Shown here: positions 1 through 64,000 of the stretch, piece after piece
Layout: each line of letters begins with the position of its first letter
Position numbering within the stretch: position 1 is the stretch's first letter
Translations under genes and position numbers: made by a program
DNA from: Oopsacas minuta
Lineage: Eukaryota; Animalia; Porifera
Reading direction: 5' to 3'
NCBI GenBank assembly: GCA_024704765.1
Contig: JAKMXF010000222.1
Coordinates: forward strand, 620,001-684,000
Length of the DNA: 64,000 nucleotides
The notes under the pieces: model-generated
Told to the model about the DNA's origin: nothing
Database searches by the model: none
Seen by the model: only the letters and a program-made list of their open reading frames with translations

Positions 1-182
1 TTATCAAATAAATTTTAATAATCAGATCTCTTTAAATAGAAGAATCTTGGGTAATAAATTGTAGCACAGTGTTATTGGTTGGAATCGAAATAATTATTAA
101 TAATACTAAACTATCAACTATTAAGAAAGATTATTACATACTATATAAGGAAAATCACATAAAAGTACAACTTAAAACTTAC

Positions 183-285
183 TTATGTAAATGGAGAATG
201 AGGTATTCAAGGACTGCGTAGCTCTTTGGTGATATCCTAGATAAAGCATCTTTTAGTTTTGCTTTCCCAGCTTTCGATTTCACAT
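183..285 (-). CDS. RhoGAP exon (DVKSKAGKAKLKDALSRISPKSYAVLEYLILHLHK)
   Basis: Acceptor tttatctag, donor gtaagt, phase 1 to 2. Matches the RhoGAP helix pattern LkelLskLPpanyatLkyLlrhLhkV. Not in the supplied ORF track. Confidence 0.85.
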
Positions 286-3200
286 CTAGATAAATATTTC
301 ACTTAGTAAAATAGAATATATGCATGATACAAATATTTATATTGTTATTTATTGTATAACTGTAAATTGGTAAACTCAAATTTAAATGATTTTACCAATT
401 GAAGAATAGAATATTCTAAGTTGACTTATCTATACACTCGAACATCTTTTATCCGGGCAGTGCCGGACCGGATGCCCGGAAGTCAGAATTTTCTTTGACC
501 TCATTAACAACATCAACTCTACGGATATCCAATTAGAGAATATAGGATAAAATTGAGATGCATTTGAATTTATGAACCTGGATGTTTTAACGATTTTAGT
601 TACAAAGAAACGTGTTAGGTATGAAGTACAAGAAAAGGCAGCTCTATAACAAGGAAAAATTAATGGAAATGGTCAAATTTATTTCAATTCTTTTGGAAAA
701 ATGGTTCCCGGTTGAGGGATGCACCGATATCTCGGAGGTCCGGATAAGTGAGGGTCGAGTGTATTCTTAATTTTCAATTGTTGTCTGTCTGTTTGTTTGT
801 CTGTTTGTTTGTTTCAAGGAAATGAATTATGGTAAGCTATTTGAATTCAAATTTCGTAACTCCGAGATTTCGCATAACTATGTGATTATTTTGGTCATCA
901 AAGAGTAATACTATAATACTATAATACTATAATACTATAATACTATAATACTATAATACTATAATACTATAATACTATAATACTATAATACTATAATACT
1001 ATAATACTTATATTGAAATGCCGAAATGGTTTTCACATCTTTGGATTCATAAAAAGTAGATATAATTGTTGTACTTATGAATAGTGTGTAAACAAGTAAG
1101 CAAATCGCAAAATATAAGTAGAGACAGGTCTCAACGGCTATCATGGGGACTCGAGGATGCTGAATCCGGATCTCGCACTTCAAGATATTAATTGTAAATT
1201 TCTTTGCTATTTTATGATATAATGAATTCAATTAACCAAATATGAATTATCTATAAGTAGAAGGCGCTAGATAAGTTATTTGGCTAAATTATAGTTAAAA
1301 ATGTCCAGAATTCATTGCGGAGCAATGAGCCAAAGGTTCGCATTATAAAAAGGTGCAACATTATAACAACAAGCGGGATAATTAAATTGAACCGTATGGT
1401 AGATCCAAGGAAAGGAACAGATGTCCAGGGAATTCTAGTCAGCATACTGTAATTCAATGATAACAGAATTTGGCAAAAGTAAGCGTTACTATATCAAATT
1501 CATTATTACCATTACTCTCGCTTAATCTAGTCAAACAGACGAATGGTCAAATGGATATAACAATATTCGAGTTGAATTCAATCCATAATCTGAATCCGAT
1601 TATTAGATTAGTTCGGAGATACATAGTTACATCTGCCCAACTAGAATCAATCAATTAATGGTTTCTAATATAATTATAGTACTCTACTTTAAACATGCAA
1701 AGATAAGACAAGAAAATGTTGCTATAATCATTGAAGAGGTCAGAAAAGATTGTAGAGGTATTTGGGAGATTCAAAAATGTACAAAATGGAATGTAAATCT
1801 ATTAAATGACTAAAATCAGTGTATAATAAATATCTTCAATAGCTGAACTGCCTAAACATTTATGGTGCTTAGGATGAGATCATCAAAAAGAGCTGAGGGA
1901 CTTCAGGGTAGTAATTAGAATATTTATTTTAGAATAGTTATGTTGAAAAAGTAGTAGAAAATTATGTAATATAATTACCCTAAAACTTCATCAGATAGCT
2001 TTCCATTTTGAATTTTTTCGATTGTCCTCATTAGCTTGATAATTAAATAAATTAATCAATACAAGAATATTCCACTTACAGTGGAAATTAAACTGCTCCA
2101 ATTGTCATTTTCTAGTATTAGAAGAATGCATTAAGCTATAATAATAAGATAACATCTGGAATGTTACACTGTTTTCATTGAGAGTGGTCGAATTTGGTAA
2201 AATTGACATTATAATGAGAAGTAGTTGCTCTAACCAATTTCGATGATGAAAGATATAATATGTAAATGAATAGATAGGTTATCATAAAGGTCATATACAA
2301 AAATGCACAGCATATTGACAACATTCTCAGACAAGGAAACAAATTATATTTGTCAACTTGGATAATAGAGACGGAAGGAATATTGCTAATCGTGGTTTAT
2401 CCGCAATTCCGCATTATCGACTCCTCCAAATTGATAGAATATATAGAATAATATGTGCCACATATATCTATTATCTGCTTGAAAATATTGCATGAAGTAT
2501 TTATCAGATAAGTAAATTCAAAGAATCTATCAAAAATTAATTCAGAAATAACGAACTCAACATCCGGTAACTCGAACGAATTTTCATTTCCCTTCGTTGT
2601 ACCTTTAGTACTTATCGCAACCGTTAACTTGAATATTCGGTTTCAGAACCAATTTTCAGTGATCGAGTTTAGAGGCTCCGGATATCTGGCAGGATAGAAA
2701 TATATAACCAAATTTCACTCATATTATGTATAAGCGGAAATAATGTTAATAGGCCAAGAAATAAGTATGTTAATTGATTAACACCTAACATGTATTCAAT
2801 TCAATTTGTATTTAATATGTGGTTGCTTATAATATTAGAATTAGCCATGGACTTCTGAACTCCAGTCAATTCATATTGACTCTATACCAAGTTAGGTCGG
2901 TGTGTTATAGTTCATACCCGCAAAACGGTTAATTCTATTGGTACTAAATATATTATTTTTGAAAAGGAAGTCATGAATGAGGTTTCGTTGGTCATATTGG
3001 CATATTTGAAATGTTTGTGGTTTGTGATTCTTTGCGTTTCACACTTTTTGTCATTATCCACATAGAAATATTTATTAGTAGCGGCAATATTAAATAGTAT
3101 CCGTTGGACCGAATAAATATGTAATTGGAATTTAACAATACACATTATGTATCTCTACAAACTATTTCCAAGTCGAAATGACGTCATTTGATTGCTTACT

Positions 3201-6200
3201 TAGAAAATTTGTCAACAATATGCTCGTAGTAAGTGACGATTTATCGAGTTATTAAAACTCTGTCAAGAGTCAATAAATACATTTACGATTGCATAGTTAT
3301 TCAATAGATCTAAGGCTATTCTTATGCAAAATATCAAATGTTTTTATCATGTTTGCTAGTTGCTGAGTTATAGTTGCAACCATGGATGCCACATTTTGCT
3401 GATATAACCCATCGATAACTTAACGATCTTTAATGTTATAGTCAAATACTCTGGGAAACATGAAGTATGTAACCGCTTTCCCATACCCTGGTAATACATT
3501 TCGGTGAGATATCTTCAAAGAACTATGCGGAGTCATGAATAATACCATATATGGGCATTATCAAGATTGCGACATAATTGCCAAAGATATCGTATAAAAT
3601 TATTATCAGGATATGGGCAATTGGGTATATACTACATGTTTCCAAGACGATTTGACCATAACATTAACGATTGTCAAGTTATTGATGAATATCAGCAAAA
3701 ATGTGGCATTCATAGTTGCAACTATATCTCTGAACGTTGCAAACATTATCAAATCAAATAATGATATTTTGCATGAGAATAGCCTTAGATACTATTGAAT
3801 AAATTATGCAATCGTAAATGTATTTATTGACTCTTGACAGAGTTCTAAAAACTTGAAAAATGGTAAATTAATAGGAGCATTAGTTGACAAATTTGCCAAG
3901 TAAGCAATCAGATGACGTCATTTCGACTTGGAAATAGTTTGTAGAGTAGATTCTGTGTATTGTTAAATATCAAAAACATATTCATTCAGTCTAAGGGTAC
4001 TATTTTATATTGCCGCTAGTTATAAATATCTCCATGGGGAAGGTGTGGAAACAGCAAAATTCAACATGCCCAACGAAATCCCCATACATGACTTCCTATT
4101 CAACAATAATATGTCTAATACCAATAGAACTAATGGTTTTCGAGATATGAACTATAATGCACTGGCCTAACTTGGTATAGAGCAGTGGTGTCAAACCTTT
4201 TAAATTTAGGGCTAATTTCAGATTTTCAGCACTCATACGGGCCACAGACTAAAATAATATTTAATTTAACAATTTTTCATTTGTGTGAATTTGGTTCATT
4301 ATTTGTTAACAAAGATCCTGACATCAGTAGAATAGATTCTAACGAATTTACAGGTTCACTTCATTGTAGATTTAAACCGAAACCGAATACCAGAAACCCC
4401 ATACATAAATAATATATTATGAATGTTTCTCCATTTAGATTTTTAATAATGTTATTTATATAGTAAGTTATATTCTAATACTTTGTGAAAAGCACTACAG
4501 CGGTGCATCTCAGGAACTAGCTTTCTATGAATACAAAATTTAACATTAAAAAAACTCATAGTAGGAAACTATATCAGTTTAATTTGACTCATGATTTAGT
4601 ATGTACTTGGGTTTCCGAATCCTTGCGAGCCATAGGTTTGACACCCCTGGTATAGAGTCAGTCTGAGTTGAATACGATTTGAATGTCCAGGTAGTTTAGT
4701 AGCCCATGACTTAGTATAGAAGATTCAAATACGTATACTAAATTACTAAACTAATGCTCTAGACCAAAGTAATTACAATTGTTACCCACAATCCGGCCGG
4801 ATATCCGGATAATTTTTAGCGGATTCCATGTCCTGTCAGAATCTAAATTTGCAATCTGGTGCACCTCTATTCGAGTTACCAGAAGTTAACTGAATAGTGT
4901 AGTAATTAAAGGGATGATTTTAAATAATTTTGATGAAAGTTTTAAATTACTTTTTTGTAAAGATCACCAAAAACTGAATAAGCAGTAAATAATTCAGCTC
5001 TTAATCATTTGAAAAGTGTCGCAGGGAAAATTGTGACCTTAAATGGAGGCCATCCGTTGATTCGAACATTCTCTATCCCGAACTGATTTGACTTCCCCTG
5101 AGGTTCGAGTCACCGGATATTGACTGTATTCGAAGCCAGCTAGGATATCAAGGTTAGATCAAATCTTAGCTCAAAACTGCTTTACAACGAGATATAGAAA
5201 TTATGAGAAATAACTGACTACAATCAAAATCTCATTTATTGACAGTTGACTTTACGTCGTTATCAAGAAAAGATTTATGGTATGTTATGTTGGATTCGAA
5301 TTTGTCTATTCTAAGAAATCATAAAACTTTGCATTTAACTTTTACGCTGTTTATCATGAAAGTAAATACAATTCAATAAAACTTTACTAAACATAACGAA
5401 TACGCTAAATCCGATTTTCAAACTTTAAATTAATCATTTGTAAATATATTGTTGATTTCATGTTATAAGAACTTAAGTATGAATTACCGATCAATGGCCC
5501 CCAAAGGGTCAGACGAGCCAAATCTACGTAATTGAATATACCACTAATTTCCCCATTAAGCATAATTGTCTGTAGAGCTCGTAGTTGTAGATTGTCATGT
5601 TTTCTTATAACCCAATTATATAATTATCTTGAAAACTTCTATACTTAGTAGTAAGCTAGAATTAAACACCATGTATTCGTGATATTGTCTAACATAATGT
5701 AATATAACAATTGCGCTTATATAACACAATAACGTCATTAAATTATTATTGACGCAGTATTAGAAAATATTAGAAAAATATTAGAATTGTTATATTGAAA
5801 GATTAAAATAATGTATTAATGGGAATTAGTAAAGGACAAATGCAGAAAAGTTGATGACTACCTTTATGAATAGATAAATGCATAATAATCTATGATAATG
5901 ATTTGGTACGAATCGCTGACAATCCAATAGATATTCGCACATCGGTTTGGAACTTTAACTAAATGGACAAAAGGTGGTGTTAAAACATTGCAATATACCA
6001 CTATAATAATATAATGACAAAAATCAAATTATTCTTAGTAAAAGTTAAAGGAAACTAGAGCGTGTTTCGTTCGCAAAGTTGCTTAAAATATCATCAATAG
6101 TGAGTAAAGTACTTTAACGCTTGACATTTTGAGCGAATTAACAACCCCTGAAAACTTTCAGATTGAAAAACATAGTCCATTGTTGCAACAATGATTACGT

Positions 6201-9200
6201 AATAATCCCAATGCCAAGAAGGATTGTATTTTAGGAAATATACAATTAGAGTGAAAATATCGAGAAGTAACTTGTAATTCAATTTCAACTACAGTGGAGT
6301 CTCCCAATACGGACAAGCTCGAAGAAACACCATAAACAACCCTAACTATAAAACACACACTACACCTTTTTCTTTGGTTAGTCCAGAAAAAGATAATTTG
6401 CACTTTTCAGGACATATTTTTTAACCTAAAAAATGGGCTAAACTGCATTTTTAAAACCATTCAAGACAAACCTGACGAGTTCAGGTGTTTTTGTAATATA
6501 TGATACCATTTTTAGTCATTTGTTGTCATTGAATGAATAGGTTAGGTCTATCCTTGACTTCACAATAGAATCAGTTCATTAATGCATTTAGTGCATATTT
6601 TAAATTTACTGTTTATTGAACTTTCATATCAAATGCAACCTAACGAAGATATGCGAGAAATTGCTATATAGGAAATTAATAGACCTAAATGTCCAGGATT
6701 ACAAAATTGAAATGGTTTAATTATAAATAGCTTCAGTTGCTGATGAGCCATCAATAATATAAATGGATTCATGAGCAAGTCAGAATATGATTCGCTGTAG
6801 AGATGGTTGTGTAAATAATTGGGGTAATGTGGTCTATGTCATCTGCAGGTATAATAAACCAATGAAAAATTGATAACAAAACTTGCTAAAAACAGCCTAA
6901 TTAATTGTTTCCTTTTTGAACTGCAATTTGGAACCTACAAAATTCGCACATTTTATAGGTAAATTATTATTTCGAGTTTGTGGGTTTAGTGTAAAGTGTA
7001 TATGTTATGTTCAGTGAAATTATATTAACAGGGAACAGATTTGAAATTTTATACGTGTTAACTTGATGAGGGAGTTTGAGGCCGTGGCTGAAATGTTTTT
7101 CGTAACATTAACATTTTTGCCTATTGTGGCCCCCCAGAATTAGATAAACTACCCAAGGTTACTCTCACACCTAACGGATATAAAGATGAATTCTAACTTT
7201 GAGCTCTTAATCGATTTTAGGTTTGGCCAATACCTTTCTCTACGATATATTAAAATACAGCAGTTGAAGGGGTACGATTGCTACTTCTTAAATGATATTA
7301 CTATGACACCCAACTTCGATATTTTGAAATTCAAGGACGTTGATAAAATAGTAAGGTTCCATGACCACTCGAATTTTTAGCTGCTTCAATAAAAAAGGGT
7401 TAACTAAAATTAGTTTGAGCTAGAGGGGAGAATGTCAGAAGGTCCGATGATCATTAATTAAAGAATTACATGAGGACAAATTGGATTAGTTTTAGCGTAA
7501 AAGAGTAGAAGATACATACACACTAAAGATTCACTTATAATGAGCTAAATTTTTGTACAGTCGATCCAATTACTTATTGAATTGAGTTATCGAACTGACT
7601 ATCAACATATGCCTAATTGAGTAATTATGAATAAAAGATTGATATATCTTTCTATGATATCCATCCTTAAACTATACTAGTACGCAAATAGTATGATTGG
7701 TCCTTTCTAGTGAATTAAACGGATGAGATAAATAAAATACATCAATTACTACCCCAGGCGCCCCTCAAAGTAAATTGGATGTCATTTACGATGATAATAA
7801 ATTTTTTATTAAAGAAGATATTAAAATCAAATTAAAAGTTCACAAAATTGAAAGTAGCAAGTGCCTGCTAGATGCACCAACAGTTTGAAAATCGCTAATT
7901 TTAAATATTCTATATTCTATTACAAAGAAAGCGAGAAAGATAGTACCATCAAACAATTTAACTAATTTTTCAGATATCGTTGCAATTACCATATTTGTTC
8001 CCTTGCCTTTTAATGGCTCAATATCTTTCAATAGAAGTATTATCAAAATTAACATGGAACATAATACAAAAACTCTAGAATATCATAAAACAGCATAACA
8101 AGTAGATAATGAGATTGTCCCTCCCACTTTCCATCTGCAATTAGATACAACAAGAAGCTTAGATTACCTGAAATCACAAGGAATGCTGTTCATAAATAGT
8201 AGAGTTATTTTATGCAACTTACTGGTAGCATATGCTGTTAATGTAACAGAATTCAGGAGTAATTATAAATTCTAGTTAACATATAACCCACACATACCAT
8301 TCACGTTCTTCAACCTTGTACTTTGTTATAATGAGGTGTAGAGGATAAGTATTACTCAATTTAACTGGTAATAAATTGAATACAAATAATCAAAATTACA
8401 TCATTGAATTTCAAGAATAAAGACTATGCAAGCAGCCCTAGCCGTTCGCTGTTTCGACTTTTCGAGGATAATATTTTGTGTCTTGTTTCGTTCTTGGGAC
8501 ACGTTCCGTCGATTATTTGTTTTCATCTTTTGAAAATTAATATATTTTGTATAATCATCACGTGTATTGAGATTGGATCTTCTCCAACGACATAAGGCAT
8601 GTCCTTTAACTGACTACCTCAATATGTATAAATGCAGTTTTCATATAAGGCAAAATGTTAATTTCACAAGAAGTAAGATATGCTATTCTTTGACCCACCC
8701 AAGTACAACACATTTTCAACTCAATTAGTGACTAAACTCAAAACTATTGTCCGCTATTGACATTGACCGCATTTTTGCAGCACTGTCTGTATGTTTTCTT
8801 GAAAATATGGCACCTATTCCCGCTATTCTCATTAAACTATAGTATTTCCGTTCGTGAATTCGTTATTCGCGCGGCAATTTCAGGAACGTAACCCCCGCGA
8901 TTGGCAAGGGGTACCTGTATACATTTCTGTAACTTTTGGAAAATAATGTGTTTATTGGAAACGCCGAGGAAGCAAACAATGTGAAAAATACCACGGTTAT
9001 AACAATCATATAATAGCTGGACTGCTAGACTAGTAATGGACGACTATAACAAACAATTGTACTTTAATGGGGAATTGTGTGATGCACACTTGAAGACTGA
9101 TTGAATAATTAGAAATTAAAAAAGCGTCGAAAAATGATTAATATTACACTAAAATCTGATTACTTTGGTCGAGAAAGGAATTATACAATTATGTTAATCA

Positions 9201-12200
9201 TATTTAGAGGACATTCTTAAGAGGAAAATATTATCTTATTGAAGCATTCTAATACTATGTAAATAGGTGTATGTAGAATTGTTTATTTACCTGTTATCTT
9301 AAGTAGGTTAGCCGCAGATTCCTCAGAGATGAGTGGGTCAGGAAGTTTCTGAAAAAAGCATTTTAGTGTTCCTGCAAGTGTGTATATGTTCTGAGTGTGA
9401 TGGGTGAGGTGAACAGAAGAGTCAGCCTCAAATTTGTTGATAAGATTGATCATCTCCTCTTGATTGGCTGGAATTCTATATATTCCCTCAGACTCCATTC
9501 CTAAAATGAGATTAAAATAGTAAATAATTTGGGATCGTGTTCTTGAGGATTTGGGAATGGGTAGGTTGATATCTTACATAGTGGTATAATTGTCCACAAA
9601 TCTATTCATAACAATTTCAAGGAAAACAATAGTGAATTGCTCCTAAGATAATATGTATGTTAATTTATTTAGTCAATGTATTCATAAATCGTAAGACCAG
9701 ATGCAGATATTATGCAATCTATCGATAAGTATACATCAGGCTAGTTCGAAATTACACATCTATAAACAGTGATTTATCAGATGCTCTGTACTAATTGTGT
9801 CAGCTGATGTAATGATTGGGTTGGTTTTAGTAGATAATTGACTGATTACTGCAGAGCTGAGTGCTACTATGTCTTTGATTATGTAGCAGTAAATATTCTT
9901 TGAATAAACCAGTAATAAACATAGGTTAGAGGTACTAATACCATTTTCTAAACTTCATCCCACCCGTATGCAAATGTTGAAATAAAATGAAACACTTGCA
10001 AGGTTAGAATAATGTAATTTCAGATATATCCAAAATTCGACAGAGATGATTTACACAACGTCACACACCAAATGGCATAATTGTATAGATGCTGAAAATA
10101 AGGTCATCTAGACATCTGGATTTAGCAATTTGTAATATAATATGTATAGAATTGGGGAATAACATTAGATATAGGTAACGTATTACAATAGCTGAAATAT
10201 CTTGCAATTGAGTGACACATAATTCAAGTAACCTAATACTCTGGAAGTTGAAATAATTAAGATTGTCCAAATTATTCTTACTCCATGTAATACACATATT
10301 GAATATATCAATCGTTGGGAAGCCAGCTAGTGTATCTTACAAAACCCATTATATAAATACTTTTGATTTAAATTATTAACAGATTACGGCCGAAGTGTTA
10401 CGTTCGTAATGAAAAATACACTAAATTTTACCACTTTGTTTTAACAAATTCCCGCACCAAAAACGAGATTTTAGGACCTTTTTGACGTCTCAAAATCACA
10501 CATTTTCCCGGCTGTATTGGCTAACCAAAAGTATTGCACCACATTGTAGGAATTTTATTATTTAGAGTTACACAATATCAGTACAGTATTTACACACATA
10601 TTAGTTGTCCTGTCACTAAATATTTGGTCTAGTCGGATCTCAAAACTTCCCGGACCAAATATATGTTATATTTAGTCCTGCTGGACTGAATATTTCAGAT
10701 TATATTGACTGTATTGGCTGGTGAAAACTAGAACAAAAACGTGGTTATATACAGTGCAATACAACATCTATAAGTAGAGTCTCTATAGTGGAGAACCTCT
10801 ATATGTCGGGCAATTTTGATCCATCTTCATTCATTTCCACAGAAACTAAGATATTTATGCCTTAAACCAGAGACTCCTTAAGGAGTCCATGCCTCAAACC
10901 ATAGATAATTACCTCTATAAGTGGGGAATTCCTCGATAAAGTTTATGGAATAATCAATTTTTGTGCTAATTGGAGATAATTAAGAATTATCGCTAGGATG
11001 AATAGAAAATTTTGGGTTTCTCAGAAGAGAATTTCTTACAATTCAACCAAAAAGCTTACAAGGTTTACTTCGTTAAATGTTAATCCGTTTGCCAAAAAGT
11101 TAAATTCGTTAATTCACGGGTTAGCTGTTAACGAATTTAACTTTTTGGTAACGGAAGGTAACGAACGATAATCCGTTAACGTTAATTTGTATAATACAAA
11201 CTACAACAAAATCAGTTTTTTGCTCTAAATACAACTAAAAAGTGTTAAAACTATAAAATGACCCTTTATTGGGTCTTCTTAAACGAAAATATTTGCTAGC
11301 ACAACTATGATATTGTATTAACAAGGAATAGTCATAATTGCTTTAACTGACTTGTACCGGAAGTTATTTAGTTCGTTAATCATTTTTAAAGTTAACTTAA
11401 AGGTTAAATCGTTAATGAAAAACTTAACTTCGTTAATTAATGATTAACGTATTAACGGTTTAGTACCCAGCTTTGAGGGCTATTATAATAGTAAATATCA
11501 GTGAAAAAACAGTTGTATTGACTCAAAAGGTTCTACTGTATACACTCCCTGGTCAAAAGTATCGGAACACTCTGCCACAATTGATACATGGCACAAATAT
11601 GCATTTACTTTAGTTGCATTGTCTGAAGATAGTTTCAAACATCTGTGAACTCAATTCTATCATTAATTTTATCATTACAATCGCCTTTTTTGATATATCC
11701 ACATACTATTCAATACGTATATTCTCGCAATGTGCCATATGCCACATGTGCCATATGCCACATGTGCCATTAGTGGTATGGTGTTCCAATACTTTTGGCC
11801 AGGGAGTGTATATAATCCAAGGAAGTTCGTACACTTTGTCTAGACTATTGAACAATAATTATCGACACAAAAGACACAATTCGCGTGACGTAATTAGCCA
11901 GGTAATTTTGAAACGCGAACAATTATCTCAATGAAGAGAGAAGTATACTTACAATTGATGAATTGTAGTAGAAGTTTAGTGATACACATTTCCCATAATA
12001 ACAGTGGCGTCACCTTAGTGGTAGTCATGATGACATAACAAATTATCAAAATTAACCACTCGCAAGACCAAAAACGTCTGAAATATTTGGTCCAACCGGA
12101 TCAAAAACTACACAGGTCAAATATCTCGGGGGCCTACGTACTATCCTGTGATCTGACATGAATACATACGTGATAATTAAGGTTATATAAACTGTACAAT

Positions 12201-15200
12201 TTAGTTACTCAGAGGAAACTAAACAAGATAATGATGCAAAGTATGTTATAGCTTACCGTTGGGGGACATTCCTTCTATTGCATTAACACATTGTTCTAAA
12301 AAGTCAGGAATATTCCTCTGTGGCGGAATAACCATCTCAAGGGGTTTACAAAAATAAGTAAAAGATTCTTCTGCCACACTGATTGAACTTTTAGCACAAG
12401 CGCTTTGAGGTTTACTTTTTCTCAAATTCTCTTTTGTTGATCTCCGTACTAACTTCTGTTTAACTTTTTCCGCCTATAAAAAATAATCAGCTCAAACAGG
12501 GAAATCAGATAATTGCGAGAATTAGATATTCGAGAAAATACAATATAAACGATTTGAATTGATATATTATGTTATACATATCAGAGAGACGTAGCAGTCA
12601 GAACCAAATCGATGGATCTGTACTGAACCAACTATCGGTCCTATCAGATTTCATATTTTTCTAGAGCGCAGCCGCATCTCTACAAGTCTGCATTATAGTA
12701 TGCAAGCATTAACACGATTAACAAAGCAAGTACTCAAATCTTAAAGGTATGTTAAGATCCACTGTGCCAAATTACAAACAAATCGCTATACTCTTTCAGG
12801 AAGGTTTAAGTTGTATATAAATTTCATGTTTTGGATCTGAGAATCATATTCTACACGTTGAACTACGTTATCGAAATATATCTTAGAAGAATTGAAATTC
12901 CATTACTAGTAACATCTCTTAGAATCATATATTGAAAACGTGTGAAATTCAGTAATCGTTAAAATTGTGTGTATATTTCTCTTCAAAAACCTGACACACC
13001 AAGTTATATCTTAGAATGTACATTCGTACCAATTTCAAGTTAATCAAATCTAATGTTCGTGTGGCCGAGAGAGCGTTTCACATTCTCTATTATAAATAAT
13101 AAATGAATTATTAATTGTTGTATAGTTCAATTGTATAGATATAAATGCAGAGAGTGGAAAGTTGATGGACAATTCTACTATTGCACCGTAGACATAAAAA
13201 AATAACAAAATCAAATAAATTTGCAACATACGTCAGCATATACTAGATAAAATTTTACATAATTGTATATATGAGGGAATAGCTCGAATCGAAATATTAA
13301 AGGACATGCCCCCATGACGGGTCCGTTTACCAGAAAATTATAAGAAAATGAATATGCAAAGTACGTACTATAGTGAAACATCATTGAAACTTGCGCTACT
13401 ATATCAATTTCACTCTAGCTAATTTTTGTATAAATATAGCAATGATAATTCAAGAAAGAATAAATTCAACAAAAATAATCAAAGATGGCATCAAGATACG
13501 ATTTGATTGATTCAGACTATCTCTCACTAGCTGAGCAGTATCAAAATTTAACGAAGGGAGAAAAAGAACAAGTAAAAAAGCTAAGAAAACGTTACAAAGC
13601 AAAGATGTATCAACGCGAGAAGAGACGTGATTATATGACACAAGTATCTTCGCTAGAAAAAGAAAGGGATCAACTCCAAAGGGAATTAAGCATGCTCAGG
13701 ATGGAAGTGACTGAGTTATGGCAAGAGGAAATAAAACTTTTACAGCGTTTGTGAGAACAAATTGTAATACAAATCACTTCACAGCGTGAAAGGGTCTTCG
13801 AGAGTCAAAGAAACCAACAAATTGAATTCATTAATATTTTTAATCTGTGATATTTTTTAATTTGTAATACTAACAATTGATATTAGAATCTTATATTTTC
13901 ATAAAATAATTGATACACACAATAAATTAACGGGGAATAAAATATAAACTATGTAGCAGCTCTAATTATCTACAAACCGGTTCTCAATCAATTTAACCCT
14001 GTAAAGCTAGAATACCCTTTTAACAAAACCTATATGTTGATTACAATGCTAATTATTAACCTGTGAAGGCCAAGATTATGCAGTTTGGGGGGAAAATATT
14101 CAGATTCAATTATTACATTGATCTTCCCAAATCGTTCAATTTCCAGGAGAGATAATAAACCGTTATAAGCCAAGTGAACTTGCCAATGTTCAACAAAACA
14201 AAGCAAAGCTGTAAATGGCACTGTCGCACATCCCATAGCGATAGCGTTCAAGGTAACTACGACTGGTGAACCAAAAATTACTCCGATTAATCGGGCCGAT
14301 AACTGTATTCCGCTTAAGAGGGTCAAAATGGCCTGCCCTATTAAGCGGAGTCAACCGTAGTTGAGAAAGTTAGAGGTTTTTCATTTTGAGCTTAAATTAC
14401 TAAAGCAAAACCTCTTCTAACCTCTTCAATCATATGCCCGTTGGAAGTCCCTGGTTCTAGACAGTAGGAAGTTTTAAAAACTTGTTAGGACAGAGTGAAT
14501 AATAACTATACCTATATACGTCTCATACTTACCAACCTCTTCTAACTATCTCCATGGATTTCCAATTTAAATGCAAATAATATCATTTTTTCCCTATTCT
14601 GGCTGGCAGAAAAAATCTTGAAAATACCCAATATTTTCCATGGATTTTGTATTATATTCAATACATAATATGTAATTATATCAATACTTAATTTTGAATT
14701 ATTTGAATATTGTTTGCGCAAGTAAATTAGTAATTTGTGCATGTTGCAGTATAAGTATAAATTTTGGTGTATTCGCGAATACACTGGTGTAAGTCCGAAT
14801 TCATTGTAACTAAATACATGTGGTTAGATATTTTTAGTATCAAATACAGTTTATCTACTTATCGCATTGAGTGTTGGCTTCTATTCCCGTTTCATTCAAT
14901 TCTTACATCCATTTTCTTACAATTCATTAAATTATTGGTCTATTATTCATTACCTTCCTCCAATTCTGTGTTAAGCCAAATTAAAGGCTCAAAAGGCTGT
15001 CTAATTATTCGCCAGGTCCCTAATAATTATTAACGTGTTAATTATGTACCTGTAGTTGGGATCTATGGAGGATTAATCCCTCCTCGGGGTTAGTGGAACA
15101 AGCGTGATTGAAGTGCTGAGATAATTGAGGATGTCCGTTATAGGTTTTGTAGTGAAATGACTGTGTCTAAACTCTAAACTACCTACAGTAGAACTAGGAT

Positions 15201-18200
15201 AAGACTTACCCCAGCGGGGGTCATGGACCCTTTGGAGGTTCACAGACGATAGCAGGGGGTCCACGGGTGAAAGAGGTTGAGAACCGCTGACAGGCTGACT
15301 TACCCTTTCTAGAAACAATTATTACGTAGGTAGTTGAGACAATGTGAAAGATGTTCAAATAAATGCTTCCATCATCCCCCGTAGATCCCAACTACAGGTA
15401 CATAATTAGCACGTTACTAATCATTAGGGGCCTGGTGAATAATTAGAGAGCCTTTTGGCCCTCTAATTGGGCTTAACACAGCATTGGAGGAAAGTAGCAA
15501 ATAATAGACCAATAATTTAATGAATGGTAAGAAAATGGATAGTAAGAATTGAATGAGACGAGAATATAAACTTTCAATGCGAAAAGCAGATTTGATACTA
15601 AAAATATCCAACGACATATGTTAAGTTACAATGAATTCGGACTTACACCAGTGTATTCTCGGATTAACCAAATTTGTACTTGCACTGCAAGTCTACAAAA
15701 TGCATATACCCCAACTCCAGACTATTTCTGAATGAAGTTGAATAATGATTTCTTAGATTAGGCCACTTTTAATAAGAAATTGTTTCAGCTCCACATGAGA
15801 TCCATCTGAGCATGTATGCGGGCGGGCAGTTCATAATCATTATCTCAATATTTTGTCACGAATCAGCAGAAAAATTTGTACAAAAGTAAAAAAGAGTTTA
15901 GTGATCAAAATCACTAGAGTCAAATTTGATATAAGAATATGCTCTACAAGAAAAGAGTTTCATTTCTACTATTATTTAGTTTACGTATACACTCTGGTGC
16001 TGAAATACACTGAGCAAATGGTGAAACATTAACAATATCCGCGAGTTTCCCAAATCAGTTGCGGGCGGTGGAGCTGAAACATGATTCCAACTAGTACTGT
16101 CCTTAAAACGAGATATTATAATATTCAACATATAAGATAACCTCGAAATATTCGAGAATCTAATTACTATCATATTCTAGACATTATCTCGGTTATTGGA
16201 GCCAGGTTAATGAAATAGAATTTTAGGATATACGTGACTAGGAACGTAAGTTAGTCGTGTCTATAACTATCTTAAAGATGTTCTGATAGACGTCCTCCCG
16301 GGCGCCCGACCCCTTGCCCCCTCCTCTCGGTACGCATCTATAACGACTTTGCTTTCTAATTAATTTGTATGCCATTATTTTTCAATGCGCATAATGAAAT
16401 CGCAATGATTATTATCATGAGTGATAAGTAAATACATGGAAAATTCGTGAAATTTCCCTTGGGTCATGAATCATCATGGGTCACAGATGTGGCCCCATGA
16501 CCCATTTGACTCATCAATTTAAGTGACCCATCTGTCCCATGACCCATGAACCAAGATCCCATTAACCAAGAGGACGATAATCCGCGACTGTGGATTACCC
16601 TAGCATACTGGTGTGGTCTTTGCCAAGGCAGCGCAGCCCAATTTAACAGAAACATTCTAATTTGGTATATACTGCTCTTGAAGGTTACTCACTGTAATAT
16701 CAATTCTAGTGTGTCAACAAGAAGCTATGCCCTGGACGACTCTGATTCCATATAGTGCCCAATATACCCTCAGCTGGATGGTTATCCCCCACCAGAAATT
16801 CCTGGATCAGCCACTGCATACGCTCCTTGTAATTTTCTTATGGGAGCGGCGTTTTTCACAGGTGCCTCGTTACGCCACTGAATTGTAATACTTAGAATCG
16901 CTGTTTGGTTTATCAGAACATGTTAAAAAGCAATCTCATCAATGTAATATCATTTGGTGAGTTTTCACCTGGTAATTCGGAGAAAATTTAACTTCTATGG
17001 CATGACTTTACGGACAAATCAATTTCTACTAACGAGTATGATATAGCATAGCATTCTATAAGGCAATGGCGCGGTTAATAATTATTGGACTAAGAATAGG
17101 ATAGGTAATTAATATATTGGACCCCTGTCGCTGATACACGTATTAACCCCTATGCATAGCGTTCATGTTAACGCAGCCAGATATTCTAAGCGCGTCATTT
17201 AGTGGGGAAAACGTGTTAAATGACCCGCTTTGGGGAAACACTGAGGGTATACCCTCCTGATTAGTATCTTAGCATTGAGGCTATTTGTTTTTATATATAA
17301 GTAATACTAATTGTTTTTGAAAATGGTTGTATGATATTAGTTAATTATTGTAAATTTTTCCTTTCGAATAAAATCTACAATTACAACCAATAATAAACCC
17401 TGGTTTGGCCTCGTAATTAGGTTACTATCATGATGATGTCACCTCCAGGGTTTCATCCAGATTTTCTGAACCATACGCCTAAAATCTTCGCCTTCATATT
17501 TACGCGCGCCTAGAGTATACATTTAGTATTACGGTATTGGGTCTTCCGCTAATTTTGGCGCGCCTCGGTCTATTTTTGCTGAAATTTATGCGCCTGTAGC
17601 CGCGTCGCATACGCCTGGATGAAACCCTGGTCACTTCCCATATCAAGAAGTGTATATAACTCAGTGGTAGTTTAGTGGGCGCCAATACAGATCATGAAAG
17701 ATCATTCTGCAAAGGGTGAATCAGCTATTGGTACCAGAACTGGTTCGGGCGTACCATTTATACCGACCACAACTGGTCCGGTGGTACTGCCGAGATTATA
17801 CCCCGTCCTCAAATATATTCGGTATGAAGTGGGCAAGACGAGAACTTAACCTCAGGGCAGTACAACCTGGGTTTTGCCCAGAATATACCCGGGCATACTC
17901 TGGGGCTACTACAGCGGGCCGGACCAATTATGACAAGGGTGGACCAGTTGTAGTCGGCCAAAACTGCCCTAGGCCAGTTAAAGCGTGACAGCCCCCTTAA
18001 ATGGAGAGACTTCCCATTTTTTCTATTTTAGTAGTCTATATGGGGGGGCCCCTTGTAAAATTGGGACCCCTCCAAATGAAAAGTTAAATTTCCACTTAGG
18101 AGGCCGACAATTTAAGGAGCCCCCCACAACTGACCCTACAGGTTTAGTCAAGTTTTATTCACATCGTTTACTCTATTGAAAAACACGTAATCAGAAGGGT

Positions 18201-18234
18201 TTTAATCCTCTATTATTATAGTACAAACAAGGAT

Positions 18235-18284
<50 letters not shown>

Positions 18285-21200
18285 GACGCCACCTAGATTA
18301 ATACAAATGGGGAGTACCCCTCCAAATTTAGACATTTACACTTGATAAATTAGAGAAATTAGAGGGGGCCCTCAAGTATAAATCTAACTTTTCATTTGGA
18401 GGGGCCTCATAGAATAGAAATAATTTTGGGTAATTCTCGAATTTCGGGGAGCCTCCCCAACTGAATCCCTACAAGGCATACCCCTTGGCTCAAATTGAAA
18501 ACTGTAAAATTTTGGCTCGCTTCGAACGCATCGTACTCTCATACATCATGCAATCTCACCCATATATCAGCGGGGATATCCCAATAAATATTCACCCAGT
18601 TTCCTACACTATTACTCCAAGGGACCAGAAAAATCACAACTTTCTGCCCAATTTCCACCAAACGTTCTTCTTGAGATGGGTTTCGCTCCTGGACCCGACT
18701 GATTGTTTACAGGGCCCATAGACCCTCATCTAGACCTTGAGGCTCACCAAATTGAACTTGTACTCCCCAGTTTTCAAGGATACAAGACGCCGCTGCCCAG
18801 TTGGATGGTTATACCCAACTAGAAATTTATAGATCCGCCACTTGCCATGCCTCTTGCTAACGCGAGAAAACACCTTGCCCCTTGTAATTTCTTTACCCCC
18901 TAAGTAAAAAATCCTGGCGACGTCCCTGGGCACTAGAGGGTCCTCAATTAAAAGATCAGATCCCGATCCTAAATCCCAAATGATCTATGATCCATTTTTG
19001 AAATACAGTTGAATATTTTGAATACTATAGACGTTTCGACTATAATTCATGATATGATTTTCTATTTATTAATACATACATGGGAGTGCTACCATCTAAA
19101 TTTAAGTTATTCTATGTGTAGGCGTTTGAGCCACTCTTCTATACTTAATTATTGGTAGCATTAAGTAACAACTTTGATTCTACATACTGTCGAAACCAGT
19201 ATTTACTAATAGCTATTTGCAGGAAAATGAAGTAAGAAAAAGGATGCGAATATATGTAAATCCATAGCTATGTTAAACCCCAAATTATTTACAACCTGAG
19301 AAATAAAGTTAAACAACTGATAAGTAGGAAAAGCAGGTTTCGACTGTACATTATTATTCTAATCTTCCTTTTGGATTGTGGATCATTAAACTAATTAATA
19401 GAAATATTGAATTGAGAGTTTAGAGTTAGTAACAACTTGTACTCGTTAGGCAGGCTTAATCAAGAATATAGCACTATTCTTGTAGATATTTGGAAGGATT
19501 GTTATATTTTCAGAAAATTATCGGTCTGATCCCGATCACGAACCCACTTTTTCAAATGGATCAACGATCCTCTTCTGATTCTCAAAAAGGATCTCGGTCC
19601 GGTGTCAGAGGGTCAGCTATCCCTCGGACTTGTTGCACTAGGGTCAGTAGCCCTCGGGTTCGAGTTGGATGGAGAGTATACCAGTATCCCTACCTAGAAA
19701 TACAAGTGATATTTCATTATACAGTTGAGGAAACGTTACGTAAAGCAATATTTCTTATATTAGACACCCCCTATTTGTGTCACACATTTTGATCATTTTG
19801 TAATACAAGAAGGATAGGGTTGTACCACTTTGCCTATCAACCCCTCCCCTTGAAGCGTTACATAACCTTTGAACAGCTCCTTGAAACTGGTTCATTTGAA
19901 ATAGGTTTTACTAGTACTATAGAAAGGCATTTTAGAAGTAGTACGATTATTTATCATTAGAATATAACATAATACTAGCGACAATGATGTCATAATTTCG
20001 TCATAGGTGTGAATTTTCGTCCAAGACTCGAAATGTCTGAGCCAGGCCTAAGATACCCCCTGTATGCCAATAATCAGGGCTGGGGGTCCTCCAGTTTCTT
20101 CAATCAATTCTGGGCATAAAATCATATATACACTCCCTGGTCAAAAGTATTGGAACACTCTGCCACAATTGATACATGGCACAAATATGCATTTACTTTA
20201 GTTGCATTGTCTGAAGATAGTTTCAAACATCTGTGAACTCAATTCTATCATTAATTTTATCATTACAATCGCCTTTTTTGATATATCCACATACTATTCA
20301 ATACGTATATTCTCGCAATATGCCATATGCCACATGTGCCATTAGTGGTATGGTGTTCCAATACTTTTGGCCAGGGAGTGTATATATATATATACACAAA
20401 TATATACAGATTAATTGCATTTTAATAGTATAGATCAGGTTATTTGGGGGTAACTCCAACTGCTACAGAGACGCCTGGCACTAGTGCTAGAAGTCCTGGT
20501 GGGTACATCTGACCCAAAGGGGGGACTATTGACTCTACTGTCACAAGTCCGGGGGACAGATGGCACAACAATACCGGATTATACAATCTTTTATCGAAAG
20601 ATCATAATGTCCTACATACATGCCAACATTCGTGCGTTACGTCAATCCCTGGGCACCAGAAATTTGTTTGTCGCTCCCTACTCTCGCTCGTGTAAGTAAT
20701 CCCCTTACCTAAAAGATAAAGATTAACAACTGACTCATCCAACAAAACCACCTTGAGACTGACAGACTTGTGGATTTCAATTGTTGCTACTAAAATTATA
20801 TTTGATATTATTTGAAAAAGGCATCAAACCCACAAACAGTAGTTAAATAATTAATAATATCTGATATTTTCGTTGGGGTGCTCTTGGATGGCAGAACACC
20901 GGGCCCCAGCACTCAGGAAGCTCCTGAGCCCCCTCTTTGCTCTGGGTCCTAATTCGGTTACGCTACTGGGGGGGGGCATTATTATAGTCCGCTCGGGAGG
21001 CATTATTATAGTCCGCTTGGGAGGCATTTTGTCGCAGTACGCCACTGTAAATGATAATATATGGATTAGGTCACGAAAATATTACGTGATAAACAAGTTA
21101 AATTTAAAGTGGTTGAATATTCCAAATCTTGGCACCTTCTTAACCGTGCAATATTTATCTTGAAATTGTATTACAACGGGGGTCCCAAAAGTTCCCGACC

Positions 21201-24200
21201 CTGGTCATAGAATTAGAAGATATAGGATATTGTATTATGTATCTGTATTCATAACGACCCTTATTCTATTATCTATCCAGAACTACTTTAACTTTCACCA
21301 TATCGTCAATAATTTTCTGGTTACGATTATTTAAAATTTCTCAGTTTTAACTATCCTTGTATTTTCCAGTATTTATGGCTTCAAATTTGAAATTGGAGCA
21401 AAGATTCTATATCAAAATTCGATGCTTCTTGGTATTGGCCCGAAGGATATTCTAATTGACTTGGAAGTCGTTTACGGAGATGCTAGTCTTTCAGATACTA
21501 CTGTGAAGGAGTGGGCCAAGCGGTTTTGTGAAGGACGAGAGTTACTGGAAGATGAGGAACGAATCGGGCGTCCCAGATCCGCCATCACTAGCAGTAACAC
21601 CTCTGAAATTCGCTGGAGAGTGGAAGAAGATCCTAATATCACTGTTGAGGAGTTAGTTGTGAGTGTAGGGATCTCAACGGGAGCTGTTCCTTCCATACAT
21701 ATCAATGAGCTAAAAATTAGCAAAATTTGTTCGAAGTGGATCCCACATTCCCTTACAAAGGTCCAATAGGACCGTCGGGTAACTTGTGCAAGAAAAATGC
21801 TCTCCGAGTATAAAGACTCGGATCCAAGAAGGCTGGCAGAAATCATTACTGGTGACGAGACTTGGATAAGATACGACGAGCCACTACCAAAGAAAGAAAT
21901 AAGGTATGGGTCGTAAAAGGTGAGGCGCCTCCTCTCAATCCTGGGCCGGACTTCAGAGATCAGAAGGTCCTGTGCTCAATTTCCTTGATACACATGGCCC
22001 AGTTTCCCAGATAATAATACCAAAGGGGAAGACAATTACCGGGGACTTTTATGCCAACAGTTGCCTCTCAGAAGTAGAAAAACATTACTGGGAGCGGAGG
22101 CCAATGTCTAGACGGCGGGGCATGCAATTATTGCACGGTAATGCACGGTCGCATAAAACTAAGCTCGTAAAGTCAGAGTTGGATAGAATGAGAGTTGTCG
22201 AGCTGGATCACCTACCCTACTCACTTGATCTCGCTCCTTGTGAGTTCTGGCTCTTTGCAAATTTGAAAAAGGACTTTACAGGCAGGCATTTTGACACCAG
22301 AATGACCTAGGGAACGCAATTTGGAGATCCCTAAAAGACGTACCGCCCGAAGACTATAAAAATGTATTTTTTAAATGGCTAGATCGTCTAAACGAGTTAT
22401 AGACGTTAATAGTGATTATTTCGAGAAATATAACAATTGTACATGTATATTCTGTATAGTTACAAAAATATGGGGTAGGGTAGGGAACTTTTTGAACGCC
22501 CGTTGTAATATCGTTCAGTAAAAGACACATATGACATTTAATAATACGACCGCGCTCCTTTGCTCGCGCTACGCGGTTGCGAACACTTTGTTTCCCCACT
22601 CGGGCTACGGCCCTCGAGTATATAAACTCATAATCTTAACCGTAGCAAACATGATACTGCCATAATCTATAAATCTGCTTACTTTATGTCCCCAAAAGTG
22701 AATAAATATTCACAGTATATTGTTTACAATATCATATTTGGGCTCAGCATATTAGATTACCCCAGTATAGTCGTTGAAAGTATGATTCTACCACAATTTT
22801 GAAATTTGTTTACTTTATATTCATAAAACAACAATAAATTTACAAATGCAAAATTCGGATTAAGCGTACTTAGTTACCCCTGGGTAACCGTTTAAACCAA
22901 ACGAATTTACATACGATTACTCCAAAAGTGTGAAAATTGGATTCAGCATGTTCAATAAATTTAGTGAAGTCTTATTGAATTATACTTACTTCCTTGATAA
23001 ATACGATAATAATCAAACAACAATTGAGATTTAATAATATAGATTTATAAATTGGGATGTCAGGATCTTCGACAATCCAACTGAGAAATTCGAAGCAATC
23101 CAATTGAATGAAATTGTAGCAATCGGCAATCGAAAAATTGTTTCATGGATTGAATTGACAACCCTGATTTTAAGACGAGGGAAATGTGCAAAAAGCGAAA
23201 ACCTGGCTAATACAAATATTGTACATCAGGGGAGCAAATAAAAAGTGGTCAGGCAAAATTGGTCATGTTGCCTGATCGGTCCGAAGGGTTCCACCGGACT
23301 CCAATGCATATCTAGCCAAAGAACAAGATCGGCTAAAATACAGCATTTAAAAACCAGAGTGAACAATATCACAGAATTGTTATGTGTAATGTTTGTCGGG
23401 TTCCTGGATCCGCCGCAACACCAGACAGGAATATTTATAGGATTCGTTTACAACATTGTTGGTTAGATAATATATACATACTGATACACTATGATAAGTT
23501 AAACTAATTGTGTAGGTAGTTTAATGTAATAGTACTCTCAATGATAATCAAATCAAAGTTGGTCATTAAATGGAATTTACTTAATTGAAAAGTTGGTATA
23601 TGCTTTTGGAGAGGATTATATATTTCTGAGCATTATATCACTGATGAAATATAGCATTGCCGTCCTATGATTTAACAGTTAAGCAAAATTCATATAAAGA
23701 AATATTTTAACACCAGATATCAAAACCAAAATATAGTTATTAATCTATAAGAACCTAATGAACACTGAAAAATAGACACGGAAGCAAAATCTCAGTGATT
23801 TAACTATAAATGACTCTTGGGAGTTATTAAAGTAGGATACATAGAAAGATATGGATTGCAGTTATCTTACATATGAAGAGTTAGTTGAGTGCCAAGACAT
23901 AGATTTAGACAGACTACCCTATTTAAATAGGAAAGAGAAAAAGTACATTCGAAAAGAGAGAAGAAATCTAAGAGCAAAGAGATATCAACGTGAGAGAAGA
24001 CAAGATTACCTCCAAGACATAAACAATTTAGAGTTAGAAAAGGCTCGCCTAGAATTAGAGTTAGCATTTATCGTAAAAGAGAGAGATGAGCTTTGGAATA
24101 AAGAACTCAAACTATTAAAAAGTCTTTGAAAATAATATTGCAATTTGTATGCATTAATAACTTACTTCCATAATTAATGAGAAACTAGTGCGGTTCTCTT

Positions 24201-27200
24201 ACTTGGTCGCTGCTCGACGGCATCAGCTCTTCGTGCCTCAGATTTAGTTTATGTATATGAAACTTCTAAATTTCTTATATAGTAGTTTTTGTTGCTACGC
24301 AACGGGATATACTTAGTACTCAGTGTGAGATTTAGGAATGTGGGGCTCGTGTTCGAGTGCAATTTTGGGGGCCCCTGGCACATTGGCGGCTCTATATACG
24401 AGTTAAAGTTTGGCACCATGCCAATTTTAAGAGTAACGTAGCCTTCAAAGTTGCCCACCTGTCTTTAAGCCAGAATTTGCAATGCTTATGTACGTATTCT
24501 CTATTCAACTTGACGCTTGATATGGAAATTTTGCATTATACTTCAAGCAAGATAATTGGAAAAATAATAGATACTTAAAAATTACTTTAAGCTCCAGCAA
24601 ATATGTATACCGAATTTTAACATACATCACTAAAATCCGGTAAAATTTTCATTTACCAAAGATGTTAGGCATTTCGAGGGAATATTTTGATTTTGTCAAA
24701 TACAAATTTTGAAAAAATATCTGCCTCGCTCTATGTGGGTATATTTAAATTTTTACAGGAAACCAAAAGTACAGGATGATATAGAATTGTAAGGCTTTCT
24801 AAAATGAATGTACGTACGAAACTACAAAAGTAACCAAGTTATGACCAATTAAAGTTTGTGGACAACAACAAATTTGTTGTTTGCCACTCCCTGTGCTAAC
24901 ATCGAGCGAGGTTAATTATTTTTTGAAAATTCCACAATATCAAAAATCTTCCCTCGAAGTGAGCTTGAAATGTGTAAAAAATGCAAGATTTCGATGCATG
25001 TTGAAAAAGTATATTTGCTGGTGCTTAGAACAATTTTTAGGCATAAAGCAGAACTCGGTTATTACGTACTTGTTGTCTCTCTATCCTTGTACAAATGGTC
25101 TAGGAAATTATTCAGATAAAACGTACTTCAGTTAGTATTGAGCATGGTGTCAAGCCCTTTCTAAAAGGCTCAAGTCCAACTCAACCTTAAGTAAAAAGTG
25201 ATTAAGTTCAACCCATTTTAAGCCTTTATTAGAGAATGGGCTTAAATCCAAGCTCAAGGCCTTGACACAAAGGGCTTAAGCCAATACTTACAAATACGTG
25301 CAATCCATGGTCTGTGGGATAACTCAGAAATGTTGGAACTCCATCACGACAATATTTTTATATTTTGTACAAAAACGGCTTTTGATCATTTGGAATTTCA
25401 ACATTTTGAACATAGATTAATAATTAACGTTCTGCATGGTTTCAAAGATGTAACATTTTAAATGCATATTTGCCAATTAGACTAGTAGATGACGTCACTT
25501 CGATCTGTATCTTCTCACACAGGTAGGTCTTGCACAGATGGCCCCACACGTGTGATGGTGTTTCGCCCAAACTCCCTCATTTTCACAACGGATGTATATT
25601 CTTTGAATAGCTTCTAATTAGAAGATCTGTTAAGCTTCTATGTTTCGCTACTGTGTGTATTTATTGATAAAAGCATGAAACTTTCCAAATTACATCTAAA
25701 TAAAGTATGAAGTGATTCTAGACGTGGAAACATCTTGAAAAAGGTCTCTGATGCTTGTATCAGCCATTTTTAATGTCACATTTTTGCGACACATTTCGAA
25801 TATCTCAAATCCTTCCTAACTTCCAGCAAGTTGTACTCTAATCCAATTTTTATATCGATATTCGTCATCAACATAAAATTTCCCTTCGTTTAAGTGGTCA
25901 CTCAAATAATTTGGGAATTTTTTCCCTAGCAATGCAGGAATGTCCCAGGAAAGCCACTAGGCTAGCTGGGTCTATTTATACACACATCGACCCTCGATAG
26001 TATAGTTTAACACGATTTTAATACATCGTCCTCTGCGGTCTCCTAATTTTCATTTTTGCATATCTCTCACAGAAACACGATTTTCTCGTTTCATCCCTGT
26101 AGCAAGCAATCCTATCACTTGAAGTAATCTATCCTGAGTCAGGTAATATTTATACGTTTAGAATTTTCATATTTCGATCCACTTGTGTGAAATTTATTCT
26201 ACCTATTCTAGGCACTTACAGGCTTCCAGATTTACTGCCTCAACTTTATTTCATACTTGGTCAACTGGAAACTCAATTAGAAAGACCAATAGACAACGGA
26301 TAACTATGATAACTATGATTTTATCATTAAAATCCCACTTGGCATCACATGCTTGTTATAAGCAACTTCGAGGGATGGATTGCATTACCTTGCCATATGA
26401 ATCTTCACTAAAACGATTATATTCCAACTTTGGTCTGAATACAGAATTCCTAACTTATTTGAGAGCTGAGACTACTGAATTTAATGAACTTGAACGTAAT
26501 CTCTGCCTGAACATGGATCAAATACATATGAAGTCTAACATTAAGTATAAAGGCTGGTTCGATATTATAATCATAACTTATTGATATATGTGTAATATTT
26601 AATTCTTCTTACTTTCTAACTACTTTTCTATAGCTGGAAAATTTATTGATTCGTAGAGTGTTCTAATGATTTTCTTGAGGTAGAACCTGCCAAAACATCA
26701 TTCTGTGTTTTTAGTGTCCAGTTTATCGAGAAAGGTCCTCAGTAGTACGTTTATTGCCTTAATCTAATCCGAAAGCATCTGATCTACTCCCAATTACACT
26801 ACAAGTTATCAGGGATATAGAGCAGTTAGACCTATTTGTAGATGTGATAGTTTAGATAGCTATCTACTTAATGTTAACTTTTTCAAATTACTTGGCCATA
26901 GTAAGGAACTTCTACCATATGTACTACACCCAAATAATAACAAACGGTCACGATACTTAATCTTTGATTTTGTACATATATTAATGACTATCAGGAATAA
27001 TTGGCTAAACCAGAAAGATTACAATTGTACATTCACATTTTCGTGTTTTCAAGATATCTACAATTCCATCTATCCAGTTAGACAGTCAAAAGCAGCTCTT
27101 CAAGGTAACAAAAATTTAATATACGAACTCGATACAATATAATAGTCTTTGATTCGTATTTTATAGGATTTGAGGTTACTCTATTAATTTGAAAATTTTC

Positions 27201-30200
27201 TGTGGCAAAGATTGCTCCACGGTTGATATACAAGGCTTGTTGGCCATCTTGTTTGTAATGACAGAGTGCATCACTTGGACTCAGGATTTTTGAGGAAAAG
27301 AATGTAGCTGCACTTACTATTAATCAATCTCATTTTAGAGAAGTCGAAAGAACAAAGTAATTGTTTACTCGATTTGTTTTGTTGTGTCTGGAAAATTTTC
27401 AACATAAACACAACTTGGAAAGGTCATGTCACAACGATCAGGATTCTTTTCCACTAAACTAAATGATAACCGATTTCAGCTATTATCTACTATTGGTATT
27501 TGACTAGAACAGTGGAGAGCATTACCAATTATTCATGGCAAGTTGACACTTCAAACTTTCACAAGCTTTCGTCATTCAAAAAATTCTGCATCTGATCGTT
27601 GTATCAATTTAAAAATTGAAAGTGAGGACAGTAATGATTGGACTTATGACTTTACTGACTGTTTTACTGAATGAAAGTCGATACTATATCATGTATGAAA
27701 CTGCAAGTGATTGCATACTAAATAATAAGGCAAATAATATTAACTATTTTACAACACATAGCCAATAAAAGAACCTTGGAAAAAGAGCCTTAACTAAGTT
27801 CAAATAGTGTGTGCATGTATTTTCAGAGAATTTTGACAGAAGCAAATCATTACATTTAGAATAGTATCTGTTAGTTGATTATATTGTAATCAAAATCCTG
27901 TACTCATTTGACACTTGAATGATTCCCATTTTTATGCTATATAAAATATAGTAAACTCGACTTCCTGTTATCCCTGATCCAAAGTAGTGATCAGGCCTTA
28001 TCTTTAGTAGGCTATGGATAGGGATAAATTATAGGGCCCTCTACACCCCGCGATATCCGCCACTGAAAGAATGTTTCCGAAAACCTCAAATTATACTCTC
28101 TGTATAGCACTTTATGCTGAATCTGAATTTCGCACTTAGAAAACTATTTACCACGGGTTATGTACCAACATTCCATGTATGTATTCCTTTCCTATAGAAA
28201 CTATTGAAAATCTTGTGCATCAGAGTGTCGCCCAAAAGATTCGAATTTTGAGCTGAAGACTTATATCAACACCACTAACAAGACATCCAAACTGAGAATG
28301 ATCATAAACATTTGATGTTTTTGCCCACTCTAGTATATATATATAAATACAGTGGAACCCGGTTAATACTATTAATGAATAAGACAAACAAATATTTGTA
28401 CACAATCAAGCCTTAGAATGGTCATTCAATTGGTATTACTCAGGTTATCATGAACTCCCGAACTCCCGATAATGCGAACAATATTGACTGTCCGTTGGTG
28501 TTCGTATTAACGAGGTTCCATTGTAAATATGTTATGGGCAGTATGAGAAATTGGGCATTATACATAATCCCAGGCAATATGCATAATGCTACTCTTATTG
28601 GACAATATACGAAATACAATAATCCTTACGCAATATATAATTTTCTTACCTTGATATCAGTAATTAGTATAACACTTTCGTCAGATTAACAAACTTATTC
28701 AATAATGAGGTTTAATCATATCTATGTTAATAATGTTATGGATGATACATAAACTTGAAAATTAATCATAAATAATTGGGGATATCTTTCCCAAATATGT
28801 TTTAGCTAGTTATTCTTCTATACATACTCAGCTACTTGGCTTACGTTTATTCTTTGCTAATAGTACTATGAGGTCTCTATTTTCACAACTCTACTTATTA
28901 CTGCAGCTTTGGTTGTTGTGACACCTACTATGACATAGTAGATTTGAACGATAACACTTGCACGTAGTACGAAGAGATGTTTTCTTACAAGAGCAATGAA
29001 ACATCCCTTGACCTGTCCCAACTGATTCATTGCGTGCTACTTGTCGCAAAGAAATCTCTTTTCCTGTTTGGACATCATTTATCTCCAAGAATTTATCCAG
29101 GCATGGAGTAAATTGATTTCTGGTGTAATGCGAATTCATTAGACCGTATTTTGTACCTAGCTTGTAGGTACCATTATGCTCGACTGCCACAACAACTGCT
29201 TTAATGTTTCGAAAGTCACCTTTACCTCGATCTATGGCAAAATATAAAGGGTCCAATGGAGACCACATAAAGTTGACGTACTTGGTTGAGGAGAACCACT
29301 TACGACATAGATTGTCCGACCGGAATGCATATAGCGGAATCTAGCATGATAGAATATCCCATATCTACGATCAGTTTTCATTAATTGAATAAATTAAAAG
29401 TCGCATAATTATTACGAGGCACTCTAAGAGTAGCACCATGCAATCAGTGACGGCGCTAGAGAAGCGGCTAGAGCCCCATCAAGTGGTGGGGCCTGAGAAG
29501 TAAAGGACTAGGATCTAGAAAAAGTATTTAAATCTTAAACCTTTATTACTGACTGCTTTATATACATTTTAAAAATTCAATATTGTGTAACATCTAATTT
29601 AGAATAATCGCTATTGCAATATTATCACATTTAAAATAATCACCATTTTCTTTAATCCGAATATATAGTAAGTTTTGCAGACCTAGAACTATCAATTGGA
29701 AACTAATATAATTATCTGCCCAAGTATGGATCGCTTTAATAAAAAGAAAAAATCGTGGTGAATTCGACACCTGAAAATTCCAGAGCCACTAGTAAAATTA
29801 GGAGATGAGATTAATGAGATTACTAATTATTCCTTATGCATCAATTTTCCAACCTATTTTAATTACTATCTTCCTCAATTAAACATACCGTAGCTATTAA
29901 AAAATATAATTCGTATAAGGTTTGTTAAATGGACAGCTGATTCTAAATTATTCATAATGTTCCTAAAATTAATTACTATACGCGTATTTTGCTTCGATAA
30001 CTTATAATTAAACGTTTAATCCCTTCAACCACGGAGAGCTAGCGCCTCCACTGATGCTATAAGAGTAGCACTATGCATATTGCTTGGATATTATACATAT
30101 TGTCCAATAAGAGTAGCATTATGCATATTGTCCCTGGACATTATGCATATTGTCCCTGGACATTATACATATTGTCCCTGGACATTATACATATTGTCCC

Positions 30201-33200
30201 TGGACATTATACATATTGTCCAATATGGTGGCATTATGCATATTGTACAATAAGAGTAGCATTATGCATATTGTCCAATATGGTAGCATTATGCATATTG
30301 TACAATAAGAGTAGCATTATGCATATTGTACAATAAGAGCAGTATTATGCATATTGTACAATAAGAGTAGCATTATGCATATTGTCTCTAGACATTATAC
30401 ATATTGTCCAATATGAGTAGCATTATGCATATTGACTAAGAAAGTAGCATTTTGCATATTGCCTGGGCATTATACATAATGACCAATTTCTCATATTGCC
30501 CTTAACATATACACAAACAGTGGATTTCGTTTTTTAGCAACTCGTATTTTTGCACAAATTTCCATTACTCAGACGCGAAGTTGCTATTAGTGGCACTTGG
30601 GTCCTGAAAATAGGTTACTCATATGCGAATATGGCTATTAAGCGAGTTGTTAATAAGCGAACTCCGCTGTATATACAGATTACATGCGTATTAATTGCAT
30701 AGATATTTAATAGCATAGATAATTAAAAAATTGCATTATTAAAGTGCTCGTAGATAGCCAAGTTCTAAATTCCATAGTTGATCTCGCTCACGTGTTATAA
30801 TTTCCAATTCCTTTTCTAACATAGCTTTTTCAGCTTGTAATTCATAAACCTCTTGTAAATAATCCTGTCTCTTCTCGCGTTGATATACCTTCGCTTGGAA
30901 GTTCTTCCTTAACTTCTTCATTCGCCTTTTTTCATATCGATTAAGATAGTTTATGTCATTTATATCTATTGACTCATTTTCAATTATATCTTTAAAATAA
31001 ATTCCAATTTCTTTCGCTGACATGATTGTACTTATCTTTTTACTACCATAACAAATCTACGCGTATTTATAATGGTTATAAGCTCTATTGTTAGAAATAC
31101 TGCTTGCTATAAATGTCTTACACTGAGCAGTTTATGAAAATAGGAATAATTTCTTAGCAGATATACGTATATTCGATATTACTATCAAATCTAGGTCGGC
31201 GTCTATCTAAGTCGGGGTCAACAACCCCAGTAAGCGGGTCTCGGATATAAACATATTAATTGTGAACTCAAATTTGGCTATTCAATTAAAATCCAAAATA
31301 ACATACACGTGTAATATTTTTTCGAACTATTCCTTGATTGAATGGTGAATAAAATGGTTCCAACATCGTTCAAGTACGGACTTTAGTCATGTACATCGTA
31401 TTTTACAATCAGTAAATAAAATACTGGAATCAATATTAGTATTGAGTCATCCTAACAAATTCACATACAGTAGAACTCGGTTAAGACGTACTCGATTGGG
31501 AAACAAAAAAGTACGTATTAACCGAAGTATGATGTATCCGAGGTACATCTTATCCGAGTACGTCATATTAGAGTACAGTAGACGCTCGTTAATACGTACA
31601 GCAGGGGACTGCCAGAATTCGTACTCCTTATCCGGAGTACGTATTATCCGAACTAATTTACATTGAAAAGGCATCGAACGGGGCCAGATAAAGTGTACAA
31701 ATTTGTACTCCTTAACCGTGTTCGTATTAACGAGACTCTACTGTACGTAGTAACCAGGCCAAGGTTGTTAGTAGCATTATGATTCTACGTACATAGTATA
31801 TGAATAATGACCCAGAAATAATTATTATTAATAGAAGTTTAGCAATATCCAGATTTCTAACGATTAGATAAAATCCTATTGTGATTCGAATCAGATTTGA
31901 TAATATAAAATGATATTTACTGCTCTTATCATTGAGACGTCTTATCCTAATACGTATTAACAGAATCATTTATAATGGATTAAATAGAACAAATTTCGGT
32001 TATTTTAGACAAGTAAGTTTGTATCTGCATTAATTCCATGTATTCAATACTGTTCTTGCCCTTTATCGCGTTATATTCCGTAATATTAATATCATTGGGA
32101 GTATATTTTCTTGAAAGTTTTATGTTATATATCAAATAGAATACGAAACTTCAAACTAGGATAATGATAATACCTTTTCCATATCCTTCTTTTCTCTTTT
32201 AGAAAGAGTACGTTTCATAGGTTCCTATAAAAAATTAAAACATTAAATAAGTTAAAGAAAATATGATCAAATTGATATGAAAATATTACATATTGAATGG
32301 TAACTACGTCAAGACTCTAAGACTTAATGTTGATTAGTATGACAGGGACTGAGTAGAATTTGAGCGATTAAAAATCAATGAATGATTCCGGAATTCTTTA
32401 GTTATTATCTTTGATTGCTTTTCTTAGTTGAATGAGGTTAATATCACCTGCTATTCATAAAATGATAAAATGGATAGTTGCAAAATATTAAATTCCTTAG
32501 AACTTAATTATTGCAACTTTCGATATGCGAGTATATTACAAAACTACAGATTGTATTGGGAAGATTTGTAAAACGCTTACTTACGTAAGTTTGAATAACT
32601 ATGAAATAAAATATGGATTACCTCTGGACTTTCTAGAGAAGTGGTGTGTAAGATATCAGGATTTTTACTGGATTCAATAGTAGAATAGTCCACTTCAGTA
32701 GTTTCTCTATCTTTTGAAGAAGTTGTCTGATAATCGTTTGATGAGTTAGAAAGAGAATTTGGTTCAGGAAACTTTGGTCTCGATGATGTGGTGAGTTGGT
32801 TATTAAGTGAACTGGGTGAAAAGAAAGCATATAAATCAAATTCGTGAAATTTGGCCTCAATTTACAGTTAATGTGAAACCATGAAATCTCCCTATATTGA
32901 AAGATAATAATTATCATAATACAACTGAGTTGGATTAAGTTTACTGAGGAAATTATGCCAGCGTTACAAATATTAAAAATTTGCATGTACCCTAAATTGT
33001 TGACTTCGCAATAATAGATGATTTATGGAATCAGTCACCAGGATAACCATATATGGGATCAGTGTTTCAGCTTGTTTCAATCGGGGACTGGAGTGGACTG
33101 TACTGAATCGGACCGACAAGGTATCATCAAGAATGTTCGTCAAAGCATTAATCGCAATTTCGAATAGTAACTTGTGCATAAATAAAATTTACCGCCGTCC

Positions 33201-36200
33201 TCAGAAGGAGTGGGCCGATTCGCAAAAGTGCTCAGAAAAACAAGGTTTAGACTGCATTTTAAATTAATCCATAGCCCACTATGCATAAGGCCTCAAAACT
33301 GATTATGAATTTTGGACCAGGGTCCGCGTGTCGATCAAAGTGAAATTTGAGGAATATGTGACGTGTTTGTTAAAATCATAATAACTGGGTATAATAACGT
33401 ATTCTAGAGTATATATTCGTACCCTAAGGCATTTTTCTAATTTTTTGAATATTTTCTACATTCTCCCAATTGAAATATGTTAGAATAGTAGTAAACTTAA
33501 TAAACATTATAATCAACAAATGATAGCTAACTTGACAGATAGTCAAGGTAAATAAATAAATCGATCCATGGGAAGTAGAAAAATGGTTTATCTAGATGCA
33601 GACAGGACTTTAATGGAAAATATCCAAGGTCGTTCAAGTGCTAACGAAGCAAAGTACAGGCTAGATATTTCTCATTGTGGAGATTCGAGATTACTGCTCA
33701 TCTGAGCATTATCGGCAAAATGTAAATTTCTTGGTGGCGAACCTAAGCCACCAAAATGTATATTTGGTGGCAATTAGCCACCATTTTACTCGTTTTTCGA
33801 GACACATTATATAATATCTACGTATGTATAATCTAAATATTTTGGCGGCTAACGCCACTAAACCACCAAATTTGTAGAGCACATTTGCTTTCCAACAGAC
33901 CTGCCCAGGTGCACGCTCTTCAATCTACTCCCACGATTTTTGTTTCTGGATCATAATGATAGATCCACGTTTCATCATATGTAAGAATATCAGAAACAGT
34001 TCTTGAAGTTCCATTAAAAAACTTTTACCAGGGTTACCAGGCGTTCTTTTTCAACCTCTGTCCTTTCTTCGAATATGTCCTTATTTTGTCCTTTTGTTAT
34101 TAAGAATTACTACATCTAATTCGGTATATAATAACATTTTGGTATATATGTTTTCTAACACAAATTTGTTACTTAGTGAGCTTTGCTATATGGCGAATCA
34201 GTATTCTATAGTTTAATAGTTACCAGTCAATTATTACTTAATCATGATCTTGCAAATGTTACTGTCCAATTAATTTCTGATTTCTATTGTCCATAAATAT
34301 TTCAACAATGTCCCATGTGTCATCGTTGTGTTTTACCCATGAACTATCTGACTAATTGATTAATGGGCTCTACAATAGCCTACTAAAGATAAGGCCTGAT
34401 CACTAAGTCAATTTTCACTGGACCAGGGATAAACGGAAGTGGATATATTGATATGGGAAATTCTATAATCATCGATAATATGAAACTGGCGCATTTTTAC
34501 CAGAATAAATGTATTACTGATATTCAAGAATTCACAAAAGCCACATTTGTGAAGATTTACAGATCGAAGTGACGTAATTTACTAGCGTAATTGGCAAATA
34601 TGTATTAAAATGGTCCATCTTTGAAACCGTGTAGAACGTTAATTATTAATCTATGTTCAAAATGTTGAAATTTCAAATGATCTAAAACCGTTTCTGTTAA
34701 AATTTAATAAAATTGTCATGATAGAGTTGGCATTTAGCTGAGTTATCACACAAACCATGGATGTTATATGTTTTGTTAATATCCTCTTATATATAACTCG
34801 ACAACCGTTACACATATTGTCAATTTAGCATTGCCAATATATAGCATACGCCTGACCTCCCTCATCCTTAGAATGGGGGAGCTACACACGTCAGAATTTA
34901 CTGTTGTGATTTTGTCAGAATATTTAGTTCTGCACTTGCCAGAATGGATATTTTAGAGTTTTGCACTTGTCAGAATAGATATTTTAGAGTTCTGCACTTG
35001 TCAGAATAGATATTTTAGAGTTCTGCACTTGTCAGAATAGATATTTTAGAGTTCTGCACTTGTCAGAATAGATATTTTAGGGTTCTGCACTTGTCAGAAT
35101 AGTTTTTATCGGGTTTTGATTTTGGGAGAATTGGATTTTGATTTGATTATCTAGCTAGCTTTGCTTGAGCTGAGAAGAGCAGGCATTTCAGTACACTATT
35201 TGGATAACTGGCTGGGTGTTTTTTGATACAGCTATATTTAATGAATTACCGGAAGGGGATATTTAAGTCTGTCAATCCAAAACAATAAACAACTAAATAG
35301 TGTCTAAACGAAATGCAAAATTCATTCTCTTAAATCGGAGCACAAAAACTCGATACAATCATTTTGGCAAAGTCAAAACTCGATAACAATTACTGCATGG
35401 TTTCAAAGATCGAGCATTTTTATACCTACTTGCCAATTACGCTTACAGATGACGTCATGTCAATCTGAAAATTTTCATTAAGGTGGCTTTTATGAATTCT
35501 TACATACCAATAATACATTTATTCGTGTAAAAACGTACCAATTTCATATTATTGGCGATTAAACATTCTCACATCAAAATATATCCACTTGGGGTGCATG
35601 CATTTGCTAGAATTTAGAAGTAGTCATTTGTTAGAATCATGCAAACCTTCATTTGTTAGAATCATTATAATTTGTCTTCTGGTGTCGCAATTTTCAAGCA
35701 CTTCCTCATCTGTATAGATACGATAGTCCAATCAAATACCACACCAGTTATCTGAACGAGTGTACTCAAATACTCATCTTCTCAGCTCAAGCCAAGCTAG
35801 CTAGATAATCCATGAAAATACCAATTCTAGCACACGCTCACGTCACTTCTAAATACTCTCATCAACTCACAACAGCGTTGGAGTTGTGCATTCAACACTA
35901 CATCATGAATGAACTATTCTAACAAACGCAAACATATGAATGAACTATTCTAACAAATGCAAACATATGAAAAACCCATTCTAACAAATGCAAACATATG
36001 AAAACTCATTCTAACAAGTGCAAACTGTAGAAATTCTAACAAATGACTACTTCAAAATTCTAACAAATGCTGCGCCCCCATCCACTTCCTTTTAACCCTG
36101 GTCAAAGTAGTGATCATGTCTTTTCTTTAGTAGGCTATGGCTAAACCGGTTTCATCTGAATGTAAATTTTTTATGAGAACATCTGGTAACCCCTGTTTCA

Positions 36201-39200
36201 AGCATAATTTTACAAAAGTCTATCCTGGACTGTTTTGCTCTAATGTTAAAGAATCTGGGATCCATCGGGCACATAGCTTCCTGACACAAAACTCTTTGTG
36301 CAAAATAAGATTAATAGTCCCGATGAAAACTTTCATACCCTAACGGAGCGTAAGCTATATGAGGGACTTTGTTAATCTGGCCTAGATCAACATTACTCTC
36401 GTTATGTACAAGATTTGGTCTTCCTGAACGAGGAGCATCCTCAAGGTTATATAGTTATAGAGTTATGACATTACAAATTATTGAAAGTTTTCTATTTTTT
36501 AGAAACTGCAACTCGTATATAATCGTCAGCTTAATCGAATCGCGACAAAGAATTCAACTTTTAGACAAAAAGAAGTGGAGAATTCATTAAAATATAATTG
36601 AATTGATTCACACACATATACAGCCTCAAACTGTAACTGAAACTGTTATCGGAAGTGAAACCGTAACTATGACATTGCATTCGGGGAGATTTCAGGAACC
36701 TAAATTTGAACGTTATATTTTATAGATTGGAATGTGTTTTCAGAATGTGGCAAGTTTCTTGAACTTCCCAATCCCCAAAGGTTCCTTTGAAGTTATTATC
36801 AATTTTCTTTCACTGACCATCAATTTTCAAATATTGCAAAAAATCAAATTGAATTAAATATGTAATGAGGTTGGCTTTGCCAACACAGATTAAAGGTATT
36901 TCCCGTTATTCATTTACCTACTCAAAGTTGAATTTCTTTCACAATTCATGTACATATCTATGATATTGTCAAATAGAAAGAATTTCTAAAATAGCCAAAA
37001 GATCTAGGCATGATGTTACACACTAAAATTACTTTATATTACTGTTCGTCTAATTAACTCTTTCTCTCAACTCATTTCTCTCTGCAATATATTGGGGATC
37101 GGGATCAGTTAGTATGCACTTCCGTGCACTTTTAGACAGGCCCGGATTAACCTATAAGCCAACTAAGTCATGGCTTAGGCCCCACCCTTAGGGGGCCACA
37201 CCAGTGTCGGGTCCCGGAGTGGGATAGGGATGTATACCCCTCAGGATATTTATACACTATCTAGAAAGTTCGTGTTATTCAATTGTGGGTTATTGAACTA
37301 AAATTACAAACATTAAATTTTTGGGGTCGCTTCGCTCAATATAATGTTCTATCACCCAAATCTCAGGTATATACTTCTATGTGTTAGACATGAATTAAAC
37401 TAAAGACAACATTATTATAAGGAAAATTTGCTGAATAGGATCAACGAAACTTAAAGTTCTGGAAATTTATGCCTCGTTTAGGGAACAAGCAGGGGTTTTC
37501 CAGGAATTTCTGGGCCGGCACTTTTTCTGAATGGTAACTATTGATCCGTACAAATTGTAGCCACGTTCGGCACTTTTCTCCTTCATGGCTGCTGAATTGG
37601 CACCTTTACTTGCCATTGGGTTGATTTCTGCAATAAAAATTAGCATCAAAACAGTAGTTCCTGAATTGTTAATGAGAAATCTCAGCATAGTTGACCGAAT
37701 TATATAATATTTGATAATAATATGACTTATACAAGTCCAACAGTGTCAAAATCTCATATTTTGAGGTTGTAGACGGGGACAAGTAATACCAGAAGATCAA
37801 CGTACACGAAATGTTCGCAGGCCGCATAAAATAAGGGTGCGCTGCTTAGTTATAACATTTAATGATAAAATTGTAAAGGGGCGAGGACACCTAGAAAAGG
37901 CCTTTCGCAAGAGCTTCCAGAAGCGGGTATGAAGGGCGATCTTCGGCTAGTAATGGTGAAAATCTAGTTGTATAATACGCGTATAACGTAGAATACGGTA
38001 TATGTGATCTATTTAAACGCATTATACGTCTAGGTTGATCTCGAAATAGGAGATTTTGGCATTGTCAGACTTGTATAAATCACACTATTATTAAATATTA
38101 TATAATTTGGTGAACTAAGCTGATATATCCAATTAACAATTCCAGATGTACTGTATAACTCAAAAAGTTTAGTGTATAAATATTTGAAACTTCGCCAACA
38201 TAAACGTCATCTATTCAGAAATAAATGTATAAACTATCAGGTTAGAAATCAACCAGGAAGATTGTCGTTTAAAAGATAGAGTGATGCTCACTCACCAAAA
38301 ATTTGCGATATTTACAATTTGTATTTGATAATAAACGTTATTTTTATACCAATGATGTATGATTCAGACATCGGAAGTACTTTAAATTTAATTTAGTTCT
38401 GTGCTCAGTTGAATAATTATCAATTATACCATTTACGTATCAGTGGTTCTCAATCTGTGTAACTCAGAACGTTGTTAGTCCACCAAAATTACACTGACAT
38501 ATAGCAAATTTATTTAAATTGCTTTCAAGTGCTAATTTTCTACCATCTGGACTTGAAAATGCAAAATTACAACAACAAGAATCCTTTAACACCAATATTT
38601 ATATATATACATGGTTTACAAAAGCTCAATTGACGCTTGACAAGCGTGCCTTGAAAAATATCGAAGAATTTAGTGTGCTTGAGGACCACAAAGGTCAGAA
38701 AACTGTCATATAAGGTCATTTTCAAAATTGCCGCCATAATTTTCTGAGATATGACATCGAAATGTATTATCAGGGCATGGGAAGTTGATATATAGAAATT
38801 ATTAAGCGGACATTGCCTTATGTATAGAATTCTATTTTATGTTATTTTTGGCAAGAATATTCATAGAAATTTAGAAATACAATATAGTGGAAGACGCTTA
38901 ATCGGGACAGCTCGGGAGTCAATGTTTTCTCCCAATTAACCGATTATGATTATTTAAGTATTCAAAACTAGTTTTTATGGTCACATGACCAGAAATATCT
39001 TATTTCAATAATACTAATCCTGATATATATAGGATCTAGTAGAGATTTGGTTGTAGTAAGGTTTGTCCGCTTGAAGGGTCCATAAATGCGTTAAGATATT
39101 TAAGTAGAAGGTAATTATTTAAAGTTAAAACAATAATACACGTACTTATTATTGCAACCGATGCAAAAAGTTAGAATATCCAACAGTCTGGTCATTATTG

Positions 39201-42200
39201 AGGGGATTATACATGGTGGAATAGAGAATGGAACCTGAGGCGAGTGAGCAAAGTGAAAAATCTTAGTTTAGAAAAGGGTATTGTTGTATTTTGATTTTTG
39301 TAGATGATATTCAAATTCCTAGTTTTGAAAACAAAGTATTTTACAATGATTCAGAATAAATATACAATTGTTTAATTGGGATAAAAATCCTGATTAACCG
39401 ATTCGATGTCCCAATTATCCGACGATTCTTCTATGTAAAAAATCTGTTCCCAAACCATTGTCCCGTTTTAGCGGATATCCCGATTAACCGAGTCCCGATT
39501 AAGCGGCTTCCACTGTATATCTAAAATATGTGAAATTTGAAAATTATGAGGTGTAAAGAATACTGGTGGCATATTTAGAATCAGTACAATTGTTTTGGTC
39601 TAGAAAATATCAGCCTCATTAGTCGTTGTGTTTTGACGAAATTATCCCCCTACAGAATTGATCTGGGGCACCAATTCGTCAAATTTAACGAAAATAGTCC
39701 CACCAGATCAATTCTGTATGGGGATCATTTTCGTCAAAACAGTTGGCCAGCGTAATTAAGCGAATACTGCCGGGAAAAATGTAAATTTTATGCCGTCAAA
39801 AAGGTGCTAAAATCTCGTTTTTGGTGCGGGAATTGGTAAAATCGAAGTCGTAAAATTAAGGATTCCTTTTTACTACGAACGTAAACTTCCAACGTGATCT
39901 AGTTAATAGTGTAATCAAAGCCATCATGTGATTAGCTTCCTCCATCTTGGTAGGACTGTATACGATTTCGGCGAGCGCATTAGGCCATATACACTATCCC
40001 GGTGCCTTGGGAATGTGCCCAGGCGGTCCCTACCTAGTCACGAATATGATTAAGTTTGAAGTAATCTAGTATTGGGGTATCTAATGAATTTTGTAACATA
40101 CAATGTTCTTGGAGGTGGTGGTGGTATTGAGGGATCAATATCTTCAAGGTCTTCAGCTAGATTTACTGAGGAAATGGGTAGAGTAGGAGGTTCAACACCA
40201 GCGTATATATCTTCTACACTTGGTATAGAATCTTCGTATGAAAATCCAGTTTCCTTCAGACCAATAATCTTTTTGGGAGATGCATATAACTGTAGGAAAA
40301 TCAATAAGTAAATTAACAGGGTTGAAACAAACCCTAATAATAGCTATGCCTTAACATAAAAGTAGGAAAATCTGATTAGTAGATGGGGCTGAATGGACGA
40401 TGGAAAATGGTGGGAAAGATGGAATTTCGTAGAAATTACTGAATGGTGGAAAATTGTGGGAAATATTTGAGTGGTGGAAATTACTTAATGATGGAACCTG
40501 TGGAATTGGAACGCGAGCACCAAAAAGCACAAATATACAACTCAACATGTTCAGCATAAATCATAAAGATCTATGAAACACAATCCGAAAATAACTGATC
40601 CTTATCAGACAAATCTCTAGGATTTATGTTTAACATGTTAAGTTATATATTTGTGCTTGTTTAGGTACCTGCTACTCCGTATCAAATTCCCTAAGGTAAT
40701 CTTCCACGTTTCAGGAGCTTTCGATCATTTTCCACCTGTAAATAAATTATATAATTTCAACTGTTTTAGATTCATAAAATAACAATAGATTTACAGATGA
40801 GAAACTTGAAAATGGGAAGTTCGGATTCAGGGTACTCTGTTACCCATTGAAGTCGTTAAGAGGAAGTCTCTACGTGTATTTTGAGATTTCAACCATTAGT
40901 TTACTTAATATGAATAAAATATAAAATTACAACCTGTGCCGACAGTTTAGTCTATTCTTTAAATTTATTTAGAAAGTGGCACTATTAATTGCAGGCACAA
41001 TGAAACGTTAGGTTTAATTCCAATACACATAGTGCCACTTTCAAAACAAAGTTAATTAATAGACTAAGCTGTCGGCACAAGTTGTATTTTATATTTTTCC
41101 TCGCTCCGAAGGATTTCAATCCATCAAACAATGATCATCCAGTCCATATAATGTCCAATTTGTTTGCAGAATTATTGGTTGACTAAATAATATTAATAGA
41201 AGGGAATTCTAGAAGAGATTTGATCTGTATAAATTCAAGAGTGCGAAAATTGGAATCAGCGTATTGAATTACACACTTTTGCTGTTTAGAACAATCTTCT
41301 CCGATTATTCAAAGGTAATATAATCGAGGAAATACATATCTTTTAAATGATCCATTGTTCATTTGAAATATATTTATTTATAAATATTATAAAATAATTA
41401 AAGCAATTGTTAAACTAGATATTCAATGAATCTATATTATATACAGCACTAGAAGAACCTATTGTAATAAATATTTAACATCCAAGAACAATAGAATTAT
41501 TACCGATGACATGCTATATGTAACACATTATATTAATTGTTCAGGCCAATTTTAGATGCACATTATGGTTGGATAGTGGCGTCTATTTCTTTAACTTGTG
41601 GGAAAACAAAGAGTCATTCCAAAATTTTGGAGAGCTATTATCTGAAGAAATTTTTTGTGAATCTTCAGAATGTCTTTTGGTCAAGAAATTATGGATAAAA
41701 TTTTGCTGGTGGTATAAATGATCAAAAGTCTGATGATTGTGTCGTAGGAAATTAACTTAAATTAATACTCAGTAGATTATCTGTGACTTTGAGTATAACT
41801 TTGGGCTCTGAAACGAAAATGGAGTAGTCAATGGAGTGTACACGTGTAAAGAATATAAAATTACAACCTGTGCCGAAAGCTTAGTCAGTAAATAAATTTT
41901 GTTTAAATTTTATTGATAGGCACTATTAATTGGAGGCACTAGGTTTATTGGGATTAAACCTAACATTCATAGCGCCTCCAATCAATAGTGCCACTTTTAA
42001 CAAATTTAATTGGTAGACTAAGCTGTCGGCACAGTTAGTAATTTTATACTTTAAAAATTCCCAATGCTAATATATGTACTTCTTAGTTTGCCAAAACAAG
42101 CGAAAATCGTGCAGATATCTTCGGTGAAAATAGCTTAGAGATTTCTGTACATTGTTATTATTAAAAGCAAGTAGAAGAAGGTGAATCGTATAACAAATGT

Positions 42201-45200
42201 TTGATAAATAAATTTAGTCTAAAATTTTATGACCTCCTTGAAGGTCAACAACATCTCAGATATACGTATGTATATGGACTCAATATTGCAGTAACAGTCC
42301 AGTTTTGCATGAATCATATATACATATTTGTAGAACATCACATTTTATACCGATAAATACTAAAAACTTTCAAGAATGTGCCAAAATATGTGCCTAGTAA
42401 GCATTAATTTAGTTAAAATTATCATACATTGATGCCTTAGCACCTTAAATATTGTATTTATCATCTCATAGTGAATATATGAAGACAAAATATCAAAATT
42501 TTGTCATACAAAAGTTCAATTGTTTTTGAGTTACGGTAGAGGCCATGGATGACAAAATTTTATGAATATTCAATTATAACTCGAGAATCGTTAACATTAT
42601 GGTAAGATCAAATAGCCAATTTATATATTATATACCTCACGCTTGTAACACATTTTATGCCTCGTAACAATGTGACGATGCCTATTAATGCTCATTTTCA
42701 AGATTGCGCAATATTCTTCAATTATTTCATATCAAAATGTAGTACAAGGGTATGGGAAGTTGGGGATATAGCATAAATTGGATATTTATGCCATATCCCC
42801 ACCAGTGTACACTAATCAATTTAATCAATGAATGTACACTCTTCAACTTTTTTCCCATTTCTTCGTTCAACTCATTATTGTTCACCATTAATTATACAAA
42901 GGTGGATCTAAGTAAACAACGATTTTTAAATCACGATTGGTTCACTAGCAAGAGGCCTTTAATCTTGTCCAAATTTGAATAGTGACCACACGTTAATTTA
43001 TTAATAGATGTATTAACTTTAAAACAGTGAATTATTTAAGTATTATCTTACTTTATTATTTTTCAGCGATCATTGCTATCACCGATCATACATTGAATAG
43101 TTGTCTTTTGTTAGATCCAATTAGTGCCCCATAGCGATCATGGGTAGATGTTTGATATGGAATTTAATATAAACCGCCGCTGACCTTGACCCGATGATAT
43201 CGATGATCGTATAATATATCCCGTAAATTTAAAAAAATTATTATTCATTTTACAGCAATTACGGAACAAGTGATGTAAAAACCAAATATTATAATATTAG
43301 CTGAAGTTTTGGATGATGAATTGGTCCTTGTAATGTTTGGCAGCAAGATGCGCAATTTCGCTTACAAGAGGTCCATCAAAATTATGATGAATAATAGGTT
43401 CTTCCAACAATGGTTGCTTCTAAAGAATCGCCATATGATGAACTGCACAGGCAACAATAATAGTGCAAGCCTTGTCTGGAGCCATACGGATCTCACCATG
43501 TAAACAGTAAAGTATATGTTTCCATCTTCCAAACGTTTGTTCCTATCAATCAATACACTTGTTTTGCTGTATACATAATTGTAATTTCTTGAGCAGTAGT
43601 AGAACGTTGCCGATATGATGTCAAAAAACACTTTTTCATCGTATAACCACTATCTCTTAACAAGTGTTATCCAATCGTAAAGTTATTTTCTACTTATGCT
43701 CCAGCTTGTGATAGTATCAAAAACGTGAATCATGCACTATACCTGGAAACCTCGCAAATAAATCGGAAAATCTACCATCAGGTAGACAAATTACCTGAGC
43801 AATGGATAATATAAAATTAACTTCGAGACACATAGTACCGAGTAAACCCTGTAGCGTAGTGACCAAAATCATGTGCTTGTTCGTGTGCTTGTTTTCGTTC
43901 GGTACATCTATAAATCAGATTTTAAAGATGAATTTGTATTTGTGAACTAATTGACTTGCAAACACGTGGAATCGATATTTACAATAAAGTAAGTTCCTTC
44001 ATCAAACATGAAGGCCTTAGATATGAAAACTATTATCTATTTGCCAGTTAGTGCTCCAGCAATGCTTGGTTGTGGTTCTGGATTCATGAAAAACATAAAA
44101 TAATCTGCACCGTATGTTACAGGAAATCACTGTATGATTTATAGAGAAGCATTGCCATCAAAGACTTTTCCTGATGCAATGAAATGTGTTTTTCAAGTTT
44201 CCATAAAAATTGTAAATTACATTAAATCAAGTGCTCTTGAATACTCGGCTTTTCCAAAATCTATGTTTTGATATGGATGCAACGCACAAAACGCTTTTGT
44301 ACCACACAGAGGTTCGTTGGTTGTCAAAGGGAAGTGTATCTAAGCTTCTTCTTGATTTACATGGAGAAGTTCAAGAGTTTTTAGGTTGCAAAATAAAGAA
44401 GACTGGGTTGCACTATTTAATGATAATTCTTGGCTTGACCCTCTCTTATCTCCCTGATATCTTCGAAAAGCTAAATATCCTCAAACTTTCATTACAAGGA
44501 AAAGAAAGTTACATAATTGATTTTGTGGAGAAGCTAACTGCTTTCCAAAGTATGCTTGAACTGTGGATAAGGAAAATCGAAGATGGGATAATTGGCCTTG
44601 TTTCTAGGGTCACAAATTTAATTGAAATCCATGATTATCGATTACCTGATGAGTTGAGATGCAATTATTTTACACTTCAAAGTTATGAAGGATGAATTTA
44701 CGCGATATTTCCCAGAAATTAGGAAATCAGACTTTAATTTAGTTCGAAACCCTTTTGAGCAAAAAGTGGAAGATTGCATTACAGATGATCAGGATTTCAA
44801 ACGGGCGATGATCGTTGCGAACGATGGATATAAATTAGTATGGAAATACCTTATACAACATTGGTCACTTTACAAATCCTGAAAAGTCACCTTGCGATTA
44901 AACTAATACTAACCAAGTTGTTCATCGTTCGGAGCGATCATCGCCCATTAGACAAACTCTAATTTTATTTTATTATTCTTATTCTATCATTTCCTAAGTT
45001 GTATAATTCGCGTATAACGTATAATACGTTACACATGGTCTATTTGTACGTATTATATTTTCAGGATAAACTCGAAATAGGAGATTTTGACATAGCTAGA
45101 CTTGAAAAATCATAATCATTATCAAGTATTATAAAATTTGGACAGTTATGCTAAGATTTCTCGATAACAATTCAAGCACTACTGTTTTCATGCAAACTAT

Positions 45201-48200
45201 CTAGTACAGAATTCAGCCCAACAGAAGTTACGTCACCAAAATTGTAGATTGAACGTATAATAGGTATTATAGAATAGGTATTAAAGGAAATACGTCTTCA
45301 TTTGAAAGACGTATTAAATAACTCGTATTATTTCAATACTGGGTCACCTTATTAGCTTTGTTTGGGACAGTAAAAGGATTGATAACTGCATAAATAAATA
45401 TATAAGATGGGTTGGTATTGCGAGAATGATATTAATTAATGATACCTACCTATATTCAAGCAATTCGTGTCTATAATAAATGTTTCATCAATCATCAATT
45501 CATAATAGTAATAAGTTTGTACTTAAGTCCAAACTTAGTAAGGTCAAACTTAAGCAGGCCCGGTTAGAACAATTTTCATTGGTCCGCCAATGGCCGCACC
45601 AGTCGTACCGGCTCCGCCGGCCATGTTAAATTCGATCTTAGTGCTTAACTTCTTAGTGAATACGGCGGCAGTTATTTTCCGCCACTTTCCATTATTCAGT
45701 CATTTCCACCATTTTCCCTATTCAGTCAGACAACCAACAGCCGCTAACTCGAATGCCTGTCAACTCAAACATCCGTTATCTCGAACGAATTTTCATTTTC
45801 CTTCGTTTTGCTCATCGGTTTGTATAATAAACAGTTTGCTATCTCGAATGCCGGTTAACTCGAACATTCACCATTTCGAAAGAATAGTTTTTCCCTTCAT
45901 ATTTTAGTACTTCTGGCCAGTGTTCCTCCTAAGCCAAGTTATGGGTCACATTTGGTCGGCCTCATGGCCTGTTTTATCGGCCGAAAACTATCTAATGCGG
46001 CAAAGTTCCTGCTGGAGATTACGACACTTTTCAGAATATACAAATGAAACCCAACATCAATATTGCCGAATTATATAAAAATATTGTAATTGTTAATTGG
46101 TCATGTAAAATTAGCATTGAGTGTAGAAAATAAAATTCGAAAGAATGTAATAAACCAGTACTCCACAGGGAAAATCGCGCAAACTTTAGATTATGATTGG
46201 CTATAGGAAATTTTGAAATATTCATTTTGATCGGCTGCAGGTCCGAATTAACCGGCCGTCGGAATGCCAAATTGCCGTTTTGGGCGGCCAGCCGGCCGGT
46301 CAAAACGCTTAGAGGGAACACTGCTTCTGGCATCCGTTAACTCGAACATTCTTTATATTGAACAGATTTGATTACCCCCTCAGGGTTCGAGTTACCGCAT
46401 GTTAACTGTATAGCATATTCATTAAGAATCTAATTACTTTTGAATTTTTGAAATGATAACAAAAAACTGAATAGGTAGTAAAAAATTCAGCTATTAATCA
46501 TTTGAAACAGTTTCGCAGGGGAAATTGGGACCTTAAATGGAGGCTATCCGTTAACTCGAACATTCGATATCTCGAAACGATTTTGATTTCCCCTGAGGGT
46601 TCGAGTTACCGAATATTGACTGGATTGATAATATGATTCTTAAAGCATTGGCGTCGATTTCGATTGAGGGATCCATTCAAGATAGGGGGTAAAAATAACA
46701 TGTTTAACCTCATATACTAAGTTCGGAGCCCTAATGAGAAGAAGATTAGCTGGGCCAGTGTGCCACGGTGTAACAATAAGCCTCGCTTAGAGACTACAAT
46801 GAGAGTAAATATAATGTCCAGAAATTACATTAGTAGTCTCCAATTAATATTTCTAGCGATCGAGATTTATGATTTCGAGTCTAGTAAAAGAAAAGAAGTA
46901 TTTAGTTAAGTTTAGGTTAGAAACGTAATGAATCCCCAGCAGATTATCAATCAAATTTATCAATAAAACATATAATTCATTTTCAATAAAAGATTATAGA
47001 ACTCACGTCTTCCATAACTAGTAAATTTTTTGCATTCTCTTGTTCAGTTGTTGGAGTAACTTGAAGCGAAACATCTAAGTCACGAATATCTGAGAACTCG
47101 GATAGATGTTTATCTAATTCAGCCTTCATCTTTTCCATATCCTTTATGAATAATTAAGTATTAATGAATTAATAAAAACAATCGAACTTCGCTTTCTTGC
47201 GCTACGCGCCTCGCGAACACTTCGGGTACTCTTGTATTCTTATTGATATATGGGCCGTAACCATTGATGAATTTTTGCAACCTAATCGAATTGGGTTAAA
47301 GCATAACATAATATGATAGGGTAATGTTACTACAATTGGTAAACCCTTAAATCTGATGGGTCAATAAATTTTGACACCTATCTCAAGAGAGCTTTTGAGA
47401 TATCGCTTAGATCTTAGAAATCGTTCCTAGATTATCACATTCCACACACATGCCAAATTTCAAATCTCTAGCTTTTATCAGTTCATCAATCAATTCGGGA
47501 CAAAAAAACAAAAAACTCATCCACAAATTGTATATAGGATATATATCCGCTAAATGGGTTCGGTCGATAAGAAAATATCCATTAAATGATCAGTACTGTT
47601 TCGTAACAAAATGACTACTATTTATAAGGTCATTTTGTTACAGCCTCTGTAACAAAACGACTTGATAAATGTTATAATGCTAAAGTACTAATAACAAGAT
47701 TTTGTATACATATACTATATACATTTCAGTTGAATAACTTGTCATTTTCAATAATGGAGGAAGAATTTTATTCGTATTTATTACCATACCTCACTTTGAA
47801 GACCCCCAACTCTATCTGATTCGTTGAAACAAAAGATCCGGAGGAATTTTGAAAATCGTACATTAACGAAATGGCCTGTTATATAAAACGCATGGCAAAT
47901 TTGAAACTCTGGTATTAAGACGCCATCAAGTACCAGACATACTCAAGGAATGCCATAATGACATCGGGCGACACAAAGGGATTCATGGCACTCATAATAT
48001 CATTGAACACAGATACTATTGGTCCAACACGTTTCGAGTAATAAAGGTGTATGGAAGTTTATAATATTTATTGGTGAAATTATTATGATCATAATCTATA
48101 TTATTAAATCTCATTGTTGTCTGTTTGTTTGTCCGTTGTTAAGAAAAGGATTTACGGTATGCAATTTTGAAATTGTCGCATTTATCAAGGAAGTAAATAT

Positions 48201-51200
48201 AATTCAATAAAACTTCATTAAATATATCGAACATGCTGGATCCGATTTTCACTCTTGGATTAATCATATGTAAATTTATTGTTGTTTTATGAATATAAAG
48301 TAACCCATTAGGCAAATCTCAAAATATACCTACAGGCTTGCTCTAAACGGCTACACAGGGGTAAGTAATCTAGTGGGGGATTATCTTGAATAGAGGAGTA
48401 TATTCTGGACTAGCTTACTTCATACCCGGAGGTATATCCCATCTCTTCAGTTAGGCTGTAGATACCTTGTTGTTCGGGAAGGCTGTACAATAACTTTAAT
48501 GCCCTTAGAGTACCCGATTCGGTTATTCACCATATTCGAATTGCTATTTAGTAACTTAAATGGCGAGGACCATGGATATTCGAAAATTTTCAATTATAGT
48601 TGGAGTGCACATAGTTATATTATAGTAAATTGAGTTATCCATAAACGAGAATAATTAAGAATAATTTTGCATGTAAAGGAACCAGAAAGAGGTTGCCATC
48701 AACTTTCAAAAGTTGTTTCTAGGGCAACCTAAATCGGATAAGGATATGAATGCAAGTAAATAGGATTATTCATCTTCACGTCCAAGGCAAGCCTTTATGT
48801 GAGTAATATCAATTACATGGCCAATTTTGTGACTCTTCAATCGAAAAGATAACATATCTGAATCTAATTTCCACATTTTCAAGGTAATCATTTGTAAACG
48901 TATGTAGTATCCGATCTCCAGGAATAATAACTAACTTGTTCATCCTTATCATGATTATTCAAATCAACAGACATTAAATGTTGAAGCTTGGTAGTCTCCT
49001 GCAATAAAATGTCTAAACTTTCACTCTTGGTGATAAAGTTTCTATCTGGGATTTGTTGAGCAACTTCTTGTGCATCATTCAGGATGTCGTATTCACTCGT
49101 TGGCTAGAAAAAGATAAATAAATATGGTAATACATTGTAGGCAGGGGTGGGGCTAAGGGGGGCTAAGGTGACGACCACAACAAGTCTATGGTTTACAAAT
49201 GATGTAGTGAACACTTTATTAATGAAAAACTAGTAAAAAGGACCGAATCTGAAGATAGCCTAGGGCCCTAAACTACGTTAATCCAGCCCTAGTCATATAT
49301 TTATAGCCATTAGATTCAATAAGATGCAATGTTCGCAAATGATCTGGCATAAGTATTTTATTACAGAAAATTCACCTTTAGAGCCTGCAATCTATACATA
49401 TAGTAAACGAAATTATTATTACGAGGCAGTTGTAGGACTCGTATATACTAAATATCTTTCTTATGATAGTATAAAGTAGGTGGATGCGATATAATTGCAC
49501 TTTAGAATTCTACAATTGATTATCTAAATCTCACAACATAGACTACTTAATACTATGGACTGTCGACTCTCAACCTCGGGTAATTCGAACTCGCGTCCAA
49601 TGAAATCTCAATAACTATCAAGTGACAAGTGTATTGTTATTTACAGTGACGGCGGAAAGAAATTGTATCTAAGGGAGCTAACTTGTTCAATGATATCAAT
49701 CGATACTGGGTGTTACGATTGGCTGCAATTAAGTTATTACAGTACAACCTGAATTAGTGGAGTCTGTATAAATGGGGAACACATATAAGCGGGACAAATT
49801 TGGTCACATCTTTGTGCACTTTATAGAAATGAACATCAAAAGCGGGGAATGGGGTGATTTCATAATATTCTCCGTCCGACCACCTACACTTAAGATGTTC
49901 AACTTTAGAAACTATGTACATGAGTACGCGTAGCTAGGGGGTTGCTAAGACCTGCTAGCAACCCCGTATCAATCCCTCGATTACTAGGGATGCTAGCACA
50001 CTTTGTATAACTAGAACCGCAGAGCAATTTTTAATATTAGCAAAAGCGTATATTTGTATATCCAGAATTGATTGAAGAAACTGAAATACTCCCAGGGCTT
50101 ATTTTTGGTACAGGAGGGTACCTTGGGCCTGGTTCAGAAATTTTCGAGTCTTGGAACAAAATTCACACCAATGACGAAATTATGAAGCAATTGTCTCTTT
50201 GGAATTTCAACATTGTTATCCACTCCTCACCCACTATACACGTTAGATGGTTGAAAATTGAAACACAGGTACCTCTCAATATTTCAAATGTCCTGACTTC
50301 ATGACTTTGACCAAATGCAAACTCATCATGGAATTATTACGTCATTATGACTCCACAAAAAAATCAATTTTTCCGAATTTGATTATTTTTCGCACAAAAT
50401 GCCCAGATTACTAACCAAAAACCACGTGAGAGCTCCAGTATGACTACAGAAGGTCATTAATTGGAGTTTGGATAGATCATGAATAATAACAAATTTAAAA
50501 AATTAGCCTCGAGGCACGTATTGCCGAGTATACCCGGTAACTTAACGACCCAAAAGCACTGACAAATTTAGTTGTTTAATACTAATGCTAAAACAAGGCA
50601 CAAAGCTGAAGGATACGTCCGCCCGTTGCGCAGCGACCTAACAAGCGAAGCACGCTAGTTATTCAGAATTTATAATATATATTAGCCTTATTCTTATTGT
50701 AAGCTTCAATTAAATATTCAGGATTGAATAGTATTGTAGATATATTTATGGTACACTACACACCGGGTGGAAGGAATGCATTTGGACATAATATTAATAG
50801 GAAGGAAATTAAAAAGTAGACGGAGAAATGTTAATATGGAGAAATGGTAGTGCGGTTCGATTGCTAGGTTGTTGAGCGAAAACTTATTGCTTAGGATTTG
50901 GCTCGTCCGAATTTTAAATGTTGGCATTAGCTGACTAGTATTTTTTATTACGGATCAAGAAATATATCCAGGGAATTTTCATTCGGTGTAATATTCGTAC
51001 ATAGTACGTATGTCAATATAAGGTCGATTACTGTATCCACTTTCCCACACCATTGTATGCTTTATCGACGAACTCTGGTTTAACGACCTGTAGGGGTGTC
51101 ACAAACCCCGAAAAGGGGGCCCCCAGGGCATACAGACCCACAGGGTACGCCCCTGTCGAAAGTATGTGAGTTTTTACAATGAACTTAGCAAGTAAGAAAT

Positions 51201-54200
51201 TAACTACCAATTTAGGGTTGGCTCAGAGTAGACCATGAGTCAATGGGTCCTGATTCATGGGTCAAATGGTTCATGTGTTACGGTTCGACCGATGGCCATC
51301 GAGTGAGCCATTGACCAATCGCCATAACTACTGACTGATTTGGAATTTGGATGTAATTATATGCATTTTAAAATGATCGAAAATGTGTCGAAATTGCCAC
51401 TTATAAGTGGCTAAATTAAGAAATGTTAAATGCTGCAGCGATCCAGTAGCAAATATATTCAAACTGATAGTCTTTCACCGTTAGATTTTAACTCATCTAA
51501 TCTAAAGAATAAGTAGCGTGCAATATTTACTGAAAATAGTGAAATATTCTAAAACAGCACAAAAACGAAGTCAATTTTAAGCAAATGTATACACATTTAA
51601 TACATTGCAATAATTATAAATCAAATGAATGCCTCTAATACTAATTATTTAATAAGATCAAATGACATATCTTTGAATTAGTCATCTTCATCTCCCTGTG
51701 TATAGATCTTTGGTCTAGTGTACTTAGTTCGGATATGGTTGTGTCACAACCCCGTGAGTATTAGCGTATACTTGTGTGGTGTACTTTGAGGTCGCTAACT
51801 TGGGTGAGTTTGGTTGGATAGGCTTAAATTGAATTGTACTGTTTTGACATGATACAGACACAGACCAGACATCGGGGTTGCCATAAGAAATGATATTATA
51901 TTACTGTCATGCTACATTTGGTCCCCCATAGTAGATCCGACCGTACCATATATGGCGTCATATATGTCCCCGACCCCTCTAGCACAATGTAACCCAGAAA
52001 ATAAACATAGCAGTCCCGAACTATTTCTCTAAAGAGGAATATGAGGAATATGTATTTAACCGATAAGCAAGAGTTAAACTCTCACACTAGCGCAATATCG
52101 ATGATGTATTAATATAGATGAGTTAAAATTTCACGTAACAGTCAGGTCTAACTAATCCACTGAAAATGAAAAACAATGTTGAGTTTGTTGGCTGCCTGGT
52201 TAGAGTAATTTGTTAAAATTTCTTATTACAAATAGGTCATAATCTGGAAGAATGTCATGACAGATACCAAATTTACAGATAAGATCATTATAGTTGCTAA
52301 CCTGTGAGTTAGAGTTAGGATTGATAAGACTTGTCGGTAACACGATTTTGGAGTATTCAGCTGAAGTAGTCTCTTGAAGAAATTTCTGGTTAAGTTGAAA
52401 TGTAGTATCATAAGAAGGGAAATCTTCTTTCTTTATATCCGATAAATTTAGCGGTTTCGAGGGTGGTGGAAGTGTTAACGATGAGGGATCTTCATAGTCT
52501 GCAATATTTAGGTCAGATCTATCAACAATTATTCTTTCATCATAGATAACCTCTTCAATACTCCCATCCACTTTTGTATCAATCTCGGTGTACTCAGGAA
52601 GAGTATCAGGGAGCAGTTCAGCCTTTTCAGAAGAATTCCCCCCCTCGACTGCATTGGAATTTTCGAGGCATTCGGGAATGTTAGAAAAAGGAGGTAAAGG
52701 AAATGGTGGCCTGTCAGAGTTCTCTTCTATTTCACCTGAAGGAATTATTGAAATATAACGGGCTGAAGAAGTATAAATACGCTATACTCCGCATTATAGA
52801 GCGATGGGTTAATCGGGTCTACCTGATTAATCTGGAACCCCTCGCTAGAAACAGAACCATACAAATAGAGCTAAATTAATCAGGTCAACAATATTATTTC
52901 GTTAAATCGGGTCAAAATGGCCTGGTCCAGATGACACCTATTAAGCGGTATCTGCTGTATATAGATATATCACAGATATCGTAACAGGTAGGCTGTATAG
53001 ATATAACTAAACTCGTGACCTACGTAATGTAAGGCTACAGAGATACATTGGATGAGTAAATTCTACTATTATGAGATTCTTACTACTTTGAATACGCGGA
53101 CCATGGATGCCCAAATGCTATGAGATATCTACTACACTAGGAATCAGTAGGAATGCATTCATACTTCTACGTATGCTAACTACTTATATTATTTACAGTT
53201 ATACAACACACTGACATATACAGCAACCGTTTAGTGTTTGCCAAGAGGGTTTAATATATTCAAGTATACAGTATACTTCATTGTCATAAGTTGATTTTAA
53301 TGAGTAAAGTAATATATAAGCTGGCAGATACTGTCATTAAATTATTGAAATTTGATCTTGATATCCTATGTTGAGTACGGAGTGGTCAGTAGTGACTGTG
53401 GAATTAGATTGTGGCAGTAGTTTACTGATAGTATAGTAAGTATATATATGGAGGATGTATTCTCAGGACACTAGGGTCCTAGCATTATTTCTGGGACCCT
53501 GTTTAAAACTAATCAATATAAAAATACACTAGACTGATATATCAAATTTTTAAAATACACTAAATATAGTGTCCTAGAGCGAAAATACACTCTAGGACCC
53601 TAGGCCTAGATATAATGTTCCTATATATATGGATAAACATTTTCAAAGTGGGAAGGTTGGAGCGCAAAGCGGGAGCCCGCTCCAAATTTGAGAAAGGCTT
53701 AATGCTCTACTACAGAGTGACAAATAAGTTCTGTTCCATATGTTTGATGAACTGTAGATCCCTTTTAAAGAACGCGATTGAACAATATTAGTGTAAGATA
53801 AGTAACAATATATATATATATATATATATATAAAGTATTCAAAGGCAATCTATACATTGTGAATAAAACTAAAAGATCCTGGGCAAAATGGAGAAGAATA
53901 GGGTGGCTATTGTTAATTTATATTTGCAAGGGAATGCCAGAGCATAATATTGAACATTCTCAATTTCCCCAAATCGCGCCGGAAATTGATATATCGTACT
54001 GTTAAAAGGTATAAGGACACTGGTAGCAACTCAGAGAGGCAGAGAAGTGGACGTCCAACATCTACTGCCCAGATGAGAAAGTTATCCGAAGTCGGATTCA
54101 GCAAAATCCGCATGGTCCGTGTATACAAAGTAGTAAGAATCTCATGGTAGTAGAAATCTCATATAACAGGGCAAACTCTAAGTCGTTATTAATAATCTAT

Positions 54201-57200
54201 ATTATTAAATCTCAATTGTTGTTTGTCTGTTGTTAGGGAAAAGATTTATGGTATGCACTTGGAATTTCCGCATAACTATGTATTTATCGTGTTTATCAAG
54301 GCAGTAAATAGAATTAAATAAAACTTCACTAAATATATCGAACATGCTGAATCCGATTTAGGTTTAAAACGCTAAAATAATATCTCAAGAAAAATAGCCG
54401 TCGTTGTATATAAATCCCTTAACGGACCACTCCCCCAGCATACGAGAGATAAGTTCAAATACATCCAGGAAGTGCTAACTCGCACTCAGAACTCAACACA
54501 AGGCAAGCTGTATATCCAAAAACAAAATCATAAATTTAGACAAAATACATTATCTTATCAAGGCAAAAATACATTATATATTCATGGATTTACGCTATGT
54601 GTAAAATTGCACCTTCCGTTCCCTTACATAGAATAGGGTCTCAAAGTGGTCCGTAAGTATGGAAGGACAAAATAATGACTCAGTCCTAGACCAGCAAGAC
54701 CCTAAATACAGCATTTGGCATAAGCTCCAGAGATTAAACCGGTCAGAAATTCGGCATTCAGGGCAATCTCGAACAATTTTAGCGACAGTAAGTAAATGAA
54801 ATCTCGAGAAGAAATATTGCGCTTGTAATGTAGTCTGCGCGGTCGGATGCGTCATAAAATCTGGCTAATTCCTTCTGTGATATGTTCTAGCCGAGCCAAA
54901 ATTATATATCGACAGTTACGGCACTATTGAAACTAGAGTAATTAATACTAATATGCGATTCCCGAGATCAAAAGAAGCCAAGCTTCAATCACCCTATATT
55001 AATTAGACTAGCGCTGACCTATGCTGAAACTGGCATAGATCATAGATGTAACTGGATCCACGAGCAAGAGAGGGCATAAAGACATGATATCAACCGTTTA
55101 TAGTATGAGTTTAAATACTAATATGCGAAAGAATGATATTACCAACACCGAATTGTGAATATTTGTTGCCCCTAAGTGTATAAAGTAAGCACATTTCTAA
55201 ATTGTCATAGAACCTTGGCTTCAACAGTTACATTAGGGTAACTGGACAGGCTATAACAAATTTCGGCTATCAGATTTTCTCATAAGTAAATTATTGTTGT
55301 TCATATGAAAAAAATCTTCGTGACATGAATTGCGGAACTTCACACAAACATAAAATGTTCGCAAGCTACGTAGCGCGAGCAAGCGAAGCGCGTTTGTATA
55401 TCCTAAAATGATGGCAAAGCTTTGTTGTTATTGTTAGAATAATATCATGGAAAATACCATTTTAAAAGTATTCTAGTTACAACTTACTAGCATCCAACAG
55501 GGAATAACATGATTCAGGCCTTGCCTTACCTCCACCCACATCAGTTTCTATATCCTGTTCATCTACTGATAACATGCTGTATGTGCTTGATATCTGTTTG
55601 CCCATTGTGGAAATCGTTGGCTAAAAATATAGATAGTAATAATAATTATCGAAAACAGTCGATATTGCACAGATGGGCAACCAGTTCTGCTTAGGAAAAA
55701 CACACAGTAGGTTTCGGATATGAGAAAGTTTACGATTTCACTTAACGTAGTTCTTATATCCGAAACCTACTGTATACTAATAACTACTGTATACTAATAA
55801 CTACTGTATACTAATAACTACTGTATACTAATAACTACTGTATACTAATAACTACTGTATACTAATAACTACTGTACACTAATAACTACTGTATACTAAT
55901 AACTACTGTATACTAATAACTACTGTATACTAATAACTACTGTACACTAATAACTACTGTATACTAATAATGCCAAAATTATTCTTAATTGAAGTAGCCG
56001 CTGAATTGGGTACAATTATATAAGGATAATGTGACCGTATTTCGCGGAGTTGAATATAACTCATTTCCATGAATAAAAGGATATAATTAGTAGCCTATGA
56101 GAATTAGAAGATGAGATCTGGATTAATGCTAACAATTTCAAAAATCGAACAACTTGTAATTATTATAACACACAAATATATTTTTATCCATGGCCTACCA
56201 AAATACGGCTGAATCATAGTAAAATTAGTCCAGTTTACCAATCTGATAAAAAATTAAGCCTCCAATTTTTGCGAATAGACCCATTTGGAGTAAAAATTCA
56301 GTACTCAATTGAGACAATTTAAATGTTTTAACGACCACCATTCATCTAGTAATCATCTAGTTGAGCGCCCAACCCTCCTCTAGGCTTATGACGCTTTATG
56401 AATTTCCATTGAGGAGCGTGAAAATTCAGGATCTTCCCCTATACCAAAACACTAATTTCCTGATTTAGTCGCATAAAATTTAGGGAGAGAGCTAGGAGCG
56501 TGCTTGGAAAACTCTGTATAACCCCCTAATCATAATATAAAAAGTGTCCTCATTGTAAAATCGAAATTATTTAGATTTTTTCCAATTTTCGTATTTCTTT
56601 GAAATAATGTGTCCTAATTATCTATACTGAATAATTATTCGCATACTTACCAACCAAAACCAGGGGAAATATTGGTCTATACCAGAGGTACATCAATCCA
56701 ATCTGAGTAAGACGCATTTGTCAGAATTTGCTTTACTATTAAACATATTTAAATGCATTCATATTTAATTTAACAAGTAGAACAAGGCTGCTCGGGCTGG
56801 GGTTGTTAACCGAATGAAGGAGATGGTCAAACTTGGTTCAATAATATCAGTTAACCAGGTGATCACTGTTATTAAACTGAACATTTTCTCATAAATGAGG
56901 GAGAAATTCACATTTTGCATAAAATAGAAATCTAGAGAATTCGAGAAAAATTTCAAGGGAAACAGTTAAAAGGGGTTGGTAAGTACAGCTATCATCATGT
57001 GATTCGAAGCCTCAGGGGAAATAAAAACTGTTCGGATAGCGAATGTTCGAGTTGACGGTTGCCATAAGTACTAAAAGTACAACGAAGGGAAATGAATACT
57101 CTTTAGAGGTAACGAATGTTTGAGTTACTGGATATTGACTGTATAATATATATTATGAAATGCTTCTACAAATAAGCTATCCTCGTGTGTAGAAAATGAA

Positions 57201-60200
57201 GAAATTCAAACATTAGGATTGAATGAGTATTTTTCCGTTAAAAAGTTGAGAAAATGCTCAAGTTGTATAAATGGTATAATCATTGCCTAACTGCGTCTAA
57301 ACTAGATGAAGGATTTCGAACTTTTAGTAGTCTTAATTGATTCCTTGGATTTTTTATCCTAAAATTTCAATTCGCAAACATTTGAATTCTCATTGTTATT
57401 TTATGAGAATTATAAAACTGGACTCTTACACTTTACTGTGATTTGGCAGCACGTATAGCCGTATTTAAATGTAGTAGGCCATGATTTATCATATTGATCA
57501 TATCCAACATACAATTTGAATTAGTGGGACCAGAGTTGTTTTAATAGGAGGTTTCCATAAACTAGAATCTGACTGCAGCTGATCTGGAGGCTGTGGTGGG
57601 ACAGACTCGAGAGTGTCATAAATTAAATCTAGACTTTCAGGAACTTCAGAGTTCTCTACATCAGTAGGTGGCATGTGTACCATTTCATCAATTCGAATAT
57701 TTTTCTTGTACCTAACATTTGGTTCGAATTCCGATGGTACGGAGTCTAGTGTGTCATAAGTTTCTCCCACAATATCTGCTGATAGAAATAATATAAATGC
57801 CATAATAAACGAGCACTGATAATGGGTTTTAATTATGGTGTGAGATAATTATTATGACTATCGGGGTATAATTGGATTTTGAGAAAATATGTCATCCAGT
57901 TACCCCTGGCCTCTACTGTAACCCAAGAACGAGCCAAATTTATTATTGCAAATTGTTGATAATTTGTATAATAGTGTATAGATCATTTCTTGTATTAACT
58001 TTGAAATGTAAGATGGTATAATTAAACGTTCTACGTACCAAGCATGAAAGAAAGAAATTTTACATATAAATCCTTACTAGTCACATACGTGGATTTGTAT
58101 CATATAATCTATAGTAGAATCTATACTATTATAACGCAAATAATATGTGTATGTATATGTGTATATACCGGGTGGGCCAAAACAAAACGGGCCTCATGCA
58201 CATTTCAGGCCACCTTGAAACTATTAGTCAAACAAAGCAATACGGTTTTATTTATTCTCTTTAAAGATATGTTAGATAATCCAAAGATGAAGTAATAGAG
58301 TATTCACTACAAGTCTATGTGAATTCAGAGAATTTTTGAATCGTGGTCTCTCAAGGAAATTATACAAAATGTTTGCATATATTCAATGTCAAAAATGCGC
58401 CCTGGAAATCAAGAATTCACGGTTGGGTTAAGAGATTTCAGACAGAGAGAACTATTAAAAACCTAAATAGTAAGTCCCAAGACCGTACAAGTCATTCCGG
58501 GAGAAATAGTTCTGAAGAATGTAATGGGAATTTTGCTCTAAAAATCCAAAAATGGAAATATTTTGATGGTGTTTATCTCGCACATAGCTCAAATCCTCCT
58601 ACACTTTCAACCTACGATAATAAAGGCCTGTATTCATCTTGTACGCCATTTCAGCTTTATAACCATAAGGTTTTGTTAATCTCTCCTAATTATCATGCAG
58701 ATTTGAAGCAAATTGTTCGGGCCCGTTTTTTGTGGCCCACCCTCTATATATGTTTGTATGTCCAGAATTGATTGAAGAGACTGGAGGATCCTCAAGGGAT
58801 GATTTTTGGCCTGGCTTGGACAATTTCGAGTCTTGGATGAAAATTCACATCTGACGAAATTATTACGTCATCGTCACCTTTTGGAATTTAGCAAGATCAC
58901 ATTTTTAAGCAGTGCTCACCCAATATACGTGATAGAAGCTTGAATCACAGGTACCCCTCAATATGCCACACTTACTGACCTCATCATTTTGGCCACATGC
59001 AAAATCATCATTACGTCATCATGTCTGTACAAAAAATCAAAATTCTCCAAATTTCGATATTTTTGAGAATTTCATAATATTCGAGACCAGTGGCGTCATG
59101 TGGCTTTGAAATCTCGGGGGCACAAATTCAATCTAGTGTGCAACGAGTTCTGGACGAGGTTCTATGGGCGCTGTAAACAATCAGAAAGGTCCAAGAGCGA
59201 AATCTATCGCAAGAAATACGTTGATTTGCAATTTGAGTAGCACAGAAAGTTGGCATTTTTCTGGTCCCTATGAGTAATGATGTGGGAGCAAGGAGAATAT
59301 TTTGGGGGCCCGGCCCTCCCCCAGGCACATCTAGCACGACTCCATTGTTCGAGACATGAAGTGCCTAGATTACTAACCTAAAACCGCGTAACAGTTCCAG
59401 CAATACCACATAAGGCCATTAAATGGAATTTAGATGGACCATGGATAATAAAAAATAAATATTCCCACAAAAAATTATTCCCGAGGCACGTAGTGCCGAG
59501 TATATCCCGTCGTGTAGTTCCCAAGGATAAAAAATGTAACTGTTTTAAGCTTAAGCAAACACAACGACGTAGCAAGCGAAGCGCGCTAGTAGTAAACAAT
59601 GTGCTGTTGTACAAATTAGCAATACATTTATTCGGGCAAAACAGAGCCGTTTCTGCAGTATAGACACCATATAATTACAAATACTTCGGTCGACCTCTGC
59701 ATCTCTGGACTCCAGAATCTATAACTATAAGTATTAGTGAGGGCATATGTTTATTCGGCCATGGATAGTGACTATGAAATTCCTGACCGCCCGGGTACTC
59801 AAATAATTATAATATGGAGCTGAAATAAGTTTCGAATGAACATAGGCTTTAGTGTGTTTGAATTAAAAATACAATTATCGTTATTTTTATGGTCTATAAA
59901 ATAATTCACTTACTGTAGTCCTCCTCGCCACTCTCGACAAATTCAAATTCATTATCTGAAAGCTGCACAAAAGGTTGATCTGCACCTGGGATATCCAATA
60001 TATTTTCTACAAAAGAGAATGAATAAATCTGAGTCATTGCAATTACAGAGATTATGCTGCGATCTAATGTTTTGTAAAGATTTTTAGTTAAATTCACAAT
60101 AGTCCTGGCATTATGCTATAAATAGAAAATCTCAAATCACCGTCTGTGCCGACTAAAATTTCATCAAGTTTATTTCAGTTGATTACTAATTATGCTACTA

Positions 60201-61276
60201 AAAAAATCCATTTTTAGCAAAGAAAACTGTATATACCTAATTGTGTTATAGAGTTGAGAGTGTCAGAATCAATCTCAACGCCTCCAATTTACCATAATTA
60301 GCAGGTGGAAGCTAATCTCTAGGACATTTTGAAGATTTATAAAAAGGAGTGAATTTATGATTTATCATATGCTTAAAAAGTGTATAACTGTAGATACACT
60401 AAAAAGGTTTATTGACCAATAGAATTACAGTCTACAATCAAAACAAATACATTACAGTGCTAAAACAATTACATAAACTCTACCAGAATTAACTTTATGC
60501 ATTTATGTCTAATTGGCAAAAACTTATAATCTGATTATGCTAAAATGAAAACTTGTAATAAGGTGTGAAAATATACACATAAGAAAAAGTTCAAATGTCA
60601 GGTGCACATCTTGAGGTTACTAAGAGTACACATGCCACTGTTGGTGCCTACATATCTAAAGATGTGAACAGGAGAGCGATTTAGACTGAGCCAATAGTTG
60701 GTCATCATACTTACAAGTAGAATTCAATTCAATGTCGCTTTCAATTTCAATTTAAGATAAGTTGGTGAGTTAATTAATACTAGCAGGCTTCGCTTCCAAG
60801 GACAACTTTATGCCTCGGAATTTGCTTAAATATGAAAATGCATAATTAAAATATGCATTCGATAACTACGGGAAGTTGGATATTTACTACAAATTGGCAA
60901 TCCTCATTTGACAATAGTCCTAACTAATATCGAGGACTAATTGGATATTCAGAAAATGTGTCCTCCCTGGTCTTTACTGTAACTCAAGAAGGAGCCAACT
61001 TTTGTGTTTATAAATTTTTTGATATTTTGTATAAACTTTCAGGCAATTAACTTTGAAATCAAACATGCGATATTTAACGTTCTATAAGGCATCAAACAAT
61101 AGTTTAACAGATAAATGCTTACCATACACATATTTTTACACATTCCTGAAATTTTTTACCATATAATGGTTGATAATTTGTTGGTCTACAATTATGCATA
61201 CATTTATTCATGCCAAAATGCAGCGTTTCTGCAATATACAAATCAAATGGAATCTGTTCGATCGTGTCAGGTATCT
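183..61276 (-). CDS. Large multi-exon RhoGAP gene with an N-terminal acidic, Pro/Tyr-motif-rich region (3' end outside window, 5' end unresolved)
   Basis: Hand-spliced in-phase GT-AG exon chain: 60115-59914, 57778-57513, 55620-55530, 52735-52302, 49103-48936, 47141-47007, 43419-43366, 40289-40102, 32811-32622, 32224-32174, 12473-12257, 9500-9291, 285-183. Each donor phase matches the next acceptor phase with no stops. Weaker candidates: 61276-61160, 60530-60484, 40497-?, 37627-37610. Confidence 0.8.
435..761. mobile_element. pogo/Tigger-like MITE
   Basis: TA-flanked TIR CACTCGA...TTATCCGG at both ends. Confidence 0.7.
906..1008. repeat. 8-bp tandem repeat (TAATACTA) x ~13
   Basis: Perfect array read directly. 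Confidence 0.97.
2846..4691. repeat. Spacerless ~1.4-kb palindrome (foldback element) interrupted by a hAT MITE
   Basis: Arms 2846-3549 and 3550-4182 plus 4658-4691 are diverged reverse complements around the centre ccatatatgg (3545-3554). Confidence 0.85.
4183..4649. mobile_element. hAT-type MITE
   Basis: TIR CAGTGGTGTCAAACCT / AGGTTTGACACCCCTG with an exact 8-bp TSD, GTATAGAG. Confidence 0.9.
4870..5127 (+). repeat. pogo-like repeat family ending GTTCGAGTTACCGGATATTGACTG-TA
   Basis: Colinear copy at ~46385-46622. Related ends at ~2555-2690, ~45765-45900 and ~57030-57144. Confidence 0.7.
9291..9500 (-). CDS. RhoGAP core exon (MESEGIYRIPAN...LAGTLKCFFQKLPDPL)
   Basis: GIYR arginine-finger motif and LKxFFxxLPDPL motif. 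Acceptor cattttag, donor gtaaat, 210 nt, phase 1 to 1. Confidence 0.92.
11543..11808. mobile_element. Tc1-type MITE, copy A
   Basis: TA-flanked TIR CACTCCCTGGTCAAAAGTATCGGAACAC. Nearly identical to copy B apart from an extra 16-nt tandem unit. Confidence 0.9.
12257..12473 (-). CDS. Exon with the start of the RhoGAP domain (AEKVKQKLVRRSTKENLRK...YFCKPLEMVIPPQRNIPDFLEQCVNAIEG)
   Basis: FxxPL...IPxFLExCVxxIE pattern. Acceptor tttatag, donor gtaag, 217 nt, phase 0 to 1. G+GA joins the next exon as Gly. Confidence 0.88.
13429..13436 (+). promoter_or_regulatory. Putative TATA box of bZIP copy 1
   Basis: TATAAATA starting 56 nt upstream of the ATG; similar spacing in all three copies. Confidence 0.5.
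13485..13754 (+). CDS. Small Maf-like bZIP protein, copy 1 (89 aa, intronless, atypical basic region)
   Basis: Intact ATG-to-stop ORF. Basic region LTKGEKEQVKKLRKRYKAKMYQREKRR followed by five Leu heptads. Aligns without gaps to the small-Maf bZIP. Confidence 0.88.
   Translation: MASRYDLIDSDYLSLAEQYQNLTKGEKEQVKKLRKRYKAKMYQREKRRDYMTQVSSLEKERDQLQRELSMLRMEVTELWQEEIKLLQRL
14744..15690. repeat. Long-TIR foldback element
   Basis: Arms 14744-15072 and 15374-15690 are reverse complements. The 300-bp spacer holds a hAT-MITE end (aggttgagaaccgctg). Confidence 0.85.
17446..17629. mobile_element. hAT-type MITE
   Basis: TIR CAGGGTTTCATCCAG. 8-bp TSD gtcacctc / gtcacttc. Confidence 0.85.
18237..18283. 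repeat. (AC)n microsatellite
   Basis: About 23 units read directly. Confidence 0.97.
20131..20380. mobile_element. Tc1-type MITE, copy B
   Basis: Same TIRs and interior as 11543-11808, in the same orientation. Confidence 0.9.
21174..22505 (+). mobile_element. Full-length but inactive mariner element (1332 bp)
   Basis: TA-flanked ~28-bp TIRs (CAACGGGGGTCCCAAAAGTTCCCGACCC / GGGTAGGGAACTTTTTGAACGCCCGTTG). Transposase motifs VKEWAKRF, GRPRS, WIPHSL, IITGDETW, HGNARSH, YSLDLAPCEFWLF, with stops and frameshifts. Confidence 0.93.
23805..23811 (+). promoter_or_regulatory. Putative TATA box of bZIP copy 2
   Basis: TATAAAT starting 46 nt upstream of the ATG. Confidence 0.5.
23851..24129 (+). CDS. 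Small Maf-like bZIP protein, copy 2 (92 aa, intronless)
   Basis: LTYEELV resembles the Maf extended homology region LSDEELV. Basic region RRNLRAKRYQRERR. Zipper d positions L-L-I-L-L. Confidence 0.9.
   Translation: MDCSYLTYEELVECQDIDLDRLPYLNRKEKKYIRKERRNLRAKRYQRERRQDYLQDINNLELEKARLELELAFIVKERDELWNKELKLLKSL
26183..27650 (+). pseudogene. Degraded P-element/THAP9-like transposase
   Basis: Motifs YKQLR...LPxxSSLKR, LNMDQIHMKSNIKYKG (first catalytic D region) and FDFVHILMTIRNNWLN (DxxH..RNN). Multiple stops and frameshifts. End coordinate approximate. Confidence 0.7.
28350..28523. mobile_element. pogo/Tigger-like MITE
   Basis: CAGTGGAACCCGGTTAATAC / GTATTAACGAGGTTCCATTG, TA-flanked. Confidence 0.72.
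29445..30053. mobile_element. hAT-like MITE inserted in the Ginger-like element
   Basis: TIR CAGTGACGGCGCTAG / CTAGCGCCTCCACTG. Splits the taagagtagca tandem array. TSD imperfect. Confidence 0.65.
30057..30480. repeat. Compound minisatellite (22- and 28-bp units sharing CATTATGCATATTGT)
   Basis: Read directly. It is the subterminal array of the Ginger-like element. Confidence 0.9.
30739..31023 (-). CDS. Small Maf-like bZIP protein, copy 3 (94 aa, intronless)
   Basis: Basic region LRKNFQAKVYQREKR. Zipper d positions L-L-I-L-Y. About 40 of the last 69 residues are identical to copy 2 (hand count, gapless). Confidence 0.9.
   Translation of the reverse strand: MSAKEIGIYFKDIIENESIDINDINYLNRYEKRRMKKLRKNFQAKVYQREKRQDYLQEVYELQAEKAMLEKELEIITRERDQLWNLELGYLRAL
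31064..31071 (-). promoter_or_regulatory. Putative TATA box of bZIP copy 3
   Basis: TATAAATA on the minus strand starting 48 nt upstream of the ATG. Confidence 0.5.
31576..31743. mobile_element. pogo/Tigger-like MITE (related fragment at 31468-31575)
   Basis: CAGTAGACGCTCGTTAATACG / CGTATTAACGAGACTCTACTG, TA-flanked. Confidence 0.78.
32174..32224 (-). CDS. 51-nt exon (EPMKRTLSKREKKDMEK)
   Basis: Acceptor ttttttatag, donor gtatta, phase 0 to 0. Reads naturally into AEKVKQKL of the 12473 exon. Confidence 0.7.
32622..32811 (-). CDS. Ser/Thr-rich exon with DYQT and VDYSTI motifs
   Basis: Acceptor ctttcttttcacccag, donor gtaatc, 190 nt, phase 2 to 0. The coding frame differs from the listed 32633..32986 ORF. 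Confidence 0.75.
33900..34080 (-). pseudogene. Mariner transposase fragment
   Basis: DILTYDETWIYHYDPETK at 33991-33939, matching the IVTGDETWIYHYDPETK motif. Confidence 0.75.
34917..35101. repeat. 31-bp minisatellite x ~6
   Basis: Unit AGAATAGATATTTTAGAGTTCTGCACTTGTC. Confidence 0.93.
35591..36079. mobile_element. GGGG-terminal TIR element with 8-bp TSD (Merlin- or MULE-like), non-autonomous
   Basis: GGGGTGCATGCATTTGCTAGAATT / AATTCTAACAAATGCTGCGCCCC with an exact TSD, ATCCACTT. Confidence 0.8.
35905..36070. repeat. ~29-bp subterminal array (ATTCTAACAAATGCAAAC core)
   Basis: Read directly; inside the GGGG element. Confidence 0.8.
38885..39515. mobile_element. pogo/Tigger-like MITE
   Basis: TAGTGGAAGACGCTTAATCGGG / CCCGATTAAGCGGCTTCCACTG, TA-flanked. 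Confidence 0.78.
40102..40289 (-). CDS. Pro-rich exon (LYASPK...EDIYAGVEPP...IPPPPPRT)
   Basis: Acceptor attttcctacag, donor gtatgt, 188 nt, phase 0 to 2. Confidence 0.78.
40351..40497 (-). CDS. Candidate Pro-rich exon (VPSLSNFHH...FYEIPSFPPF), donor unresolved
   Basis: Phase-0 acceptor ttccacag and a YEIP motif in a Pro-rich frame. I could not find an in-phase GT donor, so the lower boundary given is the in-frame stop. Confidence 0.35.
   Translation of the reverse strand, partial: VPSLSNFHHSNISHNFPPFSNFYEIPSFPPFSIVHSAPSTNQIFLLLC
40920..41092. repeat. Palindromic MITE family, copy 1
   Basis: ATAAAATTACAACCTGTGCCGACAG...CTGTCGGCACAAGTTGTATTTTAT. Other copies at 41854-42048 and a half copy at ~62575-62670. 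Confidence 0.78.
41198..41583 (+). repeat. Dispersed repeat
   Basis: Direct copy at 62681-62887 plus 63732-63912. Confidence 0.85.
41854..42048. repeat. Palindromic MITE family, copy 2
   Basis: Same termini and internal gtgccactt symmetry as 40920-41092. Confidence 0.78.
43366..43419 (-). CDS. 54-nt exon (KQPLLEEPIIHHNFDGPL)
   Basis: Acceptor attctttag, donor gtaagc, phase 0 to 0. Confidence 0.55.
43870..44900 (+). pseudogene. Degraded hAT (Charlie/ZBED5-FAM200-like) transposase
   Basis: Motifs HCMIYREAL, IVNYIKSSAL, LLYHTEVRWLSKG and YLPDIFEKLNILKLSLQG, with frameshifts. Boundaries approximate. Confidence 0.85.
45918..46323. mobile_element. hAT-type MITE nested in another repeat
   Basis: TIR CAGTGTTCC with an exact 8-bp TSD, CTTCTGGC. 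Confidence 0.88.
47007..47141 (-). CDS. 135-nt exon (DMEKMKAELDKHLSEFSDIRDLDV...)
   Basis: Acceptor ttcataaag, donor gtgagt, 45 open codons, phase 0 to 0. Confidence 0.72.
48936..49103 (-). CDS. 168-nt exon (PTSEYDILNDAQEV...)
   Basis: Acceptor atctttttctag, donor gttagt, 56 open codons, phase 0 to 0. Confidence 0.75.
52302..52735 (-). CDS. 434-nt acidic/Pro exon with YTEI, YDER, YEDP, YDTT and YSKI motifs
   Basis: Acceptor attccttcag, donor gttagc, phase 1 to 0, 144 open codons. Extends the listed 52200..52571 ORF upstream. Confidence 0.82.
53930..54150 (+). pseudogene. Tc1/mariner transposase N-terminal fragment
   Basis: LIYRTVKRYKDTGS...RSGRPT, then by frameshift VIRSRIQQNP. Confidence 0.7.
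54360..54580 (+). mobile_element. 3' fragment of a non-LTR retrotransposon (CR1/L2-like reverse transcriptase C-terminus)
   Basis: KIAVVVYKSLNGPLPQHTRDKFKY...NSTQGKLYIQK...RQNTLSYQG resembles the RT tail pattern YK.lN..LP...F....HnTR...LYi...R...SYqG. Confidence 0.5.
55530..55620 (-). CDS. 91-nt exon (PTISTMGKQISSTYSMLSVDEQDIETDVGG)
   Basis: Acceptor atttttag, donor gtaagg, phase 0 to 1. Bridges the 57.5-kb and 52.7-kb exons. Confidence 0.75.
55705..55772. mobile_element. 68-bp pogo-like mini-MITE
   Basis: CAGTAGGTTTCGGATATGAGAA / TTCTTATATCCGAAACCTACTG. Confidence 0.7.
55767..55970. repeat. 17-bp minisatellite (CTACTGTATACTAATAA) x 12
   Basis: 204 bp, near-perfect array. Confidence 0.96.
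57513..57778 (-). CDS. 266-nt exon with duplicated YDTL(D/E)SVP motifs
   Basis: Acceptor tttctatcag (tandem CAGCAG), donor gtatgt, phase 1 to 0. Confidence 0.8.
58168..58744 (+). mobile_element. Internally deleted Tc1/mariner (DD37D/maT-like) element
   Basis: TA-flanked TIRs (CCGGGTGGGCCAAAACAAAACGGGCC / GGGCCCGTTTTTTGTGGCCCACCCTC). N-terminal HTH remnant PWKSRIHGWVKRFQTERTIKN...SGR. Confidence 0.78.
58746..59590 (+). repeat. Dispersed repeat family with a Helitron-like 3' end
   Basis: Colinear diverged copy at ~50055-50660. Both end in GC-rich gcgaagc(g/a)cgCTAGT. Confidence 0.5.
59914..60115 (-). CDS. 202-nt exon (HNARTIVNLTKNLYKTL...VESGEEDY)
   Basis: Acceptor tctatttatag, donor gtaagt, phase 0 to 1. 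Confidence 0.72.
61160..61276 (-). CDS. Candidate upstream exon (IPDTIEQIPFDLYIAETLHFGMNKCMHNCRPTNYQPLY)
   Basis: Acceptor aattttcag, donor gtaaaa, 117 nt, phase 1 to 1. Can join through a weak candidate exon at 60530-60484. Confidence 0.4.
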
Positions 61277-62887
61277 CTGAAAATTTCAGGTTTACAATCA
61301 GGCCTGATATATAGTAGGCTATGCTATTGTCTAATCTTGATATTGATTGTATTTGATTAGCACCAGTAATGTAGAACTAAAAAGTAACAAGGTGGGCTCC
61401 ACTAGGTGAAGACTTCTAATCATATTCATACCCAAAGTGGTCATTAAGTATCCTTCGTAAATGAAATAAAGACATAGTACATACTCTCCCTCAGTTGTTC
61501 TCAAACTGTATGTCGCAGAACACTTGTGTGCCTTAGAACGTTGTTAAGTGTGCCGTCAAAATCTCATTGGAATAAGACAAAATTGTTAAACATGCTTTCA
61601 AGTGCGTATTTTTTGGCTCTCTGGACATGAAAGTGCTAAAAGTAAAGAACTAACTATTTCATTAATTAAGTAACACCAAAATTTACATCATTTGATGTAA
61701 ATCTATGGAATCTTGACAGAGCGTTTTAAATCAAGTTAAATTCACCCAAGTGTGACCTGAAAAATAAATAAATATGTGTGCCGCAATAAAAGTTGAGAAA
61801 CACCGCTCTACCTTATCTAAGTTGTGAAATATTGTCTATAATTAATTAAGCCAAAATTTTGAAAAGTCCGAATATTATTTAGTATTAACATAAAGCGAAT
61901 GATACTAATTAAAAATTAACATAACATCGAGATCAGAATTATCTAGTTGAGATAACTCCATTAATATTATAAAAATAACTCAACAGAATTTCTGACAAAG
62001 TGAGACTGTGGACGGCCGAAAGTGTTATATTATGTAAATGTCTGGAACATTTGAGTATCCCATTAAATATCCTTTATTGAAGTAAAAACATTGAATATTT
62101 CAACGGCGAGGATGAGAAACAAGTATAATTGAAATCGAGAAAGTTGTCCATTCCATAGCAATATTATAAAGAAAAATCACCCGATAGACAATAAACCCAT
62201 TATACCAAATACTGCTAAATAAAATTATTTTTCGATAGCTAACATATATACGCCAATTGAGGAAAATTATAAGGGCTGTATATTATTTGCTAAAATTAAG
62301 GCATGTACTAATCCTGCATTCTGTAAATCACTAATATATATAATAGGATAAATAAGTAGAACAGATTTTCAATTGTTTAGACAGTCAGTTAAACAAAAAC
62401 CCAGAATTCAGAAGAATACAAATACGGATTATTGTAAATGGGATCTACGAATAAACAATTTATACACTAACTTGACAACTAGAAAACCCGATTGGACAAA
62501 ATGGCCCGATTTCAACTGTATATAACTTAAAATAACATGGCCTAAATAATTACTTTAAAATAAGAGAAATATATAATTATAAACTGTGCCGACAGCTTAG
62601 TCCATCAATTAAATTTGTTTAAAAGTGGCGCTATTAATTGGAGGCACTACGCGTATTGGGATTAAGCCTAACCATTTTTAGAGAAGGGTTTACTGGAGAA
62701 AGTTCGATAGGTACAAATTCAAGAGTGTGAAAATTGGAATCAGCGTATTGAAATACACACTATTGCTGTTTAGAACAATCTTCTACGATTATTCAAAGGT
62801 AATATAATCAGGGAAATACATATCTTTTAGATGATCCATTGTGAATTTGAAATATATTTATTCATAAATATTATAAAATAATTAAAG

Positions 62888-63723
62888 GGGGACGCTGTAT
62901 TACGTCGAATTTTGATGTTGTCGATAGATTGAATTTACTGATTGAATAATAAATTTATAATTTTGAAAAACATAATAATTAATGAAGAGGATGAAATAGA
63001 ATGAAAAACATATTGAATGAAACTAAGACGTGTTAGCACTTTTTATTTTGTTAATTAGAAACGGGTACCATTGGGAGGGGATTAGGGACTTAGTTGACTA
63101 CCTTCTGGATCTGGGAGTTGTTATTCGTATTATCTATCGTCGTGTTTTTGTCCGAGGGTTTGTTTTTACGCACTTGCGTATCCTGGGAATTTATGTGTGT
63201 CAACGTATGGTATATGTTTTGTTTGTTTTTGTTCGTTTTTTTGTATTCGATTTGTTGTCTTGTGTGTTTGTTAGTTGTTCTGTTTGTTTCATTTGGTATT
63301 TGTTTTTCTGCTTGTTCTACGTGTTTTATTTATTTGGTTGTTTCTTGTGTTCCTTTTTGTTTGTTTGTTGTTTGTTTTCTGTCAGTGTTGTTTCAGTTCT
63401 ACAGGTTTTCTGGTTTTTGTCTTTGGTATAAGTTATGTACTTTTGTATTGTCATGTATTATGTAGTTCTGGTTCATTTTCTGTAGTCTATTTCGCCATTC
63501 GCTTTCCTTTCGATCTTGGCTTTTAAGGGGTGTGCAAAAACACCTACCAAAGTAGCGCATTTATAGCCTCTAAGATCGCAACAGATCCCTCTGAAGGGTT
63601 GGATCACCTGCTGCGGAAATTTCCTCCCTTCACTCATTCTACTGGGACATAATGTCAAAGAGGTAACAACTAATAAATTCGATCTATCGACAACATCAAA
63701 ATTCGACCTAATGCATGCGCCCC
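62888..63723. mobile_element. GGGG-terminal TIR element with 8-bp TSD carrying low-complexity cargo
   Basis: ~50-bp TIRs GGGG..GTCGAATTTTGATGTTGTCGATAGAT(T/C)GAATTTA. TSD aattaaag / aatttaag. Interrupts a repeat that is uninterrupted at 41198-41583. Confidence 0.85.
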
Positions 63724-64000
63724 AATTTAAGCAATTGTTATACTAGATATTCAATTAATCCATATATACAGCATTAGAAGAACTTATTGTTTAACTAATA
63801 AATATTTAACACCCAAGAACAATAGAATTATTACTGATGATATGCTATATGAAACACATTATATTAATTGTTAAGGCCAATTTTAGATGCACATTATGGT
63901 TGGATAGTGGCAGTGGCAGCCATAGGATATCGGGGGCTCTTGTGCAATGTTTTTTTGAGGCCTCCTTCTCAATTATAAATAAAAAGATGCAAAATTATGA

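Follow-up and report, generated by a model that had tools for sequence, protein, structure and literature searches.

Small, intronless Maf-type bZIP genes with a recoded basic region in glass sponges

The 64 kb stretch of the Oopsacas minuta (Hexactinellida) genome analysed here, hereafter the window, contains exactly three intact ORFs with a basic region and a five-heptad zipper, in agreement with a preliminary description of this DNA, which had reported three such ORFs of 89-94 aa. Copy 1 (orthogroup A) is an 89 aa ORF at 13485..13754 on the plus strand, copy 2 (orthogroup B) a 92 aa ORF at 23851..24129, also on the plus strand, and copy 3 (orthogroup C) a 94 aa ORF at 30739..31023 on the minus strand. 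A tblastn search of the 64 kb window found no fourth copy or fragment. The nearest in-frame stops lie 2, 2 and 11 codons 5' of the respective ATGs, so the ORFs of copies 1-3 cannot be extended without splicing. Copy 1 is present in the GenBank annotation and copy 2 is fused there to a mariner fragment (KAI6654394.1). Copy 3 appears to be unannotated, since the database searches found no protein identical to it.

A TATAAA precedes each ORF. In copy 1 it belongs to the box TATAAATA (13429..13436, plus strand), 56 nt 5' of the ATG, which is invariant in six of six aligned orthologous loci. Copy 2 has a TATAAA at 23805..23810 (plus strand), 46 nt 5' of its ATG, and its orthologous loci have TATA-like motifs at similar positions, less strictly conserved; copy 3 has a TATAAA at 31066..31071 (minus strand), 48 nt 5' of its ATG, with the orthologous loci aligned. 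By background alone, one TATAAA would be met in roughly every kb of each strand. Downstream of copy 1, blastn conservation with loci L002, L003 and L004 extends from 13755 up to 13899 (plus strand), a probable 3'UTR in which the alignment of orthologous loci contains invariant blocks, and AATAAA occurs at 13921 and 13936, 3' of this flank. RNA structure within the copy 1 3' flank is not supported (-1.9 kcal/mol, no covariation).

The three copies appear to be nested between minus-strand exons of a RhoGAP gene. A RhoGAP-domain exon of the host gene is found at 9286..9573 on the minus strand (PF00620, 55.6 bits) and is conserved with L003 and L004. An island of coding conservation at 12253..12382 (minus strand), syntenic with the same two loci by blastn, is read as a further RhoGAP exon; the minus-strand open frame that covers it (12249-12473) has no Pfam match of its own. 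On the other side of the cluster, a conserved island at 32170..32239 (minus strand), with syntenic blastn matches in L001 and L002, is a probable host-gene exon. Within the proposed intron of ~19.7 kb (12.4-32.2 kb), the only syntenic conserved islands are the ORFs of copies 1-3. The remainder is rich in transposon debris and high-copy repeats, and the neighbouring transposon ORFs had rightly been described as broken: they are fragments only, one of them HTH_32-like (21422-21769) and the other (26183-26584) weakly similar to a TNP-like RNase H domain, at a score under the threshold (17.8 bits; cut-off 24.6). No flanking repeats are common to the three copies.

In other glass-sponge assemblies, that of Vazella pourtalesii among them, orthologs of copies 1-3 keep their order beside the RhoGAP exons. 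All three orthologs are intact in L002, L003 and L004, in the same order and orientation and with RhoGAP adjoining; RhoGAP ORFs adjoin the copy 1 orthologs in L003, L004, L008 and L009, and the copy 1 ortholog of Vazella pourtalesii adjoins RhoGAP and a Ras-family gene. Species belonging to at least two Lyssacinosida families share this gene order, and the DNA between the syntenic copies is unalignable across species. Orthologs of all three copies are intact in other species, with the same lengths and start codons. Amino acid identity is 84-88% between copy 1 and its orthologs (omega 0.03-0.04) and 77-80% for those of copy 2 (omega 0.09-0.16), whose orthogroup has 98/99 support in the tree, while the relatives of copy 3, 92-94 aa long and found in several assemblies, are 71-79% identical (omega 0.06-0.17). 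Across the three copies dN/dS is thus 0.03-0.17 (NG86), with dS saturated, and differences between orthologs pile up at third codon positions (e.g. 9/6/39). The intact orthologs of equal length elsewhere and the third-position differences place these ORFs far beyond chance. As far as sequence comparison can establish it, copies 1-3 are real, separately maintained genes, each with a putative TATA box and each under strong purifying selection. The dN/dS values and the conserved synteny bear out the earlier proposal of a selected family rather than pseudogenes.

The three genes belong to a family of intronless Maf-type bZIP genes of 77-101 aa, in which every member with an identifiable source is from a glass sponge. 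Each protein is made up solely of what is left of the Maf extended homology region (EHR), the basic region and a leucine zipper of five heptads, without an effector domain. In copy 1 a short N-terminal helix is followed by the basic region, with A39-K-M-Y42...R47, and by the zipper. The spacing A39-x7-R47-x9-L57 is present and the zipper d positions of copies 1-3 read LLLLL, LLILL and LLILY. The EHR is only partly present in these three proteins, cut down to one helix (residues 4-18 in copy 1). Copies 2 and 3 are identical at 40 of 69 positions (58.0%), matching the ~58% given previously, and the motifs LTKGE, MTQ and LTYEELV quoted at that time are all present.

The Maf-type assignment made in the preliminary description was supported by Pfam, with PF03131 (bZIP_Maf) the only family matched. 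Copy 1 scores 30.1 bits, above the gathering cut-off of 22, which neither copy 2 (14.8) nor copy 3 (17.2) reaches on its own; among 27 family members, 21 have a match at E<0.1, the lowest E-value being 4e-9, and bZIP_1 and bZIP_2 are absent among the 25 most-matched Pfam families listed. The PDB profile matches of the family are MafG, MafB and MafA, and the top six Foldseek matches of the copy 1 model are all Maf. The HMMER alignment of the family to MafG is ungapped across the basic region and the first three heptads of the zipper. The equivalent of MafG Tyr64, the Maf-specific Tyr (PMC9756947), is present in 34 of 34 members.

A fourth subfamily, D, of 100 aa and at another locus, is more Maf-like than the copies in the window. 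Its profile matches MafG at 30.1 bits (E 3.9e-6), MafB at 27.7 and MafA at 26, and native Nrf2 at 15.6, and its HMMER alignment to MafG spans the EHR. The AF2 model has three helices (13-18, 21-30 and 35-99), and its top 12 Foldseek matches are all Maf (probability 0.99-1.00, TM 0.62-0.80, 31-34% identity), with an rmsd of 1.4-3.0 A over 80-91 columns. A profile search of 1.84 billion representatives found no closer canonical relative, and no relatives of the family were found in viral contigs or JGI metagenomes. Within the family, only subfamily D is represented by a transcript, a Vazella Trinity contig. Of the other sequencing runs, X1-X4 are genomic DNA: 58-83% of a largely non-coding stretch of 7.8 kb is present in them, and three of them cover the tested 5.9 kb evenly. 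Run X5 is ambiguous, one of its contigs starting upstream of the TATA box.

Among known proteins the Maf family (PF03131; MafG, MafB, MafA; 3a5t, 4auw, 4eot, 7x5e) is the best match to the sponge family in both sequence and fold. The two share EHR-type helices before the basic region (full in subfamily D, reduced in copies 1-3), the N-x7-R-x9-L spacing, the Maf-specific Tyr, the terminal Arg and the five-heptad zipper, and subfamily D also has the equivalents of MafG Arg57 and Thr58. The sponge proteins differ in being merely 77-101 aa long and encoded by intronless genes, and in their basic region. CNC/NFE2 proteins (Nrf2, Skn-1, NF-E2) also match PF03131 and carry a helical accessory motif ahead of the basic region; the family profile can be aligned to Nrf2 as well, across the basic region, with a single gap of 3 residues that falls in the N-terminal accessory part. 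However, CNC proteins have Ala, as does AP-1, where the sponge family and Maf have Tyr; Nrf2 scores about half as many bits as MafG, and CNC folds match subfamily D much more weakly (20-25% identity), ranking below all Maf chains. A CNC/NFE2 identity was therefore rejected. Within the reach of profiles and predicted folds, these comparisons show that the family descends from a MAF-type and not a CNC-type gene. It had been described more narrowly as small-Maf-derived. The Maf-type descent stands and the word 'small' does not, because the small-MAF and large-MAF orthology groups arose after the cnidarian-bilaterian divergence (Jindrich & Degnan, PMC4736632). The small size of the sponge proteins is presumably independent, convergent with that of small Mafs and derived from an ancestral MAF-type gene. 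Like MafF, MafG and MafK of bilaterians, they have the architecture of a DNA-binding and dimerisation module without an activation domain, and would likewise be expected to act as obligate partners or competitors; small Mafs, however, keep the canonical N...YA..CR signature and bind the MARE.

The basic cores quoted for the three copies, RYKAKMYQREKRR, NLRAKRYQRERRQ and NFQAKVYQREKRQ, are present in the window. When the family sequence ykAkvYqrekR is aligned on lkNrgYaascR of MafG, the Asn is replaced by Ala, AASC by QRE[KR], and the Tyr and Arg are kept, as had been reported. The Asn of N-x7-R, equivalent to MafG Asn61, whose direct contact with a base confers MARE specificity (PMC9756947), is Ala in 34 of 34 members; A39, K40 and Y42 are likewise invariant, and R47 is found in 97%. 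The YAxSCR contacts are not kept. Copies 1-3 have Y-Q-R-E-K/R-R and subfamily D has Y-D-T/A-S/A-K-R, so that Ala-Ala has become Gln-Arg or Asp-Thr/Ala, Cys has become Lys, and only the terminal Arg is retained. The canonical base-contact positions number five, of which four (N, A, A, S/C) have been altered together. The change had been attributed to the three paralogs; it is present in all of them but is not theirs alone, since subfamily D, with its complete EHR fold and an RRT motif, nevertheless has Ala at the Asn position. Because the recoding is common to a subfamily at another locus, it is older than the local duplications. The base-contact signature N-x2-Y-A-x2-C-R became A-K-x-Y-(Q/D)-x2-K-R ahead of the split into four subfamilies and has been frozen since. 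The statement that no named family with this motif was recognised also holds, as none was found in the libraries and papers searched.

The explanation we consider the best, and hold with some confidence, is that this is a Maf-type bZIP family with a rewritten basic helix, predicted to bind nucleic acid at sites other than the MARE, whose members act as partner or competitor subunits. The proteins would dimerise through the zipper. Its g positions are mostly Glu, and in a crude rule-based count copies 2 and 3 show E-E repulsion as homodimers, for which reason these two probably prefer partners other than themselves. The basic region may still bind nucleic acid, as it remains strongly basic, helical and highly constrained; its specificity would no longer be MARE-like, since the hydrogen bond from Asn to the flanking C is lost and two small Ala residues are now Gln-Arg. 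Since there is no activation domain, the proteins would act in a small-Maf-like manner, retargeting or repressing as partners or competitors within dimers. The simultaneous change of four contact positions could, however, mean that sequence-specific DNA binding is lost and not retuned.

The preliminary description had left open whether the proteins are dimerisation decoys or factors with a new specificity, and its decoy part is weakened by the conserved, strongly basic and predicted helical basic region. As dominant-negative decoys, the proteins would pair through the zipper with Maf, CNC or AP-1-type bZIPs to give DNA-blind, inactive heterodimers, in the manner of CHOP, Id and the A-ZIPs, which are also small and dimerisation-competent with a non-canonical basic region. 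The small size, the lack of an effector domain, the substitution of the Asn, both Ala and the Ser/Cys, the importance of Asn61 for MARE binding and the heterodimer preference suggested by the g positions are all consistent with this. In CHOP, Id and the A-ZIPs, however, the basic region is missing, broken or acidic, and a region that has nothing left to read would be expected to drift, turn acidic or become helix-breaking. In copies 1-3 it is neither absent, acidic nor broken by Pro or Gly: 12-14 of its 27 residues are Lys or Arg, with no Pro or Gly, and A-K-x-Y is invariant. Per-site amino acid divergence among orthologs is lower in the basic region than in the zipper for copy 2 (0.05 vs 0.21) and copy 3 (0.18 vs 0.29), and the two are tied in copy 1. 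In the AF2 model of copy 1 (mean pLDDT 89.4; helices 4-18 and 24-88) the basic helix is continuous, with pLDDT 86-89 over residues 21-40 and 93-99 from residue 41. Moreover, Zta mutants at the conserved Asn, including those with non-polar replacements, retain DNA binding, and their specificity is new or relaxed (PMC8756438). A basic region at least as constrained as the zipper favours a working, re-specified helix over a dead decoy, and we regard decoys as rather unlikely. A reading of ancestry, compatible with either mechanism, is that subfamilies A-C and D are not extra paralogs but what the single ancestral sponge MAF gene became in glass sponges through fast evolution; the lineage would then lack a canonical Asn-bearing Maf, these proteins having taken over its role, for example as CNC/NFE2 partners. 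We entertain this tentatively. The presence of Ala in subfamily D despite the EHR fold and RRT motif it keeps, the lack of a closer canonical relative in the profile search and the reported absence of key metazoan core genes from the O. minuta genome (PMC10280926) point towards it, whereas the sponge genomes studied so far contain MAF and NFE2 families (PMC4736632).

Loss of the Asn has a parallel in the oomycete 'novel bZIP classes' C-R, R-R and V-R, which are conserved and expressed without it (PMC4046829). These too are lineage-specific, duplicated bZIPs that keep the Arg and are presumed functional with a new specificity; they differ in coming from an unrelated lineage, in not being Maf-type, in having Cys, Arg or Val in place of the sponge Ala, in being full-size and in their demonstrated expression (PMC4046829). 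Common descent with these Phytophthora classes seems unlikely because the sponge family is, by its best matches, Maf-type and animal-specific. Redeployment of the basic helix to RNA or to an acidic protein surface, raised for the oomycete classes (PMC4046829), would mean that the sponge family serves as a coiled-coil adaptor and not as a transcription factor. Base-contact positions that are rewritten yet conserved and highly basic would fit, but the Maf-type fold, spacing, Tyr and terminal Arg are all kept and there is no positive pointer to RNA or protein binding, and we consider it improbable. That the ORFs arose by chance, are pseudogenes in decay or were carried into the intron by a transposon or virus might be suggested by the debris-rich intron and by the mariner fragment in the GenBank model of copy 2. 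This is scarcely credible given the low omega at saturated dS, orthologs identical in length and start codon, syntenic position and order amid unalignable DNA, the lack of viral or metagenomic relatives and the lack of shared flanking repeats, and sequence evidence, as far as it goes, already refutes it. Under the interpretation we prefer, that of a re-specified Maf-type basic helix, the three genes provide a natural test of how the Maf-type bZIP class reads DNA.

The three recoded bZIP ORFs lie on the plus strand at 13485-13754 (copy 1, 89 aa) and 23851-24129 (copy 2, 92 aa) and on the minus strand at 30739-31023 (copy 3, 94 aa). All three were found intact, at exactly the coordinates and with every motif that the preliminary description had quoted, and its figure of about 58% identity between copies 2 and 3 was reproduced (40 of 69 residues, 58.0%). 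No additional copy or fragment was found in the 64 kb window by tblastn. The window is AT-rich (30-41% GC). The ATGs of copies 1, 2 and 3 are preceded by in-frame stops at distances of 2, 2 and 11 codons, respectively. The sequence TATAAATA is found 56 nt upstream of the copy 1 ATG and is invariant in six loci, while TATAAA, which has a background of approximately one per kb per strand, is found at -46 in copy 2 and at -48 in copy 3. Since the ORFs have their own TATA and are conserved, selected and syntenic, they look, from their sequence features, like three compact, independent, intronless transcription units. Past the copy 1 stop there are 145 nt with conserved blocks, followed by AATAAA, and this stretch (13755-13899) is probably a regulated 3'UTR. 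An RNAalifold analysis of the conserved 3' block did not support an RNA structure, and a comparable conserved 3' flank is absent at copies 2 and 3. The blocks 3' of the copy 1 stop, AAATCACTTCA, CTGTGATA and TAACAATTGATATTAGAA, are identical in four to six species.

Copy 1 has its own NCBI protein record and copy 3 is apparently unannotated in GenBank. Copy 2 is included letter for letter in a 173-aa GenBank protein, KAI6654394.1 (P0008), which identifies the window as DNA of the glass sponge Oopsacas minuta, and the sole UniProt label is an automatic bZIP-domain tag on this mis-modelled copy. In the aligned upstream regions (about 150 nt) of copy 2 orthologs the reading frame does not carry on. 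Because these frames are not continuous, and because a stop lies two codons before the copy 2 ATG, the KAI6654394.1 gene model looks like a prediction artefact. The model, which spans 21422-24129, joins a mariner-type HTH fragment (ORF 21422-21769) to copy 2 by splicing.

The proposal that the copies are a selected family and not pseudogenes is borne out by the orthologs, in which dN/dS (omega) is 0.03-0.17 and both synteny and length are kept. Nei-Gojobori estimates of omega are 0.03-0.04 (copy 1), 0.09-0.16 (copy 2) and 0.06-0.17 (copy 3), at dS values from 0.6 to beyond saturation, and the differences are concentrated at third codon positions (for example, 9/6/39). Ortholog lengths and start codons are all unchanged. 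Three loci from other assemblies (L002, L003 and L004) repeat the order and relative orientation seen in the window, with orthologs of copies 3, 2 and 1 followed by RhoGAP exons. A DNA comparison over ~12.4-32.2 kb found the three ORFs to be the only syntenic conserved islands, the remaining matches being dispersed repeats. Flanking islands are present at 9286-9573 (minus strand, with a RhoGAP domain at 55.6 bits), 12253-12382 (minus strand) and 32170-32239; these fit a position of the whole cluster inside one RhoGAP intron of ~19.7 kb.

The window also holds repeats. In genomic runs word depth rises from a background of ~100 to about 1,100-18,000 in the segments 10379-10575 and 11561-11954, which are therefore very high-copy repeats within the RhoGAP gene; many different loose ends are found at 11810-11816. 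A dispersed repeat of ~150 nt is present in several copies each in O. minuta (in the window at 19980-20226, 50049-50195 and 58745-58886) and in another hexactinellid assembly (L002, at 5371-5523, 11223-11374 and 17418-17565), with 70-81% identity. Possibly this is an ancient or constrained element resembling a SINE or MITE.

A search of 5.8 billion clustered proteins recovered full-length relatives of copy 3, of 92-94 aa and with 71-79% identity, and the contigs that encode these relatives carry the whole arrangement described above. A fourth subfamily, D, lies at a separate locus (L005 10001-10303; also L013-L020). Its members are 95-100 aa long with the motif RRTERAKMYDT/A-x-KR, and the locus is syntenic, being flanked by a gene for a ~2070-aa RdRP plus helicase and by a Peptidase_M24 gene. 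The subfamily D protein P0030 is an exact match to a Vazella pourtalesii Trinity protein in EukProt, and the assemblies that encode it (ERZ23487945, ERZ26869290 and SRR11455651) also carry P0018, an ortholog of copy 1. Vazella (Rossellidae) therefore has copy 1, which adjoins RhoGAP and a Ras-family gene and is 88% identical to copy 1 of Oopsacas (Leucopsacidae). In ERZ26869290 both copy 1 (L010 74-343 and 1472-1741) and subfamily D (L016 1124-1426 and 3001-3303) occur twice, inverted, with both copies of a pair on the same contig, which reflects either a recent inverted duplication or a palindrome created by the assembly. When 1.84 billion representative proteins were searched with a profile, just ten matches reached E<=0.001, three of them unrelated coiled-coil lectins, and an HMM scan of ~248 kb (the window plus L001-L012) found no divergent mini-bZIPs beyond the known members. 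An origin from a virus or mobile element was considered and rejected, there being no relatives among viral contigs or JGI metagenomes.

The assignment to the Maf type holds: the sole Pfam match is bZIP_Maf (PF03131). It is hit by 21 of 27 members at E<0.1, and the listing of the 25 most-matched families includes neither bZIP_1 nor bZIP_2. Copy 1, at 30.1 bits, passes the cut-off of 22, and copies 2 and 3 fall below it at 14.8 and 17.2. Homolog searches brought up family members alone, and Maf descent was judged from per-subfamily profile scores against PDB and from fold searches, as a proxy for an outgroup-rooted tree. The subfamily D profile scores 30.1 bits with MafG (E 3.9e-6), 27.7 with MafB, 26 with MafA and 15.6 with native Nrf2. 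Its alignment to MafG spans the extended homology region and places RRT-x2-A-K-x-Y over RRT-x2-N-R-x-Y. The AlphaFold model of subfamily D (mean pLDDT 86) has three helices, at residues 13-18, 21-30 and 35-99; Maf chains take all of the first twelve places among its PDB matches (probability 0.99-1.00, TM 0.62-0.80, 31-34% identity), with CNC proteins ranking well behind. For copy 1 the model (mean pLDDT 89) consists of a short and a long helix, and its top six matches are Maf. Subfamily D is the most Maf-like member. In a maximum likelihood tree of family members, subfamily D is separated from a clade of copies 1-3 with 100/99 support. Each Oopsacas copy clusters with its orthologs from other species, not with its neighbours in the window, which indicates that the duplications and the shared recoding are older than the sampled speciations. 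The label 'small-Maf-derived' is, however, wrong, since the split between small and large MAFs has been dated to after the cnidarian-bilaterian divergence (Jindrich and Degnan, PMC4736632). The small size of the sponge proteins is convergent with that of small Mafs.

In bZIP domains the Asn of the N-x7-R motif, which reads the bases, is taken to be the defining residue. When the family is aligned to MafG by HMMER, the sponge sequence ykAkvYqrekR lies over lkNrgYaascR. All 34 distinct members have A39, K40 and Y42 and, in the zipper, L57, L64, L68 and E74; R47 is present in 97%. In MafG a direct hydrogen bond links Asn61 to the flanking C, the neighbouring G is read by Arg57, and the Maf-specific determinant is Tyr64 (PMC9756947). 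Compared with MafG, the sponge family has lost the Asn contact but retains the Tyr; at the position of Arg57, copy 2 and subfamily D have Arg, and copies 1 and 3 have Lys. The basic region is not decaying. It has 12-14 Lys/Arg per 27 residues, and in the model it forms one unbroken helix (pLDDT 93-99 from residue 41 and 86-89 over residues 21-40). Among orthologs, amino acid differences per site in the basic region and zipper are 0.05 versus 0.21 for copy 2 and 0.18 versus 0.29 for copy 3, the basic region varying less than any other block in these two copies; in copy 1 the two regions tie for variability.

The family is a conserved Maf-type module of dimerisation and basic helix, without an effector domain. 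Copies 1-3 would dimerise through the zipper. The g positions are mostly Glu, and in a crude rule-based count homodimers have an E-E clash in copies 2 and 3 and an E-R pair in copy 1; because of this clash, the zipper sequences hint that copies 2 and 3 prefer heterodimers. One explanation of the recoding is that these proteins are dimerisation partners unable to read DNA, that is, decoys comparable to CHOP or Id. This reading, on which the preliminary description had placed weight, does not account for the basic region being the most constrained part of the protein, and we regard it as rather improbable, if far from negligible; otherwise the earlier interpretation, apart from the small Maf label, was largely right. 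Replacement of the Asn in Zta results in shifted specificity or non-specific binding and does not abolish DNA binding (PMC8756438), and in oomycetes whole classes of Asn-less bZIPs are maintained and expressed (PMC4046829). We therefore favour a basic helix that would retain a specific ligand, most likely DNA read with a non-MARE specificity. A broader possibility, which we advance only tentatively, is that intronless mini-Maf bZIPs have radiated extensively within glass sponges alone, with several rewritings of the supposedly universal bZIP base-contact code, A-K-x-Y-Q-R-E-K-R being one class of several. These proteins would have a dimerisation network of their own and would read DNA motifs that are read by no canonical bZIP, possibly replacing a lost canonical Maf. 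On this view copies 1-3 would be functional transcription factors whose DNA specificity is new and conserved.

The sole subfamily with a transcript on record is D, as the Vazella Trinity contig. Four sequencing runs (X1-X4) were rejected as expression evidence as they behave like genomic DNA and contain 58-83% of a 7.8 kb stretch that is mostly non-coding; X1, X2 and X4 have a uniform depth of ~100x and zero splice joints at the RhoGAP exons. A fifth run (X5), from 2024 and a different organism, was chosen for containing copy 1 and covers, at 95-99% identity, only 13339-13757, which comprises copy 1 and the 146 nt before it; the adjacent intron and RhoGAP exons are absent at the 95% threshold. 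One of its contigs begins ~90 nt before the conserved TATA box; the run is ambiguous and was not counted as evidence of copy 1 expression. It could come from a close relative or from an O. minuta population with copy 1 alone above 95% identity. The Logan contigs L006 and L007 (SRR2064712) likewise look genomic and were rejected as transcripts. In Aphrocallistes vastus a bZIP 'with unknown function', Avas.s001.g868.i1, is upregulated in the growing osculum (PMC10282587), and might belong to the recoded family.

We found no description of a recoded mini-Maf family in the literature searched and no mention of bZIPs in the O. minuta genome paper. Cut-offs of 100 aa for ORFs are common for transcriptome assemblies, and proteins of 89-94 aa fall below them. 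Because of this, and because in GenBank one gene is apparently unannotated and one is mis-modelled, censuses of glass-sponge transcription factors probably undercount the family. The 'small Maf' architecture, which combines DNA binding and dimerisation and lacks an effector domain, arose independently outside bilaterians. Of the five contact residues the sponge family has replaced four, the Asn among them, and the new version of the basic region has stayed fixed in four ancient paralog groups and in at least two families of sponges. This rewritten and then conserved version offers a natural experiment on how bZIPs recognise DNA, complementing the Asn-less oomycete classes and the Zta mutagenesis work. 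The family bears on the evolution of the bZIP recognition code in a way that is directly testable.
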